Source: Candidatus Harrisonbacteria bacterium | Lineage (GTDB): Bacteria > Patescibacteriota > Minisyncoccia > UBA6257 > UBA11618 | DNA length: 64,000 nt | Direction of reading: 5' to 3' | Assembly (NCBI GenBank): GCA_023244855.1 | Contig: JAHFLO010000002.1 | Location: 8,017-72,016 of the forward strand | Shown: piece after piece, positions 1 to 64,000 of the stretch | Layout: the number at the start of each line of letters is the position of its first letter | Position numbering within the stretch: position 1 is the stretch's first letter | The notes under the pieces: generated by a model | Told to the model about the DNA's origin: nothing | Databases searched by the model: none | Seen by the model: the letters and a program-made list of their open reading frames with translations, nothing else | Position numbers and translations under genes: made by a program

Positions 1-158
1 CCTCTTAGGCGTATAGAGTACAAAGAACCAGTAATGCCCCCATCCACCCAAACCCTACCGGAACCGATACGTACCGCCTTGCGAGAAGAAAAGGATAGGA
101 AGGATAATCAATTGATACGGTTACCAACCGACCAATCCCGCGGGAACAACAACAATCT

Positions 159-881
159 ATGACACTTGAACAAATCGCCCGCCTCTACGTCATATTTAAA
201 ACGCTCCAGCCGGAAATCAAGGAATGGATAGCTTCGGATGACACAAGCGCAATCATTAAAGCGATTGCCGCGCGCTTTATTCTTTCAGACGAGCAAGAAC
301 GCGTTCTACCCCTCTTAGTACTTCGTCTCGTGACGCAAGACCTGCCGCCGGAAAGCTTTAAGGCGGAGCTCGCGAAAGAAACGGGTGTAGACACGGAGCT
401 CGCGAAAAATATTACGGATGCGATAGCAAAAGAAGTAATAGAGCCAATTGCCTCCGCCCTCCGCTATAGCGGCGTGAATACAGCTCTTTTAGGATTTAAC
501 GCCCCGGCAACAGCGCCGCATCCGGCAAGCGAAGCAATGCCGCGCCCCGCACCAGCACCGCAGCCACCGATACCCACAGACCCCATACAAACGGCCACGG
601 AAAACGCGCCCGAATCCATCCTTGTACCAACACCCCTACAACCCTTCATCCTCCACGAAGAGCCGCGCGCAGTAGCCGCACAAAGTGGAGCAAGATCCTT
701 CAGCTACTCCCCACAGACGGATACGGGCGTGGAGAGTACCACTTCTCCGCGTGTCGTGATCGAGCGCGTAGTTCACTACAGCCAATTACGCACGCCGCTT
801 AACATTGCGAGCACGACAAGGAGCGCCCCCGAAGGGGATCGAGTAAAGCCGAAGCTCCCGCAATCGAAGTGGTTTACCTAG
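159..881 (+). CDS. hypothetical protein with Pro/Ala-rich low-complexity centre; first gene upstream of the T4SS-like operon
   Basis: 240-aa ORF in ORF track. No recognisable domain. Central PAPAPQPPIP stretch. Ends 5 nt before the next co-directional ORF. Confidence 0.4.
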   Translation: MTLEQIARLYVIFKTLQPEIKEWIASDDTSAIIKAIAARFILSDEQERVLPLLVLRLVTQDLPPESFKAELAKETGVDTELAKNITDAIAKEVIEPIASALRYSGVNTALLGFNAPATAPHPASEAMPRPAPAPQPPIPTDPIQTATENAPESILVPTPLQPFILHEEPRAVAAQSGARSFSYSPQTDTGVESTTSPRVVIERVVHYSQLRTPLNIASTTRSAPEGDRVKPKLPQSKWFT

Positions 882-885
882 CACT

Positions 886-1362
886 ATGCAATTCCAAGTA
901 CCCCAATACATAGACGTCGAGGACAAAATCGTAGGTCCTTTAACTCTCAAGCAATTCTTTTATATCGCGGGTGGGTTCCTCACGATATTCGTATCGTTCT
1001 TCGTACTCGTGACATGGCTTTGGCTTATAACGTCGGTCTTCATAGGCACTATGTCGCTTGCATTCGCGCTCGTAAAATACAACGGCAGGCCGCTCATGAC
1101 GGTAACGCTCGCCGCCATCCGCTACTATACCGGCGGCCGCACATATACATGGCAAAAAACGGATAGCGTAAAGAAGCAAGCGCCTACGGGATTGCTCGCC
1201 AAGCTCGGGCTCGGTATGACGGCGGGTACGCGCCCTGTCGCAGGGCGCGAAACATCAGTTAACGGGTTTTTTAGTCGCAGCCTGCCAGCGCAAGACCGCA
1301 CGGAAATCGTGCGCCGCACGGACGGCGACCGTGCGATCGCTAAACGGATAGACTACAGATAG
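886..1362 (+). CDS. PrgI/VirB3-like small membrane protein of conjugative T4SS
   Basis: N-terminal pattern QVPQYIDVEDKIVGPLTLKQFFYIAGGF followed by two TM helices matches the PrgI-family layout. It sits immediately upstream of the VirB4-family ATPase, as in Gram-positive type T4SS loci. Confidence 0.5.
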   Translation: MQFQVPQYIDVEDKIVGPLTLKQFFYIAGGFLTIFVSFFVLVTWLWLITSVFIGTMSLAFALVKYNGRPLMTVTLAAIRYYTGGRTYTWQKTDSVKKQAPTGLLAKLGLGMTAGTRPVAGRETSVNGFFSRSLPAQDRTEIVRRTDGDRAIAKRIDYR

Positions 1363-1372
1363 AATTAACGAT

Positions 1373-2053
1373 ATGGCAGAAGAATCCCTCGCAACCCAAA
1401 ACCTTCTCGAAGCGGAACGCATCGAGCGCAACTGCATAGTATTACGGGACGGCGGCCTGCGCTCGGTAATTCTCGTATCCGGCATGAACTTCGAGCTGCG
1501 CTCGGAAGACGAACAAAACGCCGCGATAGGCGCGTACCAGAATTTCTTAAACGGGCTCGATTTCTCTGTGCAGATTTTCATCCATTCACGGAAGATCAAT
1601 ATCGACGGATACATACAAGAACTTTCGGGTATTGAGCGAGGAGAAATAAACGACTTATTAAAAGGCCTTATTGGCGGATACAAAGACTTCGTGGCATCTC
1701 TCGTGGCAGACAACCCGATTATGGAAAAAACCTTCTTTGTGATCGTGCCGTACGACTCCGTATTACCCGCAAACCAACGCGCAATATTCGACGCCATCAC
1801 CGGATTCTTTAAGCGTAAAAAAGTAGCCGACCCGACAGAGGCCGTCCCTACACCAGAAACCACAGCACCCAAAGCTAACGCAGTGGGGGACAGCAGCTTC
1901 GCCGCACTCACTCAGCGCACCGAGCAGGTAGTAAGTGGCCTTTCGCAAATAGGCCTCCGCGCCGTGCCGCTTGAAGAAGACGAGCTCGCGGAACTCTTAT
2001 ACAACCTCTACAACCCCGAAACCGTCGAACGCCACGTTATCCCTCAAGAATAA
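1373..2053 (+). CDS. VirB4/PrgJ-family ATPase, N-terminal domain (separate ORF)
   Basis: Sequence LRDGGLRSVILVSGMNFELRSEDEQNAAIGAYQNFLNGLDFSVQIFIHSRKINIDGYI...FFVIVPY closely resembles the N-terminal region of PrgJ/TraE/VirB4 proteins. Ends with TAA at 2051-2053. Confidence 0.7.
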   Translation: MAEESLATQNLLEAERIERNCIVLRDGGLRSVILVSGMNFELRSEDEQNAAIGAYQNFLNGLDFSVQIFIHSRKINIDGYIQELSGIERGEINDLLKGLIGGYKDFVASLVADNPIMEKTFFVIVPYDSVLPANQRAIFDAITGFFKRKKVADPTEAVPTPETTAPKANAVGDSSFAALTQRTEQVVSGLSQIGLRAVPLEEDELAELLYNLYNPETVERHVIPQE

Positions 2054-2057
2054 ACCC

Positions 2058-3758
2058 ATGAAAAAAGACCTCGCAGACATCATCGCCCCGCCGGAAATCA
2101 CGATAGCGCCAGACCACATGAAGGTGGGGAAAAAGTTCGCCCGCACGGTTTTCGTTTCCAACTACCCGCGCTACCTTTCGACCGGATGGCTCAGCCCCAT
2201 CGTTAACGCGCCTGAGCTTATGGACGTGAGCATCTTCATGCATCCGGCCGATACCGCAGACACGTTAAAAAAACTCAAGCGGAAGACGGCACAGATCGAA
2301 GCGCAGCTCATGGACCAAGAAGAGAAGGGATTAGTGCGGAACCCGCTACTCGAAACCGCGTACCAAGACGTGGAGGGTCTGCGCGATTCGCTCCAGCAGG
2401 CGCGCGAACGCCTCTTTATGGTCGGTCTCTATATAACGTTCTACGCCGACACCTTAAAAGATCTAGAAATACTCGAAGGCCGCATCGTGAATATGCTCGA
2501 AACGCGACTAGTATACGCAAAGCAAGCGACATTCGAGCAAATGGAAGGATGGAACTCAACGCTCCCCATAGCCGCAGACCGGCTCGCAGTGCACACACCC
2601 ATGAATTCCGGACCCGCTTCATCACTCTTCCCGTTTGTCTCGACCGACCTTACGGGCGACACGGGAATACTCTACGGCGTAAACCGCACCGATAACACGC
2701 TCGTGATATTCGACCGCTTCAGCCTTGAAAACGCCAACATGGTTATCTTCTCCAAGTCCGGTGGCGGTAAATCGTACGCCGCGAAACTCGAGGCACTCCG
2801 GCTCATGATGACAGGGGTCGACGTGATAATCATCGACCCCGAGCACGAATACAAAGCCCTTGCCGAGTCCGTGGGTGGTAGTTTTATAAATGTTTCACTC
2901 GCTTCAACCGAACATATTAATCCGTTCGACATACCGAATGTCCCCGAAGACGAAAGCGACGACGACGCCCTGAAGTCGCACGTCGTCACGGTAGCCGGCC
3001 TCGTAAAGATGATGGTGGGGGAGATAACGCCCGAAGAGGAAGCGATGCTTGACCGCGGTATTACGGAAACCTACGCGCTAAAAGACATCGTCCCCGGTAA
3101 AGACTTTTCCAAAAAAACCGCGCCCGTGCTCGCGGACTTGAAGACCGTCCTCGAAAGCATGGAGGGAGGTAAATCAATCGCTGAACGCCTATACCGCTTC
3201 ACGGAAGGCAGTTATTCGGGCTTCACGAATTTTTCCACAAACGTTGACCTTAGTAACCGCCTTATCGTCTTCTCCCTTCGCGACCTCGAGGAAGGCTTAC
3301 GCCCCATCGCCATGTACCTCGTGCTCAACTTCATCTGGAACGTCGTGCGTGGAAAGATAAAAAAACGCGTCATGATCGTCGACGAAGCATGGTGGCTCAT
3401 GCGCTACCCCGAAGGCGCCTTATTCCTCTTCGGGCTCGTAAAGCGCGCACGCAAATATTACTTGGGCGTAACAACTATTACGCAAGACGTAGAAGATTTC
3501 CTTCTTTCGCCCTACGGCCGCCCTATTATTACTAATTCATCGTTACAACTACTCCTTAAACAATCGCCGGCGATGATGGACGTACTCCAAAAGACGTTCA
3601 ACCTCTCGGAGGGGGAGAAGAGCCTCCTTCTTGAAACACCCGTGGGGCAAGGGCTCTTTTTCGCGGGAACGAAGCACGCCGTAATACAAGTGCTCGCCTC
3701 TTCGCCCGAAGATAAGGTAATAACCACAAACCCGAAAGATACCGTATGGAAGAAATAA
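2058..3758 (+). CDS. VirB4/TrbE/CagE-family T4SS ATPase, C-terminal ATPase part
   Basis: Walker A FSKSGGGKSYAAK, DPEHEY and Walker B MIVDEAWW motifs typical of VirB4. An in-frame ATG at 2058 lies 4 nt after the stop of the N-terminal ORF. The longer track ORF 1971-3758 is probably an upstream overextension. Confidence 0.8.
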   Translation: MKKDLADIIAPPEITIAPDHMKVGKKFARTVFVSNYPRYLSTGWLSPIVNAPELMDVSIFMHPADTADTLKKLKRKTAQIEAQLMDQEEKGLVRNPLLETAYQDVEGLRDSLQQARERLFMVGLYITFYADTLKDLEILEGRIVNMLETRLVYAKQATFEQMEGWNSTLPIAADRLAVHTPMNSGPASSLFPFVSTDLTGDTGILYGVNRTDNTLVIFDRFSLENANMVIFSKSGGGKSYAAKLEALRLMMTGVDVIIIDPEHEYKALAESVGGSFINVSLASTEHINPFDIPNVPEDESDDDALKSHVVTVAGLVKMMVGEITPEEEAMLDRGITETYALKDIVPGKDFSKKTAPVLADLKTVLESMEGGKSIAERLYRFTEGSYSGFTNFSTNVDLSNRLIVFSLRDLEEGLRPIAMYLVLNFIWNVVRGKIKKRVMIVDEAWWLMRYPEGALFLFGLVKRARKYYLGVTTITQDVEDFLLSPYGRPIITNSSLQLLLKQSPAMMDVLQKTFNLSEGEKSLLLETPVGQGLFFAGTKHAVIQVLASSPEDKVITTNPKDTVWKK

Positions 3759-4165
3759 CAGAAGCACCTAAAATAAACGGTATCGAAGGAGCCGTCATGG
3801 TCGGCGTGTGTATTCTCTTCGATGTTGCGGATTTTTTTGCCACGTTTCTCGACGCGCTGTTCGGCGCAGGGGAGCTCGTTAAGTTTTTTATCAACGCCTT
3901 CGCTTCCGTAGTACTCTGGCTGTGGGCTACTATGAAAGGAGTGGGTGCCGAACGCACGCTCGTAGGAAACCTTCTCGAATTCGTTCCGATAATAAATACG
4001 CTCCCGATACGGACGATAGCGATGCTCGCGACCATATGGCTCGACCGACACCCGAAGCAGGCGGAGCTAGCGGAAAATCTCGCACCAAAAATAAAAAATC
4101 CGAGACGTGCCATAGGTAGAAGGGCTCTTGCCGCAAAAGCCGCGAAAACAACGCAAGTCGCATGA
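3746..4165 (+). CDS. small hydrophobic membrane protein (T4SS operon member, unknown role)
   Basis: 139 aa with 2-3 predicted TM helices and a basic C-terminal tail. Start overlaps the VirB4 stop (translational coupling). Confidence 0.4.
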   Translation: MEEITEAPKINGIEGAVMVGVCILFDVADFFATFLDALFGAGELVKFFINAFASVVLWLWATMKGVGAERTLVGNLLEFVPIINTLPIRTIAMLATIWLDRHPKQAELAENLAPKIKNPRRAIGRRALAAKAAKTTQVA

Positions 4166-4740
4166 ACTACGCCATGAAAATAATCCTAAAAACGATACTT
4201 ATACTCGGAATATCCCTACCAGCACTCTCGTATGCCGCGCCAGAGCTTATCATTACGTGGAAGGCGGCGTCGTATACGCCTAAAGACTATGCCGGAAAAG
4301 CATTGCCTATAGCGGGGACGCCAATCGACGTTTCAGCGCTACTTATCGACGGAGGGAAAGTAATAAATCTTGCTTCGTACGATATCAATTGGTATGCAGG
4401 CGAAGACCGCATCGCAGGCGGTAAGGGAGTCGCAACCACGCGCACGAAAGCACCCATCACAGGACAAGATTTTCTCGAGCTGCGCGTAAACGTAGGGAAG
4501 TATGAAAATCAGCCGCTCGACGCGTTCGTTACTATCCCCGTGGTCCGCCCAGAAATCCTTATACGAAAAAAGGAGGGCACAAAACCGCAAGAGTTTTCTA
4601 TAATTCCCTATTTCTGGAACATCCTAAGCGAAAGCGGGCTCACGGTTACATGGGAAGATACCGGAGATACCGTAACCGCGAGCGCGGAAAATAAAAAAGA
4701 TCCAATGGAATTCGCGCGCATGACCACACCAAAACAATGA
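4162..4740 (+). CDS. secreted protein with signal peptide (T4SS operon member)
   Basis: N-terminal MKIILKTILILGISLPALSYAAP signal-peptide-like segment. ATGA overlaps with neighbours on both sides. Confidence 0.4.
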   Translation: MNYAMKIILKTILILGISLPALSYAAPELIITWKAASYTPKDYAGKALPIAGTPIDVSALLIDGGKVINLASYDINWYAGEDRIAGGKGVATTRTKAPITGQDFLELRVNVGKYENQPLDAFVTIPVVRPEILIRKKEGTKPQEFSIIPYFWNILSESGLTVTWEDTGDTVTASAENKKDPMEFARMTTPKQ

Positions 4741-5528
4741 AACGGATGCTTATAGCCTCATTACTATTCTACGCCCTCGTAATTGGGGGTGCAGCTTACG
4801 CACAGGCGCAACAAGATCCGTTCGCTCAGTACGGATCCGCAACGACCGAACGGTGTGGTCCCCAATTCAACGGCGATTACATATTATGCGAATCGACGGG
4901 TGGACTCATACAACAACGGCAAACCAACTTCGCCGCATTCCTTCGTGAGATGTATACTCTCGCCTTTATTCTCGCCGGCACCGTGGCTTTCGTGCGCATC
5001 GTCTACGGGGGAGTACTGTATAGCTGGAGCGGCGTTATAGACCAGAAAAAGAAGGCGATAGGAATATTTTGGAACGTCGCGACTGGCATGGCACTCCTTA
5101 TGGGGTCGTACGCCGTCTTAAACACTATAAACCCCGCACTTACCATCCTCGCTCTGCCGAACGTTACAATGAGAAGACCACAGAACAGCAGCGTACCAAC
5201 GCTACCACTTTCATCACTAAATGAAATGCCGTCACCGATCGATCTACTCGATAAGTCGATCAATGGCATTAGAAAAGAAAATGAAGCACTTATAAACGGC
5301 CTCGGACTTTATACGCTCGGTATGGACGCAGAGGCGACACGGGACCTCGTTAACAGCGAAATAGAAAGAATAGGAACTCCCTCGAATAACGCGGAACGCG
5401 CGCGACTCGGCGAACTGCAAAAATCCTTACAGGAACTCGAAGAAATCGAAGCGCAAGCGAATGCCGTTAGGAGCACTCCTACAAACACGCCGCCTCAGCA
5501 ATATAAACGTACTAAGACAACCCAGTGA
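4737..5528 (+). CDS. VirB2/TrbC pilin-like domain protein with long C-terminal extension
   Basis: Signal peptide (LLFYALVIGGAAYAQAQQ) followed by two hydrophobic helices (MYTLAFILAGTVAFVRIVYGG; IGIFWNVATGMALLMGSYAVL), the hallmark layout of T4SS pilins. Then a Pro-rich/coiled-coil C-terminal region. Assignment by architecture only. Confidence 0.35.
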   Translation: MKRMLIASLLFYALVIGGAAYAQAQQDPFAQYGSATTERCGPQFNGDYILCESTGGLIQQRQTNFAAFLREMYTLAFILAGTVAFVRIVYGGVLYSWSGVIDQKKKAIGIFWNVATGMALLMGSYAVLNTINPALTILALPNVTMRRPQNSSVPTLPLSSLNEMPSPIDLLDKSINGIRKENEALINGLGLYTLGMDAEATRDLVNSEIERIGTPSNNAERARLGELQKSLQELEEIEAQANAVRSTPTNTPPQQYKRTKTTQ

Positions 5529-6388
5529 GTAAGTGGCTTTTCATATCCGTAACCGTCGTACTCGTGGCGCTTTTTGGCACCGTGGCGTATTACGGCATGC
5601 AGGCGCTCGAACCGCATACGTACGTTCCGACCGTAGAAGAAGAGGTGAAGGTTACTGCGACAAGCACGCCCACAACATCGCTTTCTTTACCGAGTCTCCC
5701 CGGACTGCCAGAGAAAAAACCAATACCTGTTTCTTTGGATGAAATCTCAGCCGACCCCGTAAAAGTTTTAAACACCGAAGAGCAGCTCGCATACCTCGCC
5801 ACCTCGACGATCCGCGAACTGAATCCCGACAAGCTCTTCTTCGCGCCGAAAGACAGCCGCGCATACCCCTACGGCAAAAACGATATGTTCGTAATCGAAC
5901 GCCCGTCGAACCTTGTGCGAACGTCCTTATGGACTATTAATACGTCAACGAAGACCGTTTCACGCATTGCCGGCCCTAGCTTCGGATTAATGGCACGCTG
6001 GTCCAAAAACGGCCGCTATGTTTTTACCATGAGCGCGGATCAAGCCGGAGCGCTCACGCTTTCTTTTATTGATACGAAAACGAAAACAACGACACCGCTC
6101 CGCATAGCCACACTCCCATCCAAATGTTTCATCATGGACGCTAGTCCCATAATGTACTGCGGCGTGCCGCAGGGTGCGCCCGAGGGAGTAGTGCTACCCG
6201 ACGATTACCTCAAGAACAAGTTCGCCTCGACGGACCGCATCGTAAAAATAGATTTTAAAACCCCTAAGGTAACGGAACTCTGGAGCGGCACGTCAGAATC
6301 CCTCGACATCCAAAACCCCGCCGTGATCGGCACCAACTTATTCTTCACCAACAAAACCGACGACTCCGTCTGGAAGCTGGCCTTATAG
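5525..6388 (+). CDS. N-terminally membrane-anchored, beta-rich extracytoplasmic protein (last gene of T4SS-like operon)
   Basis: Single N-terminal TM (LFISVTVVLVALFGTVAYY), Pro/Thr-rich linker, then a beta-rich domain. Overlapping start with the upstream gene. Confidence 0.4.
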   Translation: MSKWLFISVTVVLVALFGTVAYYGMQALEPHTYVPTVEEEVKVTATSTPTTSLSLPSLPGLPEKKPIPVSLDEISADPVKVLNTEEQLAYLATSTIRELNPDKLFFAPKDSRAYPYGKNDMFVIERPSNLVRTSLWTINTSTKTVSRIAGPSFGLMARWSKNGRYVFTMSADQAGALTLSFIDTKTKTTTPLRIATLPSKCFIMDASPIMYCGVPQGAPEGVVLPDDYLKNKFASTDRIVKIDFKTPKVTELWSGTSESLDIQNPAVIGTNLFFTNKTDDSVWKLAL

Positions 6389-6473
6389 AACGTAATTAAG
6401 ACTTGTATCACTTTTACGACGACCGTCGTTAAAATGATATATTCGTGCACCACCTAGTAAGCCTCGAAAAAAA

Positions 6474-6908
6474 CTAAAGTAACGGCTTCACGATAACCCT
6501 GCGGTCGCGTTTGTCGCCCGCGCTTTCGGTCTTCACGTCGGGACGGGTGGCGAGCTCCGTGTGCACCAAGCGGCGCTCGTACGCGTTCATTGGCGGCAAT
6601 TGCACATCTGCTTTCGTTATCAAAACCTTGCGCGCTGCCGCTTTCGCAATCTCCACAATCAAATGCTCGCGCTCCTTGCGGTAGTTGTTCACGTCAACGT
6701 ACACCATGCCGTGCACGCCGACCTTGCGGCCGATAGTGCGCGCGATGAAGCCGAGGTCGGCGACGAGGCGGGGGATCCATTCTTTAAGCCATTCACCCTC
6801 GTCCAAGAATATCGAAAACCGCGCGCCCGCGGGGTCGAGTTCCACAACGGAGCCGGAAAACCCAGCTACCCGCAAAAGTTCGTTAAGGGCTTGTTTGATA
6901 TGCTCCAT
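6474..6908 (-). CDS. khpB: Jag/KhpB RNA-binding protein (KH + R3H domains)
   Basis: R3H-type motif RRLVHTELA and KH-like region. Canonical position downstream of yidC in the rpmH-rnpA-yidC-jag cluster. Confidence 0.75.
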   Translation of the reverse strand: MEHIKQALNELLRVAGFSGSVVELDPAGARFSIFLDEGEWLKEWIPRLVADLGFIARTIGRKVGVHGMVYVDVNNYRKEREHLIVEIAKAAARKVLITKADVQLPPMNAYERRLVHTELATRPDVKTESAGDKRDRRVIVKPLL

Positions 6909-6915
6909 AGAATAC

Positions 6916-7566
6916 TTATGTTTTAGGGAATTTCCGTTCCACGTGCAACTGTTGGGCTATAGAGAAAAGCGTCGTCGTTACCCAATAAATGCCGATAGCG
7001 GCAGGGAGCGACCATAAGACCGCAACGGTAATTATAGGCCCAATCATTACCATATTGCGCGCCGTCTGCGCCGCAGGGCTCTTATCGTCCTTATTGCCGG
7101 CCATGCTCATTACGCCCAGTAAATACTGCAGAAGCGCCGCAATGACAACCAAAAGGATACTCCGCTCGCTGAGCGTTATCAATCCTAAAAAGGACTGTGA
7201 AAGCTCCGGTAGAGGCATAAGGAAAACCTGGTAGAGAGCGATCAATATCGGCAATTGGACGAAGATAAGTCCGAGACTCATTAAGGGATTTACACCATGT
7301 TCCTTATAAAGCGCCATTAAGGCCTTACCTTGCTCTTCGCGGTTGCCTTTATGCTTCGTCTGGATGTCTTGAATATGCGGCTGGATCTTTTTCAAGACGT
7401 GCTGCTGTTTAAGACTCTTATAGAAGAGAGGATAGAGCACTAAACGCACGATAACGGTAAGTAAAATAATCGCGGAGCCGAGGTCGCCGAACGTTATATT
7501 CGCGTGCAAAAAAAGCAGCAGCGCGAGAAGCGGATCAATTAAGAGAAGATGGAATAAGTTCGTCAT
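6916..7566 (-). CDS. yidC: YidC/Oxa1-family membrane protein insertase (short form)
   Basis: Multiple TM segments and the conserved YidC core (LYPLFYKSLKQQHVLKKIQP...YKEHGVNP). Between jag and rnpA as in the conserved origin-proximal cluster. Confidence 0.85.
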   Translation of the reverse strand: MTNLFHLLLIDPLLALLLFLHANITFGDLGSAIILLTVIVRLVLYPLFYKSLKQQHVLKKIQPHIQDIQTKHKGNREEQGKALMALYKEHGVNPLMSLGLIFVQLPILIALYQVFLMPLPELSQSFLGLITLSERSILLVVIAALLQYLLGVMSMAGNKDDKSPAAQTARNMVMIGPIITVAVLWSLPAAIGIYWVTTTLFSIAQQLHVERKFPKT

Positions 7567-7849
7567 GCCATTGTTTGGCTGTATACGCCGCGGCCGCCGG
7601 ATGCGTGATCACAAGGTAATCGGCAACCGGCCACGCGGCCATAACCCCCTGCACTGCCGTAAACGCCATGCGGCGGATTTTATTCCTGCCCACGGCGGAC
7701 TTCGCAACACGCCTGCCTACCACGACGCCGAAACGAGCGTAGGGGAAAAGGGCGGGAAAGATTTTTACCGTAAAAGCGGGCTTGCGCACCGTGCGGCCGT
7801 GGCGCAGAAGCGCCTCCTGCACCGGCAGGCGGTTCTTCTTAGCGAGCAT
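7535..7849 (-). CDS. rnpA: ribonuclease P protein component
   Basis: KKNRL...RFGVVVGRRVAKSAVGRNKIRR pattern typical of RnpA. Overlaps the yidC start and the rpmH stop as usual. Confidence 0.85.
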   Translation of the reverse strand: MLAKKNRLPVQEALLRHGRTVRKPAFTVKIFPALFPYARFGVVVGRRVAKSAVGRNKIRRMAFTAVQGVMAAWPVADYLVITHPAAAAYTAKQWHDELIPSSLN

Positions 7850-7991
7850 GCACCGCGGTAACCGCGAGAGATTTCCTTCCCTTGCGGCGGCGCTTGGTTA
7901 TAACGCGCGCGCCCATAGAAGAAGACATACGCTTCAAAAAACCGTGCGTCCTGCGGCGCTTTTTCTTGTGCGGATTGTAGGTTTGACTCAT
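7842..7991 (-). CDS. rpmH: 50S ribosomal protein L34
   Basis: Manual translation of the minus strand gives MSQTYNPHKKKRRRTHGFLKRMSSSMGARVITKRRRKGRKSLAVTAVHAR (L34 signature). Not in the ORF track (<60 aa). Stop overlaps the rnpA start. Confidence 0.8.
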
Positions 7992-8050
7992 GCGGCTATT
8001 ATAGCAGATTCGGACCCGCTTATCAACACGTTTTTTTCGTTACGTCATTA

Positions 8051-8078
8051 TTGACAGGGGAACGCCCGACTCTACAAT
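8051..8078 (+). promoter_or_regulatory. sigma70-like promoter of dnaA (TTGACA-16nt-TACAAT), -10 ends 7 nt before ATG 8086
   Basis: TTGACA at 8051-8056 and TACAAT at 8073-8078. The first ATG (8077) overlaps the -10 element. The second ATG (8086) is 7 nt downstream, a leaderless configuration. Confidence 0.45.
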
Positions 8079-8085
8079 GAGTACC

Positions 8086-9462
8086 ATGGATTGCAACGAG
8101 CTTTGGCAGAAAGTACTCGGCGAAGTCGAATTGCAAATATCGCGACCTAATTTCATAACGTGGTTTAAGAATAGTTCTATTTTGGAGAAAAAAGACGGCA
8201 CGGTTACTGTCGGTCTGCCAAATAATTTCGCCCGCGAGTGGGTTGAAAACAAATATCACAACACGATCTTCGGTACACTCCGCACAATCGACAGCGGTAT
8301 ACGCAAAGTAGAATATATTCTTACAAAAGATTCCGCGAAACTCACTCATGGCGTAAAAAAAGCGGGTAGCGACCGCCCGTATACCGATTCTTCTTCGCAG
8401 CTCGCGTTCAACGAGCTGATTATCGACCCGAACACCAACCTTAACCCCCACCACACGCTTAACTCCTTCATCGTCGGGTCGTCCAATGAAATGGCGTATG
8501 CCGCGGCGATGGGAATCATTAAAGAAATAGGCACTAAATACAACCCACTCTTCATATACGGCGGTGTTGGTGTGGGTAAAACCCACTTAATGCAGGCTTT
8601 AGGTAACGAAGTGGTAAAGCTATACCATAATAAAGTCCGCGCACGGTACGTCACGTCCGAAAAATTCACGAACGACGTTATCTGGGCGATGAAGAATAAG
8701 CGCATGGACTCGATTAAAGAAAAGTACCGCGCAATCGACGTCCTCATCATCGACGATATTCAATTCATTGCCGGTAAGGCGCGCACCGAAGAAGAATTTT
8801 TCCATACGTTTAATGCGCTCTACGAAGAACGTAAACAGATTATTATATCCTCAGACCGCTCGCCGAAGTTTATCCCTATACTCGAAGAACGCCTGCGCTC
8901 GCGCTTCGAAGGGGGAATGATAGTAGATATCGGTTACCCTGATTTTGAGCTTAAGGCGGCCGTACTCCGCGCTAAGCTCGCGGAGAAAAAAGCTGAATTA
9001 TCCGACGAGGTGATCGCTGAGATTGTTAATAAGGTAAAGAAAGGTTTCCGCGAGCTCGAAGGAATATTAAACCGCATACTTTTTTATCAGCAGGTTAAAA
9101 ACCTCATTATAACGCCCAAGTTAGCCGAGCAGATTATCGCCGAAGTCATAAAGACCCCGCAGAAAAATATCCACCCCGACGTTATAATCCAAACCGTTTC
9201 CGATTTTTTTGAGGTACCGACGGCAGACATTATGAGCCATTCGCGCAAACAGCAGGTTGTAGAACCCCGCCAGATTGCTATTTACCTCTTACGCGATATC
9301 TTAGACCTTTCATACCCCTTTATTGGTGAAAAACTAGGTAAGCGCGACCACACAACCGTGCTCTACGCGTACGAGAAAATATCGCAGGAAATGACGCGCA
9401 ACCAGACGCTTAGTCAGAAAATACTTTCTATCAGGGAAATGCTGAATAAAGCATATGTATAA
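8086..9462 (+). CDS. dnaA: chromosomal replication initiator protein DnaA
   Basis: AAA+ Walker A GGVGVGKTHLMQALGNE, sensor motifs and C-terminal DNA-binding helix DHTTVLYAYEKI. N-terminus MDCNELWQKVL resembles DnaA domain I. The track ORF begins at 8077, which overlaps the predicted -10. Confidence 0.9.
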   Translation: MDCNELWQKVLGEVELQISRPNFITWFKNSSILEKKDGTVTVGLPNNFAREWVENKYHNTIFGTLRTIDSGIRKVEYILTKDSAKLTHGVKKAGSDRPYTDSSSQLAFNELIIDPNTNLNPHHTLNSFIVGSSNEMAYAAAMGIIKEIGTKYNPLFIYGGVGVGKTHLMQALGNEVVKLYHNKVRARYVTSEKFTNDVIWAMKNKRMDSIKEKYRAIDVLIIDDIQFIAGKARTEEEFFHTFNALYEERKQIIISSDRSPKFIPILEERLRSRFEGGMIVDIGYPDFELKAAVLRAKLAEKKAELSDEVIAEIVNKVKKGFRELEGILNRILFYQQVKNLIITPKLAEQIIAEVIKTPQKNIHPDVIIQTVSDFFEVPTADIMSHSRKQQVVEPRQIAIYLLRDILDLSYPFIGEKLGKRDHTTVLYAYEKISQEMTRNQTLSQKILSIREMLNKAYV

Positions 9463-9668
9463 CCTGTGGATAGTTTACGGATAACATGTTGCCAAACAAC
9501 CACATACTTCACATGATTACCATAACCTGTAAAAGTTATCCCTCGAGCAACCGCGAAATAATCCACAGGTAGACTATGCGAATAACGCCACTATATACAA
9601 GAGAAAAAGAAGTTATCCACCTATCCGCCTCGCTTACTACTACTACTAACTATATATAAAGAGAATAT
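9463..9668. promoter_or_regulatory. oriC candidate: DnaA-box cluster plus AT-rich unwinding element between dnaA and dnaN
   Basis: DnaA-box-like 9-mers tGTGGATAg (9465-9473), TAATCCACA (9559-9567), TTATCCACC (9613-9621) and weaker TTATCCCTC/CTATCCGCC. AT-rich tract tactactactaactatatataaagagaatat immediately before the dnaN start. Confidence 0.7.
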
Positions 9669-10781
9669 ATGAAACTAATACTCTTCCGTGACAACCTGAA
9701 AAACGGACTGTTGGCTGCCGAACGAGCGGTAGCTGACTCGTCTAATTTACCGATATTAAAGAACGTACTTGTGCGTACGGTAGGTACGAAGATCCAGCTT
9801 ACAACCACAAACCTCGAACTCGCTATAACAAAGCTTATATCGGGAAAGATTACGGAAGAGGGGGCATTATCCGTCCCGTTCGCTACTTTTTATAGCATCG
9901 TTAATAATACGGCGCACGACCGCATCAATCTTGAAAGCGAGGGGTCGAGCTTCGTCGTGAAAACGGATAATTACGAAGCGAAGATGCAGGGGATGGTAGC
10001 TGAGGATTTTCCGCTTATTCCACGCATGGCGGACGGAGGCGCATATATGGAGATTGACCCCGTCGTATTCCAAGACGCGCTGCAGCAGGTGATAAGCGCG
10101 GCGCATATATCAGATATTCGTCCGGAAATCAGTGGTGTGCTATTCGACTTCCAGATGACGGTGTTGAAGCTTGTTGCTACCGACAGTTTCCGCTTAGCGG
10201 AGAAGATTATCGACGGAAAAAAATTTAAACATACGTTCGATGCCGGATTTCGGGCTATAGTGCCGCTCCGTACCGCGCAGGAGCTCTTACGGGTTATATC
10301 GCGCACTACGCCTCTCCTCGTGCATTATGACAGCAACCAGATGCTCTTTAAATCCGACGACGTAGAGGTAATGTCGCGCCTTATCGATGGCACGTACCCT
10401 GATTACGAACAAATCATCCCGAAGGATGCGGAAACGGAGGTTTCGCTAGACCGCGCACACCTTATAAACGCCGTAAAATTAGTAAGTAATTTTAGCGGTA
10501 AAACGAACGACGTGCGCCTTTCAACGGATACAGAAGGGAAGACGGTTACTGTCCATTCGGTTAACCAATTCCTTGGCGAAAATAAATATCTCATCCCTGC
10601 GCGCGTTACGGGTACACAGATAGCGGATATTCCGTTTAACTGGCGGTATCTTTTAGATGGCTTAAAATCGATGCAGGGGGAGTCGGTTGTTTTAAAATTG
10701 AATGGTAGTAACCGCCCGGCGATGCTCCGCCCTGCGGACGATTCTTCGTTTCTTTATATCGTGATGCCGATTAGAGTCTGA
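9669..10781 (+). CDS. dnaN: DNA polymerase III beta sliding clamp
   Basis: 370-aa three-domain clamp-like sequence directly downstream of dnaA. Typical N-terminal MKLILFRDNLKNGL start. Confidence 0.9.
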   Translation: MKLILFRDNLKNGLLAAERAVADSSNLPILKNVLVRTVGTKIQLTTTNLELAITKLISGKITEEGALSVPFATFYSIVNNTAHDRINLESEGSSFVVKTDNYEAKMQGMVAEDFPLIPRMADGGAYMEIDPVVFQDALQQVISAAHISDIRPEISGVLFDFQMTVLKLVATDSFRLAEKIIDGKKFKHTFDAGFRAIVPLRTAQELLRVISRTTPLLVHYDSNQMLFKSDDVEVMSRLIDGTYPDYEQIIPKDAETEVSLDRAHLINAVKLVSNFSGKTNDVRLSTDTEGKTVTVHSVNQFLGENKYLIPARVTGTQIADIPFNWRYLLDGLKSMQGESVVLKLNGSNRPAMLRPADDSSFLYIVMPIRV

Positions 10782-10800
10782 TTAAATTTCTAGATCTTCG

Positions 10801-13182
10801 TTATCTTTTGAAGATTACTATTTCTTTCGATTCCAATATTCCCTGCGCGCCGAAGATTTTTATCGTGAACTTATTCTGGGCTTCGAGTGGTGTCACTACC
10901 GTTACCGAATAGTCGTAGCTCTTACTCGGGGGTACGGCATCTTTCCGTACGAGTACGTCGTTTAAGTATGTTTCGATTCCCATAATATCCGTCGCCGCGG
11001 TTAACCGCACGTTTACCGTAAACGGGGATTGCATAACGAAGTCACCGTTTTTGATATTTATGAGTTCGATTCCTGATGTGGATGAGGCGTTCATACCACC
11101 ACGGTTCATAAGAAAGTCAGGGTGCGCGTTAAGCCAACTGATTATACCTTCTTCCCAATTCTTAAATTGCGAGTCGGCTTGCGGGTTCTGTGGTGGAGGC
11201 CCTAACGGATCTTTCTTATTTACGTAGTAGAGAATAGTGTGCACTTCGTTGTTTACCATATATTCGCCATTCAATACTGGTTTATCGGTAATCGTCGCGT
11301 TCGGGCGGGGGAATGGCTCGAAGGGGGCGTTCTTTAAAGCTTCTTTCATGAAGGCGCTCCAGATAGGTACGGCTGCCAAGATACTGCCGCCGCTTTGCTG
11401 TAGGGGTTTATTGTCGTTATTACCGGCCCAGACGCCGACGACGAGGGATGGGGTATAGCCGAAGGTCCACGCGTCACGATAATCGTTCGTAGTACCGGTT
11501 TTCATCGCCACTTCATGATTAGGGAAGATGGTAAGGTTCATACTGCTTTGGAAAAGCGGTGAACGCGCGGCGGTATCTGAGAGTATGTCGTTCACCATAC
11601 GGACGTACCCACTGTTTATAACCTGCTCTTTCGCGTCCTTATACGACTCAAGCGTTTTACCGTTTTTGTCTTCCACGGAGAGTATAATTGCTTGTTCGTG
11701 TAATACGCCGTCTTGGCTTAAGACCGAATATGCCTTAATCATGTCGATAAGTTTCACTTCGCCTCCACCCAAAGCGAGAGTGAGGCCGTAACGATTACGT
11801 TCGTTTAAGGTTGATATACCCATAGCGCGCACGAGCGTGAGTACGTTGTCGATACCCGCGAGGTAGAGCGTTTTTACGGACGGGACGTTTACGGATTGTG
11901 CGAGCGCGTTCCGCATCGATACCGGCCCGCGGAACTGGTGGTCAAAGTTTTGCGGCTTGTAGCTCCGCTCGAGAGCGCCCGTCGTATCGAATTCCGTCTC
12001 CACGTCAAAGAGGACAGTATCGGGCGAAAACCCTTTCTTGAAAGCAGCGAGATACGCGAACGGTTTTATAGACGAGCCAGGTTGGCGGAGTCCTTGCGAG
12101 GCGACGTCGAAGTTACCATCTATCGCTTCGTCGAAATAACCGCGCGACCCTACAAGCGCGAGCACTTGGCCGGTTTCCGAGTCGGCTGCCACGAGCGCGG
12201 CGTTCGTTCCTTTATATAATTCAGTGTTGCGCTTCGCGCCATCCGCTACTGCCTTTTCCGCCACCTGTTGCAGTGTCCAGTCGAGCGTCGTCGTAACCTT
12301 GAGTCCGCCCGTGCGCATGAAGTCGTCGCCGTAAGCGTTCGCTAAATATTCTTGTACGAGCATTACGAAATGTGGAGCCTTGATATTAGTAAACTGGGGA
12401 AGGAATGTAATTTCTTCCTTAAGGGCTTTATTTTTTTGTTCCTCGGTTAAAAACCCCGCTTCCGCCATCTGGCGTATCGTGCGGTCTTTGCGCGCCATAA
12501 GGTCCGCTACGTGCGTTCCCCACGGGGAGTAGTAGCTTGGTGCCTTAGGAAGACTTGCAAGGAGGGCGGTTTCCGCCACCGTAAGTTCCATGGCGCTTTT
12601 ACCGAAATATGTTTTAGATGCCGCCTCAATACCATAGGCGTTCGCGCCGTAGGGGATCTGGTTAAGATAGAGGTTGAGAATTTCGTCTTTCGAATACCGT
12701 CTTTCGAGGTTGTACGCTATGACGAGTTCCTTAATCTTACGGGATATCGTGCGGTCGTCCGTAAGGAACGCTTTCTTCGCGAGCTGCTGGGTAATCGTCG
12801 AGCCTCCTTGCACGACGCCGACGTTCCGTATATTCGTGAGCATCGCTCGCGCGATACCCTTCCAATCGATGGCGGCATGGTTATAGAAATTACGATCCTC
12901 GACCGCGATCGTTGCTTTACGTACTATATCGGGAATCTGGTCGGGGGTAACGACCGTGCGGCGTTGTTCGCCGTAGAGTTCGTATAAAAGCACTTTGCCG
13001 GTGCGGTCGTAAATTTTCGTTGATTCGGCGATACGGTTCTGCGAAAGGAGCGTTACGTCGGGGACGGATCGTACAACAGCAATAGCGTAGAGAGCTCCCG
13101 CAAAAAAAGCAGCGACAGCTCCTATAAGAGCTGGCTTATATACCTTCTTTAAAAAAGGTTTGAATTTTATTTTCATATTCAT
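10801..13182 (-). CDS. class A penicillin-binding protein (transglycosylase/transpeptidase) with C-terminal extension
   Basis: GT51 motifs GGSTITQQLAKK and RKIKE. Transpeptidase motifs SSIKPF, SVN and KTGT. About 150-aa C-terminal extra domain. Confidence 0.85.
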   Translation of the reverse strand: MNMKIKFKPFLKKVYKPALIGAVAAFFAGALYAIAVVRSVPDVTLLSQNRIAESTKIYDRTGKVLLYELYGEQRRTVVTPDQIPDIVRKATIAVEDRNFYNHAAIDWKGIARAMLTNIRNVGVVQGGSTITQQLAKKAFLTDDRTISRKIKELVIAYNLERRYSKDEILNLYLNQIPYGANAYGIEAASKTYFGKSAMELTVAETALLASLPKAPSYYSPWGTHVADLMARKDRTIRQMAEAGFLTEEQKNKALKEEITFLPQFTNIKAPHFVMLVQEYLANAYGDDFMRTGGLKVTTTLDWTLQQVAEKAVADGAKRNTELYKGTNAALVAADSETGQVLALVGSRGYFDEAIDGNFDVASQGLRQPGSSIKPFAYLAAFKKGFSPDTVLFDVETEFDTTGALERSYKPQNFDHQFRGPVSMRNALAQSVNVPSVKTLYLAGIDNVLTLVRAMGISTLNERNRYGLTLALGGGEVKLIDMIKAYSVLSQDGVLHEQAIILSVEDKNGKTLESYKDAKEQVINSGYVRMVNDILSDTAARSPLFQSSMNLTIFPNHEVAMKTGTTNDYRDAWTFGYTPSLVVGVWAGNNDNKPLQQSGGSILAAVPIWSAFMKEALKNAPFEPFPRPNATITDKPVLNGEYMVNNEVHTILYYVNKKDPLGPPPQNPQADSQFKNWEEGIISWLNAHPDFLMNRGGMNASSTSGIELINIKNGDFVMQSPFTVNVRLTAATDIMGIETYLNDVLVRKDAVPPSKSYDYSVTVVTPLEAQNKFTIKIFGAQGILESKEIVIFKR

Positions 13183-13273
13183 ACATTTGCATTCACGAAC
13201 AAAACGTCCTGCATACCAGTATACCGCATGCAGGACGCTTCTTGATTGTTATAAGAGAGGGGCTTTTGAAGGG

Positions 13274-13519
13274 TTATATCTCTTCGTCGTCATCGTCGTC
13301 ATCGTCATCCTCGTCGATCTCATCGAGATCGTCGTCGGCGTCGAGTTCATCGTCGTTTTCCAAGTCATCCTCTAACTCATCAACATCGTCTAATCCATCC
13401 ATGATTACGAATCGATCTGCGGGAAGGATGGGGGTACTGATTTCGGTAATAAATTCCATAAAATAACACGCAATAACGACCTTTTGGGGGAAGTATATAC
13501 GAGACCGTCTATGTGTCAA
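13274..13519 (-). CDS. small highly acidic protein ending in a poly-Asp/Glu tail
   Basis: C-terminal half is almost entirely D/E (…DELEDDLENDDELDADDDLDEIDEDDDDDDDDEEI). Lies between ruvC and PBP1A on the same strand. An internal Met at aa 21 is also a possible start. Confidence 0.35.
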   Translation of the reverse strand: MTHRRSRIYFPQKVVIACYFMEFITEISTPILPADRFVIMDGLDDVDELEDDLENDDELDADDDLDEIDEDDDDDDDDEEI

Positions 13520-14010
13520 GAAGTTTTTGTAAGACGATGAGCGCCGGCAGTTGCTATGGCTATGGCGAGCGCGTCCGTCGCGTCATCGAGGATGCGGAGC
13601 GGGGGCACGTGAAGGATCATTGCAACCATGCGCGCCACCGCTTTTTTATCCGCACTACCGTAATTAGTCGTCGCGACTTTTACCTGCTGAGGAGTGAATT
13701 CGTAAACGGGCGCGCAGGCGCTCGACAGATGTAATAAAAGGCCGCGTGCTTGTGCCACTTCGATGCCTGTCTTTACGTTCTTGGAAAAGAATAATTTTTC
13801 GATGCCGATGGCATCAGGCTTTGACTCTACAAGAAGTTTTTTGAATTCCATTGCGAGTGCGTTTAATTTTCCCGCTGCCTCGCCTTTAGGGATTTCAACA
13901 ATCCCCGTTTTAATAAGGGAAAGAATAGATCCTTTTTTTTCGATCAAGCCAAAGCCGATGCGTGAACTGCCGGGGTCGATACCTAAAATACGGACAACCG
14001 GCTGATTCAT
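13516..14010 (-). CDS. ruvC: crossover junction endodeoxyribonuclease RuvC
   Basis: N-terminal ILGIDPGSSRIGFG catalytic motif and RuvC length (164 aa). Confidence 0.85.
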   Translation of the reverse strand: MNQPVVRILGIDPGSSRIGFGLIEKKGSILSLIKTGIVEIPKGEAAGKLNALAMEFKKLLVESKPDAIGIEKLFFSKNVKTGIEVAQARGLLLHLSSACAPVYEFTPQQVKVATTNYGSADKKAVARMVAMILHVPPLRILDDATDALAIAIATAGAHRLTKTS

Positions 14011-14013
14011 AAT

Positions 14014-14538
14014 TTACAATTCGGGATTCAAGACGTTCGTAAAAATGTTTTGTACGTCGTCGCGGTCTTCCAATAATTCCGTAAGTTTTTTCATAACGGC
14101 TGTATCCTCGGCGCTTATCTCGAGAGGGAATCTTGCTACTGTGCCGTCAAATGCCCACCGCACACTGCCTATTTCGCCGAGCTTGCCACCGTTCTTTTCG
14201 AGTACGTGTCGTACTTCGTTAACCGTTCGGGTAGTACTATCAGTGATTGTATTAATAAGGATTGCGATGCCATTCGGACCGTACGCTTCGAGCGTCATTT
14301 CTTCTAGTGCATCGGTATCCTGCGTTTTTTGTATCGCGCGTTCGATGTTTTCGTTCGGTACCGTGTTTGTTCGTGCTTCTTCTATAAGGCTCCGCAAGCG
14401 GGGATTAAAAGCGGGGTTTGGTTCGCCGCGCGCGGCTATCGTAATAGCCTTGAGGATTTTCGAAAAAACAACACTCTTTTTCTTATCGGTTGCGCCCTTC
14501 TGGTGTTTTATCTGGGACCACTTGTTATGTCCGGACAT
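14014..14538 (-). CDS. yebC: YebC/PmpR-family protein, apparently missing the middle domain
   Basis: MSGHNKWSQIKHQKGATDKKKSVVFSKI matches the YebC N-terminus. C-terminal DRDDVQNIF matches the YebC C-terminus. Only 174 aa, so the central domain seems absent. The track ORF's 103-aa upstream extension is regarded as spurious. Confidence 0.75.
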   Translation of the reverse strand: MSGHNKWSQIKHQKGATDKKKSVVFSKILKAITIAARGEPNPAFNPRLRSLIEEARTNTVPNENIERAIQKTQDTDALEEMTLEAYGPNGIAILINTITDSTTRTVNEVRHVLEKNGGKLGEIGSVRWAFDGTVARFPLEISAEDTAVMKKLTELLEDRDDVQNIFTNVLNPEL

Positions 14539-14626
14539 ATATACGGAGGGTACGGCATCCAAAGGTATAAAAAAAGCCCCTCGGTCTGGATTATCGAAGT
14601 TGGCAATGGTACCGTAATGCATATAT

Positions 14627-16030
14627 ATGTCCCTTATAGACGAACAGTTGGCGCGGCTTGCGCGCGAGCACGAAGAGCGGAGCGAGAAGCGTGAGACGGA
14701 GCGCCGTACAGCAGTAGCGCCGCAGGCGGAAGTCGCGGGTGTTATAAGTGTTTCGCCGGAACGTGAGCAGGAACTCGCGCCGAGCATGGCGACTTTCGCG
14801 GACGTGAAATCGGCTTTTGCGGCGTTCGATTTTGAAAACGGCTCCATCGCCTCGTTTATGGAATTACTTCTACTTTCTGGCGTACGCTTGCGCGCCTCGG
14901 ATATTCATATGGAGCCGCAGGAGGTTTCGGTACTTATGCGATTGCGCATTGACGGCATTATGAATGACGCGGGCGCGGTACCGATGCCGTATTACAAAAT
15001 GCTTTCGTCGCGTATCAAGCTCCTTTCCCGTATGAAGCTGAATGCGGACAAGCCGCAGGATGGGCGGTTCTCAGTGCGCACGGAAAGCGCGCAAATTGAA
15101 GTGCGCGTTTCTTCCGTCCCTGCGCAATACGGCGAAACACTTGTGATGCGTCTCTTAAACCCCGCAGCGCTCCAAACGGATATCGGCTCCTTGGGGTTGC
15201 GGCAAGACGACTTCGCTATCGTTATGCGCGAACTTTCCGTACCGAACGGCATGATTTTAAATACCGGCCCTACGGGATCAGGCAAGACGACGACACTCTA
15301 CTCGTTCCTTAAGAAGGTCGCGCAGCCGGGTAATAAGGTTGTTACTATCGAAGACCCTATAGAATACGCGGTCGCGGGCATCGAGCAGACGCAGGTGGAC
15401 GAGGATAAGGGGTATTCCTTCGCAACGGGGCTCCGCGCTATCGTACGGCAGGATCCGGATATTATCCTCGTGGGCGAAATTCGCGATGCGGAAACGGCCG
15501 GTATCGGTATGCAGGCCGCGCTTACGGGGCACCAAGTTTTTTCTACGGTACACGCGAACGACGCAGCGGGCGCCATACCGCGCCTTATGGATATGGGCGT
15601 GCAAAAAGAGACTATTGGCCCCGCGATCAATTTAATCATGGGTCAGCGTCTCGTGCGCCGTTTGTGCGACGCATGCAAAAAGCCCGCGCAGGTGGATGCG
15701 GAGCTCGTTTTGAAAATCAAACAGTATTTAGAAATGCTGCCCGCACGTGTTTCGCGCGAAGGGCTTTCTGCTGAAGGGTTATACGAGCCCGTGGGGTGTG
15801 CGGCATGCGACGGCGCGGGCTACCGCGGGCGCATCGCTATTTTTGAACTCTTTCCCGTAAATGCAGATGCCGAAAAAATAATAGCCGCGGGGGCGGGCGC
15901 GGGGGATTTATATGCCTTCGCTGTCGCACGCGGCATGGTTACGATGCAACAGGATGGCGTGTTAAAAGCCCTCCATGGTATAACGACGGTAGCTGAAATC
16001 GAAGCCGCGACGGGCCCGATTGCTTTCTAA
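14627..16030 (+). CDS. GspE/PilB-family type II/IV secretion or pilus assembly ATPase
   Basis: Walker A GPTGSGKTTTLYSF, VTIEDPIEY, ILVGEIRD and a C-terminal tetracysteine CDAC...CAACDG zinc motif. The true start may be an internal Met; the N-terminus is low complexity. Confidence 0.8.
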   Translation: MSLIDEQLARLAREHEERSEKRETERRTAVAPQAEVAGVISVSPEREQELAPSMATFADVKSAFAAFDFENGSIASFMELLLLSGVRLRASDIHMEPQEVSVLMRLRIDGIMNDAGAVPMPYYKMLSSRIKLLSRMKLNADKPQDGRFSVRTESAQIEVRVSSVPAQYGETLVMRLLNPAALQTDIGSLGLRQDDFAIVMRELSVPNGMILNTGPTGSGKTTTLYSFLKKVAQPGNKVVTIEDPIEYAVAGIEQTQVDEDKGYSFATGLRAIVRQDPDIILVGEIRDAETAGIGMQAALTGHQVFSTVHANDAAGAIPRLMDMGVQKETIGPAINLIMGQRLVRRLCDACKKPAQVDAELVLKIKQYLEMLPARVSREGLSAEGLYEPVGCAACDGAGYRGRIAIFELFPVNADAEKIIAAGAGAGDLYAFAVARGMVTMQQDGVLKALHGITTVAEIEAATGPIAF

Positions 16031-16047
16031 GAAGACTATAACGAAAA

Positions 16048-16217
16048 AATAGTGATCTGCGGGCGTTGTCTCGTTGAGCCGAGAACTATAGAAATCTTTT
16101 TCACGAGGGAAAAAGGTTAGAACGATTTCGAGGAGAGATCCAGCCGGAGCCAGACCATCCGTATACTAAAAATTGTTCTTTCCAGACTTGCGTCTGGGTC
16201 GCCCGCAGATCACTATT
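16048..16217. repeat. 170-nt intergenic element bounded by perfect 18-bp inverted repeats (aatagtgatctgcgggcg / cgcccgcagatcactatt)
   Basis: Exact 18-nt inverted repeat at 16048-16065 and 16200-16217. Internal small hairpins (ccagac-ttgc-gtctgg, tctcg-ttgagc-cgaga). Lies between the pilB-like gene and ruvB. Confidence 0.5.
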
Positions 16218-16259
16218 CTCACGATGTACAGCGGGTAGTATAGCATACCCAATTTCAAT

Positions 16260-17264
16260 TTGTCAAGCACCACCGTGGATAACCAAAAAGAACATCTTAC
16301 CGTTGACTCCGCACTCCGTCCCTCAGGATGGGGTGATTACGTCGGCCAAGACAAAATAAAGGAGAATTTACGCGTTATTTTAGCGGCTGCGAAAGCTCGC
16401 AACGAGGCATGTGATCACCTGCTTTTTTACGGGCAGGCGGGCTTGGGTAAAACCACGCTTGCACACCTTGTAACGAACGAACTCGGGTGTGGGTTAAAGG
16501 TAACCTCCGGCCCCGCGCTTGAAAAGATGGGGGACTTAGCGGCGGTGCTTAGTAATCTCGAAGAGCGGGATGTGTTATTTATCGACGAGGCGCACCGTAT
16601 TAATAAAAACATCGAAGAGGTTTTATATCCCGCCATGGAGAGCCGTAAGCTGAACCTAATAATCGGCAAGGGGCCGGGGGCGCGTACGGTTTCTCTCGAC
16701 TTACCCGCGTTTACAGTGATTGCGGCAACCACGCGCGTGCATTTAATATCTGGTCCTTTGCGATCGCGTTTCGGCGCTTCGTTTAAGCTCGACTATTATG
16801 ATAATCCGGCAATCGAGGCTATCGTGCGCCGCTCGGCGGGGATTTTGGAAATGAATTTGGATAATCCAGCAATTACGCGCGTTGCCCTCGCTTCGCGCTT
16901 TACCCCGCGCGCCGCAAACCGATTATTAAAGCGCGTCCGCGACTATGCTGAGGTACACGGCGCGAAAACGATTACGGACGATGTGGTAAAAAAGACGTTC
17001 GATATGTTGGATATCGATCCCTTAGGGCTCGAGCTACTCGACAGGCGCTACATGGAGCTAATTATTAAGAAATTTAACGGCGGTCCGGTTGGTATTAATT
17101 CCGTGGCCGCCGCGATGAACGATAACGCGGAAAATATCGAGGAAGTGGTTGAGCCGTTCCTTATTATGCTTGGGTTTTTACACCGCACGTCCGCCGGTCG
17201 CGTGGTAACACCCGAGGGTTACGCGCACTTAGGTGTGCCCGTGCCGCAAAGCAGGCTTATATAA
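16260..17264 (+). CDS. ruvB: Holliday junction branch migration ATPase RuvB
   Basis: Walker A GQAGLGKTTLAH, Walker B LFIDEAHR, RuvB length and C-terminal winged helix. Confidence 0.9.
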   Translation: MSSTTVDNQKEHLTVDSALRPSGWGDYVGQDKIKENLRVILAAAKARNEACDHLLFYGQAGLGKTTLAHLVTNELGCGLKVTSGPALEKMGDLAAVLSNLEERDVLFIDEAHRINKNIEEVLYPAMESRKLNLIIGKGPGARTVSLDLPAFTVIAATTRVHLISGPLRSRFGASFKLDYYDNPAIEAIVRRSAGILEMNLDNPAITRVALASRFTPRAANRLLKRVRDYAEVHGAKTITDDVVKKTFDMLDIDPLGLELLDRRYMELIIKKFNGGPVGINSVAAAMNDNAENIEEVVEPFLIMLGFLHRTSAGRVVTPEGYAHLGVPVPQSRLI

Positions 17265-17265
17265 G

Positions 17266-17685
17266 ATGACTATAGAAGAAACGCAAAAATACGCGGAAGA
17301 GTTGGCGGCGTCTGTGTCGTTAGGTAGGCGGGTGTTTGCACTCGTGGGGGATTTAGGTGCGGGTAAGACTACCTTTTCGCGTTTCTTTTTGCGCGCATTA
17401 GGCGTTGTGGAGCCGGTGACGAGCCCAACCTTCGTTATTATGAAAAATTATTCACTTATACATCCGCAATTTACCCGCGCGTGCCATGTGGATTGCTATC
17501 GCTTAAAAAGTCCGGAAGAAATGACAGCGCTCGGTTTCACTCAGATTCTTACGGACGAAAAGATAATTATTCTTGTCGAGTGGGCAGACCGTATCGCAGA
17601 TATGCTGCCGCAGAGTACCGTGTGGATCGACTTCGCTCATATAAATGAAGTAAATCGACATATCGTCCCGCGCGCCGAAAAATAA
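17266..17685 (+). CDS. tsaE: tRNA threonylcarbamoyladenosine biosynthesis protein TsaE
   Basis: P-loop GDLGAGKTTFSR followed by SPTF motif. Start chosen at the ATG 2 nt after the ruvB stop. Confidence 0.8.
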   Translation: MTIEETQKYAEELAASVSLGRRVFALVGDLGAGKTTFSRFFLRALGVVEPVTSPTFVIMKNYSLIHPQFTRACHVDCYRLKSPEEMTALGFTQILTDEKIIILVEWADRIADMLPQSTVWIDFAHINEVNRHIVPRAEK

Positions 17686-17688
17686 AAT

Positions 17689-18552
17689 ATGAAACAGTTT
17701 CTTTTAATAGATTCGCATGCGCTGATCCATCGGTTTTTCCATGCCCTGCCACCCCTTACGACCCCCACGGGGGATCCGGTGGGTGTGGTATACGGCATGG
17801 CGAATATTATGTTGAAGCTCCATCGTGAGCAAAGGCCGGATTACGTTGCCGCCGTGTTCGACCGGCCGGAGAAGACGTTCCGCGAGGAGATGTTTACGGA
17901 CTACAAAGTGCATCGCCCACCCGCGCCCGACGACCTTATCAGTCAGTTTAAAAAAGTTCGCGACCTATTCGATAGATTTTCGGTGAAGACAGTCGAGTTT
18001 CCGGGGTACGAGGCGGACGACCTCATCGGCAGTTTAGTTGAGCGCTTTAAAGATGAGCCCGATATTACGCTTACTATTCTTACGGGCGACTTAGACTTAC
18101 TTCAGCTCGTGGACGGCGACCGCGTGGTCGTGAAGTTTTTGCAAAAAGGCATGAGCGACACGAAGATGTATAACGAAGCGGCGGTGCTTGAGCGGTACGG
18201 CGTCATGCCGAAAGTTCTGCCGGACTTAAAGGGCTTGTTGGGCGACCAGTCAGATAATATCCCCGGCGTGGCGGGCGTGGGGCCGAAGACGGCGACGCCC
18301 TTGATCCAAAAATACGGCACGCTCGAAAACCTGATAGACCACTTATGGGAAGTGCCGGATAAGGTCGGCATGAAGATAGACGCGGCGCGCGAAACAGCAC
18401 TTTTTTCGAAAAAACTTGCGACTATCGCCCGCAACGCGCCGCTTGCGGTCGAGGGCATCGGCGATTTCGTCTTGAAGCCGCTCGATTCCGCGCACGTGCG
18501 CCCGTATTTCGAATCGCTCGGCTTCAAAAGCCTCGCGGAACGATTATCGTAA
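17689..18552 (+). CDS. 5'-3' exonuclease (FEN-like, Pol I N-terminal-domain homolog)
   Basis: LLIDSHALIHRFFHA N-terminus, acidic metal-binding clusters (DxD, GDLDLLQL), and HhH GVAGVGPKTA motif. Confidence 0.8.
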   Translation: MKQFLLIDSHALIHRFFHALPPLTTPTGDPVGVVYGMANIMLKLHREQRPDYVAAVFDRPEKTFREEMFTDYKVHRPPAPDDLISQFKKVRDLFDRFSVKTVEFPGYEADDLIGSLVERFKDEPDITLTILTGDLDLLQLVDGDRVVVKFLQKGMSDTKMYNEAAVLERYGVMPKVLPDLKGLLGDQSDNIPGVAGVGPKTATPLIQKYGTLENLIDHLWEVPDKVGMKIDAARETALFSKKLATIARNAPLAVEGIGDFVLKPLDSAHVRPYFESLGFKSLAERLS

Positions 18553-18575
18553 ATTCTTGTGATACAGTTATTCAT

Positions 18576-19625
18576 ATGGAAGATGGGCTTTTAGGGGCGT
18601 TAGCCGCGGATATCGACGAGGCATTTGTGGCGTACGACGCGGACTTTACCGTCCGCGCTATTAACAAGCGCGCGGAGGATATGTTTGGCGTTTCCGCTAC
18701 TAATCTTATCGGCAAGCAATTCTCGCTCGAGCTCGCGAAGGATCCGGCGCGTGCGGTTTTTGCGGGTGTTATGTACCCGTCCTTGGCGCCCACGCTCGTG
18801 CGGTTATCGGACGCGGGTACGGAGCCCCAGCAGGCGAAGATTATTTTTGAAAATCCGCACCGTGAATTTTTTACGTCAACGCGGCGCGTGCCAACAGGCT
18901 TTATGAAGGTGGTGCGCGAGGTTACACGCGAGGGGTCTTTAATGCAATCGAAGAGCGATTTTATAACCGTGGCGGCGCACCAACTGCGAACGCCTGCAAC
19001 CGCCATCAATTGGACGTTCGAGAATTTGGAAAAAGAGGAGGGATTGCCGGATGCGGCGCGTGAAGCCGTGGCGACCGGTCGCGCGGCAGCGAAGAACCTA
19101 CTCGACGTCATTACGCACCTGTTGGACGCCGCGCAGATTGAGGACGGGCGCTTCGGGTATTCCTTCGAGCCGACGGATCTCGTGGGTTTTTTAGATACGC
19201 TCTTGGGGAGGGCTTTGCCCGTGGGTAAGCTCTATGGTGTGAATATTTATTTTGATCGCCCACAAGGGGCTGTTATGGTTGCAGCAGATCCATCGAAGCT
19301 TGGTATGGCGATAGCGAACTTAGTGGATAACGGCATCAAGTACAACGCCGCAGGCGGTAGTGTTACCGTGACACTTGTTTCAGGTGGTGGTAATGCGGAA
19401 ATTAGGATTACAGATACGGGTGTAGGTATTGCCGAGGCTGATATACCGAAGCTCTTCCAGAAGTTTTATCGTGGGGAGGGGGTGATGAAAAAAGTAACCG
19501 AAGGGACAGGCTTAGGGCTCTACTTGGCAAAAAATATTATCGAGGGGCATAAGGGCACGATACGAGTCGAGTCTGCGGAGGGGCGCGGCACTACCTTTTT
19601 TATAACTATCCCGCTTGCATTATGA
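18576..19625 (+). CDS. sensor histidine kinase (PAS-like N-terminus, HisKA, HATPase_c), orphan
   Basis: H-box AAHQLRTPATAI, N-box LVDNGIKYN, G-boxes DTGVGI and GTGLGL. No response regulator adjacent. Confidence 0.75.
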   Translation: MEDGLLGALAADIDEAFVAYDADFTVRAINKRAEDMFGVSATNLIGKQFSLELAKDPARAVFAGVMYPSLAPTLVRLSDAGTEPQQAKIIFENPHREFFTSTRRVPTGFMKVVREVTREGSLMQSKSDFITVAAHQLRTPATAINWTFENLEKEEGLPDAAREAVATGRAAAKNLLDVITHLLDAAQIEDGRFGYSFEPTDLVGFLDTLLGRALPVGKLYGVNIYFDRPQGAVMVAADPSKLGMAIANLVDNGIKYNAAGGSVTVTLVSGGGNAEIRITDTGVGIAEADIPKLFQKFYRGEGVMKKVTEGTGLGLYLAKNIIEGHKGTIRVESAEGRGTTFFITIPLAL

Positions 19626-20392
19626 TTGTCTTTTTATACGGGCCGGATGCATATAGGCGCAGCCGTAAAGAAAAGCAGTTGGTTGCCGAATACCGTAAAA
19701 AGCATTCGGGATTATCCGTTGAGTTTTTCGACGTGGCGGAAGGCGCTACATGGGACGACGTGCGGAGCGCGGTAAAGAATCGCTCGCTTTTCGACGACAA
19801 GAAGCTTGCCGTAATGAACGTCCGCGACGGGGCGGTTTTTGTGAAAGAGGAAATCAAGTGGCTTAAGGCACTTGCGGCGAATACAGACGAGACTGTTTTT
19901 ATAACCGCGGACGGAGCGCCTTTGAAGTCGTTTGCATTCCTCTTTGCGGCTCCCGTGCATGCGCAAGAGTTTACGGAGCTTTCTGGTAAAGCGCTCCAGA
20001 CGTTCGTGGAGGCGGAGGCGGCGCAAAGGGGATTAAAGATGGGCGCACAGGGCCTAGCCCGGCTCGCTGCGGAATATCGCGGCGACATGTGGGGGCTTAT
20101 GACGGAGATCGATCGGCTCTCGCTTTCGTCCGCGAAAGACTTCGTTTCCGAAAAACAGGATCCGGAAGATTTTATTGGTGTTATAAAAAAACTGGCGTAT
20201 GGGGGCGGTGTTCAGTCTCTTACCACGCTCGAACGGGCACTTGCTCACGAGGATCCGGCAAAGATTTTTAACGTCTTAGCGGCCTTTACCTCGGGTGAAA
20301 AAAAGCGCCGTATGGCGGACTATGACGCCGCCATAAAATTCGGCACGCTGGACTACGAATCCGCCCTCACGGATATGATTATACGAGGATAA
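19622..20392 (+). CDS. holA: probable DNA polymerase III delta subunit (short form)
   Basis: N-terminal IVFLYGPDAYRRSRKEKQL pattern and overall helical clamp-loader delta-like layout. Weak, by pattern only. Confidence 0.45.
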   Translation: MIVFLYGPDAYRRSRKEKQLVAEYRKKHSGLSVEFFDVAEGATWDDVRSAVKNRSLFDDKKLAVMNVRDGAVFVKEEIKWLKALAANTDETVFITADGAPLKSFAFLFAAPVHAQEFTELSGKALQTFVEAEAAQRGLKMGAQGLARLAAEYRGDMWGLMTEIDRLSLSSAKDFVSEKQDPEDFIGVIKKLAYGGGVQSLTTLERALAHEDPAKIFNVLAAFTSGEKKRRMADYDAAIKFGTLDYESALTDMIIRG

Positions 20393-20424
20393 AAAAATCT
20401 CCCGCGGTTGCGAGAGATTTTTTA
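20393..20424. terminator. bidirectional rho-independent terminator between holA-like gene and rpsT
   Basis: aaaaatctc-ccgcggttgcga-gagattttt: 9-bp stem flanked by A-run and T-run. Confidence 0.5.
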
Positions 20425-20670
20425 TTAGGCAGCGACTTTTGCGAGACGCTTCGCTAAGCGGGACTTAAGGCGGGATGCACGATTCTTGTGGATCGTGTGC
20501 TTTTTCGCTGCCTTGTCGATTCCCTTATAGGCGGTTGCGAGTAAGTCTTGCGCCGGAGCTTTTTTGAAGATTTTTACGGCCTCCTTCATGGTTTTCTTGC
20601 GCGCGTCATTAACCGCTTTCTTGCGCGCGTTCTGCCTGAGGGCTTTTTTGGCTGATTTCGTTATCGGCAT
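20425..20670 (-). CDS. rpsT: 30S ribosomal protein S20
   Basis: MPITKSAKKALRQNARKK…RLAKRLAKV is typical S20. Start taken at MPITK. Confidence 0.85.
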   Translation of the reverse strand: MPITKSAKKALRQNARKKAVNDARKKTMKEAVKIFKKAPAQDLLATAYKGIDKAAKKHTIHKNRASRLKSRLAKRLAKVAA

Positions 20671-20748
20671 AGTAGTCCACATAGTATGCCTTTTTCATTG
20701 ATTTTTTGCAAGTCGGTATTTTCTTGAAGAGTGGTATGATGTAGGGAT

Positions 20749-21903
20749 ATGGATAAGAGGGTCAGCGCGAGCATATTTTTTTCAATTTTAGCGTTCGTTT
20801 TCTTTCCCTCGCTCACCCTCGCCGCCGTCCAACAAGCCACTATCATAACCCGTCCCGGCGTCGTGACCGCCCCTATTAAATACTACTTCGATCTCTCCTC
20901 CGCACTCAGTGAAGGCGTGAACCAAGGCGTGAAAGTAACCGTCTCCGCCTCAAACAGCGAAAAGACCGCCGTCCGCTTTGATTCCGTTAAGCTCTTTGAT
21001 CAATCAGGCGCAACCGTCGGCAATAACGTCGCTTCTAAAACAGACGCTCTCACGGCAAATCCGTACGGCTTTACTTTCGACAACTTTGGCGTCGCACCCG
21101 CAGACCTCGCAAAGGTGGCAGGTGTGCAAATAACCTTCATGGATCTTGGTGGCGAAAACCCCACGGGCAAAGTAACCATACAGAGCGTTGCTGTATCCGT
21201 CATACGGGACACAGGAGAGGCGTGTGTGATAATTGACCCGATAGTCATCACCACACCACCACCGCCGATACCTACTATCACGCAGATACAATCATCACGT
21301 CCGCTCGTGCAGCCGGGGACGCATGGTGATGGGGGAAGTGGGGGTTCGGGCGGGGGGTCGGGGGCGTCGCAGGGGCCGACTGAGTTGGCGACTGTTGTTG
21401 ATTATTGTCCAAGCTCATGTGGCGGCACATGGGGGAGTGGAGCTGAATGGTATACGTCTACTGCGGCAAATTCTCCTTCTAGTTATCTTAAGGGAACAGG
21501 TACGGGATTTTCAGTTCCTACGGGGGCGACTATTAATGGGATTATTCTTACTATTTCAAAACGTGGCGAAGGATTATCGGGCGAAGAAGTTTCTGATAGC
21601 GCTGTACGGCTTATAAAAAATGCGGTACTAGCTGGGGAAAGTAAGCATAAAATAGGTATATGGCCGACAAGCGCACAAACTTTTACCTATGGAGGATCTG
21701 GTGATGTATGGGGGTTATCACTTACCCCTGCAGATGTTAATAGTTTAAGTGATTTTGGCGCTGCTATTAATATAACCGGCGGAACTACTGGCACAGGGTA
21801 CATAAATAGCATGAAGATGACCGTTTATTACACCCCGCTCGGCGGGTCGGTATACGATTCGTTTATGGATCTCATCCGGGCATTTTTCGGAAAAATCCGT
21901 TGA
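20749..21903 (+). CDS. secreted protein with signal peptide, Pro-rich linker and Gly/Ser-rich segment
   Basis: Signal peptide FFSILAFVFFPSLTLAAV, TTPPPPIPT linker, GDGGSGGSGGGSGASQG, and a Cys pair CPSSCGG. No catalytic motif recognised. Confidence 0.5.
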   Translation: MDKRVSASIFFSILAFVFFPSLTLAAVQQATIITRPGVVTAPIKYYFDLSSALSEGVNQGVKVTVSASNSEKTAVRFDSVKLFDQSGATVGNNVASKTDALTANPYGFTFDNFGVAPADLAKVAGVQITFMDLGGENPTGKVTIQSVAVSVIRDTGEACVIIDPIVITTPPPPIPTITQIQSSRPLVQPGTHGDGGSGGSGGGSGASQGPTELATVVDYCPSSCGGTWGSGAEWYTSTAANSPSSYLKGTGTGFSVPTGATINGIILTISKRGEGLSGEEVSDSAVRLIKNAVLAGESKHKIGIWPTSAQTFTYGGSGDVWGLSLTPADVNSLSDFGAAINITGGTTGTGYINSMKMTVYYTPLGGSVYDSFMDLIRAFFGKIR

Positions 21904-22256
21904 TTTTTTGCAAGTGCGGTGGCACGATAGGCTTTAGGACATTTCGGTTTAACCTTTCCACTTATGGAGGATTCGCCATGCGTTGGATTCCGGTAATTGC
22001 GGTACTTGTTTTTGTATTTTGCAAGGGATTCATAGCGGCGACGACAAAAGCTCCTTTAGATCCGCCGCCAGCGCAGACCATTCGTTTGGAGGTTCCCGAA
22101 GTCACGGCTTTTGAGGAAATATCTCCGCCCGAAGGGGACGTATGTCAGCACTTTGCGATTACATTTGATAACGGGGAGCGTGTCGTCGTGAAAGTTAAGT
22201 CGGCGCTGATTGAGGACTGGGCGACGAAGACAATCAAGAGCAAGCTTTCGTGGTAA
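21900..22256 (+). CDS. small secreted/membrane-anchored protein
   Basis: N-terminal hydrophobic segment WIPVIAVLVFVFC. ATGA overlap with the upstream gene. Confidence 0.35.
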   Translation: MIFCKCGGTIGFRTFRFNLSTYGGFAMRWIPVIAVLVFVFCKGFIAATTKAPLDPPPAQTIRLEVPEVTAFEEISPPEGDVCQHFAITFDNGERVVVKVKSALIEDWATKTIKSKLSW

Positions 22257-22326
22257 GTCTGCGGCATATCGAAGGGCGGGTGGCGCATTGCGCCCCCGTC
22301 TTTTTCTTCGTATACATATAGGGAAT

Positions 22327-22902
22327 ATGATTTACTCGCTTTCGGGGCTTATTTTGCGCAAGCGCCAGCCTTTTGCCGTTATTGGCGTAGGTGGTGTTGG
22401 CTATAAGGTGTCCGTGCCTGCGCGCGTGTACGAGGCGTTGCCGGAGGTGGGCGCCCCCGTTTTTTTATATTGTCACTTCGTGGTGCGTGATGACGCGCAG
22501 GAGTTGTACGGCTTTTTGCGCGAGGATGATCTCGTTTTTTTTGAGAAACTTCTTACGGTAAACGGCGTGGGGCCGAAGTCGGGGTTGGCTATTATGGGGC
22601 TTTCGGAGCCAGAGGAATTAGCGGCCGCAATTACCGAAGGTAGGGCGGACGTCTTCATGCGCGCGGCGGGCGTGGGTAAGAAGACTGCCGAGCGTGTAGT
22701 GCTTGAGCTACGCGGCAAGTTGCCGACGATACAGTCCGAAGCTGCGGTGGCTCGCATGGAGCACGATATGGATGTAGAAGAGGCACTTGTCGGTTTAGGG
22801 TATGCGCGTCATGACGCCAAGCGCGTGGTGGCGCAAATCGACCGTGAAATTACGGATATTGAAGGGCGGCTCCGTGCCGCGCTTAAAGTGCTTAAAAAAT
22901 AA
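22327..22902 (+). CDS. ruvA: Holliday junction DNA helicase RuvA
   Basis: MIYSLSGLI…GVGYKVSVP OB fold, HhH GVGPKSGLAIMG, and C-terminal domain III. The track ORF's 39-aa N-terminal extension is rejected. Confidence 0.85.
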   Translation: MIYSLSGLILRKRQPFAVIGVGGVGYKVSVPARVYEALPEVGAPVFLYCHFVVRDDAQELYGFLREDDLVFFEKLLTVNGVGPKSGLAIMGLSEPEELAAAITEGRADVFMRAAGVGKKTAERVVLELRGKLPTIQSEAAVARMEHDMDVEEALVGLGYARHDAKRVVAQIDREITDIEGRLRAALKVLKK

Positions 22903-24065
22903 TGAAAAAGATTTATATATTTTTACGCGATATATTCTATCACCGCATCATGGCGTTTATTGCCGCCGCCTTGTATGGCTTTCCGAGTCGGCGCCTTACG
23001 GTGATCGGCGTTACGGGCACGAAGGGAAAGTCCACAACCGTGGAGCTTATTGCGCACATACTCGAATCCGCGGGTAAAAAAGTCGCGGTGAGCTCATCCG
23101 TACGCAATACCGTATCCGGCATGACGATGCCCGGTTGTTTTAAGTTGCAGCGACTTTTGCGCGACGCAGTCTCCTCCGGGTGTGAGTACGCAGTAATGGA
23201 GGTCACATCGCAGGGCGTGGTTCAGCATCGGCATCGGTTTATACGGTGGGCGGTTGCCGTTTTTACCAATCTCGCGCCGGAGCATGTGGAGGCGCATGGT
23301 AGTTTTGAAAATTATCGCGCGGCGAAAGTCGCGTTCTTCGAATATGTGGCAAAAAATCCGAAGGCGGTATTTGTAATAAATAAGGATGATGAAAATGCAC
23401 CCTACTTCATACGCGCTGCACAGCATCATAAGAAAATAGTATTTAGCAGGGAGCAGGCGCCGACGACCTTATACGGGGTATTTAATGAATATAATGCGGG
23501 TGCGGCACTTGCGGTTGCTTCAGCGCTCAATATATTTGAAGATGTGGCGCGTCGTGCGGTGGGTGATTTTAAGGGGGTATATGGGCGCATGGAGTTTTTA
23601 CAGCGTAATCCGTTTACGGTGGTCGTCGATTATGCCGTAACGCCGGATTCACTGCGCGCTGCCTATAATGCGTTCGCGGGCAGTCGGATCATCGCGGTAT
23701 TCGGTTGTACCGGCGGCGGGCGTGATACGTGGAAGCGTCGTGTAATGGGGGGCATTGCGGGGGAGGTGTGCGCGGCAGTCGTCTTAACAGACGACGATTC
23801 ATACGACGAAGATACGGAATCGATTATGGCGGAAATCGAGGTGGGTCTTGTTTCGACGAAAGAAGGCGCGTGGAAGATCGGGGAGAATTATTGGAAGATC
23901 GTAAGCCGCCGCGCGGCGATCGAGAAGGGATTATCGTTAGCAGGGGAGGGCGACGTAGTCCTTGTGACGGGTAAGGGCGGGGATAAGTGGTTGCGCATGA
24001 AGCGTGGTGTGAAGATTCCGTGGAGCGATCAAGATGTCATTCGTGATATCCTGAAAGCACTGTAA
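22902..24065 (+). CDS. Mur ligase family protein lacking the usual N-terminal substrate domain
   Basis: P-loop VIGVTGTKGKSTT at residue ~36 (about 100+ in MurC-F). Central-domain motif VFTNLAPEHVEAHGSFENYRAAK and C-terminal GKGGDKW. The architecture fits several different Mur-ligase-fold subfamilies. Confidence 0.6.
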   Translation: MKKIYIFLRDIFYHRIMAFIAAALYGFPSRRLTVIGVTGTKGKSTTVELIAHILESAGKKVAVSSSVRNTVSGMTMPGCFKLQRLLRDAVSSGCEYAVMEVTSQGVVQHRHRFIRWAVAVFTNLAPEHVEAHGSFENYRAAKVAFFEYVAKNPKAVFVINKDDENAPYFIRAAQHHKKIVFSREQAPTTLYGVFNEYNAGAALAVASALNIFEDVARRAVGDFKGVYGRMEFLQRNPFTVVVDYAVTPDSLRAAYNAFAGSRIIAVFGCTGGGRDTWKRRVMGGIAGEVCAAVVLTDDDSYDEDTESIMAEIEVGLVSTKEGAWKIGENYWKIVSRRAAIEKGLSLAGEGDVVLVTGKGGDKWLRMKRGVKIPWSDQDVIRDILKAL

Positions 24066-25390
24066 TGAAAATTTCTTTTTTCGGGGGCGCTTCCGAAGTT
24101 ACGGGCGCTAATTACGTTCTCGAGTCGGGCACTACGCGCATTATGGTGGACTGCGGTTTGCACCAAGGCTCGGGCGCGCGCGAAGAGATAAACTGGGCGG
24201 AGTTTGCGTACGATGTAACGAAAATTGATGCGCTTTTCGTAACGCATCCGCATATCGACCATATCGGGCGCGTACCGCTTCTTATGAAGCGTGGCTTCCG
24301 CGGGAAGATCTATTCCACGCCGCCCGCGCGGGATGCTGCGCACGAGCTTTTGCTCGATTCTGAACACTTACTTTTCGGTATTGCGGATAGGGCTGGCGTT
24401 CCACCCTTATACGGGCCGGAGGATGTTTTCCGCGCTATGAGCGTATGGGAGGGCGTACCGTACCACCGCTCCATAACCGTGGGCGATTGCACGGTAACGC
24501 TCTATAACGCCGGCCACGTACTCGGCTCGAGCTCGGTTTTGGTGCAGGGCAAAGACGGTAAGCGTATTTTGTTTTCGGGTGACTTAGGTAATAACCCTGC
24601 GCCGCTGTTAGGCGGCAAGGACATGATGCCGGATGCGGATTACTGCTTAATAGAATCCGCATACGGTAACCGTATCCACGAAGATCTCGCGCATCGTCGC
24701 GAGCTCTTGGAAGACGCTATCGAGGATACAGTGAAAAATGGTGGCGTGCTTATGATCCCGACCTTTGCGCTTGAGCGTACGCAGGAACTCTTAGCCGAGT
24801 TGGATGATTTAATAACGAGCGGCCGCATACCGCCAGTACCCGTATACATGGATAGTCCGCTTGCCATCCGCCTTACGGCAATTTACAAAAAGTATCCCGA
24901 TTATTTAAAAGCGGGTACGTTTGATTTCCATTTCAAGGAATTGCATATAACCTCAACTACCGAGCAGTCGAAGGCAATTAACCTCGCGCCCGCGCCGAAG
25001 GTTGTCATTGCAGGGTCAGGTATGTCGAACGGCGGGCGTATACTGCACCACGAAAAGAATTATCTGCCTGATCCGAAGTCGATGTTTCTCGCTATCGGCT
25101 ACCAAGCAGAGGGCACACTCGGCAGGCGTATACTCGATGGAGATAAATCCGTAACCATATTCGGCGAAGACGTGCCGGTACGTTGTAAGGTGCGTGCAAT
25201 CGGCGGCTACTCCGCACATGCGGACCAGAAGCAATTATTGGAATGGATCTCTACCGGCAGGGATTCGCTTAAGCGCGTATTCGTCGTGCAGGGTGAAGGG
25301 GAGTCAAGTCTCGTTTTGGCGCAAAAGATGCGCGACGAATTCGCCCTTAACGCTATCGTCCCCGAAGCGGGGAAGACTTACGAATTATAG
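24065..25390 (+). CDS. beta-CASP family metallo-beta-lactamase RNA-metabolising nuclease
   Basis: HxHxDH motif VTHPHIDHIG, beta-CASP motifs and RNA-specificity C-terminal domain. Distinct from the RNase J at 39479. Confidence 0.7.
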   Translation: MKISFFGGASEVTGANYVLESGTTRIMVDCGLHQGSGAREEINWAEFAYDVTKIDALFVTHPHIDHIGRVPLLMKRGFRGKIYSTPPARDAAHELLLDSEHLLFGIADRAGVPPLYGPEDVFRAMSVWEGVPYHRSITVGDCTVTLYNAGHVLGSSSVLVQGKDGKRILFSGDLGNNPAPLLGGKDMMPDADYCLIESAYGNRIHEDLAHRRELLEDAIEDTVKNGGVLMIPTFALERTQELLAELDDLITSGRIPPVPVYMDSPLAIRLTAIYKKYPDYLKAGTFDFHFKELHITSTTEQSKAINLAPAPKVVIAGSGMSNGGRILHHEKNYLPDPKSMFLAIGYQAEGTLGRRILDGDKSVTIFGEDVPVRCKVRAIGGYSAHADQKQLLEWISTGRDSLKRVFVVQGEGESSLVLAQKMRDEFALNAIVPEAGKTYEL

Positions 25391-25437
25391 AGGTTGCTAA
25401 AAAATTAAGCCGTCATTCCTGATTTTTAATTTTCGGT

Positions 25438-25479
25438 AATTTACTATAACTATGCCGGTCGGCATAGTTATAGTAAATT
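25438..25479. repeat. perfect 20-bp-arm palindrome (copy 1 of a repeated palindromic element)
   Basis: aatttactataactatgccg-gt-cggcatagttatagtaaatt, just after the stop of the beta-CASP gene. Related copy at 38350-38389. Confidence 0.6.
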
Positions 25480-25535
25480 GGATTTCGGGGGTTGGATTTC
25501 GATAATTTTATTATTCTGCGTGATATACTGCTTGT

Positions 25536-26129
25536 ATGTCAGAAAAGTCAGCGGCGTTGCACGCCAAGTATCACCGGAAGACGCGGTATAAAATTTGCAT
25601 ATCGGGTGCGGCCGAAACCGGCCACTGTTCTATGGATACTCTCCAGAGGGCGGAGGAGATGGGTAGGGAAATTGCGAAGGCGAATATGGTGCTTTTAACC
25701 GGTGCCACCACTGGCACGCCGTATTGGGCGGCTAAAGGAGCAAAGTCTGCGGGCGGGCTTGTTATCGGTTTTTCGCCGGCGTCGTCTGAGCTCGCGCACG
25801 TAAAGACCTATCGGCTCCCCATCGACTACCATGACGACATCGTTTTCACCGGCTTCGAGTATTCGGGCCGTAATTGGATCCTTACCCGCGCGGCAGATGC
25901 CGTTATTACCATTTGCGGGCGCATCGGCACCCTTAACGAATTCACGGCATCGTTTGAAGACGGAAAGCCCTCGGGCGTTTTAGAGGGCACGGGCGGCACG
26001 GCGGACTATATTAAGGATATTTTGGATAAGTCCCACAGGGGGTACGGTAATACTGTGTTTTCATCTGATCCAAAAGAGCTTCTTAAGCTCGTTATGAAAA
26101 AAATCGAGGAGCGCGAGAAGTCGTTTTAG
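25536..26129 (+). CDS. LOG/SLOG-fold protein (TIGR00725-like Rossmann protein)
   Basis: KICISGAAETGHC…VLLTGATTGTPYWAAKGAKSAGGLVIGFSP and ICGRIGTLNEF match the LOG/DprA-like SLOG pattern (GxGxxG … PGGxGTxxE). Confidence 0.55.
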   Translation: MSEKSAALHAKYHRKTRYKICISGAAETGHCSMDTLQRAEEMGREIAKANMVLLTGATTGTPYWAAKGAKSAGGLVIGFSPASSELAHVKTYRLPIDYHDDIVFTGFEYSGRNWILTRAADAVITICGRIGTLNEFTASFEDGKPSGVLEGTGGTADYIKDILDKSHRGYGNTVFSSDPKELLKLVMKKIEEREKSF

Positions 26130-26196
26130 ATTTAAGAGGTGAATAGACATAAGGAAGGTAAATGGCTATGATTGGCGTGTCTTTTGTATCTACCTT

Positions 26197-26270
26197 GCAC
26201 CCATAGTTCAACGGATAGAATATAGCCCTCCGAAGGCTGGGATTGTGGTTCGATTCCACATGGGTGCACC
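26197..26270 (+). tRNA. tRNA-Arg (anticodon CCG)
   Basis: Manual cloverleaf: acceptor GCACCCA/TGGGTGC, D arm GTTC…GAAT, anticodon stem TAGCC/GGCTG with loop CTCCGAA, T arm TGTGG-TTCGATT-CCACA, discriminator A. CCA not encoded. Confidence 0.85.
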
Positions 26271-26280
26271 GCGTAAAGAA

Positions 26281-26315
26281 AAACAGCAGAGCATTTTAAT
26301 GTCCTGCTGTTTTTC
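26281..26315 (+). terminator. rho-independent terminator after tRNA-Arg
   Basis: acagcag…ctgctgt stem followed by TTTT. Confidence 0.5.
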
Positions 26316-26370
26316 CACGCGGTAGGCACGTGATGGGATTTTTAAGAATCTCATTTTACGTGCTACCTTT

Positions 26371-26420
26371 AAAAAATGAAAACGCCGCGCGGATGTGGAG
26401 TCCGTACGGCGTTGGTTTTC
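26371..26420 (-). terminator. terminator of the minus-strand CDF transporter gene (hairpin aacgccg…cggcgtt with A-run upstream on plus strand)
   Basis: 7-bp GC-rich stem preceded on the plus strand by aaaaaatgaaaa (U-run on minus). Also followed by gttggttttc, so possibly bidirectional. Confidence 0.4.
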
Positions 26421-26429
26421 GATTCGGGT

Positions 26430-27065
26430 TCAGCCTTGCGGCAGCTTGATCGCCTTTGCGCAGATCAAGCACATCCTCCAGATCGCAATCAGGAGCAGTG
26501 CTCCCGAAACTTCCCATGTAATGAAGGCGTCGATTAGGGCTGCATCCCGGGCATTGATTATGAATGATACTCCCCATGCGAGGAGTATGGCTGCCGAGAC
26601 TGCGGCGTCTTGGAAGAAGTGTAGGGATGATATTTTTTCCAAGTCCGTTTTTCCTTTGTTGAGAATCAGCGCCATCCATGTATTGATGCAGAAGTTGAAT
26701 ATAGCGAAGAGGAAAAGGATATCGGTTTTAACTGCTTGTGGATTCCGCATATGCTCTAATCCGTGCATTAGAGCCTTGCTACTCGCCCATGCCATCAGCA
26801 ATCCGCCGGCAATTCCCGCGACCTTCTCGAGATAAGGGGCTTTTTGGGCGCCCTTTATAAGAAGGAGGATGACGAGGCATTCGCCGAGATCGGCGGCGTC
26901 ATGTAGGTATGCGGCATTAAGGGGCATGCTCTGCGTCCATTTGAATGCGGCCCACTCGACGATTGTGAGTAATCCGTTGCCGGCAGCGGCAAAGACGATA
27001 TTCAAGAATTTCTTTTTCAGCTCTTCATCTGAAGAGCCGTGCGCGTGAACGTGGACGCAAACCAT
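26430..27065 (-). CDS. cation diffusion facilitator (CDF) family transporter, membrane domain only
   Basis: His-rich N-terminus MVCVHVHAHGSSDEE and two HxxxD motifs in TM helices (YLHDAADL, HFFQDAAV) typical of CzcD/ZitB. No cytoplasmic C-terminal domain. Confidence 0.6.
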   Translation of the reverse strand: MVCVHVHAHGSSDEELKKKFLNIVFAAAGNGLLTIVEWAAFKWTQSMPLNAAYLHDAADLGECLVILLLIKGAQKAPYLEKVAGIAGGLLMAWASSKALMHGLEHMRNPQAVKTDILFLFAIFNFCINTWMALILNKGKTDLEKISSLHFFQDAAVSAAILLAWGVSFIINARDAALIDAFITWEVSGALLLIAIWRMCLICAKAIKLPQG

Positions 27066-27157
27066 ATCGTTTCTCCTGTGCGTTTAGTGTTGGAAAAGGG
27101 CTCGTTACGACACGGATATAATGCATTAGCTGGGGGATTATGGCAAACTGAGATGAT

Positions 27158-27601
27158 ATGGCATTCCTTAGATTTCTCTTCTCGCTTTTCATCGTTGCGA
27201 CCGCGCTCCACTTTGGGTGGGAGATTTCGCAGATGGGGTATTATTCGTTTTCCGTTCCATCCCTGCCGAGCTACGACGCGTTTATTAAAGATCATTGGAC
27301 GGTAGCGGCTAAAGACGGGCTTATTACTGTCGCGTTATATCTATTAGTTGGCATGCTCGTTAAAAACGCCGGCTGGGCGAAGCGGTTTAATCGCCAGCGG
27401 TTTATGTTCCTTATCGTGCTTGGTTTTTTATGGGCAGTGGGTGTGGAATACCACGCCACTGAAATCGCGCACCGCTGGACCTATGCAAAATCAATGCCGA
27501 TAATCCCGATTATCAACGTGGGTGTCGCGCCTATTCTCCAGATGGTTGTCATTCCGTTTTTCGCAATCTTCCTCACGCGCAAGCAGCTGAGCGAGAAGTA
27601 A
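27158..27601 (+). CDS. hypothetical polytopic membrane protein
   Basis: 4 predicted TM helices, no recognisable motif. Confidence 0.4.
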   Translation: MAFLRFLFSLFIVATALHFGWEISQMGYYSFSVPSLPSYDAFIKDHWTVAAKDGLITVALYLLVGMLVKNAGWAKRFNRQRFMFLIVLGFLWAVGVEYHATEIAHRWTYAKSMPIIPIINVGVAPILQMVVIPFFAIFLTRKQLSEK

Positions 27602-27695
27602 TATTGACGAAAAATATATTTCGTGCTAAATTAGCATAAGCATTAACCGCCTGCGGGCGAACTTTTACAACCTTTTTCCTCGAAGGGGGGGTGAG

Positions 27696-28163
27696 ATGAC
27701 TGTCATTTGGGCATGCGTATGCGTTGCTATTGCTCTTGGGGCTAGCTTCTTTTTCGGCTTTTACATTTCGACGTGGCTGGATCTCCGTGAGTTTGAATTG
27801 GAAAAAAAGTACAGGCGTCGCGTTTCCGTATGCGTTGCAGGTGCTGCGTATGCCGTCGTGCTGACGCGAGATTTACATGAATGGAGCGACCAGTATCATG
27901 AACAATGGCTCACTCAGGCGGACTTCGCTCTCGACGAGCCGTTCAGGTTTCCTTCGCCGGAGACCGTGCTGATCACTTTTATTCCTTCGAATGAGCTCTT
28001 AAGAACCGTACTAGCCGGATGCCTAATCGAGTGGGTTGATTTCATTATTCCAAAGGAGGTCCCGTCGTTAATCGGTACGCAAATCCGCAGTCCGCTTGAC
28101 CTATGGATCGCGATCCATGAAACCGAGCCCAGCGAAGAGTTACGGGAACTGCTCATGGCATGA
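27696..28163 (+). CDS. hypothetical protein with N-terminal TM helix
   Basis: 155 aa with one N-terminal TM and a soluble acidic domain. Upstream TTGACG-17-TAAATT promoter-like sequence at 27604-27636. Confidence 0.4.
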   Translation: MTVIWACVCVAIALGASFFFGFYISTWLDLREFELEKKYRRRVSVCVAGAAYAVVLTRDLHEWSDQYHEQWLTQADFALDEPFRFPSPETVLITFIPSNELLRTVLAGCLIEWVDFIIPKEVPSLIGTQIRSPLDLWIAIHETEPSEELRELLMA

Positions 28164-28278
28164 CGTTTTATTGGAGGCTTCGCCGAATTTCGGCGGGCCT
28201 CCTTTTTTTTGATTGCTCTTGCAATCAATCCCTCGAAATTCGCAGAGCGAAGGGGGATGCTATACAGTATTTATATAT

Positions 28279-29535
28279 ATGCCGCGCATCATCGCCGATC
28301 TGCAGATACATTCGAAGTACGCGCGGGCGGTTTCGCCGAAGATGGTTTTGGAGGAGCTGGACCGGTGGGCGGCCGATAAGGGGATTAATGTGATGGGTAC
28401 AGGTGACTTTACGCACCCCGCGTGGTTTGCGGAGATCGAGGAAAAGCTCGAGCCGGCCGAACGTGGTTTATATAAGTTAAAAGCCGAATATAAGTTGCCG
28501 CGCATGAATGGAACGCTGGCAGATACGCGTTTCATGCTCACGAGTGAAATTTCGAACGTATATACGCGCCACGGCAGGGGGCGGCGCGTGCATAACCTTA
28601 TTTGGGCGCCGAGTATTGAATCAGTTGAAAAGCTAAATACGGCGTTAAGTTGGGTGGGGAATTTAAAAAGCGACGGCAGGCCGATATTGGGATTGGATTC
28701 CGAAGAGCTCGTTAAGATGTGTTTAGATGCTGACCCTGATATCGCCGTTATTCCCGCGCACGCGTGGACGCCGTGGTTCGCTGTGTTCGGCTCCATGTCC
28801 GGCTTCGATACGCTTGAGGAGTGTTATGGGGACCACACGAAGCATATCTTTGCTATGGAGACCGGCTTGAGTTCCGACCCTATCATGAACTGGCGGTTAT
28901 CGCAGCTCGACAACGTCGCTATCGTATCAAATTCCGATTCGCATTCGCTCGAAAAAATCGGCCGCGAGGCGAATGTATTTGATTGCGAGCTTTCATATGC
29001 GGGGATAATCAAAGCAATTAAATCTTCCATTCCCGCTGCAAAAAAAGACCCAAAGAACAAGTTTTTATTCACTATCGAATTCTTTCCTGAGGAGGGGAAG
29101 TACCACTACGACGGGCATCGCCTATGCGGCGTTTCGTGGACGCCAGAAGAAACAAAAAAACACGGCGGCATATGTTCCGTATGCGGTAAGAAAGTGACTA
29201 TAGGCGTTATGAACCGTATGGACGCATTAGCTGACCGGCCGCTTGGATATGTCGACTCGCGTCGCACGCCGTATAAATCTATCGTGCCTCTACATGAAGT
29301 TATTCGCGATGCGCTCGCCGTAGGGAAGACCTCGAAGAAAATACCTGAAACGTACGCGAGCCTTATTAAAACCTTCGGCTCTGAGTTTGGTATACTGTTA
29401 GACGTGCCGGTTGCGGATATCGCAGTGAACCTTCCTCGTATAGCTGAAGCCGTGGGCCGCGTCCGGAGCGGGGATATAACGATAGTCCCCGGGTACGACG
29501 GCGAGTTTGGTCACGTATCCGTTTTTCCTAAATAA
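28279..29535 (+). CDS. endonuclease Q-like PHP-domain nuclease (TIGR00375 family)
   Basis: N-terminus IIADLQIHSKYARAVSPKM…GINVMGTGDFTHPAW closely follows the EndoQ/PHP metal-binding pattern (DLHIHS…GTGD). C-terminal Cys cluster CGVSW…CSVCGKK is zinc-finger-like. Start taken at the internal MPRII. Confidence 0.65.
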   Translation: MPRIIADLQIHSKYARAVSPKMVLEELDRWAADKGINVMGTGDFTHPAWFAEIEEKLEPAERGLYKLKAEYKLPRMNGTLADTRFMLTSEISNVYTRHGRGRRVHNLIWAPSIESVEKLNTALSWVGNLKSDGRPILGLDSEELVKMCLDADPDIAVIPAHAWTPWFAVFGSMSGFDTLEECYGDHTKHIFAMETGLSSDPIMNWRLSQLDNVAIVSNSDSHSLEKIGREANVFDCELSYAGIIKAIKSSIPAAKKDPKNKFLFTIEFFPEEGKYHYDGHRLCGVSWTPEETKKHGGICSVCGKKVTIGVMNRMDALADRPLGYVDSRRTPYKSIVPLHEVIRDALAVGKTSKKIPETYASLIKTFGSEFGILLDVPVADIAVNLPRIAEAVGRVRSGDITIVPGYDGEFGHVSVFPK

Positions 29536-29545
29536 ATTCGTATCA

Positions 29546-30199
29546 ATGAATATTTTCCATATCCGTTTTAATGCGGTCGTTAAGCGTTTTATTTGGGCGG
29601 ACCTTGTATGGCTCGCGGGGTGGGGATTATTGTCGCCGATTTTCGCGGTGTTCGTACTGCAGCAAATCCCGGGGGCGACAGTCGTCACTATCGGCACCGC
29701 GGCCGCTATTTACTGGATACTCAAATCTATCATCCAGATCCCTGTTGCTGTAGCTATTGACCGCACGGCCTCCGAGCGCGATGACTATCTCATGCTCGTC
29801 GTGAGCTTAATGCTCGCGGGGTTAACGTCCTTCAGTTATATCTTGGTGCATACAGTATGGCAGTTATACCTTGTGGAGGTTTTGCATGCCGTGAGCTTCG
29901 CTTTATATATTCCTTCGTGGAATGGAATATTCACCCGCCACTTAGATCCCAAGCACCGCGCGCTGGAGTTCGCGCTTGATAGTGGGGCGGTGGGGGTCGC
30001 GACGGGCGTCGCCGGCCTTTTAGGTAGTATCGTGATGCAGGCGTTCGGCTTCCAGATTATTTTTATAATCACAGCAGTGCTTTCTTTCACCGCCGCTATC
30101 ATTATTTTTAACAGCCCGAGTATCGTCTTCCCGCGTCACCGTAAAAGCCATGGAGAATCGTCCGGTGCCGACCATACCCCACGTAACCTCGGAAAGTAA
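29546..30199 (+). CDS. six-TM membrane protein (MFS half-like)
   Basis: Six hydrophobic helices. Start placed at MNIFHIRF after the stop of the upstream gene. Function unknown. Confidence 0.4.
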   Translation: MNIFHIRFNAVVKRFIWADLVWLAGWGLLSPIFAVFVLQQIPGATVVTIGTAAAIYWILKSIIQIPVAVAIDRTASERDDYLMLVVSLMLAGLTSFSYILVHTVWQLYLVEVLHAVSFALYIPSWNGIFTRHLDPKHRALEFALDSGAVGVATGVAGLLGSIVMQAFGFQIIFIITAVLSFTAAIIIFNSPSIVFPRHRKSHGESSGADHTPRNLGK

Positions 30200-30249
30200 G
30201 GGGGCTCTGGTTCTTTGACGGCTGATTTTTAGGGAAGTACAGTTGATGG

Positions 30250-31986
30250 ATGGATAACGGGCAGATTGCTAGGGTAATCAGGGAGGTTGGGGAATATATC
30301 CAAGTGGATGAGGGATTATCTTTCCGCGCCCGCGCGTACGATAGAGCTGCTGAGACCATAGAAAGCTTAGTTGAACCGCTTACTGATACGTATGCCAAGG
30401 GCGGTATGACGGCTCTTATGGGTATTAAGGGTATTGGCCGCGGCTTGGGCGATGCGCTCGAGGAAATTATTACGACGGGCAAGTCTTCTCTCCACGAGGA
30501 GCTTAAGCGCGCGCTCCCGATAGACCTGCCAGCACTTAACAGTGTGCAGGGCTTAGGGCCGCAGAAGATTCGCGTTTTATATAAGGAGTTAAAAATTAAA
30601 AACTTAGAGGATTTAGAAAGGGCGGCGACTGCGGGGCAGATCCGCGTCCTTACAGGATTCGGCGAAAAGAGCGAGGAGAAGATTTTACGCGGCGTAGAAT
30701 TTTTAAAGCGCGGCGCGGGGCGTATGCTTTTAGGTGATGTATTACCATGGGGACGGAACTTGGAAAAAGAACTTTTAAAATTAAAGGGTGTGCGTAAAGC
30801 GACGCTGGCGGGGTCCGCTCGCCGCAGACGCGAAACCGTGGGGGACTTAGATATGCTTGTGGTGGCGGACGATGCGTCGCCAGTTATGGATTATTTTATT
30901 GCTATGCCGGACGTGGAGGAGATATTGGCGAATGGCCCAACGAAATCTGCCGTGCGTTTAAAAAACGGCTTGCAGGTGGATTTGCGCGTCGTCCCCGCGG
31001 AGTCGTACGGAGCGGCACTTAATTACTTTACCGGTTCGCGCGATCATAATATTGTCTTGCGCCAGATCGCGCAGGATAAAGGGTTGAAGCTTAACGAGTA
31101 CGGATTGTTCCATGGCGACGTGGCTATCGCAGGCTTTACCGAAGAAGGGATTTATGCGGCGCTCGGTTTGGAATTCGTGCCGCCTGAATTACGCGAAAAT
31201 GGGGGTGAGGTTGAGCTTGCGCGTGACTCTGCGTTACCCGTACTTATCGGTTATAGCGACCTCTGCGGCGACCTGCAGGTGCAGACCAGTTGGACGGACG
31301 GCGTGCATTCCATAGACGAAATGGCGGAAGCTGCAATGGCCGCGGGGCTGGACTATATGGTCGTGACCGACCACACGAAGCGGCTCGCGATGATGGGCGG
31401 TTTAGACGAAAAAAAGATTCGCTTGCAGATGAAAGAAATAGACGCCGTAAACGAACGTCTTATGTCTGCAGGGAAAAAGTTTAAAGTACTTAAGGGTAGT
31501 GAGTGCGATATATTGAAAGATGGTTCGCTTGATTTGCCGGACGACGTGCTCTGCGAGCTCGATGTGGTGGGTGTTTCGATTCATTCGTATTTCGATTTGC
31601 CGCGCGACGAGCAGACGACGCGCGTAATAAAAGCGATTACGAACCCGCATGCCGATATTTTCTTCCACCCTACGGCGCGCAAGATCAATGCGCGCCCCGC
31701 GTGCGATTTCGATATGGAGGCGGTGCTCGATGCGGCGGCAAAAGCGGGGACGGTGATGGAGGTGGATGCGTTTCCTGATCGGCTCGACCTATCCGCCGAA
31801 TACATCCGTATGTGCGTGAAGCGGGGTATAAAGCTTGCGATAGATTCGGATGCTCATGACAGGGCGCACTTTTCTGTGCTAGAGTACGGTATTGCACAGG
31901 CCCGTAGGGGATGGGCGCAGAAGGAGGATATTGTAAACGCATGGCCCGTGGAGAAAATGCTCGGCATGCTTAAAAAGAGCGCATAG
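30250..31986 (+). CDS. polX: DNA polymerase X family protein with C-terminal PHP domain
   Basis: HhH motifs (GIGRGLGDAL, GLGPQKIR), nucleotidyltransferase motif GSARRRRETVGDLDMLVV, PHP domain HTxxS/DH motifs (MVVTDHTKR, DSDAHD). Confidence 0.85.
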   Translation: MDNGQIARVIREVGEYIQVDEGLSFRARAYDRAAETIESLVEPLTDTYAKGGMTALMGIKGIGRGLGDALEEIITTGKSSLHEELKRALPIDLPALNSVQGLGPQKIRVLYKELKIKNLEDLERAATAGQIRVLTGFGEKSEEKILRGVEFLKRGAGRMLLGDVLPWGRNLEKELLKLKGVRKATLAGSARRRRETVGDLDMLVVADDASPVMDYFIAMPDVEEILANGPTKSAVRLKNGLQVDLRVVPAESYGAALNYFTGSRDHNIVLRQIAQDKGLKLNEYGLFHGDVAIAGFTEEGIYAALGLEFVPPELRENGGEVELARDSALPVLIGYSDLCGDLQVQTSWTDGVHSIDEMAEAAMAAGLDYMVVTDHTKRLAMMGGLDEKKIRLQMKEIDAVNERLMSAGKKFKVLKGSECDILKDGSLDLPDDVLCELDVVGVSIHSYFDLPRDEQTTRVIKAITNPHADIFFHPTARKINARPACDFDMEAVLDAAAKAGTVMEVDAFPDRLDLSAEYIRMCVKRGIKLAIDSDAHDRAHFSVLEYGIAQARRGWAQKEDIVNAWPVEKMLGMLKKSA

Positions 31987-31998
31987 CGCTATACAACT

Positions 31999-32502
31999 AT
32001 GGAAAAGAAGGATTACACCAAGGTGATATCCGCCGGCATCATCATATTCCGGCGCGTCGAAGGGGAACTTAAGTTCCTATTCCTCTACCGCAGTCGCGGT
32101 ACGTGGGATTTTCCGCGCGGGCGCATGGAGGAGGGGGAGCGGAGCTGGCAGACGGCATTCCGCGAGGTTGGTGAAGAAACGGGCTTGCGGCGCAGTGAGC
32201 TCATAATGCATCCTAACTTCAAGGTATACGAGAAGTTCCCTTACATGAGCGAGGGTAAGCGGATATTCAAGGTGGTTATTTTCTATCTTGCGGAGACCAC
32301 GCAGTCGCGCGTGAGGATATCGTCCGAGCATGAGGGGTATGGGTGGTTTTCGTACCCGGAGGCACGGAAGGCGTTGTCCCGCTACAAGGCGCGCGTGGAA
32401 ATATTGCGTAAGGCGATGGAGGCGATAGAAGCCGCGGGGCAGGGGGGCGCAACGGTTGCTGAGCAGGTTCCGCCCGAACCCGTGGCAGATTCGCTCGAAT
32501 AA
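31999..32502 (+). CDS. NUDIX hydrolase
   Basis: Nudix box GRMEEGERSWQTAFREVGEETGL (GX5EX7REUXEEXGU). Confidence 0.8.
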   Translation: MEKKDYTKVISAGIIIFRRVEGELKFLFLYRSRGTWDFPRGRMEEGERSWQTAFREVGEETGLRRSELIMHPNFKVYEKFPYMSEGKRIFKVVIFYLAETTQSRVRISSEHEGYGWFSYPEARKALSRYKARVEILRKAMEAIEAAGQGGATVAEQVPPEPVADSLE

Positions 32503-32529
32503 AAATACCGCCTGCGTGGCGGTATTTTT

Positions 32530-32874
32530 TTAGCGAGCGCTGTCGACTACTGCCTTGAAGGCTTCGGGGTTGTGCTCGGCGATGTCTGCGAGCACCTTAC
32601 GGTCGAGTTCGATTTTTTTAAGTTTCAAGGCAGCAATGAGATTCTTGTAGGTAACTCCCAGCGCGCGGCCGGCGGCATTAATCTTTACCGTCCATAAGGA
32701 GCGCATAACGCGCTTCTTTTCTTTACGGCCGCGGAAGGCGTGCGTCCATGCGTGAAGCAAGGCTTCTTTAGCGGCACGCTCTTTGGACTTACGTCCCCAG
32801 CGGAACCCCTTGGTATAGGCGAGAACCTTTTCGCGTCGTTTGTGGGCATTTACGCCACGCTTTACTCTTGTCAT
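32530..32874 (-). CDS. rplT: 50S ribosomal protein L20
   Basis: MTRVKRGVNAHKRREKVL… is typical L20. infC-rpmI-rplT operon order. Confidence 0.9.
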   Translation of the reverse strand: MTRVKRGVNAHKRREKVLAYTKGFRWGRKSKERAAKEALLHAWTHAFRGRKEKKRVMRSLWTVKINAAGRALGVTYKNLIAALKLKKIELDRKVLADIAEHNPEAFKAVVDSAR

Positions 32875-32878
32875 GGTA

Positions 32879-33067
32879 TTAGTTCTTGGTAGTTAAATTA
32901 CGAAGCATCTGCTTAACATCTACGCCCTCTATGGCGTGCGCACCGCGCTTACGGTGGAGTTGGACACCGCGCTTTTTAGCGCGGCAGTGACCCTGCCCCA
33001 TAGTGCGGTGCATGAGCTTGCCCGTTTTCGTAAGGCGTATGCGTTTAACGACAGATTTACGTGCCAT
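32879..33067 (-). CDS. rpmI: 50S ribosomal protein L35
   Basis: 62-aa basic protein MARKSVVKRIRLTKTGKLMHR… between infC and rplT. Confidence 0.8.
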   Translation of the reverse strand: MARKSVVKRIRLTKTGKLMHRTMGQGHCRAKKRGVQLHRKRGAHAIEGVDVKQMLRNLTTKN

Positions 33068-33128
33068 ATCGAAGTTTTATGATTATAGATGATTTTTCCC
33101 AAAAGGGCAATATATGCTGCTTGTGGGA

Positions 33129-33635
33129 TTATTTCGTGGGGACAATCTGTGTCTGGATGCCGCGCCCCATGAACTTGGGCGGGGCGATTACGCGGTGCGG
33201 GGAGAGCATAGTGAGGAATTTCTTAAGCTGTTCGTGCGCGTATTCCTGGTTACCCTTTTCGCGGCCACGGAGCGTGAGCACGATGTTGATAGAGTGACCC
33301 GCTGCCATGAACTTATTGAGGAGCTTCGCCTTAACCTGCAGGTCGTTCGTTGCCGTGCGCCCCGAAAGCTGAATACGCTTAATATCGAGGTTCTTTTGGG
33401 CGATGCGCTGCTTCTTCCGCTTCTTCTCCTCTTGGTAGCGGAACTTGTCGTAGCTCATGATGCGCGCCACAGGCGGCTTGGCGAGCGGGGATATCTCAAT
33501 AACGTCGATGTTCGTTGCGTCGGCGATCTTAATCGCGTCGTCTAAGGACATTACGCCGAGGCTTGTGCCGTCTTCCCCAATAACCAAAAGCTCTTTGGCG
33601 GTTATCTCCCGATTGATTTTTACGTTAGTAGTAAT
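33129..33635 (-). CDS. infC: translation initiation factor IF-3, probable non-AUG (AUU) start
   Basis: VIGEDGTSLGV…IVLTLRGRE IF3 domains. The in-frame upstream reading TAKELL matches the IF3 N-terminus. The track start is TTG at 33587; an in-frame ATT at 33633-33635 is the furthest plausible start before the TAG at 33648-33650. Confidence 0.75.
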   Translation of the reverse strand: MTTNVKINREITAKELLVIGEDGTSLGVMSLDDAIKIADATNIDVIEISPLAKPPVARIMSYDKFRYQEEKKRKKQRIAQKNLDIKRIQLSGRTATNDLQVKAKLLNKFMAAGHSINIVLTLRGREKGNQEYAHEQLKKFLTMLSPHRVIAPPKFMGRGIQTQIVPTK

Positions 33636-33685
33636 ACGCCTATAGTACTAGGATTTTGTGTTCTGGTCAATGAATCCTCAGGGTT

Positions 33686-33961
33686 TTAGAGCTTTTGGAG
33701 TTCTTTAAGGTCGTGGTCGGGTGCATAGAGCAGTATGAGGCCGATTACGAAGCCAATACCCGCGGCAAGGAGGGTGTGGTCTATGCCGATCATAGTTTCT
33801 AAGATATCGAGTCCGTGCCATACGCCGCGCCACACGAGCACGAGCCCGATCACGACATTGATATTCCGTATAAAGTACGAGGGTTGCGATGTGTTTTCGG
33901 TCATAAGAATAAGTATATCATTTTGATAAAAAAGCTTGTTTAGCTCGGTAATATCGTCCAT
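33686..33961 (-). CDS. small two-TM membrane protein, divergent from smpB
   Basis: MDDITELNK… followed by two hydrophobic helices. The track ORF N-terminal extension overlaps smpB and is rejected. Confidence 0.35.
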   Translation of the reverse strand: MDDITELNKLFYQNDILILMTENTSQPSYFIRNINVVIGLVLVWRGVWHGLDILETMIGIDHTLLAAGIGFVIGLILLYAPDHDLKELQKL

Positions 33962-33970
33962 ACTTGCCGC

Positions 33971-34417
33971 ATGGAGCAGACGTCGATAACTAATCGCAAG
34001 GCGCGTTTTAATTACGAAATACTCGATTCTCGCGAGGCGGGTATCGAGCTTTTTGGCTACGAAGCTAAGTCCCTGAAGGCGAGTCATGCGGATATTACGG
34101 GCGCGCACGTTACGATCCGTGGCGGTGAAGCGTGGCTCTTAAACATGAATGTGCGGCCGTATCAGGAAAACAACGTGCCAAAAGATTACGATCCGCTTCG
34201 TCCGCGTCGCTTACTCCTAAAGAAAGAAGAAATCGCAGAACTCGAAGCGCAGGTACGCACGGCTAACTTGACAATCGTGCCAATTCGGGTTTATAGTAAG
34301 GGGCGTCTCGTGAAGATCGAAATAGGTCTCGGAAGAGGCAAGAAGAAAGCCGATAAGCGCGAGGCGATCAAAAAACGGGAGTGGTCTAGGCTTCGACGGA
34401 ACATTGAAACGAAATAA
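33971..34417 (+). CDS. smpB: SsrA-binding protein SmpB
   Basis: NRKARFNYEILD…GAHV… and a basic C-terminal tail KKREWSRLRRNIETK, canonical SmpB. Confidence 0.9.
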   Translation: MEQTSITNRKARFNYEILDSREAGIELFGYEAKSLKASHADITGAHVTIRGGEAWLLNMNVRPYQENNVPKDYDPLRPRRLLLKKEEIAELEAQVRTANLTIVPIRVYSKGRLVKIEIGLGRGKKKADKREAIKKREWSRLRRNIETK

Positions 34418-34726
34418 GCAAGCCGAGTTAGCACGCACACTCGTAAAACGGCGCGCACAAGATTAATTGCCAACGCATTTAGTCGCCAGCCTGAGCTCGC
34501 ATACGCGTAGCTTAGGGATCTCTTCCTAACTCCTGCTAGGGAATCAAGAGGTCTTATACCGCAGGATAGCGATTACGGACTGGTGACGTAAGAGCAAAAC
34601 TAAGCCAGTAAGGCGTGCGTGGTTTCTGGTATGTCTAAGCCACGCCGCATGAACCGACATACCTACGCTTGTAGAAAGTTTCGGACTGATATGCTTCGGA
34701 TCGGGGTTCGATTCCCCGCACTTCCA
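34377..34726 (+). ncRNA. ssrA: tmRNA (ssrA), about 350 nt, 5' end overlapping the 3' end of smpB
   Basis: 5' GGGAGTGGTCTAGGCTTCGACGG… matches the tmRNA 5' consensus GGGGCUGAUUCUGGAUUCGACGG. 3' end has T-arm CGGGGTTCGATTCCCCG plus acceptor CACTTCC-A, pairing with 5' GGGAGTG. Internal GCCGAG…CTCGTAAAA pseudoknot-1-like segment. Candidate tag ORF GCC AAC GCA TTT AGT CGC CAG CCT GAG CTC GCA TAC GCG TAG encodes ANAFSRQPELAYA. Confidence 0.8.
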
Positions 34727-34730
34727 CAAA

Positions 34731-34763
34731 AACAAAACATCCTCGCAAGAGGATGTTTTGTTT
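34731..34763 (+). terminator. rho-independent terminator after tmRNA
   Basis: aaaacatcctc-gcaa-gaggatgtttt followed by gttt. Confidence 0.6.
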
Positions 34764-34835
34764 AGTCATAAAAAATGCGCCCGACCGGAAGAGGTGGTTG
34801 GGCGCGTGTTGCGGAGCGTTATAGGGGGCGGATGC

Positions 34836-35351
34836 CTATCCCCACAGTTTTTCCCATAGGTTGGGCATCGTTCCGTTGGTCGGTTTTTCGCCGTCAACGA
34901 AGAAGTCTGGTCCCGCTCCGTCGAGATGCGTGCTGAGCAGATCGCATTGGTTCTTGCAGATTCTTCTTTTGTTTGCGCGCCGCCATGGCCCGATAACTCC
35001 GACTTTCTTGAGCGTTCCGGGTTGAGCTTCGTTCAAAAGGGTTAGCGTGTAGAGAAGCATAGCAACGCAATCATCTTTGGCGAGTGCGTAAGTATCCTCC
35101 TGTCGCGTCGTCGTGCGAGGGCTAATGAAGATCAGTGTGTCGAACGTGAGTTCGCTTTTTGTTAGGCGCTCGATGTCCTCACGTCGCGGAAAATACCACG
35201 TGAAGTATCCTCCTTCCGCATCCGGCGGATTGTCCGAGTTTAGCCAGCGAAGGCTGAGTTCATTATTCAAGAAATCTTCGGCTTCTGTTGCGCCATCCCT
35301 CATGTCGGTGATGTTGCCGATAAGAAGCACTCTTTGGCCTTGATGGTTCAT
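34836..35351 (-). CDS. hypothetical protein (alpha/beta, Rossmann-like pattern), orphan next to tmRNA 3' end
   Basis: 171 aa with alternating hydrophobic strand/helix pattern (VLLIGNITD, LIFISPR, VAMLLYTL, VGVIGPW). No motif recognised. Confidence 0.45.
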   Translation of the reverse strand: MNHQGQRVLLIGNITDMRDGATEAEDFLNNELSLRWLNSDNPPDAEGGYFTWYFPRREDIERLTKSELTFDTLIFISPRTTTRQEDTYALAKDDCVAMLLYTLTLLNEAQPGTLKKVGVIGPWRRANKRRICKNQCDLLSTHLDGAGPDFFVDGEKPTNGTMPNLWEKLWG

Positions 35352-35506
35352 GCGAGGTTCCTTTGCGTGTGGGGTAGGTGTAGGAGGTAACCCTCCGTAT
35401 TCAGGTGGAAACGAACGCCGTTATTATACGGAACATTTCAATTTTAGTAAAGGGCTTTCGCCGTTGAAAAGTATGGGGTTTTAGTCGTATCATTCGATGT
35501 ATTCCA

Positions 35507-38317
35507 ATGCTTAACGCAAAAGAAAAATTAAACCTGCCGGCCGTCGAAGAAAAAGTCCTCGTGTTTTGGAAACAGAAGGATATTTTCAAGAAAAGCCTGA
35601 AGGCGCGCGAGGGTGGCGCCGAATTTGTTTTTTATGAAGGGCCGCCGACGGCCAATGCCCGCCCCGGCACACACCATATGATCGGCCGTGCGTTTAAGGA
35701 TGTTATCCCGCGGTACAAGGCTATGTGTGGGTACCACGTGCCGCGCCGTGCGGGCTGGGATACGCACGGACTTCCGGTAGAGATCGAGGTGGAAAAAGAG
35801 CTCGGCATAAAATCCAAGCCAGAGATCGAAACGTACGGCATCGCGGCATTCAACGCTAAGGCAAAGGCGAGTGTATGGAAGTATAAAGAAGAATGGGAGC
35901 GCCTTACGGAGCGTGTGGGCTTTTGGCTTGATATGGAAAAGCCCTACATAACGTACGACAACGCGTACGTGGAAAAGCTATGGGGTGTATTAAAGAAAGT
36001 TAACGAACGGGGATTGTTATATAAGGGCCATAAGGTGGTGCCGTGGTGCACGCGGTGCGGCACCGCGCTTTCTTCGCATGAGTTAGCGCAGGGGTATAAG
36101 GAAGTTACGGATACGTCGGCGTATGTGAGCTTTGAGCTTATGGACGGCACGCATAAGGGCAGTCATGTGGTTGCGTGGACTACAACTCCATGGACCCTTT
36201 TAGGGAATGTCGCTTTGGCGGTTAATTCTACACATACGTTTGTTACGGTGCCGGATGCCGGTAAGGTTTTTATAGTAGAAAAAAACGCAGCATTGCGTAT
36301 GAAGTTGCCTATCGATAAGGAATTTCCGGCGAGCGAGCTTTTGGGCGCAACGTATGCGTCGCTCTTCGAGGTACCGGTTCTCAAGTCCGAAAAGTCGCAC
36401 AAGGTTTACGCGGCGGATTTCGTGACGAACGAAAGCGGTACGGGCATTGTCCACACGGCCGTCATGTACGGCGAGGACGACTACGCTTTGGGTGCGGCGC
36501 TCGGCCTGCCTATGGCGCATACGGTAGACGAAGCGGGTAATTTTACGGTTGCCGTACCCGCGGACTTTAAGGGTCTGCGCGCTAAGAACGCGACGACGGA
36601 GGAAAAGATAATTGCGCATATCAAGGACGCCGGCCGATTGCTGATGACCGAGCCGTATAAGCACGACTACCCGTTCTGCTGGCGGTGCGGCACGGCAGTG
36701 CTCTACTACGCAACGGACGCGTGGTTCATCGCCATGTCGAAATTACGCAATGAATTGCACGCGGCTAATGCCACGGTCAATTGGACGCCATCACACATTA
36801 AAGACGGCCGCTTTGGCGAGTGGGTGGATAACGTAAAGGACTGGGCGCTATCGCGCGCGCGGTACTGGGGGACGCCGTTACCGGTATGGGAATGCACTCC
36901 GTGCGGCACGTATAAAGTAATCGGCTCGCTTGCGGATCTGCCCGAGCAGCCGAAGGATGCAGCGGGTACTATAGACGTGCACCGCCCGTTTATCGACGTA
37001 ATAACAATCCCATGCGAAAAATGCGGTGGGAAAATGGCGCGCGTGAAGGATGTGCTTGATGTATGGTTCGATTCCGGCGCGATGCCGTTTGCTTCTGAAG
37101 AATTCCCCAAGCGCTATCCGGCGGATTATATTTGCGAAGCTATAGATCAGACGCGCGGATGGTTTTATACCCTGATGGCCGTCGGCGTGCTTATGGAACA
37201 GGGAAGTCCGTATAAGAACGTCACGTGCTACTCGCACCTTTTGGATAAACTCGGCAAGAAAATGTCTAAGTCCAAAGGGAATGGTGTGGACCCATGGGAG
37301 CTTTTGAATGCGCATGGGGCGGATGCCGTGCGGTGGCACTTCTATTCGAGCGCTATCGTGAAGGAGGCGCAGAAGTTCGACGAACGTGACTTCGGTAAAG
37401 GCTCCCGCGCGTTTATTTCGCTTATTTATAATTCGTTCGTCTTCCTAGAGACGTACGGCAAGGATGCGCCTACTTTCTCTTTTTTGGATAATCCGGCAAA
37501 CGTTCTCGATAGGTGGATCATAAGCCGCTTGCATGAAACGGCAGGGGATGTTGCCGCTCGCCTTGATGCGTACGAAGTGGCGGAAGCGACGCAGGTACTT
37601 GAATCGTTTGCGGATGACTTATCTCGTTGGTACTTGCGCCGGTCGCGCAAGCGTGCGGAGGCATTGCCGGTATTACGCTACGTGCTTTTGGAAACGAGTA
37701 AGCTTGTCGCTCCCTTTATGCCATTCTTCGCCGAGGCGTTATATCAGTCGCTTAAGGGCGAAAAAGAATCCGTGCATATGGAGGACTGGTTCGCACCGCA
37801 GGGGGCTGTTATTGGCAATGAATTAAACGAGGGTATGGCCGAGGTGCGGCGCGTGGCGAGCTTGGCGCTTGCGAGCCGCGCCGAAGAAAAGCTAAAGGTG
37901 CGCCAGCCTTTGGCATCGCTTACGGTTAAATCATTAGTGTTGCAGGGTAAGTCTGAATTATGCACAATCCTTGCGGATGAAGTGAACGTGAAAGAAATCT
38001 GTTTTGATGAAAAGCTGGAAAAAGAAATCGCGCTCGATATAGTAATCACGCCCGAGCTCGAACGCGAAGGAATCTACCGCGACTTGGTGCGTATGGCGCA
38101 GGGCCTGCGGCAAGCTGCCGGCTGCAGTCCGCATGATGCGGTGACGCTATACGTCGAGGTGGGGGATAAAGCGCGCACTACGCTCGAAGCCATGCGCGTA
38201 GAATTCCTAAAAGACGTGAATGCAAAAGATATTGTATTCGCCCGCACGGAAAAGTTCTCAGCCGAATCAAACGAAGAGATTGCTGGCGCATCCGCATGGA
38301 TGGGGTTGGTTATTTGA
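35507..38317 (+). CDS. ileS: isoleucine--tRNA ligase
   Basis: HIGH-region PTANARPGTHHMIGR, KMSKS motif, editing domain, zinc-binding Cys pairs near the C-terminus. Confidence 0.95.
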   Translation: MLNAKEKLNLPAVEEKVLVFWKQKDIFKKSLKAREGGAEFVFYEGPPTANARPGTHHMIGRAFKDVIPRYKAMCGYHVPRRAGWDTHGLPVEIEVEKELGIKSKPEIETYGIAAFNAKAKASVWKYKEEWERLTERVGFWLDMEKPYITYDNAYVEKLWGVLKKVNERGLLYKGHKVVPWCTRCGTALSSHELAQGYKEVTDTSAYVSFELMDGTHKGSHVVAWTTTPWTLLGNVALAVNSTHTFVTVPDAGKVFIVEKNAALRMKLPIDKEFPASELLGATYASLFEVPVLKSEKSHKVYAADFVTNESGTGIVHTAVMYGEDDYALGAALGLPMAHTVDEAGNFTVAVPADFKGLRAKNATTEEKIIAHIKDAGRLLMTEPYKHDYPFCWRCGTAVLYYATDAWFIAMSKLRNELHAANATVNWTPSHIKDGRFGEWVDNVKDWALSRARYWGTPLPVWECTPCGTYKVIGSLADLPEQPKDAAGTIDVHRPFIDVITIPCEKCGGKMARVKDVLDVWFDSGAMPFASEEFPKRYPADYICEAIDQTRGWFYTLMAVGVLMEQGSPYKNVTCYSHLLDKLGKKMSKSKGNGVDPWELLNAHGADAVRWHFYSSAIVKEAQKFDERDFGKGSRAFISLIYNSFVFLETYGKDAPTFSFLDNPANVLDRWIISRLHETAGDVAARLDAYEVAEATQVLESFADDLSRWYLRRSRKRAEALPVLRYVLLETSKLVAPFMPFFAEALYQSLKGEKESVHMEDWFAPQGAVIGNELNEGMAEVRRVASLALASRAEEKLKVRQPLASLTVKSLVLQGKSELCTILADEVNVKEICFDEKLEKEIALDIVITPELEREGIYRDLVRMAQGLRQAAGCSPHDAVTLYVEVGDKARTTLEAMRVEFLKDVNAKDIVFARTEKFSAESNEEIAGASAWMGLVI

Positions 38318-38349
38318 TTCTCCCAATTCCAGATTAATATTCCAGATCG

Positions 38350-38389
38350 ATTTACTATGAATATGCCGGTCGGCGTATTCATAGTAAAT
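38350..38389. repeat. palindromic element copy 2 (19-bp arms, one G.T position)
   Basis: atttactatgaatatgccg-gt-cggcgtattcatagtaaat. Differs from copy 1 (25438-25479) at two arm positions with matching complementary changes in the other arm. Confidence 0.6.
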
Positions 38390-38426
38390 GAGGTAATTAG
38401 AGTTAGTGGCTTGGGAGATGTAGTCT

Positions 38427-38457
38427 GCGGCCTAAAGAAGGCCGATTTTCTTTTTGA
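38427..38457 (+). terminator. rho-independent terminator after ileS (overlaps trpS stop codon)
   Basis: ggcc-taaagaa-ggcc hairpin followed by gattttctttttgattt. Confidence 0.45.
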
Positions 38458-39412
38458 TTTCTACGAGCTTGGCGTTTGCCACGAGGTTTGCGGCTTTAGC
38501 GCCGCGGGTAGCGACTTTCCATAACGCTTCGGGCTTAGCGAGTAGCTTCGCTTTCTTTTTGCGGAACGGAGTGAATTTCTTTATGGCGACTTTCGCAATG
38601 GCTTTTTTAAATACGGAATATTTTGCGTCTTTATATTCGGCTACGAGGTCGTCTACGGAACGGTCCGTGACGTTAGCGAATATTGTAAGGAGGTTCGCGA
38701 TACCCGCTTTATTTTCCGGGTCGTACGTAATGCCGCTACCGCTATCCGTCACTGCCGCCATTAACTTTGCCGTAACGTCTTCGGGTGTGTCGTCGAGGAA
38801 GAGGCATCCCGCGGGCTCGGACTTAGACATTTTGCGCAGGGGGTCCGTAAGGCTCATTACGCGCGGCGTAGGCGTAAGGAGCGGCTGGGGTTCCACGAGC
38901 GTTTCGCCGAAGCGATTGTTAAATTTGCGCACGAGCGTGCGCGTGAGCTCTAAGTGTTGTAACTGGTCGTCGCCTACGGGTACGGCAACCGCATCGTAGA
39001 GTACGATATCTGCCGCCATGAGTACGGGGTAGGTGAAGAGCGCGACGTTCGATTCTTCTTGCCGCGCAGATTTATCTTTAAACTGCGTCATACGTGAAAG
39101 CTCGCCGAAGGGGGTAATAGTCGATAATATCCACGCGAGCTCAGAGTGCGCCGGCACGTGCGACTGCACAAAGAGCGTCGAGCGCTTAGGGTCTATGCCC
39201 GCGGCGATGAAGCTCGCGAGAGTATCCAAAACTTGTGCGTGCTTTTGCGAAGCGTCGTACGGCTCGGTAATGGAGTGGAGGTCGACAGCCATGAAAAAGC
39301 ACCGGTGCGCGCCGGCATCTTGCAAGGTGACGTGATTTTTAAGAGCGCCTAAGTAGTTGCCGATATGGAGTCGGCCGGAGGGTTGGATGCCCGAGACGAG
39401 GTTTTGTTGCAT
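38432..39412 (-). CDS. trpS: tryptophan--tRNA ligase
   Basis: N-terminal SGIQPSGRLHIGNYLGA (HIGH-type) and KMSKSE motif. Confidence 0.9.
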   Translation of the reverse strand: MQQNLVSGIQPSGRLHIGNYLGALKNHVTLQDAGAHRCFFMAVDLHSITEPYDASQKHAQVLDTLASFIAAGIDPKRSTLFVQSHVPAHSELAWILSTITPFGELSRMTQFKDKSARQEESNVALFTYPVLMAADIVLYDAVAVPVGDDQLQHLELTRTLVRKFNNRFGETLVEPQPLLTPTPRVMSLTDPLRKMSKSEPAGCLFLDDTPEDVTAKLMAAVTDSGSGITYDPENKAGIANLLTIFANVTDRSVDDLVAEYKDAKYSVFKKAIAKVAIKKFTPFRKKKAKLLAKPEALWKVATRGAKAANLVANAKLVEIKKKIGLL

Positions 39413-39439
39413 GGGGTTATGCTAGCGCGTTTTACCTTC

Positions 39440-39472
39440 AAAATAAAATACGGCCCGTAGGCCGTATTTTAG
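39440..39472 (-). terminator. rho-independent terminator of rnj (hairpin aatacggcc-cgta-ggccgtatt)
   Basis: 9-bp stem flanked by A-rich (plus) / T-rich runs, immediately downstream of the rnj stop on the minus strand. Confidence 0.5.
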
Positions 39473-39478
39473 TTTTAA

Positions 39479-41146
39479 CTAGACTTCGATAACTACTGGT
39501 AGGATCATCGGCCGGCGCTTAGTGCGCTGGTAGAGGAAGGCGCCGATCTGGTCGCGGATTAACGACTTCGCGAATTCGGGGTCGAGCGTCTGCGTTTCGG
39601 GCATCTTCTCGATAATGTTTTTCACTTTGCGGCGCACTTCTTCCACGAGCTCTTGGTTGTCTTTCAAGTAGATGAAGCCGCGGGAGATGATGTCGGGTTT
39701 CTTTAAAAGCTTGCCGGTCTTCCTGTCCAAAGTGACGATCATGACCATCATGCCTTCGTCGGAGAGGATTAAGCGGTCGCGCAAAACGATTTCGCCCACG
39801 TCGCCCACACCCAAGCCGTCTACCATTACCATGAACGATTCTACTTGTTCCTTGGTGATCTTCGCGGTTTCTTTTGTGAATTCCGCCACCATGCCGTTGT
39901 CCATCATAAGCGTGTTCTCTTTCGGGATGCCGGCTTCGATGGCATTTTCGCGGTTCGCTGCGCGCTTGAAGTACTTACCGTGCACAGGGATGAAGAACGT
40001 CGGGCGCATCGCGCGCATCATGAGCTTCATGTCCTCGCGCGGGCCGTGACCGGAGGCGTGGATGTCTATGTGGCTCGACTGGAAGACGGTCGCGCCTTGG
40101 CGCGAGAGGTTGTCTTTCAAAATTTCAACCGCACCTTCGTTGCCAGGGACGATGGAGGACGAAAGCACGAAGCTATCTCCCTCTTTCGCCGTAATAAAGC
40201 GGTGCTGGCCGTTAGCAATTTTCATAAGCTGGGCGTTCGCTTCGCCCTGCGCGCCGGTGCAGACAATGAGTACCTTTTCGTCCTTGTACTTATGCAGGTC
40301 CTCGATGGGGAGTACGGCGTCCTTTTCGAATTTCAGGTAGCCTAAGTTTTGCGCGATCTGCAGGTTGGCCTTCATGCTGAAGCCGGCGACAAATACCTTG
40401 CGGTTTATCCTGCCGGCGATCTTCACGATTTCGCCCAAGCGGGTGATCATCGAGGCGAACGTGGCGACGATGATGCGGCCCTTCGCCTTAGCGAACAGGT
40501 CTTCGAGGTTTTTCACGACGACGCGTTCGGCGACGGACTGGCCGTCCCTGTCCGCGTTCGTGCTTTCCATAATAAGGGTGTGTATACCCATGTCGCCGAT
40601 TTTCTTAAAGGATTCGATGTCTGTCGGCTTACCGTCGTCATCGTAGTCGAGGCGGAAGTCCGTAACGTGCACGATGTTGCCGATGGCGGTTTTAAGTACC
40701 ACACCCATGGTGTCGGGGATGGTGTGGTCAAGGTCAAAGAATTCGGCGGTAATGTCGGCCGAAAGCTTTGCCGTGTCGCCGTGCTTAATCGTAACGATGT
40801 TGAGCTTCGGCTGGTTAGGGAAGTCGTCTTGGCGCTTTAAGATAATCTCGCGGGCGATTGCGGAGGTATAGATTGTGGGGTTACCGAGCTTAGCCATCAC
40901 GTAGGGGATGGCGCCGATGTGGTCGTAGTGACCGTGCGTGATTATAAGCGCGCGGATTTTATCTTTCTTCTCTTCGAGATATTTGACGTTCGGGATGATG
41001 TAGTCGATCCCTGGCGTTGAGTCTTCGGGGAACTGCAGTCCCATGTCGATAACGACAATCGAATCCTCGTTTTCTATGAACATGCAGTTGCGGCCGATTT
41101 CTTCTAAGCCGCCTAACGGTACGTATTTTATAACTGGTTCTGCCAT
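39479..41146 (-). CDS. rnj: ribonuclease J
   Basis: MBL motif ITHGHYDHIGAIPY, beta-CASP and C-terminal domain, 555 aa. Confidence 0.9.
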   Translation of the reverse strand: MAEPVIKYVPLGGLEEIGRNCMFIENEDSIVVIDMGLQFPEDSTPGIDYIIPNVKYLEEKKDKIRALIITHGHYDHIGAIPYVMAKLGNPTIYTSAIAREIILKRQDDFPNQPKLNIVTIKHGDTAKLSADITAEFFDLDHTIPDTMGVVLKTAIGNIVHVTDFRLDYDDDGKPTDIESFKKIGDMGIHTLIMESTNADRDGQSVAERVVVKNLEDLFAKAKGRIIVATFASMITRLGEIVKIAGRINRKVFVAGFSMKANLQIAQNLGYLKFEKDAVLPIEDLHKYKDEKVLIVCTGAQGEANAQLMKIANGQHRFITAKEGDSFVLSSSIVPGNEGAVEILKDNLSRQGATVFQSSHIDIHASGHGPREDMKLMMRAMRPTFFIPVHGKYFKRAANRENAIEAGIPKENTLMMDNGMVAEFTKETAKITKEQVESFMVMVDGLGVGDVGEIVLRDRLILSDEGMMVMIVTLDRKTGKLLKKPDIISRGFIYLKDNQELVEEVRRKVKNIIEKMPETQTLDPEFAKSLIRDQIGAFLYQRTKRRPMILPVVIEV

Positions 41147-41184
41147 ATTTTTTTCGTTTATTTTATTATTTCTTAATTTCTATG

Positions 41185-41267
41185 TGTCGAGAGAGGGACT
41201 CGAACCCTCATGACCTTGCGGTCGCTGGCTCCTGAAGCCAGTGCGTCTGCCATTCCGCCACCTCGAC
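41185..41267 (-). tRNA. tRNA-Leu (anticodon CAG), class II with long variable arm
   Basis: Reverse complement GTCGAGGTGGCGGAATGGCAGACGCACTGGCTTCAGGAGCCAGCGACCGCAAGGTCATGAGGGTTCGAGTCCCTCTCTCGACA. Acceptor 7 bp, anticodon loop TTCAGGA, variable-arm stem GACC/GGTC, T arm GAGGG-TTCGAGT-CCCTC. Confidence 0.85.
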
Positions 41268-41367
41268 GTTGATTTCTTATATAGTATGCGATTTGGCTAC
41301 AGGAGGACACTTAGTCCTACTATAATAGCATTAATACACTCCGTAATGCAAATCTATGATAATGGGA

Positions 41368-43026
41368 TTATTCTTTAAATTGTCTTTTTGTCCGTACGTA
41401 CCATGCGCCCGCATCCTTTAGTCGGTCACTCGGAGCGATAAGGCCTTCGGTATTGAATCCATGTAGGTTTGCGGGAATTGCATATAGGTAGTTGGGGTTT
41501 ATAAGGAATGCCGCCGGCGCGTCGTCATGGATAAGTCGTTGTAGTTTTTTAAGCTCCGCTATATCGGGTTTTTCCGCTTTTTGGATGTCCGTAAGGATTA
41601 CGTCGGCTTCTTTGTTTTCGTACATAGAAAGGTTAAGTCCTGGGTGGAATTTTTGGGACGAGTGCCAGAAGGCGAATACGTCGGGATTTTCCTTAAGGAC
41701 GTTTCCGAATACCGCCATTTCGTAATTCCGCGTCTTGATCGGGCCTTTCTGCATATCTTCGCTGGTCATGGGGGAAATTGTTACGCGCACGCCGATCGCG
41801 GCCCATTCGGCTTTCACTATTTCCATTGTCTGTATAAGGAGCGGCAGGTCGGGGACAAGTACGGTGAATTCGAGTCTCGTCCGGTCTCGGCCGACGGTTT
41901 TATAGCGCACCCCGTCTTCGGGGTTCACGAGCCAGCCCGCGGCATCGAGTAATTGCCGTGCGGATTCTACGGGATTTTCCGCTGTTTGGAATGCTGTTGC
42001 GTCGTATCCTTCTGTTTGTGCGGGGATCGGCCCCATTGCCGTGCTCGCTTCGCCATGGAATACGTCGTCCGTTATTTTTTTCCGGTCAATAACGAGCGCA
42101 AGCGCTTGGCGCACGCCCTTATCCTTCAGTGCTGGATGAGTGGCGCGGTTGAAGAATATGGCGTAGTAGCGAGGGAGGGAAATGGACGCGAGATGGTGTT
42201 CTACAGCAAGAGATCTGGCTTCGTCTGGTCCGATTCCTCCCAGTCCGTCGATTTCTTTTGCATTGAAGCCAGCAAGCGCGCTTTCTTCGTTCTGATAAAA
42301 ACGTAATGAAAAATTCCTTATGAACGGATGTGGTCCCGCGTAGTTGGGATTCGGAACAAGATTCAGTTCCGTTATATATCCGTTCTTTTCCGTTTCGAGT
42401 CCGGCAAATTTCCATGGCCCCGCACCGACGGGCTCCAGGTTGTACGCGGAGAGCCGTAGGTTTGAAGACGGTATGGCGCCAAATATGTGGCGCGGGGCAA
42501 TCTTTAATGCTCGTACTGTGCTCTCAAAAAATGCGGACGGTTCCCGTAGGGTGAAGCGCAGTTCGTCGTCGTTTGTCTTTTCCACTAACACTCCTTGCCA
42601 TGCGCCTGCCGTAAGCGAGCGCACGAGGATGTCTTGTGCCGTTTCTATGGTAAATACCACGTCGTCAGCAGTAAGGGGTGTGCCGTCGTCCCAGGCAAGA
42701 TTTTTTTTGATTTTTACGGAAACGGTTTTTCGGTCGGGCCCTGCTTCATATGTTTGGATGAGATTCCCGAGCCGTGGGTAGAGAAGTTCTATCGCGCTCG
42801 CGTCCGCATCGTTGCCGCTTGAGAGTAGGGGATTTATGAATGCCGGTTGGCCGACGATACCCTCCGTAAAGGATCCTCCCTCTGCCGGCACTTCCACGGT
42901 CGCGGCGTAATACGCGTTCACGAGAACAAAAAAACCGGCAACGAGAGACGTTATAAGGGCTATGCGGAAAAAAAACCGTTCCTTTTGCGTAAGTGCGGAA
43001 AGGGACTTAGAGAGCAGGTATAACAA
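41368..43026 (-). CDS. ABC transporter substrate-binding protein, family 5 (oligopeptide/dipeptide-type)
   Basis: N-terminal anchor/signal segment, then the SBP_bac_5-like fold (…YQNEESALAGF…, 552 aa). Assignment by overall pattern. Confidence 0.65.
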   Translation of the reverse strand: MLYLLSKSLSALTQKERFFFRIALITSLVAGFFVLVNAYYAATVEVPAEGGSFTEGIVGQPAFINPLLSSGNDADASAIELLYPRLGNLIQTYEAGPDRKTVSVKIKKNLAWDDGTPLTADDVVFTIETAQDILVRSLTAGAWQGVLVEKTNDDELRFTLREPSAFFESTVRALKIAPRHIFGAIPSSNLRLSAYNLEPVGAGPWKFAGLETEKNGYITELNLVPNPNYAGPHPFIRNFSLRFYQNEESALAGFNAKEIDGLGGIGPDEARSLAVEHHLASISLPRYYAIFFNRATHPALKDKGVRQALALVIDRKKITDDVFHGEASTAMGPIPAQTEGYDATAFQTAENPVESARQLLDAAGWLVNPEDGVRYKTVGRDRTRLEFTVLVPDLPLLIQTMEIVKAEWAAIGVRVTISPMTSEDMQKGPIKTRNYEMAVFGNVLKENPDVFAFWHSSQKFHPGLNLSMYENKEADVILTDIQKAEKPDIAELKKLQRLIHDDAPAAFLINPNYLYAIPANLHGFNTEGLIAPSDRLKDAGAWYVRTKRQFKE

Positions 43027-43237
43027 GGTTTAATACTGCGAGGCAGACAAAAAGTACTCCGCAAAAAATCGTTGCCCCGAACATGAATTTTTCGAGGCCC
43101 CTGCGGGTATGGTAGCTGCCGCTACCTGAGGCGCCCCCGCCGAATGCTCCGGGGGTGTCCGAAGACTGCTCTTGGAGCGCGATAAGGATTATGAGTAGTA
43201 TCGAAACGGCAACTGTCGCGATTATAAGGATATTCAT
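43007..43237 (-). CDS. secG: preprotein translocase subunit SecG
   Basis: 76 aa with two TM helices separated by the Gly-rich loop FGGGASGSGS, typical SecG. Confidence 0.6.
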   Translation of the reverse strand: MNILIIATVAVSILLIILIALQEQSSDTPGAFGGGASGSGSYHTRRGLEKFMFGATIFCGVLFVCLAVLNLVIPAL

Positions 43238-43241
43238 AATT

Positions 43242-43616
43242 TTAGAGTTCTCCCGATCCGTATATAACAGCCGAAGAGTAGTCGATGAGGGTTATAACGA
43301 GCCCTACGAGGTGGGCGCCGATAACGAGCGCCCATAATCCGTTAATGGTAAGCGAATTCGAATAAATGTCAAGAAAGTACAGGATTCCCGCGCTGATGAC
43401 TATATTGAAGGCGCCGAGGGTGAGCCCTATAAGGGGACTGAAAAAAAGCCTGAGGAGGGGGCGGACGATGAGGTTTAGGAGTGCGAGATACGTCGCTAAA
43501 GGCACGATATGCTCAACGTCGCTTAGAACGAGGAAATCCTTGTCAAAATAGCCAGCAAGAAGCAGGGCAGAAATATTAGCGGTAACCGAGAGGAGTACTT
43601 TGAATAGGAATTCCAT
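43242..43616 (-). CDS. four-TM membrane protein of the phage-holin-4/DUF360-like family
   Basis: Pattern LLAGYF…IVPLATYLALLNLIVRPLLRLFFSPLIGLTLGAFNIVISAGILYFL resembles DUF360 (Phage_holin_4_2) proteins. Confidence 0.45.
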   Translation of the reverse strand: MEFLFKVLLSVTANISALLLAGYFDKDFLVLSDVEHIVPLATYLALLNLIVRPLLRLFFSPLIGLTLGAFNIVISAGILYFLDIYSNSLTINGLWALVIGAHLVGLVITLIDYSSAVIYGSGEL

Positions 43617-43622
43617 GTATCG

Positions 43623-45131
43623 TTATAATCTACCGATAAGGCTTGATCCGGTCATTTCTTGGGGTTTCGGTAGCCCCATAAGCGCAAGGACGGTGGGGGC
43701 GATGTCCGTTAGGAGGCCTACTGTCCCTTCATATGACGGTACGATGGCGCTCACTGGCTTTTCAAGTTCGGCGGCTACGAGGAGTACGGGGACGGGGTTT
43801 GCATTATGGTCGGTTTCCGGTGCCCCGCTTACGGGGTGGCGCATTCTCTCGGCGTTTCCGTGGTCGCTCGTGACTATCAGTGCGCCGCCGCGTGCGAGGA
43901 CGGCCTTCGTTATATTTCCCAGTTCGCGATCGGCGGCACGTACCGCTTTTTTTACCGCTTCGAAGTTACCCGTGTGCGCCATAACATCCGGCGCCGCGAA
44001 ATTCATCACGACAAAATCCGCACCCTCTTCAATCGCGGCTATTCCGCGATCTGCGATTTCCTTCGTCATCATTTCGGGTCGCTCGTCCTTGCGTGCTACG
44101 TTTTCCGCCGGTACGAGAATGCGGTATTCGTTTTTAGGGGGGGTATCCGTGCGGCCGTTCATGAAGCGCGTTACGTGCGGATACCTGCACGTTTCAGCAA
44201 TACGGAATTGAATTTTCCCGTTTTCAGCGAGCACGTCTCCTAGGGTTTTTTGAGGCCGGTCATCCGTGAAGGCCGCAGGCACGGTCGCGCCGAGTCCATA
44301 ATCGGCAACGGTTGCTACGGATACCTTCTTTGGTACGTCCGGCCCTTCTGTCATAAGGCGGACGAGTGCTTGCAGTGCATTGCCATCGCAGTCGAAGAAT
44401 ATGACCGCGTCGTTTTCTTCTACGCCGCGCGGATCCGGCCCTATCGTTGCCGGTTCCGTAAAAATATCATCCATACCGTGCAGGTAGAAATCATGCAGAT
44501 ATGTTTCCGGGTCGTTGGTTTTGAGACCGATTCCAAGAATCGCGTTTTTCGCCGCCGTGTTTTTTTCTTGGTTCCTATCCGTCGCATAATAGCGCCCTAT
44601 GAGTGACCCCAGCCGCACCGTATCGCTCCACGGGACTGCTTTCATTGCCGTGAGCGCGCTTTGCGGGCCGGCGTTCGCGTCGCCTAAAAGCATATGGACG
44701 CGCACGCGCGGAATACTCATGCGCTCCGTAAGTGTAATCAGTGCACGAAGGCGCTCGGCTGATCCATCCGCTGTCTTTCCCGAAACCGATCCCACGAAAT
44801 GCGCCGTCCCTTTTGCTTTCGCAGTGCCCGTAAGCGCCGTGCGGAGTACGGCGTTATCCAAAAACGACCCGTCGCGTATCGAAAGGGCAACTTTCACGGA
44901 TGTCTGGTATATCGTGCGTCCCGCGCCGATCGTAAGGTGGCCGGATTCTCCCGTGCCCGCGGTTTCCCATGGCAGGCCTACCGCGATACCGTGCGATAAA
45001 AGAGCTCCGCTTGGATAGCGGCGGGCGAGACCCTCAAAATTCGCGGGTGAGGCGGCATGGATTGCGTTCGTAATATCGTTTTGACCGATACCCCAGCCGT
45101 CTAAAATAAGAAGCACTACAGTCCGTTTCAT
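43623..45131 (-). CDS. gpmI: 2,3-bisphosphoglycerate-independent phosphoglycerate mutase
   Basis: MKRTVVLLILDGWG N-terminus and TSDHGN phosphotransferase motif, 502 aa. The 843-aa track ORF's upstream extension is the antisense of rny and is rejected. Confidence 0.9.
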   Translation of the reverse strand: MKRTVVLLILDGWGIGQNDITNAIHAASPANFEGLARRYPSGALLSHGIAVGLPWETAGTGESGHLTIGAGRTIYQTSVKVALSIRDGSFLDNAVLRTALTGTAKAKGTAHFVGSVSGKTADGSAERLRALITLTERMSIPRVRVHMLLGDANAGPQSALTAMKAVPWSDTVRLGSLIGRYYATDRNQEKNTAAKNAILGIGLKTNDPETYLHDFYLHGMDDIFTEPATIGPDPRGVEENDAVIFFDCDGNALQALVRLMTEGPDVPKKVSVATVADYGLGATVPAAFTDDRPQKTLGDVLAENGKIQFRIAETCRYPHVTRFMNGRTDTPPKNEYRILVPAENVARKDERPEMMTKEIADRGIAAIEEGADFVVMNFAAPDVMAHTGNFEAVKKAVRAADRELGNITKAVLARGGALIVTSDHGNAERMRHPVSGAPETDHNANPVPVLLVAAELEKPVSAIVPSYEGTVGLLTDIAPTVLALMGLPKPQEMTGSSLIGRL

Positions 45132-45204
45132 AGTTTGCGGAGGTTTATTCTTATATAGTATAGTCTTCGTGTGCATATAAACATACTTTTTTTCACTATT
45201 ATTC

Positions 45205-46728
45205 ATGATATCCAACCTATTTGGGCAGGCCGTGTTGGTATTCCTCGGTATTGTTGCGGGGTACTTCGTGCGGCAATCGATCGCTTCGCGAAGGGCGAAT
45301 TCTCTCGAGCAGCGGCTTAAAGCGCAGACTGAGGCGGCGCGCGCGGAAGCGCAAGATATTGTCTTTACGGCAAAGGCGGCAGCCGTATCGGCATTAGAAA
45401 AAGCACAGGACGAAGAGCGCGAGCGCAAAGCGCAATTGAACCGCTTCGAGGAGCGTCTCTTAAAGATGCAGGAAAATCTCGAGCGCGAGCTTTCGGCTGT
45501 GGCAGTGCGCGAAGGCGAGGTGCGCAAGGGAACAGAGCGCGTACAAGAGTTGAGTGCCGAGGCTGAAAAAATCCGTGCGCGGCTTTCCGAGACCATGGAA
45601 AAGATCGCGGGTATGACTTCGCATGAAGCGCGCGAAAAGTTGTTTGCGCAGGTAGCGGAGAGCGCGAAAACGGATTTGGCGTTTTCAATACAGAAGCTTG
45701 AGCGCGAGCGCCGCGACGAGCTCGAGAAACGGGGTGTGGAAATTATCACAACGTCTTTGCAGCGGTACGCGCGGGCGCACGTTACGGAGCTTTCTACTTC
45801 CACATTTATTCTCCCTTCCGAGGATTTGAAAGGTAAGATCATCGGCCGCGAGGGCAGGAACATCCGCACGCTCGAGCGCCTTACGGGTGTCGAAGTCGTA
45901 ATAGACGAGCATCCCGAAGCTATTACCATATCGTCCTTCGACCCTATGCGCCGCGAGCTCGCGCGTATGACGCTCGAGAAGCTTATTAAGGATGGGCGCA
46001 TACAGCCGGCAAAAATAGAAGAAAAGGTTGAGGAATCGAAAGCCGAGCTCGCGAAGCGCGTGCAGGAGTACGGCGACGCGGCGGCATACGAATTAGGCAT
46101 TGTCGATTTCCCGAAGGAAGTTTTGCAGGTACTTGGCAGGCTCCACTTCCGCACGAGCTATGGGCAGAATGTTTTAAATCACTCTATAGAAATGGCGCAT
46201 ATTGCCGGCATGCTCGCTACTGAACTCGGTCTGCGTGTCGATATCGCGAAGAAGGGCGCCTTAGTACACGACATCGGCAAGGCGATAGACCACGAAGTGC
46301 AGGGAACGCACGTAGACATCGGCCGCAAGATTTTAAAGAAGTATGGTGTTGACGAAGACGTCATTCGCGCCATGGAAGCGCATCACGACGAATATCCGCA
46401 CGCCATCCCCGAGGCGTTTATTGTAACGACTGCGGACGCAATTTCCGGCGCACGCCCAGGAGCGCGGCGCGATTCTTTGGAACATTACTTTAAGCGTTTA
46501 GCGGACTTGGAAAAAATCGGCATGGCGTTCCCTGGGGTACAGACGGTGTACGCCTTGTCCGCAGGCCGCGAGATACGCGTATTCGTGACACCCGAGAAGA
46601 TTGATGACTTCGCGGCGCTGCAGCTAGCAAAAGACATCGCGCACCGCATACAGGCGGAGTTGCGGTATCCGGGGGAAATAAAGGTGAATGTAATCCGCGA
46701 AGTGCGAGCGGTGGAGTACGCCAGATAG
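45205..46728 (+). CDS. rny: ribonuclease Y
   Basis: N-terminal TM helix, coiled coil, KH domain (IIGREGRNIRTLERLTGVEVVID) and HD domain (HSIEMAHIAG…LVHDIGKA). Confidence 0.9.
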   Translation: MISNLFGQAVLVFLGIVAGYFVRQSIASRRANSLEQRLKAQTEAARAEAQDIVFTAKAAAVSALEKAQDEERERKAQLNRFEERLLKMQENLERELSAVAVREGEVRKGTERVQELSAEAEKIRARLSETMEKIAGMTSHEAREKLFAQVAESAKTDLAFSIQKLERERRDELEKRGVEIITTSLQRYARAHVTELSTSTFILPSEDLKGKIIGREGRNIRTLERLTGVEVVIDEHPEAITISSFDPMRRELARMTLEKLIKDGRIQPAKIEEKVEESKAELAKRVQEYGDAAAYELGIVDFPKEVLQVLGRLHFRTSYGQNVLNHSIEMAHIAGMLATELGLRVDIAKKGALVHDIGKAIDHEVQGTHVDIGRKILKKYGVDEDVIRAMEAHHDEYPHAIPEAFIVTTADAISGARPGARRDSLEHYFKRLADLEKIGMAFPGVQTVYALSAGREIRVFVTPEKIDDFAALQLAKDIAHRIQAELRYPGEIKVNVIREVRAVEYAR

Positions 46729-46939
46729 TTTTCACGGGAGATAGCGGCCGTAGTCATTTTCGGGAAACATGCTCGCTGCTCTCCTGCGGAGCAGCGGCAT
46801 TCGCTCTCGGCCCGATAAATTCACTGCGGTGAATTACCCAGAGCTATCGGGCCTCCGAGATGTTCCCGCAAAGGCAGTCCGGTCTCCGTCTTGCTTGAAG
46901 TGCGTAGCTTTTATATTCCAGGTCCGCATTTCGTGTATT

Positions 46940-46995
46940 AAAAGAAAGAAAAAAAAGTAAAAAAAGAAGCCGACGGATTTGTCGGCTTCGGGGTC
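46940..46995 (-). terminator. terminator for the minus-strand small membrane protein genes (hairpin gaagccgac-ggattt-gtcggcttc preceded on plus strand by a long A-run)
   Basis: 9-bp stem at 46966-46989. On the minus strand it is followed by a T-rich run about 25 nt long. Confidence 0.45.
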
Positions 46996-47029
46996 CCTTT
47001 CTGCGTTCGGTTGGTGTGGGGGAACCGGG

Positions 47030-47347
47030 TTATTTGGGAGTTGTTTCTGGTTGGGGAGCGGACGGTTTTTTCGCCGCGGATTTTTTGATGCAGAGTGCCG
47101 CGCATCCCCAAAGAGGGAGCGTGCATGAGAGGAGGCAGCTTACACCCATCAAAATTAGGAATAGAACTACTCCCTCGTTGTTCCGTGCGGGTAAGAGCGC
47201 AAGGAAGATGAAACCCGTGAGCGCTGTGAGTACGACGCCCGTAACGATTATGACGAGGGTTGTGCGCGTTTCGATTTCTGGGGGATTTTCCAAATTCAAC
47301 TGATAGCGCAGCCAGGCGAAACGGACTGCGGGCGGCTTGTCAGCCAT
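47030..47347 (-). CDS. small membrane protein (2-3 TM)
   Basis: 105 aa, hydrophobic helices, lysine-rich C-terminus. No recognisable motif. Confidence 0.35.
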   Translation of the reverse strand: MADKPPAVRFAWLRYQLNLENPPEIETRTTLVIIVTGVVLTALTGFIFLALLPARNNEGVVLFLILMGVSCLLSCTLPLWGCAALCIKKSAAKKPSAPQPETTPK

Positions 47348-47360
47348 GTTCGGTCTCCGG

Positions 47361-47645
47361 TTATGTGTGGTGAAGGGGATAAAAGTTGTCGCGGGAGCGT
47401 AAGAACGCTCTCGTCGTTTTCACGATGCCGACCGTGATCGCGAGGATTAGGGGCGGCCAGAGGGAAAACTTCCATTCAAGTGATGTCTCTGGGTACAGGG
47501 AATAGGCGGCGTTTCGCGCAGCTTCTTTCCATGCGTACGGACCGATGATTGCGATGCCTTGCGAGACGACCATGCCGAGCATGCCCGTCATTAGGGTGAT
47601 CCACGGGATTTCTCTCTCCCAAAACAAAGTCCAAAACTTTTTCAT
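47361..47645 (-). CDS. small membrane protein
   Basis: 94 aa, two hydrophobic helices. Adjacent to and co-directional with the preceding small membrane protein. Confidence 0.35.
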   Translation of the reverse strand: MKKFWTLFWEREIPWITLMTGMLGMVVSQGIAIIGPYAWKEAARNAAYSLYPETSLEWKFSLWPPLILAITVGIVKTTRAFLRSRDNFYPLHHT

Positions 47646-47842
47646 AAAGAACCTCCGATTGCGTAATGTCGAAGTGCGTAAATGCGAACTACGGAGATAC
47701 TATGCCATTTTTAGCTACTTAGAGTCAATATTCTGCGGAAAAGCTATATCCTGCTTGCTTTTTATTTCGATATGGCTACCATTAATAGGTAATCGTTCGG
47801 AAAGGTCGCGGTTTTGGAATAGTTAATGTAAATTAAACTCAT

Positions 47843-48118
47843 ATGAAAAAGACAGAATTAGCAGAAGCCTTGATGGCCGCGTGCGGCCTCGAGAGCAAGA
47901 AGAAGGGCGTTGAAGTAGTCGACGCGATGTTCGATATCATCACGAAGGCGATGGTGGCGGGAGACGACGTGAAGATCCCCGGGTTCGGTAACTTCAAGGT
48001 TGCCAAGCGCGCAGCGCGCATGGGCGTTAACCCGAAGACGGGCGAGAAGATTCAGATCAAGGCTTCGATCAAGCCGAAGTTCCGCGCAGGTAAGGTCCTG
48101 AAGGAAGCAGTTATGTAG
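47843..48118 (+). CDS. hup: DNA-binding protein HU
   Basis: MKKTELAEALMAA…GFGNFKV…RMGVNPKTGEKIQI…KPKFRAGK matches HU/IHF signature. Confidence 0.9.
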   Translation: MKKTELAEALMAACGLESKKKGVEVVDAMFDIITKAMVAGDDVKIPGFGNFKVAKRAARMGVNPKTGEKIQIKASIKPKFRAGKVLKEAVM

Positions 48119-48122
48119 CAAT

Positions 48123-48150
48123 AAAAAAACGGCCCCCATGGGCCGTTTTT
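48123..48150. terminator. bidirectional rho-independent terminator (aaaaaaacggccc-ccat-gggccgttttttt)
   Basis: Perfect 6-bp GC stem with symmetric A7/T7 flanks. Serves hup (+) and the convergent minus-strand gene. Confidence 0.7.
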
Positions 48151-48162
48151 TTATTGCTATAT

Positions 48163-48951
48163 TTACTTACGTATTAACCGGCTCATCGCGATGAAGTCGT
48201 CGTAGGCGGCGTTTACGAGGGCATTTGACTGGCGGACCATTTCGTCAATCGTTTCTTCATCTTCCGCCTCCTTCGTATCTGATAGTAAGGTGGATTTCGC
48301 ACGGGCATTCAAGTCAGCAGCCTTTTTAAGTTCGTCTTGCGCCTTTTTTATAAGGTTCATAAACGGGGCGCTTCTCATACCGGGGAGTAATGAGCGTATT
48401 TTTTTTGTGTCTTTTACTATTGAGGAGAGACGGCCGTTACCGGCTTGTACCGAATCTTCGTTTTCGAATACGCTGATGAATCGTACTGCGCGCGCCATCG
48501 TGTCTGTATATGTTCCATCCCGCCACTCTTTAAATTTTTGGGCGATAGATATGACAGCGCTGATACCCGACTCCTGCGTCGTGTCGGTTCGTACCGCTTT
48601 GGTATGGAGTTTAAGATTTGCGAGGTCTGTTATAAGGCTGTCACGTAGGGCAGATTCTTCGTCCGTAAGTCCACTTTGAGCGGCAAGTTGCGCGCTCACG
48701 CTCCGTATCTCTTCTTCTGAAATACTGATCACATTATTCAATGCGCTTTGAAGCGGCGTGGCGTCTGTGGGGCGCTTGCCTATTTTTATGGCATTTAAAA
48801 GATCGAGACTCTCCGTAAGGCGGCTTAAGTCAGATTGCAGGGTGTCAGTTGACGCCGTGCTTGCAGTTTGCGCCTGCGCGAAAAAAAACGGCGCAAAAGC
48901 GAGCGCAAGAATAATAGATATCTTTTTAATTGTCTTTATAGAGTACGGCAA
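48163..48951 (-). CDS. secreted coiled-coil protein, third gene of ECF sigma operon
   Basis: Signal peptide ISIILALAFAPFFFAQAQTAS, then long helical/coiled-coil-like sequence. No recognisable motif. Confidence 0.45.
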   Translation of the reverse strand: MPYSIKTIKKISIILALAFAPFFFAQAQTASTASTDTLQSDLSRLTESLDLLNAIKIGKRPTDATPLQSALNNVISISEEEIRSVSAQLAAQSGLTDEESALRDSLITDLANLKLHTKAVRTDTTQESGISAVISIAQKFKEWRDGTYTDTMARAVRFISVFENEDSVQAGNGRLSSIVKDTKKIRSLLPGMRSAPFMNLIKKAQDELKKAADLNARAKSTLLSDTKEAEDEETIDEMVRQSNALVNAAYDDFIAMSRLIRK

Positions 48952-49354
48952 GGCTTTGTCTTACTTGGTTTGCGCTACCCCAGTTCGTTGAGGGGTCGGC
49001 GATATCCGTTAAGGCGAGGCTTATAACGGGGGATACGCCCGAAAAATACGCGGCGTTCGCTATTGAGTTCGTGGCATTAACGGCCAGTTGTTCCGCTTGT
49101 ATAGCGTTCGTGTCGAGGCTTGCCACTACGGCGCCTTCCGTACTTTCCGGCGCGCGATGCACGGAAACGAATATAAGGAGCGCGAGCGCTCCGGTAGTGA
49201 AGGACATTCTAAATACGGGCATAAGGGACTCGAGTGAAAAACGTCGTGGTGCCGGCGTGATCGCCGCCATCAAGTTTGCGCGCGAGCGTGCCAAAAACGC
49301 CGCGTTAGGGCGGATGCTTTTAAGCGACTTAAGATGTTCTTGTAAATTGTTCAT
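48926..49354 (-). CDS. probable anti-sigma factor (single TM)
   Basis: Immediately downstream of and overlapping the ECF sigma gene. One TM helix (ALALLIFVSV) separates a short cytoplasmic N-terminus from an extracytoplasmic domain. Confidence 0.45.
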   Translation of the reverse strand: MNNLQEHLKSLKSIRPNAAFLARSRANLMAAITPAPRRFSLESLMPVFRMSFTTGALALLIFVSVHRAPESTEGAVVASLDTNAIQAEQLAVNATNSIANAAYFSGVSPVISLALTDIADPSTNWGSANQVRQSLAVLYKDN

Positions 49355-49916
49355 GGGGAACTTCGAGTTTCTTTTTCAATTTCGCAATGGCGCGGTGTTG
49401 GATGAGGCGTACGGCTCCCGCGGTTTTTCCAACCGCAAGCGCAGTCTCTTCGGGCGAGAGGTCTTCCACGTAGCGCATTAGGAGTACTGTCTGTTCCGTA
49501 TCGTTCAAGCTGCGGATGCCACGCATTACGGCATCCATCGCGAGCCCGCGGTCGAGCGCTTCTAAAAGGGCGGTGTGTCCGGTGCTCGCGAGTTCTATGG
49601 GGAGTGTATTATTCTCCGTCATTTCGTCGAGCGAGGAAGTGCCTTTGCGCGTACGGTACCAATCGATGACGCGGTTGCCCGCAATGCGGTATAGCCAGCT
49701 CGTAAGGGGGATGCCGCCGCGCAGCTCGTAACTGCCGATGGTGCGCCATCCGGCAAGGAATACTTCGTGCAGTAAGTCCTCGGAATCGCCTTTTTGACCC
49801 GTTTTCAAGAAGATAAAGCGATAAATCCTTTCCGCATAACGGTCATACAATGCCCCAAAGGCGGTAGAATCGCCGTTTTGAGCGCTTTCTATGAGGATTT
49901 TCTCTTCTTCTGTCAT
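49329..49916 (-). CDS. ECF-type RNA polymerase sigma-70 factor
   Basis: Region 2 (DLLHEVFLAGWRTIGSY) and region 4 HTH (EETALAVGKTAGAVRLIQHRAIAKL). Confidence 0.8.
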   Translation of the reverse strand: MTEEEKILIESAQNGDSTAFGALYDRYAERIYRFIFLKTGQKGDSEDLLHEVFLAGWRTIGSYELRGGIPLTSWLYRIAGNRVIDWYRTRKGTSSLDEMTENNTLPIELASTGHTALLEALDRGLAMDAVMRGIRSLNDTEQTVLLMRYVEDLSPEETALAVGKTAGAVRLIQHRAIAKLKKKLEVPHEQFTRTS

Positions 49917-50080
49917 ATATAACGAATGAATGGGGGATTAGTTTCCATGCCGGAGACTATGGCTCAATACTACCATATGGGGTATAGTAGTAGACGTACG
50001 CAGCTCTTTTGGATGACTCGTCGTTGTTCACCGGGGCTCGCCGAAGGCGGTTGGATTGCAGCCCGCTATCCAACCGTTTT

Positions 50081-50374
50081 TTAATACTCCGCAAATCCCC
50101 GTATCCGGTCAGCTTCACGTTCTACGAGCTCTCCCTCGTATTCGCCGTTATGGGCGTGGTTGCTGCCGTACGAGGGTTTTCCTTGGTCTATGTGGAGATT
50201 TACCACAAGCGCCGTTCCTTCTTTTTTGACGTAGGCGTGGTAGCGGGGATAATCGTGGCCAGAAACGCGGCGCATACAGCTTGCTTCTGCGCCTACCTCG
50301 CGGTCGAAGGCATAGCCACATTGCCGCATGAAGTCCACGGCGCTTTGCTTGAAGTTCGGTATTTTTATGGTCAT
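50081..50374 (-). CDS. hypothetical small protein (98 aa from internal Met)
   Basis: Track ORF 50081-50416 overlaps tRNA-Pro. The start is moved to MTIKIPNF. No recognisable motif (…HAYVKKEGTALVVNLHIDQGKPSYGSNHAHNGEYEG…). Confidence 0.3.
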   Translation of the reverse strand: MTIKIPNFKQSAVDFMRQCGYAFDREVGAEASCMRRVSGHDYPRYHAYVKKEGTALVVNLHIDQGKPSYGSNHAHNGEYEGELVEREADRIRGFAEY

Positions 50375-50387
50375 GGTCGGGGTGCTG

Positions 50388-50458
50388 AGAATCGAACTCA
50401 GGCTACATGCTCCCAAAGCAAGCGTACTACCATTATACTACACCCCGTTCGTTGCTTG
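50388..50458 (-). tRNA. tRNA-Pro (anticodon TGG), C1-G72 acceptor pair
   Basis: Reverse complement CGGGGTGTAGTATAATGGTAGTACGCTTGCTTTGGGAGCATGTAGCCTGAGTTCGATTCTCAGCACCCCGA. Anticodon loop TTTGGGA, T arm CTGAG-TTCGATT-CTCAG. One T.T mismatch in the anticodon stem. Confidence 0.75.
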
Positions 50459-50524
50459 ATTGTGCCCTGTAATTGTCCGTAGGGTCAAACAATGCTAGGA
50501 TTTCGCTTGTATTTATTCGCGTAT

Positions 50525-50596
50525 GCCCTTGTAGCTCAATGGATAGAGCAGGACTCTTCTAAGGTCTTGATGGGGGTTCGATTCCCTCCGGGGGCG
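50525..50596 (+). tRNA. tRNA-Arg (anticodon TCT)
   Basis: GCCCTTGTAGCTCAATGGATAGAGCAGGACTCTTCTAAGGTCTTGATGGGGGTTCGATTCCCTCCGGGGGCG. Cloverleaf verified by hand; anticodon loop CTTCTAA. Confidence 0.85.
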
Positions 50597-50603
50597 CAAA
50601 ATA

Positions 50604-50629
50604 AAACAACCGCTGTAGCGGTTATTTTA
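50604..50629. terminator. hairpin terminator after tRNA-Arg(TCT) (aaaacaaccgc-tgta-gcggttatttt)
   Basis: 6-bp stem with A-run/T-run flanks. Confidence 0.45.
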
Positions 50630-50632
50630 TTT

Positions 50633-50720
50633 TGCTCTGGGAATCGAACCCGCAGGGCGAGAGTTTTTAAGAAGGCTTTTTATAAGCCGACTATAAAAAC
50701 CGATGTTTCGACCGAGCTTG
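50633..50720 (-). pseudogene. degenerate tRNA-like remnant (T-loop GGTTCGATTCC conserved, arms decayed)
   Basis: Minus-strand sequence …GCCCTGCGGGTTCGATTCCCAGAGCA retains a T-loop, but acceptor and T stems pair only partially (5/7 and 3/5) and no clean anticodon arm could be folded. Confidence 0.25.
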
Positions 50721-50795
50721 CGAGGGAGGGGCGATCCCCTCCGGAGGCACATCAATTGAAAAATCACAATCCATCTGCCATACTCGTTTTTATAA

Positions 50796-50867
50796 GCCTA
50801 GGTAGCTCAGTGGTAGAGCGCTACCCTGAAGAGGTAGGCGTCCGGTGTTCGATTCACCGCCTAGGCA
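50796..50867 (+). tRNA. tRNA-Phe (anticodon GAA)
   Basis: GCCTAGGTAGCTCAGTGGTAGAGCGCTACCCTGAAGAGGTAGGCGTCCGGTGTTCGATTCACCGCCTAGGCA. All four arms pair; anticodon loop CTGAAGA. Confidence 0.85.
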
Positions 50868-50931
50868 CACGTATGAAAAGTAGATTTTTCATCGCAATCC
50901 TGTTATTGTGGGAGGCGTAGTTGGTTAAGAT

Positions 50932-51003
50932 GGTGCCTATAGTTTAGTGGTAAAACTCCTCTCTGTGGCAGAGGTGTCACGGGTTCGATCCCCGTTAGGC
51001 ACC
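50932..51003 (+). tRNA. tRNA-His (anticodon GTG) with genomically encoded G-1
   Basis: gGTGCCTATAGTTTAGTGGTAAAACTCCTCTCTGTGGCAGAGGTGTCACGGGTTCGATCCCCGTTAGGCACC. Extra 5' G pairs with discriminator C73, the His identity element. Confidence 0.85.
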
Positions 51004-51008
51004 CACAA

Positions 51009-51659
51009 ATGATTCAAGAAACAACCGTCTTCATCCAGTCGTTCCTTGTATCGTACGGGACGTGGGCATTTTTTCTACTCGGGTTTATGGAAGAGGTTTT
51101 CTTTTTTATACCGTCGGGGCTTTTGTTCCTCGCTATCGGTTTTTTTGCAATTGACGTAGCGGCGCCCTTTGGCTCCGCTCTCGCGCAGGCGTTCGGCCCT
51201 ATAGCGTTTGCAGGGTCTTTGGGGGTACTTGCCGGCGCCTCCATTATGTACGCGCTCGCGTACTGGGGCGGCAAGCCGCTTATCCTTAAGTTTGGTAAAT
51301 ACTGCGGCGTACGGTGGGAGGAAATTGAAAAGATGCAGCGGTTCTTCGGCCGTGGTTATGCGGACGAGCTCATTCTTATTTTCCTTCGCGCTATTCCTAT
51401 TTTTCCCATCAGCGTCGTTTCGCTTTTGTGCGGCACGGTACGCATCCGCCCCTTCGCTTTCGCTGTTACGACGTTCGCTGGAACAGTTTTCCGTGTTGGC
51501 ACGCTTTCTCTTTTTGGTTGGTATGTGGGACGTGAGTTTTCTTTGTATGCGGAAAAAATAGCCCTCTTCGAGCAAGTGGTTGTCGGAGTCGCTGTCATCG
51601 CTTGCATCGTATTTTTCGTAGTGCGCCTCAAAAGGCGCAAGCTACCCATTAATCACTAA
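51009..51659 (+). CDS. DedA/VTT-domain membrane protein
   Basis: Motifs …FLRAIPIFPISVVSLLCGTVRIRPFAFAVTTFAGT… typical of the DedA/SNARE-associated family. Confidence 0.7.
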   Translation: MIQETTVFIQSFLVSYGTWAFFLLGFMEEVFFFIPSGLLFLAIGFFAIDVAAPFGSALAQAFGPIAFAGSLGVLAGASIMYALAYWGGKPLILKFGKYCGVRWEEIEKMQRFFGRGYADELILIFLRAIPIFPISVVSLLCGTVRIRPFAFAVTTFAGTVFRVGTLSLFGWYVGREFSLYAEKIALFEQVVVGVAVIACIVFFVVRLKRRKLPINH

Positions 51660-51668
51660 TCACTTCGT

Positions 51669-52994
51669 CTATCGCACGTCGATCGGGACGATAAACTGGT
51701 TATCGAAGAGGTTTTCGAGTATCGCCTTAGCGCTAACGTTATATATCTGCCGCGATGCTTGTTGTTTGGCGGTATGCACGCCCACTACATAGCCTTTCCA
51801 AAAGATGGGGGAGCCGAAGCGGCCGCCGGCCGTGTCTTCGGTGTCTAAATGGCTTTCGATAAGGAATAAGCTGTCCGCGTAGCGCTTGTCGCCCGCCCAG
51901 TAGCCGGTAACGGACGAAATAAGTCCCTGCATGAAGAGTGTCTTCATGTCGTCGTTATGCCCGAGTGTGGTGCCGCTTGGGAAAGAGAAGTTAAGCGTCG
52001 GGTCGCCAATTTTTGGCAATTCGGAAATAAGGAAGGGCGCTGCGGGGAAGGATTCGGGCATATGCGTCGGCCCGCCGAACCATCGGGCGTCGGGGTTTAC
52101 GTCGCTGAGTTTCAATATGGCAAAATCCATCCACGCATTTTCATAGTCGCTCGCATCATCGCCCTTAGGGACGTACGAAACTTCGGCGAGGTATGCCATA
52201 TAAGGGACGCGCACGAAGGCGTTTATTTTGCGTATCGCCTCCACGCTCGGGAGCGGGTCGGAGGCGGGCAGTTGCCCAACGTAGCATTGCTTGAGTTTGA
52301 AGTTATCGAGGCCGTCGTTCAGGTAGCCTAAATCTACTACGCTACGCGCAGTGATAACGTAGCCGTCGTCCGTTATGATGGCGCCTGAGCCGCGCGTCGT
52401 TTTCTTATCACGGAACTGATCATCGCTTTCGAAATCGCACGCGATGCCGACGAGTGTTTGCGGGTCGATCGGTACCGGTTCAGCCATGACGTCTTTCTGG
52501 GGTACGAGCGTTTCGGGGTCGAGGTTTGTTTCTGCCGCCGGGGCTGGCGGAGGGGGTTGGTAGTTCGCGGCGATATCGTTAACGTTGACGAATCCCTGCG
52601 TTATTTTCCCGTTTTCACCGTTCCATTCAACAGTAATCCATCCTTCTGCATTAGGGGCGGCATCTTCACGGAGTATAAGGTCTTCACCTGGCCGTACCGC
52701 TCCTAGGGCGGCACATTTTTTACCCGCGCACGAGAAAACCGTTATCGCGGCATTCATAGGGATCGCGATCGTTCCTGCCGCCATGCCGTCATTCGTCATC
52801 GCCGCAAGTTCCGCTTCCGTTGGCTCTGCGAAGGCGAACGGCTTTCTAATTTCCGCCGGGGGCGGCGTTTTCTTAATGAGGCGCTCTTTTATGGTAAGGG
52901 CTCCGCCGATAGTTCCTGCCCATACGATAAGGAATCCGAGGGTTGAGATGGTAATGATACCGGTGCGTGAAAACATATGATTGAATTGTACCAT
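51669..52994 (-). CDS. membrane-anchored trypsin-like (S1, PF13365-type) protease homolog, apparently lacking catalytic His and Ser
   Basis: N-terminal TM, then a domain with GSGAIITDDGYVITARSVV (His position reads Ser), DFAILKL (Asp retained) and GGRFGSPIF (nucleophile Ser position reads Phe). Manual alignment to the GxSGSP / TAAH motifs. Confidence 0.55.
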   Translation of the reverse strand: MVQFNHMFSRTGIITISTLGFLIVWAGTIGGALTIKERLIKKTPPPAEIRKPFAFAEPTEAELAAMTNDGMAAGTIAIPMNAAITVFSCAGKKCAALGAVRPGEDLILREDAAPNAEGWITVEWNGENGKITQGFVNVNDIAANYQPPPPAPAAETNLDPETLVPQKDVMAEPVPIDPQTLVGIACDFESDDQFRDKKTTRGSGAIITDDGYVITARSVVDLGYLNDGLDNFKLKQCYVGQLPASDPLPSVEAIRKINAFVRVPYMAYLAEVSYVPKGDDASDYENAWMDFAILKLSDVNPDARWFGGPTHMPESFPAAPFLISELPKIGDPTLNFSFPSGTTLGHNDDMKTLFMQGLISSVTGYWAGDKRYADSLFLIESHLDTEDTAGGRFGSPIFWKGYVVGVHTAKQQASRQIYNVSAKAILENLFDNQFIVPIDVR

Positions 52995-53027
52995 AGGCTT
53001 ATTTGCATGGATTTTTTATCGTAACTA

Positions 53028-54266
53028 GTGCATTATCGGGCTAACATGCGAAAGGATGCCGCGCTCGAAAAATTCATGAAAACCGAGCTCTTGCGCCAAA
53101 AGGCGCAGGTGAATCTTATTCCGTCCGAAAATTACGTTTCGGACGAAATGCTTTCCGTGATTGGTTCGGTTCTTACGAACAAGTATTCGGAGGGCTATAT
53201 CGGCAAGCGTTATTATCCGGGGAATACGGCCTATGACGGCATCGAGAAGTTAGCGCAAGACCGCATCCGCAAACTCTTCAAGCTCGGTAAGGATTGGCAT
53301 ATTAACGTCCAACCGCATTCGGGGTCGAGCGCCAACATGGCGGTGTATCTCGCGCTTATGCAGCCCGCGGAAACATTCGTCGCGATGGGGCTTGCTTCCG
53401 GCGGGCACCTATCGCACGGTCATCGCGTCTCGGCAACTGGCCGCCTGTTTCGTGCGGTGCATTACGGGCTCGATGTGGATGGTGTGCTTGATTATGCGGA
53501 GGCGGCACGGCTCGTTGATATGCATAAGGCGAAGATAGTGGTGTCGGGCGCTACGAGCTATCCGCGTGCAATCGATTTTGCACGTTTCGGTGATATCGCT
53601 AAGCGCACAGGCGCATATCACGTAGCGGATATTTCTCATATCGCGGGGCTCGTCGCCGCCGGCTTGCATCCGTCGCCGTTTCCGCACGCCGACGTTGTAA
53701 CAAGCACGACGCATAAGACGCTTCGCGGGCCGCGCGGCGCCTTCATAGCATGCCGGAGCGACTTTGCTGACCGTATCGACCGCGTTGTCTTTCCAGGGCT
53801 CCAAGGCGGTCCGCATAACCATATAACGGCGGCCATCGCGCGTATGGGGTTCGAGGCGCTAGAGCCTTCTTTTAAGAAATACCAAACGCAGATCATTAAG
53901 AACGCGCAGTCGCTTGCGAAGGCCTTACTTGCCGAAGGTTTTACGCTCGTCTCAGGTGGCACCGACAACCACTTAATGCTTATCGATTGCAAAAATACGG
54001 ATATGACGGGCATGGAGGCGCAGGATGCGCTTGAGGCCGCAGGCATTACCGCTAACCGCAATTCGATCGCGGGGGATCAGTCGCCGTTTTATCCTACGGG
54101 CGTACGGCTCGGCACGCCGGCAGTGACAACGCGCGGCATGAAGGAGCGTGATATGGCGCGTATCGCGGAATGGATTGGGCGCGTTTTAATTAAGAAAGAA
54201 AAGCCCGCGAAGGTCGGCAAGGAGGTTGCGGCGTTCGCGGCTAAGTTCTCTTTGTATGCAGATTGA
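53028..54266 (+). CDS. glyA: serine hydroxymethyltransferase
   Basis: PLP-lysine motif TSTTHKTLRGPRG, SENYVS… N-terminal region, 412 aa. Confidence 0.9.
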   Translation: MHYRANMRKDAALEKFMKTELLRQKAQVNLIPSENYVSDEMLSVIGSVLTNKYSEGYIGKRYYPGNTAYDGIEKLAQDRIRKLFKLGKDWHINVQPHSGSSANMAVYLALMQPAETFVAMGLASGGHLSHGHRVSATGRLFRAVHYGLDVDGVLDYAEAARLVDMHKAKIVVSGATSYPRAIDFARFGDIAKRTGAYHVADISHIAGLVAAGLHPSPFPHADVVTSTTHKTLRGPRGAFIACRSDFADRIDRVVFPGLQGGPHNHITAAIARMGFEALEPSFKKYQTQIIKNAQSLAKALLAEGFTLVSGGTDNHLMLIDCKNTDMTGMEAQDALEAAGITANRNSIAGDQSPFYPTGVRLGTPAVTTRGMKERDMARIAEWIGRVLIKKEKPAKVGKEVAAFAAKFSLYAD

Positions 54267-55029
54267 TGGCAGAGAAATTGCGCGGGAAATCCTCGATGGC
54301 TTGCGCCGCAGGCCGGTGCCGCGCAAACGCATGGTAGCCGTACTCATAGGGGGCGACGAAGCGTCGGCATCGTTTTTGGCGCGCAAGGCGGCGGTCGCGC
54401 AGTCGCTCGGTATTGCGTTCGAGCTCGTTTCGTTTTCGGGGCGTGAGTCGCAGGGGGATATAGAGCAATCCATTAGATCTTTTGCCGCGGATTCTTCGGT
54501 GGGCGGTATCGTCCTTCAACTTCCGGTACCGAAAACGTACGATAGGGATGCTCTAATAAGCAGTATCCGCGAAGCGTTGGATGTTGATAATCTTTCGGGT
54601 CGTGTAGTCGTTGTGCCGCCTGCGCTCGGTGCTGTGGTAGCCGTGCTCGCGTCGTGCGGTAAGCAATTTTCTGATTATACGGCGGTCCGTATCGTGGGTA
54701 ATGGATATCTTGTGGGTGCGCCCATAGCGCGTTTTTGCGCGTTAGCCGGTATTCCGCACGAGGTAGCAAACAGTAAAACAGCAGATCTTCACGGTTTCGT
54801 CCGTAGTGGCGACCTCGTGATAACGGGCGTAGGAAAGGCGGGTGTCGTGGACCCAGCGTGGCTCGCGGATGGCGCGGGCGTGATAGACTTCGGCTTTCCG
54901 CCGGACTTCAATCAGGAAAAGTTGGCGGCATCCCACGACCGCCTTGCATTTTATACGCCTACACCATTCGGCACCGGCCCGATTCTTATCGCGAAGCTTT
55001 TCGAAAATTTCTATTCCCTAAATTCCTGA
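54256..55029 (+). CDS. folD: bifunctional methylenetetrahydrofolate dehydrogenase/cyclohydrolase
   Basis: MQIDGREIAREI start, NADP-binding region, FolD length. Overlaps the glyA stop by 11 nt. The track ORF start is trimmed. Confidence 0.85.
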   Translation: MQIDGREIAREILDGLRRRPVPRKRMVAVLIGGDEASASFLARKAAVAQSLGIAFELVSFSGRESQGDIEQSIRSFAADSSVGGIVLQLPVPKTYDRDALISSIREALDVDNLSGRVVVVPPALGAVVAVLASCGKQFSDYTAVRIVGNGYLVGAPIARFCALAGIPHEVANSKTADLHGFVRSGDLVITGVGKAGVVDPAWLADGAGVIDFGFPPDFNQEKLAASHDRLAFYTPTPFGTGPILIAKLFENFYSLNS

Positions 55030-55096
55030 TAGGGGGACGGGAGTCCATAGACCGTTAGTGGACGGGAGTCCACCGAACGTTAGTGGATAACTACTA

Positions 55097-55408
55097 TTGA
55101 CCCGTGCATACGTGTGGTATGATACCTGCATGGTAAAAGAAAAGTTTTACTACATAGTCGGCGTATCGCTTCTCGTTCTCCTCGTCCTCGTCGTATACGT
55201 GGGCAGCAGGGCGCAGAACTTGGAGCTCGGCCTCGCTAACGTCGATGCGCGCCTTTCCGTTATTGAGTCGCAACTCAATATCACGGACAGCTCCGCATAC
55301 TACTACGACGACGGCAGCGACGCGTACACTTCATCGGTATACGACACGCTCGGCGGTTCGTACTACGACGAAAGCCAGTACGTCCCGTACGACTACGTAG
55401 TACAGTAA
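55097..55408 (+). CDS. small single-TM protein with Tyr/Asp-rich C-terminal tail
   Basis: TM VGVSLLVLLVLVVYV, then SAYYYDDGSDAYTSSVYDTLGGSYYDESQYVPYDYVVQ. Confidence 0.35.
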   Translation: MTRAYVWYDTCMVKEKFYYIVGVSLLVLLVLVVYVGSRAQNLELGLANVDARLSVIESQLNITDSSAYYYDDGSDAYTSSVYDTLGGSYYDESQYVPYDYVVQ

Positions 55409-55448
55409 TCTCCACGGGGGATTATCTTGAGAAAAATAAAAACCGCCT

Positions 55449-55475
55449 GTGAGGGGCGGTTTTTATTTACGTTAG
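55449..55475. terminator. bidirectional terminator (aaaaccgcc-tgtgagg-ggcggtttt)
   Basis: 7-bp stem with A/T flanks between convergent genes (small TM protein + and recA -). Confidence 0.6.
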
Positions 55476-55485
55476 AGGATTGCTA

Positions 55486-56526
55486 CTATTCCGCAGCGAT
55501 AATCTTTTTTTCTATTTCTTTCGTTATCTTTTTGTCGTTTTTCATTGCGAGGCGGGCGTTTTCGAAGCCGACGCCGAGTTTAGTCCCATCGAAGGAGTAC
55601 GTCGATCCTGATTTGGTGATGATACCCTTCGTGATAGCGACGTTTAGTACGTCGCCCTCGTACGAAATGCCGTCGCCGTACATAATATCGAATTCCGCGA
55701 CTTGGAAGGGTGCGGCTACCTTATTTTTTACTACTTTAACTTTCACGCGACTACCAACCACTTCTTCGCCCTTCTTTACCTGCGCGATACGCCGTACGTC
55801 GAGCCGTACGGATGAGGCAAATTTGAGGGCGCGCCCCCCCGGCGTGGTTTCGGGGTTACCGAACATCATGCCGATCTGCATGCGTATCTGGTTTATAAAT
55901 ATGATGAGTGTGTCGCTTTTCGAGGCAATCGCCGTAAGCTTCCTAAGCGCCTGCGCCATCATGCGTGCCTGCAAGCCCATGAACTGCTGGCCCATTTGCC
56001 CGTCTATTTCCGCTTTGGGTGTAAGGGCGGCGACGGAATCTACCACGACGACGTCGATAATGTTTGATCGCACCAAAGCCTCCAGGATATTAAGCGCTTC
56101 TTCGCCGTTATCCGGCTGGGAGATTATAAGGTCTTTGATCTTTACGCCGTTTTTCACCGCGTATTCGGGGTCGAGCGCGTGCTCGGCGTCGATGAAGGCA
56201 CATTTACCGCCGCCGGCTTGCGCTTGCGCAATAACATTCAAGGCGAGGGTAGTCTTACCGCTCGATTCGGGGCCGAACACTTCGACGATGCGGCCCTTGG
56301 GCAGGCCGTCAACGCCCAAAGCGCGGTCGAGGGAAAACGATCCGGTGCGTACCACCTTCACGTTCATCTTCTTCGTGTCGCCGAGGGTCATGACGGACCC
56401 TTCGCCGAACTTATCCTGCAAAGACGTGAGTAAATCTTGTAGTCCGCTCTTTTCGTTTTTAGTTTCCGTCTCCGGTTGTTGTGCTGGCGTTTTTGGCATC
56501 AATTTTTTCGTTAGTTGGTATGACAT
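55486..56526 (-). CDS. recA: recombinase RecA
   Basis: Walker [27 protein letters not shown]1/L2 loop regions. The true start may be the internal MPKTPAQQ. Confidence 0.9.
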
Positions 56527-57145
56527 ATACGATATTTCGCACTATGCGTGCTTCCTTCCCGAGGAACTTGCGTACGATAAACTCGACGCTGTTTATCCCT
56601 TCTTGCAGCCGAATTTCTTTTTGGAAAAGACCGTCCTTGCCTACGTAGGCTTCGCTGCCGTTCACCGTTACGACGTATGCCGGATCGGTTCTTCCTTGCA
56701 GGAGAATCGTTTCCTGTGCGACGGTACTGCCTTCGCTCGCGGGCACCGTGATGACGAGTTCCGGCGGGGAAACGATTCCATATACGGCATATCCACCAAA
56801 CATGAGGCAAGCAACGAGCACGAAGCTCGCAACAGCCCATCCGCGGCTTATGCCGCGTACGGCAAACCGGTTGTTAGGTAGGCGGTCTTCGCGCCCCGAT
56901 TTGGTAAGGGATGACTCCTTTTGGTAGAGGCGCCACATCGTTTCCTTGTCGAAATTAAGGATTCCTGAAAGTTTCGCTATGTAGCCATGCACGTAGGGCG
57001 ATGGCGGGAGCTTCGACGTGTCACCTTGCAGGAGCATTTCAATATAGCGGTCGGGGATACCCGTCATTTCCGCTATTTTTTTAGGGGATAGTCCCTTCAG
57101 TTCGATGTGCTCGCGCAACAGCTCCTTAAGCGATGTCGTTTCCAT
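56459..57145 (-). CDS. RodZ-like protein (N-terminal HTH, single TM, extracytoplasmic domain)
   Basis: XRE-type [51 protein letters not shown], immediately upstream of recA. Confidence 0.5.
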
Positions 57146-57207
57146 TGGCTTTCAGTATATGGCTCACGGGGTGAAAGTCAAAGGAAAACTCCGCCGTCCG
57201 AATTCCG

Positions 57208-59385
57208 CTATTGGAAGTCTGCTGCGGATATTTCGTCAACGCTTTTTTCGAGGAATACTTCGCGGGGCTTCGCGCCCTCGCCGGGGCCGATGATGCCTTT
57301 GCTTTCCATGAGGTCTAGTAGGCGCGCCGCGCGGGCATAGCCTACTTTCAAGCGGCGTTGTAAAAGAGATGCGGATGCCTTCTGCGCCTGTTTCACCGTC
57401 TCTACCGCTTCGTCGTAGAGGTCGTCGTCTTCATCGCTGTCTAAATCTTCAAAGGATAAGTCTGGCATGCCCGCGGGCTTAGCAACTAAGTCTGCGGTAG
57501 TCGGTACGGGGTTGCCGTTCAAGTCGAGTACTACGGGCGCCTCTGCCGTCTTCGGTTGGTTATGTTCTTTAATGAAATCAACTACCGAGTGTATTTCCGC
57601 TTCCGTTACGAACGCGCCCTGCAAACGCTTGGGCTTGGAAAATTCGGAGGAGACTATAAGCATGTCGCCACCACCCAAGAGCTTTTCGGCACCGGCGCTG
57701 TCTAAGATAGTGCGCGAATCTATCTGGCTTGCTACCTGCAAAGCGATGCGGCAGGGGATGTTGGCCTTAATAAGGCCTGTGATGACTTCTACCGAAGGTC
57801 GTTGGGTGGCGAGCATCAAGTGGATGCCCGTTGCACGGGCCATCTGCGCCAAGCGTACGATTGCGGTTTCGATGTCTTTGCCGTAGGCGACCATCAAGTC
57901 CGCAAGCTCGTCGACGACGATAACGAGGAAGGGCATCTGCGTATCTTTATTCTTCGCGTTATAGCCCGTTATATCGCGGCAGCCGGCCTTAAGGAGCGTT
58001 TCGTAGCGGCGCTCCATTTCTTGTATTGCCCAGCGGAAGACGCCGGCGGCTTTTTTGCCTTCGGTTACAACGGGCGAAGCCAAGTGGGGGATGCCGTTAT
58101 AGATGGAGAGTTCCACCTTCTTCGGGTCGATCATGATGAACTGGAGCGTCTGTGGCGAGTTCTTGAAGAGTAGGGACGTGATGAACGTGTGGATGGTAAC
58201 GGATTTACCAGAGCCGGTTGCGCCCGCGACGAGCATGTGCGGCATCTTCGCAATGTTTACAGCAATAGGCTCGCCCGTAACGTCGCGGCCGAGGATTACG
58301 CTAAGCGGATGCGACTGCGAGAATTCGGGGTAAGCAAGTAAGCTGCCGAGGCGCACCATGGCAGCCGTTTTGTTAGGCACCTCAATACCCACGAGTGATT
58401 TACCCGGTATTGGCGCCTCGATACGTATGGGGTGCGCGGCTAAGGCGAGCGCCAAGTCCTGCCCGAGGGCGGTGAGCTTGGCTAAACGCACGCCTTCGGC
58501 AGGCTTTAAGGTGTAGCGGGTAAATTTAGGGCCGATGTTTATTTCGCCCATTTCGACGGAGATGCCGAAGCTGTCCATCGTGCGCTTGATGATATTCGCG
58601 TTCGCGCGTAGGTCACCGGCGGTGGGCCGCTCAATGCTCGATATTAAGAGTGATAAGGGCGGGGGGACGTAGTCTTTGAAGACGACCGGCTTTTTGTTCA
58701 TCACCGGCAGCTCCGCTTCTTTGCCGATAACGATATCCGCTCCTTTATCCTTTTTCTTCTCTTCCGCGGCCGCGAGCTTAGCTGCTTCTTCGGCGGCGCC
58801 AACCGCGGCGTTTACGTCCGTGCCGTTTTCGGCAACCGGCTTTTTTTCCTCTTCTTTCTTTTCCTTGCGCTTGATATGGAGTGGTAGGTCGAGCGCAATA
58901 ATAAACGAGGCGAGCATGACAACACCCATTATCACGAGCGAGGCTTGGTAGCCAAAGGGGCGTTGCACGAGGCCAATGCCCGTACCCACGAACCCCGCGT
59001 TATGGGGGAAGATTATGTCTATCGCGCCCAAAGCGCCGAGCACGAAGCCAATGCCGCCGAAGATGGGCGGGGCGAGCCACTCGAGTTCGCGGTGGGTAAG
59101 GAAGACGATGGCGAGTAGTAATGTCATCGCCGGCAACAAGTAGTAGCCCCAACCGAACGCTTTAACGAGCCCAATGTAAGCGTAGCCGCCGGCAGGCCCT
59201 GCCTTATCGAATAACGCGAGTACTAAAATAGCGCTCACGCCCAAAAGGGCGATAGCGATAACGCTCTTCTTTATCTCGCGGCTTAGCTGATCAAGAAAAG
59301 TCTTCTTTTCTTTAACCTGCTTTTTCTTCCCGCGCCGCGGGCGTTCATCCTCCTCCTCGTCTTCGTCGGTGGTCTTTCGTGCCAT
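57208..59385 (-). CDS. ftsK: DNA translocase FtsK/SpoIIIE
   Basis: N-terminal TM helices, Walker A VAGATGSGKSV, Walker B, and C-terminal gamma-domain-like winged helix. Confidence 0.9.
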   Translation of the reverse strand: MARKTTDEDEEEDERPRRGKKKQVKEKKTFLDQLSREIKKSVIAIALLGVSAILVLALFDKAGPAGGYAYIGLVKAFGWGYYLLPAMTLLLAIVFLTHRELEWLAPPIFGGIGFVLGALGAIDIIFPHNAGFVGTGIGLVQRPFGYQASLVIMGVVMLASFIIALDLPLHIKRKEKKEEEKKPVAENGTDVNAAVGAAEEAAKLAAAEEKKKDKGADIVIGKEAELPVMNKKPVVFKDYVPPPLSLLISSIERPTAGDLRANANIIKRTMDSFGISVEMGEINIGPKFTRYTLKPAEGVRLAKLTALGQDLALALAAHPIRIEAPIPGKSLVGIEVPNKTAAMVRLGSLLAYPEFSQSHPLSVILGRDVTGEPIAVNIAKMPHMLVAGATGSGKSVTIHTFITSLLFKNSPQTLQFIMIDPKKVELSIYNGIPHLASPVVTEGKKAAGVFRWAIQEMERRYETLLKAGCRDITGYNAKNKDTQMPFLVIVVDELADLMVAYGKDIETAIVRLAQMARATGIHLMLATQRPSVEVITGLIKANIPCRIALQVASQIDSRTILDSAGAEKLLGGGDMLIVSSEFSKPKRLQGAFVTEAEIHSVVDFIKEHNQPKTAEAPVVLDLNGNPVPTTADLVAKPAGMPDLSFEDLDSDEDDDLYDEAVETVKQAQKASASLLQRRLKVGYARAARLLDLMESKGIIGPGEGAKPREVFLEKSVDEISAADFQ

Positions 59386-59405
59386 GCGCTTATGATAACA
59401 AAAAT

Positions 59406-59972
59406 TTAAAACAATGTAGCGGGAAGCTCCAACTCTTTAAAATTAAGAGGCACTTTTACGAGTTCGTTTGTGTAGCGCTTAGGGATGTTGATAAACTTTT
59501 GCTTTTGGATGAGGTCATAGAGCTGTTTCGTAATACGCACGTCGTGCGTGCAGTATTCGATGAGCTTGTCCCATTCGCCGCGCTTGTAGAATTCAATGGC
59601 TTCGAGGCCGTGGCTCGTTTTTTGGGTGCCTAAATTAGTCTTCGCGAGCATGTCGAGCGATATGCGCGAGCCGTACGCAAGTTCTATTTCGTCCAAGATA
59701 TCCAAGCGGGGGAGCGCCATCACGTTGAACGGCATATATTTTTTCATAACCGGTAGGTCGAAGCGCGAAATAGCGAAGCCAATCACGAGGCCGGCGTTTT
59801 GGAATACGGGCGCGAGCTTATCCCACTCGCCCTCGCGATAGCTCGCGTACGTGTCGTGGTTGTAGGAATAGACGCAGACGACCGAGACTTCGAGTTTTTC
59901 TAAGTTGTCCCTGCCGCCCACATCCTCGAAGGAATTTTTCGTCTCGACGTCGAATACAATCTTGTCTTTCAT
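59406..59972 (-). CDS. DEDD-family 3'-5' exonuclease (RNase H-like fold)
   Basis: Exo motifs FDVET (I), FAISRFDLPVM (II), YCTHDV (III). Start placed at MKDKIV; TATAAT lies 6 nt upstream on the minus strand. Confidence 0.6.
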   Translation of the reverse strand: MKDKIVFDVETKNSFEDVGGRDNLEKLEVSVVCVYSYNHDTYASYREGEWDKLAPVFQNAGLVIGFAISRFDLPVMKKYMPFNVMALPRLDILDEIELAYGSRISLDMLAKTNLGTQKTSHGLEAIEFYKRGEWDKLIEYCTHDVRITKQLYDLIQKQKFINIPKRYTNELVKVPLNFKELELPATLF

Positions 59973-60002
59973 GGGTGAATTATAAAAATATCCCATCGCG
60001 GC

Positions 60003-60048
60003 AAAAAAAAGAAGCCGCATCGCGTCCCGTGGGGGATTTGATGCGGCT
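60003..60048 (-). terminator. rho-independent terminator of the Clp-N gene (stem agccgcatc…gatgcggct, then T8 on minus strand)
   Basis: 9-bp stem with an 18-nt loop. A8 run on the plus strand upstream means U-run on the minus strand. Confidence 0.5.
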
Positions 60049-60066
60049 GTGGCTGAAAATAAGCGG

Positions 60067-60618
60067 CTACAAAACGAGGGCTGGTTGCTTTTCTGCGTCG
60101 GCGGTTGTCGGCGGCTCTTCATGTTGCCCGACAATGCCGAGCTTTTTGAAGATCTCCGGCTGATCTTTTTCGAGAAGCATGCCGATGAGCAGATGTTCGG
60201 TGCTGACATATTTGGCGTTTGCGGCTTTGGCTTGGCGGATTGCGCGTGCGAGGACTACGATGCATTTCGTGTTCAGGGGTGCTGCGTTTTCTTCCAAGGC
60301 TTCGGGGTTGCGCGGTTTGATATGGAGATATTCCGCGAGCATTTCAATCATTGACGAGAATTGGAGCGTCATCCTTTGGAGTATTGAGGCGGCTGTGTTG
60401 TTTTTGTGCGTGACGATCGCATAGAGAAGATGCTCGGGTTTTGTTTCAGTTTCTCCGGCATCGAACGCCGCTTTTCTTGCGCTCAAGATAACCTGCTCGA
60501 CGGGCTTGCTTAAGTCGTGACGGATTTTATTCACTAGCGATCCCTTTCGTAAAAGACGTGAAGTTGGAAATGAGCTGTCAGGTAACAGCACATAACTAGA
60601 GTACCATTTTACTTGCAA
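60067..60618 (-). CDS. standalone Clp N-terminal (ClpA/B N-domain repeat) protein
   Basis: Two repeats of the Clp_N pattern (QVILSARKAAFDAGETETKPEHLLYAIV; IVVLARAIRQAKAANAKYVSTEHLLIGML). No AAA+ module. Confidence 0.6.
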   Translation of the reverse strand: MQVKWYSSYVLLPDSSFPTSRLLRKGSLVNKIRHDLSKPVEQVILSARKAAFDAGETETKPEHLLYAIVTHKNNTAASILQRMTLQFSSMIEMLAEYLHIKPRNPEALEENAAPLNTKCIVVLARAIRQAKAANAKYVSTEHLLIGMLLEKDQPEIFKKLGIVGQHEEPPTTADAEKQPALVL

Positions 60619-60680
60619 AGGGGCAAGCGTGGTGGTAGTATTGCGCTAGCCTTTTTCATGCGGAGAAATCGCGGCGCGCC

Positions 60681-61304
60681 ATGGCGGCGCTCCGGACGTA
60701 TCCGCCTAATCGAAGGGATCGAAGCATGACACCTGCTGGTTTAGGAACATCGCTCGCGCATAGCGCGGGCACAGCTTCAATGATTGCGTCGGGTGACGGA
60801 GGAGATGACGAATCGGAATTGCCGCGTATTCTGAGGAAGGATTGCCCGCTCGTCGCGATCCCGCCGCTCAAGGAAGGTTTTCTTGTTAGCGATTTCTTTT
60901 CCGCGAATGCCGCTCATGGCTTATTCGCTGAAGTCTGCCTTGATTTTTTGGAGATTTTCGGAAGATACGCGGTGGGGCCTTCGAGGGTCCGGCGCGTCGC
61001 ACGGCATGCGCTCTTGCGCTCCTCGCAGACCGTTGCCATCGAGCGGCTATTTCCTTCGCCGCCCGACATCGGCCTCCATGCGCTCTCGGAGCTCATTTTG
61101 CACAGTACCCTTCCTACGTCTTCATTTCGCGGCTTGGATGACACGCCGCTTGCTGATGAAGAGGCGGGGCCGCGGCAGAACTTGGTCCAAGTTGACGGAT
61201 GGTGGATCAGCCTCTTTCGCGTCGACAAGAAAAAATGGCATCTGCAGATGCCTGACCCAGGCGACTTTTTCGCCAAATACACCAAGGTGTTCGTTCCCGA
61301 GTGA
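60681..61304 (+). CDS. hypothetical protein (coding status uncertain)
   Basis: Longest ORF in a 780-nt gap between the Clp-N gene and iscS. An alternative 123-aa ORF lies on the opposite strand. No motif recognised. Confidence 0.25.
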   Translation: MAALRTYPPNRRDRSMTPAGLGTSLAHSAGTASMIASGDGGDDESELPRILRKDCPLVAIPPLKEGFLVSDFFSANAAHGLFAEVCLDFLEIFGRYAVGPSRVRRVARHALLRSSQTVAIERLFPSPPDIGLHALSELILHSTLPTSSFRGLDDTPLADEEAGPRQNLVQVDGWWISLFRVDKKKWHLQMPDPGDFFAKYTKVFVPE

Positions 61305-61401
61305 TCGTTTCTAGTCAGCTGTGCGCCGCATAGGAAGCGGACGCACGCAGGGCCCTCCGCCGAACTGGACGTTCGGCGGAGAGGCTTTCTTTTTTATACA
61401 T

Positions 61402-62574
61402 ATGGCAACTAAAAGGATATATATGGATTATGCGGCAACGACCCCAATGGATAGTGGGGTGGAAAAAGCCATGCACCCGTTTTATAGCGGCATTTTTGGT
61501 AACCCGAGCTCGTCGCACCTGCACGGGCAACAGGCTTCGCGCGCCGTTTTCCTTGCGCGGCAGGCAGTAGCGAAGGCGCTTAACGCGGATTATACGGAGA
61601 TTGTTTTTACCGGTTCAGCTACCGAGGCGAATAACTTAGCCGTGCGCGGCGCGGTTGAGTATGCGGCAGCGCAGGGAATTATGAAGCCGCGTGTCGTCAT
61701 TTCTGCCATTGAGCACGAGTCCGTATACGAAGCGTGTATGGCGCTTAAGCGTTTGCACGGTGCGGAAATTATCGAAATTCCCGTAAACGGCGAGGGGATT
61801 ATCGATCTCACGAAGTTAGAGGTGGAGCTTAACGAAAATACCATCCTTGTTTCCATTCAGATGGCGAATAGCGAGCTCGGCGTTATCCAGCCTATAAAGG
61901 AAATCGCTGAAAGTATTAAAAAGTATAAGGCAGGGGCGGGGAGTGCGGTCTATCCCCTGTTCCATACGGATGCCGTGCAGGCATTCCAGTATATGGCGTG
62001 CAACGTAGCGGACTTGGGCGTGGATATGATGACGTTATCTGCCCACAAAATATATGGCCCAAAGGGAGTTGGCTTATTATATGTAAAGAAAGGTATTAGC
62101 ATCGAGCCTCAAATTGCAGGGGGTGGCCAAGAAAACGGCATGCGGAGCGGCACGGAAAACGTGGCGGCAATCGTCGGCTTCGCGAAAGCTGTGGAGATTG
62201 CGGAGAAAGTGCGCGTAAAAGAATTCAAGCGCGTCGCTGTATTACGTGACGCCTTATGGAAGGGAATTAAGAAAATAGTACCAGATGCGGAACTGAATGG
62301 ATCCGTAGTGGATCGCATTCCTAATAACCTAAACGTTTATCTACCGTCTCGCCCCGCGCAGGACGTATGCATAGAGTTAGACTTAATGGGTGTAGCTGTT
62401 TCGCCAGGGACTGCATGCGCTTCGCGCGCGGCAGAGCCGTCGCGAGTACTCAAAGCACTTGGATTTTCGGGCGACCGGCCAATGTCCTCCATTCGCTTTT
62501 CCCTTGGAAGGTATACTACGGCAGTAGAAATCCGTTCGGTTCTATCAATCCTCAAAAAACGCTTCGGAAAATAG
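61402..62574 (+). CDS. iscS: cysteine desulfurase (NifS/IscS-type class V aminotransferase)
   Basis: MDYAATTP…SGATE N-terminal motifs, PLP lysine SAHKIYGPKG, active-site Cys region SPGTAC. Start trimmed to MATKRIYMDYAATTP. Confidence 0.85.
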   Translation: MATKRIYMDYAATTPMDSGVEKAMHPFYSGIFGNPSSSHLHGQQASRAVFLARQAVAKALNADYTEIVFTGSATEANNLAVRGAVEYAAAQGIMKPRVVISAIEHESVYEACMALKRLHGAEIIEIPVNGEGIIDLTKLEVELNENTILVSIQMANSELGVIQPIKEIAESIKKYKAGAGSAVYPLFHTDAVQAFQYMACNVADLGVDMMTLSAHKIYGPKGVGLLYVKKGISIEPQIAGGGQENGMRSGTENVAAIVGFAKAVEIAEKVRVKEFKRVAVLRDALWKGIKKIVPDAELNGSVVDRIPNNLNVYLPSRPAQDVCIELDLMGVAVSPGTACASRAAEPSRVLKALGFSGDRPMSSIRFSLGRYTTAVEIRSVLSILKKRFGK

Positions 62575-62698
62575 CCTGTTGTTTAAATATTTATAATTCT
62601 GCACGGTCGTGTGAGATTGTAAATATTGAGCCGCTCCTTGGATTGGATGCGTGAAATAAATGTTGTCGTAGAGCGTTATATATGGTATAATGCCACCA

Positions 62699-64000
62699 AT
62701 GAAATCGTTCTACCGTTTTACTATAAAAGCCCAAGAAGCCTTGCAGGCAGCACAAGATTTAGCCGCTCACCACAACCACGGCGAGTTTAAGGCTATTCAC
62801 CTATTATCCACCCTCCTTACGGACGAGCAATCCCTCGTGCGCCCCGTGCTTATGAAGGCGGGTGTGGAGCTCGAGTCGCTTAATGCCGAACTCGACCGTG
62901 CGCTTGCGAAGGTACCTAAGATTTTTTCCGCCGCGCCCGTTAACCAGCTTTATTTGTCGCCGGAGGTTATGCAGGTAATCGACCGCGCAGGTAAAATCGC
63001 CTTATCTCAGCGCGACGAGTTTATTTCGTGCGAGCACCTGCTTTTAGGCCTTATGGATACCAAGTCCGGTGCGCAGGACTTACTCGACCAGTTTGGGGCG
63101 AAGCGCGAAACAATGCTTCGTTCGCTTGCTCAATTACGCGGCAGTGCGCGCGTGGTAGACGAAACGCCCGAAACCAAGTTTCAGGTGCTCGAGAAGTATG
63201 CCGTTAACCTCACGGAGCGCGCCCGCGACGGCAAGCTTGACCCCGTTATCGGCCGCGATGAAGAACTGCGCCGCTTAATGCAGGTGCTTTCGCGCCGCAC
63301 GAAGAATAATCCGGTACTCATCGGCGAGCCGGGTGTTGGCAAGACTGCTATCATCGAAGGGCTTGCTCAGCGTATAGTAAGCGGCGATGTACCCGAGCCG
63401 TTAAAAGGCAAAGAAATCATCATGCTCGATTTAGGTTCTTTAATAGCCGGTACGAAGTTCCGTGGTGAATTTGAAGACCGCTTAAAGACATTCGTTAAGG
63501 AGATTCAGAACTCCGCCGGCCGCTTAATATTATTCATAGACGAAATACACATGATCGTGGGCGCCGGGTCCGCCGAAGGCGCTATAGACGCGTCGAATCT
63601 CTTAAAACCTGCCCTCGCGCGCGGGGAATTGCACGCCATCGGCGCGACAACACTCCGCGAATACCAGAAGCATATCGAAAAGGATGCCGCTCTCGAGCGC
63701 CGTTTCCAGCCCATTGTTGTTGAAGAGCCTAGCCAAGAAAACGCCATGGCGATTTTGCGCGGATTAAAGGAAAAATATGAACTGCACCATGGACTCCGCA
63801 TTAGCGAAGAGGCGATAGTTGCGGCCGTGCAGCTTTCCGCGCGTTATATTCCCGACCGCTTCTTGCCTGACAAGGCGGTGGACTTAATAGACGAGGCGGC
63901 AGCAGCGCGCAGGCTTGAAACTGAAAGCATGCCGAAGGATATTGACGACGCCCGTCGCGAAATAACTCGTTTGGAAATCGAACGGCAGGCGCTCCTTAGT
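62699..64000 (+). CDS. clpB: ATP-dependent chaperone ClpB (3' end beyond window)
   Basis: Clp N-domain repeats, NBD1 Walker [10 protein letters not shown], Walker [15 protein letters not shown], start of the coiled-coil M domain. TTGTCG-17-TATAAT promoter with -10 ending 7 nt before the ATG. Not in the ORF track because no stop occurs in the window. Confidence 0.85.

Follow-up and report, generated by a model that had tools for sequence, protein, structure and literature searches.

An origin-proximal gene cluster in a Harrisonbacteria-like genome as a probable vertically inherited, non-conjugative T4SS of Patescibacteria

Gene clusters that encode T4SS-like proteins beside chromosomal core genes raise the question of what kind of machine they represent: a conjugative element or its remnant, a decaying system, or a resident apparatus that moves substrates into or out of the cell. 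Such a cluster occupies one end of a 64,000-nucleotide stretch of DNA (here called the window) from a host genome that is Parcubacteria/Paceibacteria, Harrisonbacteria-like. The evidence described below makes it very probable that the locus is the 3' two-thirds of a vertically inherited, origin-proximal, non-conjugative Patescibacteria chromosomal T4SS that forms a host-contact pilus or channel. Its features and immediate context are as follows.

1 to 162, plus strand: C-terminal 53 codons of a VirB6-like protein (frame open from base 1, stop at 160-162)
159 to 881, plus strand: p240, a soluble protein of 240 aa, orphan family
886 to 1362, plus strand: PrgI/VirB3-like small membrane protein (PF12666)
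1373 to 2053, plus strand: TrsD, homologous to the VirB4 N-terminal domain and free-standing (NF041427, NF045975, PF26593)
2058 to 3758, plus strand: VirB4 ATPase of the CD1110/MPF_FATA type, with motor domain (NF045971, PF19044)
3746 to 4165, plus strand: p139, a small all-helical membrane protein of 139 aa, orphan family
4162 to 4740, plus strand: p192, a secreted protein of 192 aa with a Sec signal peptide, probably Ig-like (hydropathy, weak Ig-type matches)
4737 to 5528, plus strand: VirB2-like T4SS pilin (PF18895, mainly via orthologues)
5525 to 6388, plus strand: p287, a membrane-anchored TolB/PD40/WD40-like beta-propeller (orthologue profile against PDB)
6389 to 6473, no strand: convergent intergenic spacer of 85 bp at the operon end
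6474 to 7991, minus strand: jag (R3H), yidC, rnpA and rpmH, context outside the T4SS (Pfam)
8077 to 10781, plus strand: dnaA and dnaN with probable oriC in their spacer, context (Pfam, DnaA boxes, GC skew)

The eight co-directional, mostly overlapping ORFs that a first-pass annotation placed at 159-6388 were all found again at those coordinates as one tightly packed operon, and a separate gene call on an identical metagenome contig (L001) gave the same set. Overlaps of 4 nt occur at the junctions 159/162, 4162/4165, 4737/4740 and 5525/5528 and one of 13 nt at 3746/3758, the remaining junctions being gaps of 4-10 nt. VirB4 most likely starts at the ATG at 2058, as called in L001 and four bases past the TrsD stop, rather than at the TTG at 1971, and therefore an 83-nt overlap with TrsD is not real. 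The operon does not begin at 159, as had been supposed, but is truncated by the window edge, with positions 1-162 belonging to an upstream gene of the same operon and the true start lying upstream of 159. At its other end, a scan for consensus intrinsic terminators picked up no strong one in the spacer at 6389-6473; a short hairpin, ACGAC-GACC-GTCGT, followed by an A/T-rich tail was spotted there by eye only.

The gene cut by the window edge appears from sequence to encode a polytopic, VirB6-like membrane protein of extended length. The ORF extends to at least 376 aa on L001 and to 1149 aa in a related locus, L068, whose VirB4 is 99% identical to that of the window. The L068 protein matches PF04610 (TrbL/VirB6) with E=3.6e-4 and 20.8 bits (cutoff 25.9) over profile positions 1-191 of 215, as do 7 of 45 VirB6-like orthologues at a best value of 8.3e-6, and the gene is present in 54/54 loci with enough flank. 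Two further conserved proteins are encoded upstream in close relatives, the secreted, 458-aa up458 and the anchored, 249-aa up249. The earlier description of the locus as "minimal" and as lacking a VirB6-like protein was thus an artefact of the window edge, the VirB6-like gene lying immediately upstream.

Profile searches matched the PrgI, VirB4, TrsD and pilin families, and the PrgI-like protein and VirB4-family ATPase proposed from the sequence were both recovered above cutoff. The product of 886-1362 matches PF12666 (PrgI) at 2.3e-9 and 38.1 bits (cutoff 27), shows a two-TM hairpin at residues 23-65 by hydropathy and is detected in 77 of 82 loci. VirB4 matches NF045971 (CD1110 family) at 1.5e-113 and 380.6 bits (cutoff 325) over model positions 183-729 of 752, as well as PF19044 (P-loop_TraG) at 1.1e-23; its Walker A (SKSGGGKS) and Walker B (VMIVDEAW) motifs are intact and conserved in relatives. 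Directly 5' of virB4, the product of 1373-2053 matches NF041427 (TrsD/TraD) at 5.6e-6, under the curated cutoff, and NF045975 (VirB4_plasma) at 1.3e-7 over model positions 103-185, and carries a precomputed PF26593 TraC-like assignment. What had been called a "split VirB4" is actually a natural TrsD and VirB4 pair, and a decaying system pseudogenised by frameshift or sequencing error, a reading suggested by two adjoining ORFs that jointly cover one VirB4 model, is virtually excluded and was rejected: the same two-gene layout with short gaps is conserved in 64 related loci, an intact in-frame fusion (TrsD part at residues 1 to ~215) is found in 15 of 79, TrsD is established as a family in its own right, Patescibacteria having 2,272 homologues of it (PMC12102498), and every ORF is intact with its catalytic motifs conserved.

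The signal-peptide, two-helix pilin-like protein noted at first pass is likewise upheld by its orthologous family. The window pilin (4737-5528) matches PF18895 (T4SS_pilin) weakly, with E=0.0057 and 17.1 bits (cutoff 26.6), and the profile is matched by 51 of 53 orthologues (best 6.5e-12), with the gene found in 59 of 65 loci. Its layout comprises a signal peptide, a Cys-containing N-terminal segment, a two-helix core at about residues 65-135 that is conserved in the orthologue alignment, and a variable extension at 147-263; compared with L068, the core is nearly identical and the C-terminal extension has diverged. As both the window pilin and the VirB6-like protein fall under Pfam thresholds, their identity rests on family-level and synteny evidence.

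Four accessory proteins had been reported to have no recognisable homology. For p240 and p139 this still holds, no family being recognised and both remaining orphans, but p287 has the fold class of a TolB/WD40-like propeller and p192 shows a weak likeness to Ig domains. In p240, a six-helix N-terminal domain (residues 1-105), whose best structural matches, though weak, are T3SS gatekeeper X-bundles, is followed by a disordered Pro-rich linker and conserved short C-terminal motifs (PFILHEE, VVHYSxLRTPL and KWF). In the smaller p139, TM helices span about residues 12-39 and 44-62, and the C-terminal tail is basic. An N-terminal hydrophobic signal (by hydropathy) in p192 is accompanied by two beta-rich, W-centred repeats in the orthologue alignment; these are probably Ig-like, as suggested by weak matches to antibody constant domains at E 0.03-0.7, by BiPBP_C matches in 8 of 49 family members and by PKD and fn3 matches, and the protein occurs in 50 of 71 loci. 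A profile of 45 p287 orthologues matches TolB chains (2e-11) and a WD40 protein (1.1e-11) in PDB, with single-member Pfam matches to DPPIV_N, PD40 and the THOC3 propeller; p287 has a TM segment at residues 1-25 and invariant C201 and C212, and is present in 43 of 60 loci. Together with up249 and up458, these make six conserved unannotated partner families, none of which was found by name in published accounts of the Patescibacteria T4SS. No VirB8- or VirB1-like component was identified in the cluster.

The genomic setting bears on whether the cluster is mobile. Its position convergent with jag-yidC-rnpA-rpmH and near dnaA is confirmed by Pfam matches to R3H (jag, 1.5e-15), 60KD_IMP (yidC, 2.9e-42), Ribonuclease_P (rnpA, 1.5e-12) and Ribosomal_L34 (rpmH, 2.9e-17), with the DnaA and beta-clamp domains of dnaA and dnaN beyond. 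Near-consensus DnaA boxes at 9465, 9559 and 9613 and a cumulative GC skew minimum at 8-10 kb point to a probable oriC in the dnaA-dnaN spacer. Encoded on the lagging strand, the operon faces replication head-on, an unusual orientation for an essential operon with high expression.

A remnant or cargo-less ICE, or an integrated plasmid, with relaxase, T4CP and integrase lying outside the window, might be suspected from a VirB4 family otherwise carried on conjugative elements of monoderms and from a 5' part hidden beyond the window edge. This is highly improbable. Among 393 confirmed relatives, 80 (55-99% identical) were kept, titled almost all as Patescibacteria-group MAGs or simply "bacterium", and the 11-gene order, convergent with jag-yidC-rnpA-rpmH beside dnaA, is conserved across these 80 Parcubacteria/Paceibacteria genomes. 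In loci with enough flank, jag is downstream of the cluster in 45/47 and dnaA at most 8.5 kb away in 46/47. Identities of VirB4 and DnaA across relatives are correlated (r=0.95), indicating co-divergence, and the GC content of the operon (0.521) matches the value for the remainder of the window (0.519), so that neither the patchy distribution nor the atypical composition of an ICE is seen. In close relatives the 10 kb upstream contains just three further genes of the cluster, followed by ksgA and a UvrD-type helicase, and no tRNA or att-like or direct repeats bracket the cluster there. Window ORFs of at least 300 aa include no relaxase, T4CP or integrase, and these ORFs and the 10-kb upstream flank of L068 yielded no relaxase (MOB) with oriT; no VirD4/TcpA coupling protein was found within the window. 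Relaxases are in any case found in only 103 of 3,035 Patescibacteria genomes (PMC12102498). Because of this synteny, co-divergence and matching GC, and with no relaxase, coupling protein or integrase among the window ORFs of at least 300 aa and no tRNA or att-like repeats beside the cluster in close relatives, the cluster is almost certainly not an ICE, in agreement with the initial view that a classical conjugative element was unlikely. The window encodes a single FtsK/VirD4-superfamily protein, at 57208-59385, which was considered as a T4CP and rejected: it has FtsK alpha and gamma domains and, because the gamma domain is present, is a true FtsK.

A resident, chromosomal T4SS-like apparatus of the kind seen in reduced-genome bacteria had been proposed, and the same arrangement is indeed published for Patescibacteria (PMC12102498; PMC10633639). 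Their T4SSs comprise TrsD, PrgI, VirB4 and VirB2-like pilins without a relaxase, and in Paceibacteria lie near dnaA, dnaN, rnpA and rpmH (PMC12102498). Features that mark this clade are found here: a PrgI/VirB3 homologue adjoining virB4, TrsD next to virB4, a VirB4 of MPF_FATA/CD1110 type, a VirB2-like pilin near virB4 (by orthology to the PF18895-matching family), and a chromosomal site near dnaA/dnaN/rnpA/rpmH with no relaxase in the window or in relatives' upstream flanks. The window VirB4 would also fall in the Patescibacteria clade of VirB4s, as is suggested indirectly by the titles of the 80 kept relatives and by the mere 30-36% identity to plasmid-borne VirB4s. With a putative VirB6-like protein added, the component set agrees with that of the published Patescibacteria-clade T4SS (Quinonero-Coronel et al. 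2025, PMC12102498; SEML1_0006-0019 of S. epibionticum in Wang et al. 2023, PMC10633639), as do the chromosomal site beside the same core genes and the lack of a relaxase or T4CP nearby; the hosts, monoderm and with reduced genomes, are also alike. It differs from the published systems in carrying up249, up458, p240, p139, p192 and p287 and in having no peptidase or lysozyme genes downstream of virB4, and from the Saccharibacteria, with their array of six pilins, in having one pilin gene only, whose product ends in a long C-terminal extension of variable sequence.

Comparison with more distant systems illustrates what has been kept. Gram-positive MPF_FATA systems share the CD1110-model VirB4, the PrgI and TrsD homologues and the lack of outer-membrane core components, but the relaxase, T4CP, VirB1-type hydrolase, recognisable VirB8-like protein and PrgB-type adhesin are missing here, whereas the VirB2-like pilin is absent from the Gram-positive systems. 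The window cluster is, moreover, chromosomal and vertically inherited, and the nearest plasmid-borne VirB4s, from Actinobacteria and Firmicutes, are only 30-36% identical. With the MPF_T VirB/D4 systems (A. tumefaciens, R388 Trw) it shares a VirB2-type two-helix pilin, a VirB6-type polytopic protein and presumed VirB4-driven pilin extraction, but it lacks VirB5, VirB7-11 and D4, sits in a monoderm envelope and has a 117-aa C-terminal extension on its pilin.

The cluster very probably derives from monoderm MPF_FATA conjugation machinery, with the conjugation role lost. By analogy with characterized T4SSs, the VirB6-like protein, the PrgI/VirB3 hairpin and the TrsD/VirB4 pair would make up the translocon of the cytoplasmic membrane together with its motor, and the pilin, once inserted by Sec, would be pulled out of the membrane by VirB4 to polymerise as a pilus with its variable C-terminal extension presumably exposed at the surface. 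A wall-spanning or pilus-associated part may be formed by p192, p287 and the upstream 458-aa and 249-aa proteins, and could stand in for the missing VirB8/VirB1-type components, and p240, from its helical domain and short linear motifs, could serve the ATPase as an adaptor or regulator in the cytoplasm. The roles suggested for p240, p139, p192 and p287 draw on localisation and fold class only.

What such a machine would do can be graded. Conjugation is very unlikely as a present role, and a mainly adhesive one is improbable. T4SSs commonly export effectors, and a protein-effector or toxin exporter, acting as a contact-dependent injection device against a bacterial host, is possible but doubtful. 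The weak resemblance of the p240 N-domain to the substrate-sorting X-bundles of T3SS gatekeepers is consistent with it, as is the speculation about effector delivery in reviews (PMC11665869). A dedicated uptake machine importing host DNA or RNA, rather than a secretion system, can be entertained tentatively. Like H. pylori ComB and archaeal Ced, the cluster has a VirB4-type ATPase but neither coupling protein nor relaxase, which makes an import role plausible, and weak P-loop matches to CedB and CedD point the same way; these are, however, far under cutoff (25.1 bits against 700 and 22.9 against 600), at the level of sequence the ATPase does not belong to ComB4/CedB, and profile searches of the window proteins detected none of the partner families ComB2, ComB3, ComB6-10 or CedA. 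ComB is, moreover, a diderm system with VirB7-10 homologues, absent here, and no nucleic-acid-binding or nuclease component is recognised in the cluster. In favour of import, Patescibacteria lack nucleotide synthesis, and the T4SS of S. epibionticum, including its pilins, is essential while comEC is dispensable (PMC10633639, PMC11665869); T4SS-like pili where the cells meet their host, along with host-RNA feeding, have been reported (preprint 10.64898/2026.06.21.733656), and host nucleic-acid uptake is discussed along with such pili (PMC11665869).

Because the Patescibacteria system was described in 2023-2025 (PMC12102498; Wang 2023, PMC10633639), the locus, though real, is an ordinary example of it. 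Several conserved partner proteins are still uncharacterised, with p240 and p139 true orphans. By analogy with its published relatives, the whole would be a host-contact pilus and channel needed for an epibiotic or parasitic lifestyle.

The eight co-directional forward-strand ORFs called in the window at 159-6388 are joined by 4-nt ATGA-type overlaps, by one 13-nt overlap, or across gaps of 4-10 nt, and gene calls on an identical metagenome contig agree with them. The operon described in the first-pass annotation is therefore present as drawn, but it is not complete, as the window edge cuts it inside a gene ending at 162. Profile searches uphold its PrgI-like and VirB4-family members, both above cutoff. 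The start of VirB4 is most likely the ATG at 2058, four bases past the TrsD stop; the longer ORF from the TTG at 1971 is a mechanical maximum only. In a promoter and terminator scan, promoter-like sites showed no excess over shuffled controls, with no convincing one inside the operon; terminator-like sites outnumbered those in the shuffled sequence, though no convincing one emerged.

Components of the cluster in their conserved order (position, strand, assignment; where counted, loci having the component over loci whose flank permits judgement)
Upstream of the window: up249, membrane-anchored 249-aa protein; 41/51
Upstream of the window: up458, secreted 458-aa protein; 40/51
1-162, +: C-terminal 53 codons of the VirB6-like gene, frame overlapping the start codon at 159; 54/54
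159-881, +: p240, accessory protein; 66/66
886-1362, +: PrgI/VirB3; PF12666, 38.1 bits against a cutoff of 27
1373-2053, +: TrsD; TrsD/TraD models and the N-terminal part of VirB4 models, with a precomputed PF26593 TraC-like match
2058-3758, +: VirB4, CD1110/MPF_FATA type; NF045971 at 1.5e-113, above the curated cutoff, and PF19044 at 1.1e-23
3746-4165, +: p139, accessory protein; 48/77
4162-4740, +: p192, accessory protein; 50/71
4737-5528, +: pilin; sub-threshold T4SS_pilin match; 59/65
5525-6388, +: p287, accessory protein; 43/60

The VirB6-like component, reported earlier as not visible, is encoded by the gene that the window edge truncates. It spans at least 376 aa on the identical contig, and its orthologue in L068, a related locus whose VirB4 is 99% identical to that of the window, is a 1149-aa polytopic membrane protein with a near-full-length, sub-threshold match to TrbL/VirB6, a family matched by 7 of 45 orthologues. 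Upstream of this gene lie up458 and up249, followed by ksgA and a UvrD-type helicase. As a VirB8-like candidate, up249 gave no match in a PDB sequence search; as a VirB5-like candidate, up458 matched TrwJ at E=0.031, which is not significant given the many coiled-coil matches alongside it. The cluster yielded no VirB8- or VirB1-like component.

By sequence comparison, TrsD is the detached N-domain of VirB4: it occupies residues 1 to ~215 of TrsD-VirB4 fusions, and the Walker A ([AS]K[SA]G[SAG]GKS) and Walker B (hhhhDEAW) motifs of VirB4 are kept in relatives. Two ORFs are indeed present, as the term "split VirB4" implied, but they do not reflect damage; a frameshift or pseudogene is ruled out because the genes stand separately in 64 of 79 related loci and are fused in frame in the other 15. 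This recognition of TrsD is one of the comparative contributions of the analysis.

A scan limited to a single genome for each species gave 393 relatives, of which the best 80 (VirB4 55-99% identical) were used. Almost all of these 80 are titled Patescibacteria-group MAGs or simply "bacterium," and they include Parcubacteria, Paceibacterota, and Harrison-, Colwell-, Wolfe-, Yanofsky-, Azam-, and Portnoybacteria. Many MAGs among L006-L080 carry the title "uncultured Candidatus Saccharibacteria bacterium," yet by VirB4, DnaA, and gene order they fall with Parcubacteria/Harrisonbacteria; such titles are apparently defaults and not real taxonomic assignments. Comparison of six-frame ORFs by blastp and then jackhmmer revealed one 11-gene order, that of the table, convergent with jag-yidC; in 46 of 47 loci, dnaA follows within 8.5 kb on the downstream side.

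The first-pass annotation had judged a classical conjugative element unlikely, and this judgement is borne out. An ICE or plasmid remnant is rejected on the shared synteny, on GC content (0.521 in the operon, 0.519 in the remainder of the window), on co-divergence of VirB4 with DnaA (identities correlated at r=0.95, n=51), and on missing mobility features: the window's other large ORFs (300 aa or more) encode housekeeping functions, among them a genuine FtsK, identified by its gamma domain, and include no relaxase, T4CP, or integrase, and neither tRNAs nor bracketing direct repeats were found around the cluster in L068 or in L003, another related locus. Among VirB4s carried on plasmids, the closest come from Actinobacteria and Firmicutes and share only 30-36% identity. 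The cluster is a chromosomal system, vertically inherited. In L068, jag is separated from the p287 orthologue by an additional 197-aa plus-strand ORF (14652-15245), which has no counterpart in the 85-bp spacer of the window.

Profile search also confirmed the convergent flank, jag (R3H), yidC, rnpA, and rpmH, beyond which lie dnaA and dnaN. Together, the GC-skew minimum (8-10 kb) and three near-consensus DnaA boxes within the dnaA-dnaN spacer (9465, 9559, and 9613) locate the probable origin in that spacer. The operon (window 1-6388) is transcribed toward oriC (~9.46-9.67 kb) on the lagging-strand side, with negative GC skew across 1-8 kb. It thus meets replication head-on, an unusual placement for an operon that is presumably important; relatives keep the convergent orientation with jag-yidC.

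Elsewhere in the window, 8 kb from the cluster, a 467-aa PilB/GspE-like ATPase of the T2SSE family (14627-16030, +; PF00437 at 3.5e-108) is probably part of a type IV pilus or competence system; it stands beside YebC and RuvB rather than pilus genes. The tmRNA gene (34377-34729, tag ANAFSRQPELAYA) and a cluster of four tRNAs (Pro, Arg, Phe, and His; 50374-51004) are ordinary. Two beta-CASP/metallo-beta-lactamase RNases, RNase J and an RNase J-like protein, at 39479-41146 (-) and 24065-25390 (+), together with RNase Y at 45205-46728, make RNA-degrading enzymes notably dense for 64 kb, given recent RNA-feeding proposals for the phylum. Three plus-strand ORFs, 20749-21903 (384 aa), 28213-29535 (440 aa), and 55427-56881 (484 aa), have no Pfam match at E<=1e-5, the reality of the last being uncertain because a 346-aa reverse-strand ORF overlaps it.

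The pilin assignment holds at the level of the family, PF18895 being matched by 51 of 53 orthologues, with the window copy itself sub-threshold. The two-helix core is conserved, whereas the Cys-containing segment on its N-terminal side and the extension on its C-terminal side both vary. Between the window and L068, whose DnaA proteins are 98% identical, the signal peptide and core are nearly identical, while the extensions (window 5175-5528, residues 147-263; L068:13118-13678) are essentially unrelated, giving lengths of 263 and 332 aa. This pattern suggests that the extension is a hypervariable, surface-exposed part of the pilin.

The four accessory proteins, described earlier as having no recognisable homology, now divide. 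Two remain orphans, p240 and p139; p287 is a propeller protein and p192 tentatively Ig-like. An N-terminal anchor in p287 precedes a TolB/PD40/WD40-like beta-propeller (profile against PDB: TolB 2e-11, a WD40 protein 1.1e-11), with Pfam matches in agreement and two invariant Cys residues. In p192, a signal peptide is followed by two beta-rich repeats with weak Ig-type matches. Both are shorter in this sub-clade than in most relatives (p192 has 192 aa where the median is 228, and p287 has 287 where it is 366), and most p192 orthologues have a stretch of ~40 residues close to the C-terminus that is missing here (alignment A1). The small helical membrane protein p139 (AF2 pLDDT 83) gave no Pfam, PDB-sequence, or specific fold match; its 60 homologues are hypothetical where named, save one JGI "phage-related" label, and the idea of a second pilin was rejected at an hhalign probability of 0.2%. 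A cytoplasmic adaptor is a candidate role for p240, a soluble protein.

The translocon, wall or pilus, and adaptor roles proposed here are ones that we infer. By homology with characterised T4SSs (PMC12857230, PMC12624023), the VirB6-like protein, PrgI/VirB3, and TrsD with VirB4 would form a membrane translocon and its motor, and VirB4 would dislocate the pilin, once inserted by Sec, for polymerisation; p192, p287, up249, and up458, secreted or anchored, are candidates for a wall-spanning or pilus-associated part. For function, guided by the literature, we favor a host-contact pilus and channel, with import of host macromolecules slightly ahead of effector export and conjugation very unlikely. 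A more ambitious reading, which we regard as improbable, makes p240, p139, p192, p287, up249, and up458 a Paceibacteria-specific envelope/pilus module replacing VirB8, VirB1, and T4CP and repurposing what was once conjugation machinery to import host nucleic acids, by way of a pilus whose hypervariable C-terminal extension would set host specificity; to this module, p240 would bring its X-bundle-like domain and the linear motifs at its C-terminus.

Every distinctive point of the locus is already described for Patescibacteria and Paceibacteria (PMC12102498): most Patescibacteria T4SSs have no relaxase, and those of monoderm Paceibacteria combine PrgI, a VirB4 with detached N-domain, and a VirB2-like pilin, with no relaxase or T4CP, beside dnaA, rnpA, and rpmH. 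In S. epibionticum, the T4SS (SEML1_0006-0019) and pilins are essential and comEC is dispensable (PMC10633639); by locus tag, that T4SS is also origin-proximal. Uptake of host nucleic acids has been proposed (PMC11665869; preprint 10.64898/2026.06.21.733656). The locus is thus categorically nothing new. Slight additions to this literature are the explicit 11-gene Paceibacteria cluster, a fold class for p287 and tentatively p192, two orphan families, and the divergence of pilin extensions between strains with nearly identical VirB4. The Patescibacteria T4SS is essential in the single species tested, and the widespread orphan families p240 and p139, together with the hypervariable pilin extension, provide concrete targets for structural and genetic work.

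Follow-up and report, generated by a model that had tools for sequence, protein, structure and literature searches.

The smpB coding sequence and ssrA, the gene for tmRNA, have been described as overlapping in Candidatus Carsonella ruddii (Mao et al. 2009; Hudson, Lau and Williams 2014, PMC4131195). There, the SmpB tail is lost and the residues encoded by the read-through are variable and apparently random; the overlap occurs in half of the strains only, one of them with a decayed ssrA, and its authors found it nowhere else among 2031 genomes (PMC4131195). Two other known arrangements resemble parts of the locus described here. The E. coli arfA mRNA is regulated as a non-stop mRNA through cleavage by RNase III (cited in PMC4131195), and tRNA genes can overlap the 3′ ends of upstream coding sequences, as is the case for FtsW/RodA and tRNA-Ile in Helicobacter (Hudson et al. 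2014, Table 4; PMC4131195). Our search of the literature on CPR/Patescibacteria tmRNA, non-stop smpB and smpB-internal promoters found nothing besides the Carsonella paper.

SmpB and tmRNA are obligate partners in nearly all bacteria, and to our knowledge little is understood of how the cell balances the two. Here we analyze the smpB-ssrA pair of a 64,000-nucleotide stretch of DNA (the window) from a Candidatus Harrisonbacteria bacterium, in which the last 13 residues of SmpB share their bases with the first 41 nt of the tmRNA gene. The clade that hosts this overlap belongs to the Patescibacteria and is Paceibacteria/Parcubacteria-like.

Results

In the ORF list of the window, smpB occupies positions 33971 to 34417 of the forward strand and encodes 148 aa, with its TAA stop at 34415-34417. 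A sequence-only reading of this region had placed the 5′ end of the tmRNA inside smpB, with an overlap of about 41 nt, and two independent tools agreed. ARAGORN called a standard, non-permuted tmRNA at 34377 to 34727 (+) with the tag ANAFSRQPELAYA*, and the Rfam tmRNA model RF00023 matched 34377 to 34729 with 133.5 bits (gathering score 47; E 5e-52). The match covered the full model (1-374), untruncated and colinear, and therefore the tmRNA is neither two-piece nor permuted. Because the tmRNA starts at 34377 and smpB ends at 34417, the overlap (34377 to 34417, +) is 41 nt long. As protein, it contains two bases of the Arg136 codon, then 12 codons (Glu137-Lys148) and the stop, that is, (R)136-K148 with the sequence REWSRLRRNIETK*. 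The same bases form nt 1-41 of the tmRNA and run from the 5′ strand of the acceptor stem, GGGAGUG, through a linker and GGCUUCGACGG into the beginning of helix 2. The gene-finder calls examined list the smpB CDS alone. On the basis of ARAGORN, Rfam and the ORF list we rejected three other readings, namely a permuted tmRNA, a tmRNA 5′ end past 34417 and an smpB stop that comes earlier.

ARAGORN, RF00023 and stem pairing together define a one-piece ssrA that extends from 34377 to the discriminator A at 34726 (+). The acceptor stem GGGAGUG/CACUUCC forms 7/7 pairs, G3:U70 included, between 34377-34383 and 34719-34725; the 3′ strand and the T-arm GGGGUUCGAUUCCCC together span 34703 to 34725 (+). 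As had been claimed from the letters, only a start at 34377 gives this pairing. The predicted resume codon, GCC at 34469, was also recovered: in ARAGORN and the Rfam alignment the tag reading frame runs from 34469 to 34510 (+) and closes with a TAG at 34508-34510, and the tag reported by ARAGORN is the one anticipated. It combines a GCN resume codon, a terminal stop and a hydrophobic C-terminus. Tags of the clade mostly follow the pattern AN(A/T)F(N/S/D)R(Q/T)P(A/E)LA(Y/F)A, that of L085 being GNVNRTPALAYA according to ARAGORN. Compensatory changes among the relatives, covariation in the T-arm included, accompany this structure, and RNAalifold applied to the joined halves of the tRNA-like domain recovered the acceptor stem and the T-arm; helix 2a was absent from that result, and its compatibility with the coding changes was judged by eye only. 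The 3′ CCA is not encoded in the window, where the discriminator A is followed by CAA, which implies a CCA-adding enzyme. Among the clade loci, CCA is encoded only in L165 and partly in L002. The CCA of tmRNA is genomic in some lineages and added post-transcriptionally in others, and its absence is not disqualifying.

The protein is a standard SmpB. It matched the Pfam SmpB family (PF01668; cutoff 27) with 159.6 bits and solved SmpB structures with an E of 2e-32 (7ljp), with further matches to SmpB of Thermus, E. coli and Mycobacterium; 1061 SmpB homologs were retrieved. Trp138 aligned with E. coli Trp147, and G123 KKK and D128 K129 R130 aligned with E. coli KGKK131 and DKR137-139, with the same spacing from D-K-R to the Trp. 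Since Trp138 occupies the position of Trp147, the overlap encodes the distal SmpB tail. This tail is basic and extends 25 residues beyond GKK, the same length as in relatives, and the proximal motifs GKKK and DKR are intact. In E. coli, the distal tail of SmpB sits in the mRNA channel. The E. coli tail, with Lys143, Arg145, Trp147 and Arg153, is needed for accommodation of tmRNA (PMC4151336). By alignment, and taking the roles from that work (PMC4151336), the overlapped codons belong to a functionally important tail, as the sequence-only reading had held.

We then asked how widely the arrangement is found, using independent ENA, NCBI, JGI and Logan assemblies. The identical 41-nt overlap was shared by 10 distinct sequences with SmpB proteins 53-100% identical, all taken from independent assemblies; the relatives are L002, L081, L082, L083/84, L085, L165, L166 and L170/171. 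ARAGORN called the tmRNA 5′ end in all of these relatives, and Rfam agreed with it in 7/7 of those scanned (L084 and L170/171 left out). In total, the 5′ ends given by the two tools coincide in the window and 17 related loci. The SmpB of the window recurs with identical sequence in three more independent ENA assemblies, ERZ27279977, ERZ27279942 and ERZ27296333, which, together with nine distinct relatives carrying the 41-nt overlap, excludes chance or misassembly. Hainich groundwater and lake samples from JGI also contain relatives. A tail of the form REWxRLRRxIET was found in ∼32 of the best 120 90%-identity clusters.

Across 143 measured loci, smpB-ssrA spacing had a median of +43 nt, with 37 loci within 0-30 nt and 27 overlapping, 12 of the latter by 8 nt. 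In many lineages of Patescibacteria, smpB and ssrA overlap by 1-18 nt. The sequence-only reading had called the overlap unusual; short overlaps are frequent across the phylum, and the 41-nt form that encodes a functional tail is clade-specific. A metagenome scan seeded with overlap-type SmpBs returned mostly distant relatives, which served as a background sample, and L085 as the sole 41-nt locus. At ∼50 loci ARAGORN gave no tmRNA downstream of smpB; Rfam was positive in 19 of 20 loci in one set and found a co-oriented tmRNA in 14 of 20 in a second set, so that ARAGORN had missed the tmRNA at 33 of the 40 loci rechecked. Because Rfam recovers such tmRNAs, ARAGORN negatives were not counted as absences.

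A segment that serves both as protein and as RNA should bear the marks of both. Identity at third codon positions was 0.85 within the overlap and 0.39 upstream, and the maximum in any non-overlapping 13-codon window was 0.52. By this comparison the overlap is constrained as RNA, its synonymous sites being frozen. The aligned sequences likewise indicate that it is constrained as protein: they keep frame and stop position along with Trp138 and the basic residues, and their few changes are either synonymous or conservative. Arg and Thr are retained through AGG/CGG, CGA/AGA and CGG/CGA exchanges and through all four ACN codons, and the remaining substitutions in the overlap are K/R, N/D/K, I/V, L/I and T/S. 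In L171, a synonymous GAG>GAA change is paired by C>U in the 3′ strand of the acceptor stem. Taken alone, the anatomy of the overlap and its dual constraint are conclusions that we hold with high confidence.

Two sister lineages, L001 and L167, have secondarily re-separated smpB and ssrA. In a bootstrapped NJ tree of the SmpB core (Kimura distance), L001 grouped with the window (bootstrap 90; 100 with L081) and L167 with L085 (bootstrap 100). L167 carries the tmRNA-derived tail KKKEWAKLKKVVEAS as a separate, protein-only copy; its post-separation tail, EWAKLKKVVEAS, is recognisably homologous and purely coding. The spacer of L167 contains a hairpin and its own promoter, TTGACG-17-TATACT, and the smpB-internal promoter described below has decayed. 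The same tree gave 0% bootstrap to the overlap-bearing loci as one clade, with alternatives below 30% and all deep nodes weak. A single origin is assumed because the overlap is identical and the tags are related, the tree itself providing no support for monophyly. The overlap probably arose by an in-frame deletion that joined CGG-GAG of ancestral 'KKRE' codons to GGGAG at the start of the tmRNA, in which nt 6-8 read UGG and not UGA as in most relatives. Relatives encode KKRE as AAA AAA CGN GAR, and some already possess the GGGAGUG acceptor strand. We had considered this strand as a derived character exclusive to the clade and rejected that view, since four non-overlapping loci possess it too.

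Upstream of the overlap, smpB contains a promoter-like element at 34268 to 34297 (+), TTGACA-18-TATAGT, with 11/12 consensus matches. Its -35 box, TTGACA, coincides with the codons of Leu100-Thr101 and its -10 box, TATAGT, with those of Tyr108 and the next residue. The general form, TTGACA-18-TATAnT, lies in the conserved SmpB 'LT..VP..VY' codons ∼80 nt 5′ of the tmRNA start, and in ∼90% of 157 Patescibacteria loci the DNA sequence itself is conserved, beyond what the amino acids demand. Codon choice at the site departs from that in the rest of smpB, with TTG used for Leu in 94% vs 21% of cases and ACA for Thr in 71% vs 24%, and the codon after the Tyr is A-N-T in 142 of the 157 loci despite variation of the residue among N, T, S and I. 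The element was present in 129 loci and absent from 4 when a co-oriented tmRNA was adjacent, compared to 6 and 7 otherwise (Fisher p = 2e-6, a value that is not a true probability because the loci are phylogenetically related). It decays where ssrA is non-adjacent or has its own promoter. From its consensus and this comparison, we consider it probable that the smpB-internal element is the ssrA promoter; initiation there would leave a leader of ∼70-75 nt on the pre-tmRNA.

An intrinsic terminator, a hairpin followed by a U-tract at 34730 to 34763 (+; -21.6 kcal/mol, z = -10.3), lies directly 3′ of the tmRNA. It is the sole terminator of the smpB-ssrA unit, and no terminator-like site was found between smpB and ssrA. 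Read-through from the smpB promoter into ssrA is therefore unavoidable, and to this extent the co-transcription suggested by the sequence-only reading stands. However, as the conserved internal element tracks with an adjacent tmRNA, much or most of the tmRNA may start within smpB, at 34268-34297, and not derive from smpB mRNA. At the other end of the unit, the sequence CATACT at 33959 to 33964 (+), 6 nt before the smpB ATG, can be read as a possible -10 box; CATACT is found 6-9 nt 5′ of the ATG in the window, L081, L171, L001 and L082. No Shine-Dalgarno sequence precedes the smpB ATG of the window, which, with CATACT so close to the ATG, suggests a leaderless smpB mRNA, a speculative reading.

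Discussion

We consider it likely that the locus is a genuine and functional dual-coding overlap of both trans-translation partners, a reading that includes the proposed promoter and a feedback through RNase P. According to this proposal, pre-tmRNA would normally initiate within smpB and RNase P would trim its leader at 34376/34377. Transcription begun at the smpB promoter would continue through ssrA to the terminator at 34730-34763. As long as the 3′ strand of the tmRNA has not yet been made, ribosomes trailing the polymerase could complete SmpB. Once the acceptor stem has formed, RNase P would cleave the smpB message 41 nt short of its stop, yielding one tmRNA and a non-stop smpB mRNA. The product of the latter, SmpB 1-135, would lack the mRNA-channel helix and, once tagged by the tmRNA-SmpB already present, would be degraded. 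SmpB output would thereby be limited by, and coupled to, tmRNA maturation. On this feedback through non-stop smpB our judgement is evenly divided; the overlap may have no regulatory effect if RNase P leaves the bulk of smpB mRNA uncut or if the 5′ fragment decays fast. We would advance only tentatively, and with more doubt than conviction, the broader picture in which the 41 nt are at once the tmRNA 5′ arm and the SmpB channel helix of a self-limiting circuit, the smpB transcript being translatable only until its own tmRNA folds and RNase P cuts, within a nested unit whose ssrA promoter lies in smpB codons phylum-wide.

The overlap could instead be a neutral by-product of genome streamlining, with ssrA transcribed from within smpB, both products normal and no feedback loop. 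Short smpB-ssrA spacing throughout the phylum (median +43 nt; 27 of 143 loci overlapping), overlaps of 1-18 nt in many lineages and two losses of the overlap without obvious consequence all fit such compaction, and the internal promoter offers a route to tmRNA that spares smpB mRNA. We nevertheless regard it as rather unlikely, given that the overlap has stayed unchanged while SmpB diverged to 53% identity and that every transcript with the smpB start also holds a complete pre-tmRNA. As no terminator separates smpB and ssrA, some non-stop smpB mRNA seems unavoidable if RNase P acts.

It is far less probable that the overlapped codons are an arbitrary, non-functional extension that leaves SmpB effectively without a working distal tail. 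The precedent is Carsonella, whose read-through encodes apparently random sequence and whose tail is lost (PMC4131195), and the tail sequence in our clade is indeed largely dictated by tmRNA. However, a tail of normal length, basic, with its Trp exactly at the E. coli Trp147 position and with GKKK and DKR intact upstream of it is difficult to reconcile with this explanation, as are the synonymous changes that preserve Arg and Thr within the overlap and the retention of the homologous tail EWAKLKKVVEAS as coding sequence by L167 after uncoupling. An artefact of annotation or assembly, in which the tmRNA 5′ end would lie past the smpB stop or an error would hide an earlier stop or frameshift, has no positive support beyond the caution that ARAGORN misses many CPR tmRNAs, and is effectively refuted by the concordant ARAGORN and Rfam 5′ ends in the window and 17 related loci, by 7/7 acceptor pairing from 34377 only and by the identical arrangement in independent ENA, NCBI, JGI and Logan assemblies.

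A functional dual-coding overlap would place a critical segment of a protein and a tRNA-like segment of an RNA on the same bases, where substitutions are filtered by both codes, and the two natural uncouplings make this dual use by protein and RNA tractable to study. The locus further brings a testable hypothesis of autoregulation through an RNase P-generated non-stop smpB mRNA and, together with the smpB-internal promoter, a picture of how a two-component machine may be expressed from a nested unit in ultra-small CPR genomes.

The only smpB/ssrA overlap described before, that of Carsonella, belongs to a decaying system, whereas the present one appears stable and functional. In both, the 3′ end of the smpB CDS reaches into the tmRNA gene on the same strand, so that 5′ maturation of the tmRNA is expected to turn the smpB mRNA into a non-stop message, which would be a substrate of its own gene product. 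Unlike in Carsonella, the overlap has a constant length of 41 nt throughout a diverse clade, the tail is full-length and conserved with an equivalent of Trp147, the tmRNA is intact and canonical, and the shared bases are under dual constraint. The full-length conserved tail therefore makes the locus Carsonella-like in topology but not an instance of the same degenerate state. With the short overlaps of other Patescibacteria it shares gene order, strand, the frame relation xGG-GNN-UGR across tmRNA nt 1-8 and an ssrA apparently driven from an smpB-internal promoter. In the common 8-nt class, however, smpB ends with a UGA at tmRNA nt 6-8, only 'Arg-Gly-stop' is shared and the functional tail lies wholly upstream, whereas the clade of the window has UGG (Trp) at nt 6-8 and continues for 11 codons further. 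As in arfA, the mRNA of a rescue factor would, in our proposal, be made non-stop by an endonuclease and its product placed under tmRNA-SmpB control; the truncated arfA product is active and the enzyme is RNase III, whereas truncated SmpB would be inactive and the enzyme would presumably be RNase P. Finally, the locus resembles the known tRNA/CDS overlaps in that the 3′ end of a protein-coding gene is shared with a structured RNA processed by RNase P, but while the partners are unrelated in those cases, smpB and ssrA encode the obligate partners of one complex.

The tmRNA gene of the window starts inside smpB

ARAGORN detected a single tmRNA in the window (34377..34727, + strand; tag ANAFSRQPELAYA followed by a stop), and the Rfam tmRNA covariance model placed the gene at 34377..34729 on the same strand (133.5 bits against a gathering score of 47; E 5e-52). 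The Rfam match spans model positions 1-374 without truncation, and hence the tmRNA is colinear and made of one piece rather than permuted. The smpB ORF (33971..34417, +; 148 aa, stop TAA) matched Pfam PF01668 with 159.6 bits and solved SmpB chains with an E value of 2e-32. The sequence-only reading had located the tmRNA 5′ end within smpB, with an overlap of about 41 nt. Both programs bear this out, since they set the 5′ end at 34377 and not downstream of the smpB stop at 34417, so that the two genes share exactly 41 nt (34377..34417, +). Taken separately, the two components are ordinary members of the tmRNA (RF00023) and SmpB (PF01668) families.

Nucleotide 1 of the tmRNA is the second base of the Arg136 codon, and the shared segment reads cGG GAG UGG UCU AGG CUU CGA CGG AAC AUU GAA ACG AAA UAA, that is, R E W S R L R R N I E T K and stop. 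The acceptor stem GGGAGUG/CACUUCC forms 7/7 pairs, including G3:U70. The resume codon GCC lies at 34469 (+) and the stop of the tag at 34508-34510 (+). The 3′ CCA is absent from the genome sequence, which reads A-CAA, and a single terminator, a strong hairpin followed by a U-tract (34730-34763, +; -21.6 kcal/mol, z = -10), lies 3′ of the tmRNA. Elsewhere in the window, four tRNA genes cluster within ∼630 nt (50374-51004; + strand: Arg-TCT, Phe-GAA and His-GTG; - strand: Pro-TGG), an ordinary group that has no connection with the overlap between smpB and ssrA, the tmRNA gene.

Alignment with E. coli SmpB showed that G123KKK, D128KR and W138 of the window protein correspond to KGKK131, DKR137 and W147 with identical spacing. 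In SmpB, truncation of the tail abolishes tmRNA function while binding to tmRNA and the ribosome persists, residues 142-160 are helical and lie in the mRNA channel, and Lys143, Arg145, Trp147 and Arg153 are required for accommodation and peptidyl transfer (PMC4151336). The 41 nt thus specify the counterpart of E. coli SmpB from Arg145 onwards, which makes up most of the segment folding into the mRNA-channel helix.

The same overlap recurs in related Patescibacteria

The closest SmpB homologs all belong to Patescibacteria/CPR (Paceibacteria, Parcubacteria, Nomurabacteria and similar). Protein alignment revealed a subset, with 53-98% overall identity, that carries the near-invariant tail KKREW[S/F/R/Q]R[L/I]RR[N/D/K][I/V]E[T/S][K/R], while the remaining homologs end in KKRETDREIRREFxDR-like tails. 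We then determined, for 171 related smpB loci (L001-L171), how far the 5′ end of the tmRNA lies from the smpB stop; the set comprised 80 GTDB species representatives, 80 JGI metagenome contigs and 11 loci from exact-protein look-ups. An exact 41-nt overlap was also found in L002, L081, L082, L083/L084, L085, L165, L166 and L170/L171. Rfam and ARAGORN 5′ ends coincided in the 7 scanned 41-nt loci and in 10 other loci checked; the overlaps of L084 and L170/L171 are ARAGORN calls. In addition, the exact window SmpB sequence is present in 3 further ENA assemblies. The 41-nt overlap is thus no artefact and is not confined to the window contig.

The shared segment is constrained as RNA and as protein

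Pairwise comparison of 8 distinct genes with the overlap gave a mean third-codon-position identity of 0.85 in the 13 overlapped codons versus 0.39 in the 127 upstream codons, and of no more than 0.52 in any 13-codon window outside the overlap; this is constraint at the RNA level. The kinds of variation inside the overlap reveal constraint on the protein as well: Arg is kept through AGG/CGG, CGA/AGA and CGG/CGA swaps and Thr through ACG/ACA/ACC/ACT, and the other changes are K/R, N/D/K, I/V, L/I and T/S. The only free position is the residue after Trp (S/F/R/Q), which maps to the variable linker (5 nt) in the tRNA-like domain. L171 has GAA instead of GAG for Glu, and its 3′ acceptor strand carries a compensating C>U (GGGAAUG/CAUUUCC), one event that is silent in the protein and paired in the RNA. 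All 41-nt members terminate smpB with TAA at an identical position.

Two loci are uncoupled. The SmpB of L001 is 90% identical to that of the window and its tag is the same, yet a gap of +23 nt separates smpB from the tmRNA; L001 groups with the window (bootstrap 90), within a clade of the window and L081 (bootstrap 100). DNA alignment of L001 and the window showed identical or near-identical flanks around a swap of 11 nt (GGAGTGGTCTA) for ∼67 nt, which supply a new tail end (DAKREIQRAL-stop), a spacer and a different tmRNA 5′ end (GGGGAUGACG), and the 3′ acceptor strand and T-arm are altered to match the latter. Such a pattern resembles a recombination patch acquired from a different lineage, through which the overlap was undone. 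L167, with a gap of +89 nt, clusters with L085 (bootstrap 100) and has the same tag. Its SmpB C-terminus (KKKEWAKLKKVVEAS) is colinear with that of L085 (KKREWSRLRRKVETR), with Arg replaced by Lys, and is accordingly a protein-only descendant of the tmRNA-encoded tail. In the L167 spacer, a hairpin follows the smpB stop, and a promoter (TTGACG-17-TATACT) lies 14 nt upstream of the tmRNA. That L167 retained this tail once the RNA constraint was lifted is the strongest evidence presented here for translation and usefulness of the overlapped codons. As a separate observation on L001, the closest GTDB relative, positions 3400-3480 and 3770-3816 cover both ends of the tRNA-like domain (5′ acceptor strand and linker; 3′ T-arm and acceptor strand) and the last 10 SmpB codons, all unlike those of the window.

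A promoter-like element inside smpB is conserved as DNA

A promoter scan identified the sigma-70-type element TTGACA-18-TATAGT at 34268-34297 (+), with 11/12 consensus matches. Its hexamers coincide with the Leu-Thr and Tyr codons, invariant in the SmpB motif GLT(I/L)VP..VY, and the site (TTGACA, 17-18 nt, TATAnT) is present in ∼140/157 loci. Codon choice at the site departs from that elsewhere in smpB across the 157 loci: TTG accounts for 94% of Leu codons against 21%, ACA for 71% of Thr codons against 24%, and TAT for 90% of Tyr codons against 61%. In 142/157 loci, Tyr is followed by an A-N-T codon, although the amino acid varies (Asn AAT 79, Thr ACT 43, Ser AGT 15, Ile ATT 5); Thr at this position is ACT in 43/43 cases versus 31% elsewhere. 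Such codon usage indicates that the element is conserved as DNA, beyond the conservation of the protein.

Counting Rfam calls for loci that ARAGORN missed, the element tracked the tmRNA gene: an adjacent co-oriented tmRNA was present in 129 loci with the element and lacking in 4, versus 6 and 7 loci without it (Fisher p = 2e-6, with loci related to one another). Loci that lost the element are mostly those whose tmRNA gene is non-adjacent or equipped with a promoter of its own; L167, an example of the latter, reads TTAACC...TATCTC where its sister L085 keeps TTGACA...TATAAT. The element is very probably the ssrA promoter, and probably a phylum-wide one in Patescibacteria. In the window it would yield a pre-tmRNA leader of ∼70-75 nt.

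Spacing of smpB and ssrA, and a plausible origin of the 41-nt class

In the 143 measured loci, the median gap was +43 nt; 37 loci lay at 0-30 nt and 27 overlapped. The commonest overlap, of 8 nt, occurs in 12 loci (L033, L058, L105, L110, L112, L113, L124, L127, L138, L142, L145, L160), where SmpB ends in Arg-Gly-stop and the smpB stop is UGA at tmRNA nt 6-8 (GGGGNUGA); RNase P cleavage would strip the stop codon in this class too. Other overlaps measure 1, 10, 11, 12 or 18 nt; loci with short overlaps also include L107, L109, L128, L144, L148, L065 and L137. ARAGORN negatives proved unreliable in CPR, since re-examination of 40 such loci (within L005-L156) with Rfam RF00023 uncovered a full-length tmRNA immediately 3′ of smpB in 33. 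In the metagenome locus L118, a LOOT RNA (RF03000; 2640-2755, - strand; 70.1 bits, gathering score 46.4) lies just downstream of the tmRNA.

In both the 8-nt and the 41-nt class, smpB enters the tmRNA in an identical frame (xGG-GNN-UGR), and the 41-nt class has UGG (Trp) at the site where 65/111 tmRNAs read UGA. The KKRE of relatives' tails is encoded AAA AAA CGN GAR, and some relatives already have the GGGAGUG acceptor, which makes an in-frame deletion between CGG-GAG and the tmRNA GGGAG a plausible origin of the 41-nt class. After such a deletion, the tmRNA frame would supply a correctly placed Trp, four Arg and a stop 11 codons on, giving a tail nearly as long as the one replaced.

Proposed expression and feedback

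Beside the observed gene anatomy, conservation, dual constraint, promoter-like element and single terminator, we infer a regulatory consequence of the overlap. Most pre-tmRNA would arise from the internal promoter, with RNase P removing the leader at 34376/34377, while transcripts from the smpB promoter would always run on through ssrA. The acceptor stem should not form before its 3′ strand, 340 nt downstream, is transcribed, so ribosomes trailing the polymerase could finish full-length SmpB first. RNase P would then cut the message into tmRNA and a non-stop smpB fragment, whose ribosomes would be rescued by tmRNA-SmpB and whose tail-less product would be tagged. Upstream, a -10-like CATACT lies 6 nt before the smpB ATG (33959-33964, +) without a Shine-Dalgarno sequence, and in the closest relatives, which likewise lack one, it lies 6-9 nt before the ATG, a speculative hint of a leaderless smpB mRNA. 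Just 9 nt separate the smpB ATG from the start of a divergent 91-aa ORF (33686-33970), which had no Pfam match.

Comparison with Carsonella

A full-text literature search of incomplete coverage found no description, for CPR bacteria, of smpB and ssrA overlapping or of an ssrA promoter located within smpB. Among 2031 genomes surveyed in 2014, only the insect symbiont Carsonella was reported to have such an overlap (PMC4131195). In Patescibacteria, short smpB/ssrA overlaps are common (27/143 loci). Feedback through non-stop smpB mRNA was sketched for Carsonella by Hudson et al., a case with a tail-less SmpB that was regarded as unique (PMC4131195). The anatomy of the overlap described here is solid and resembles that of Carsonella in topology. 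However, the window clade differs in its intact tail, fixed extent, clade-wide conservation and co-adapted sequence, and its arrangement is unlike that of Carsonella in all respects that matter for function.
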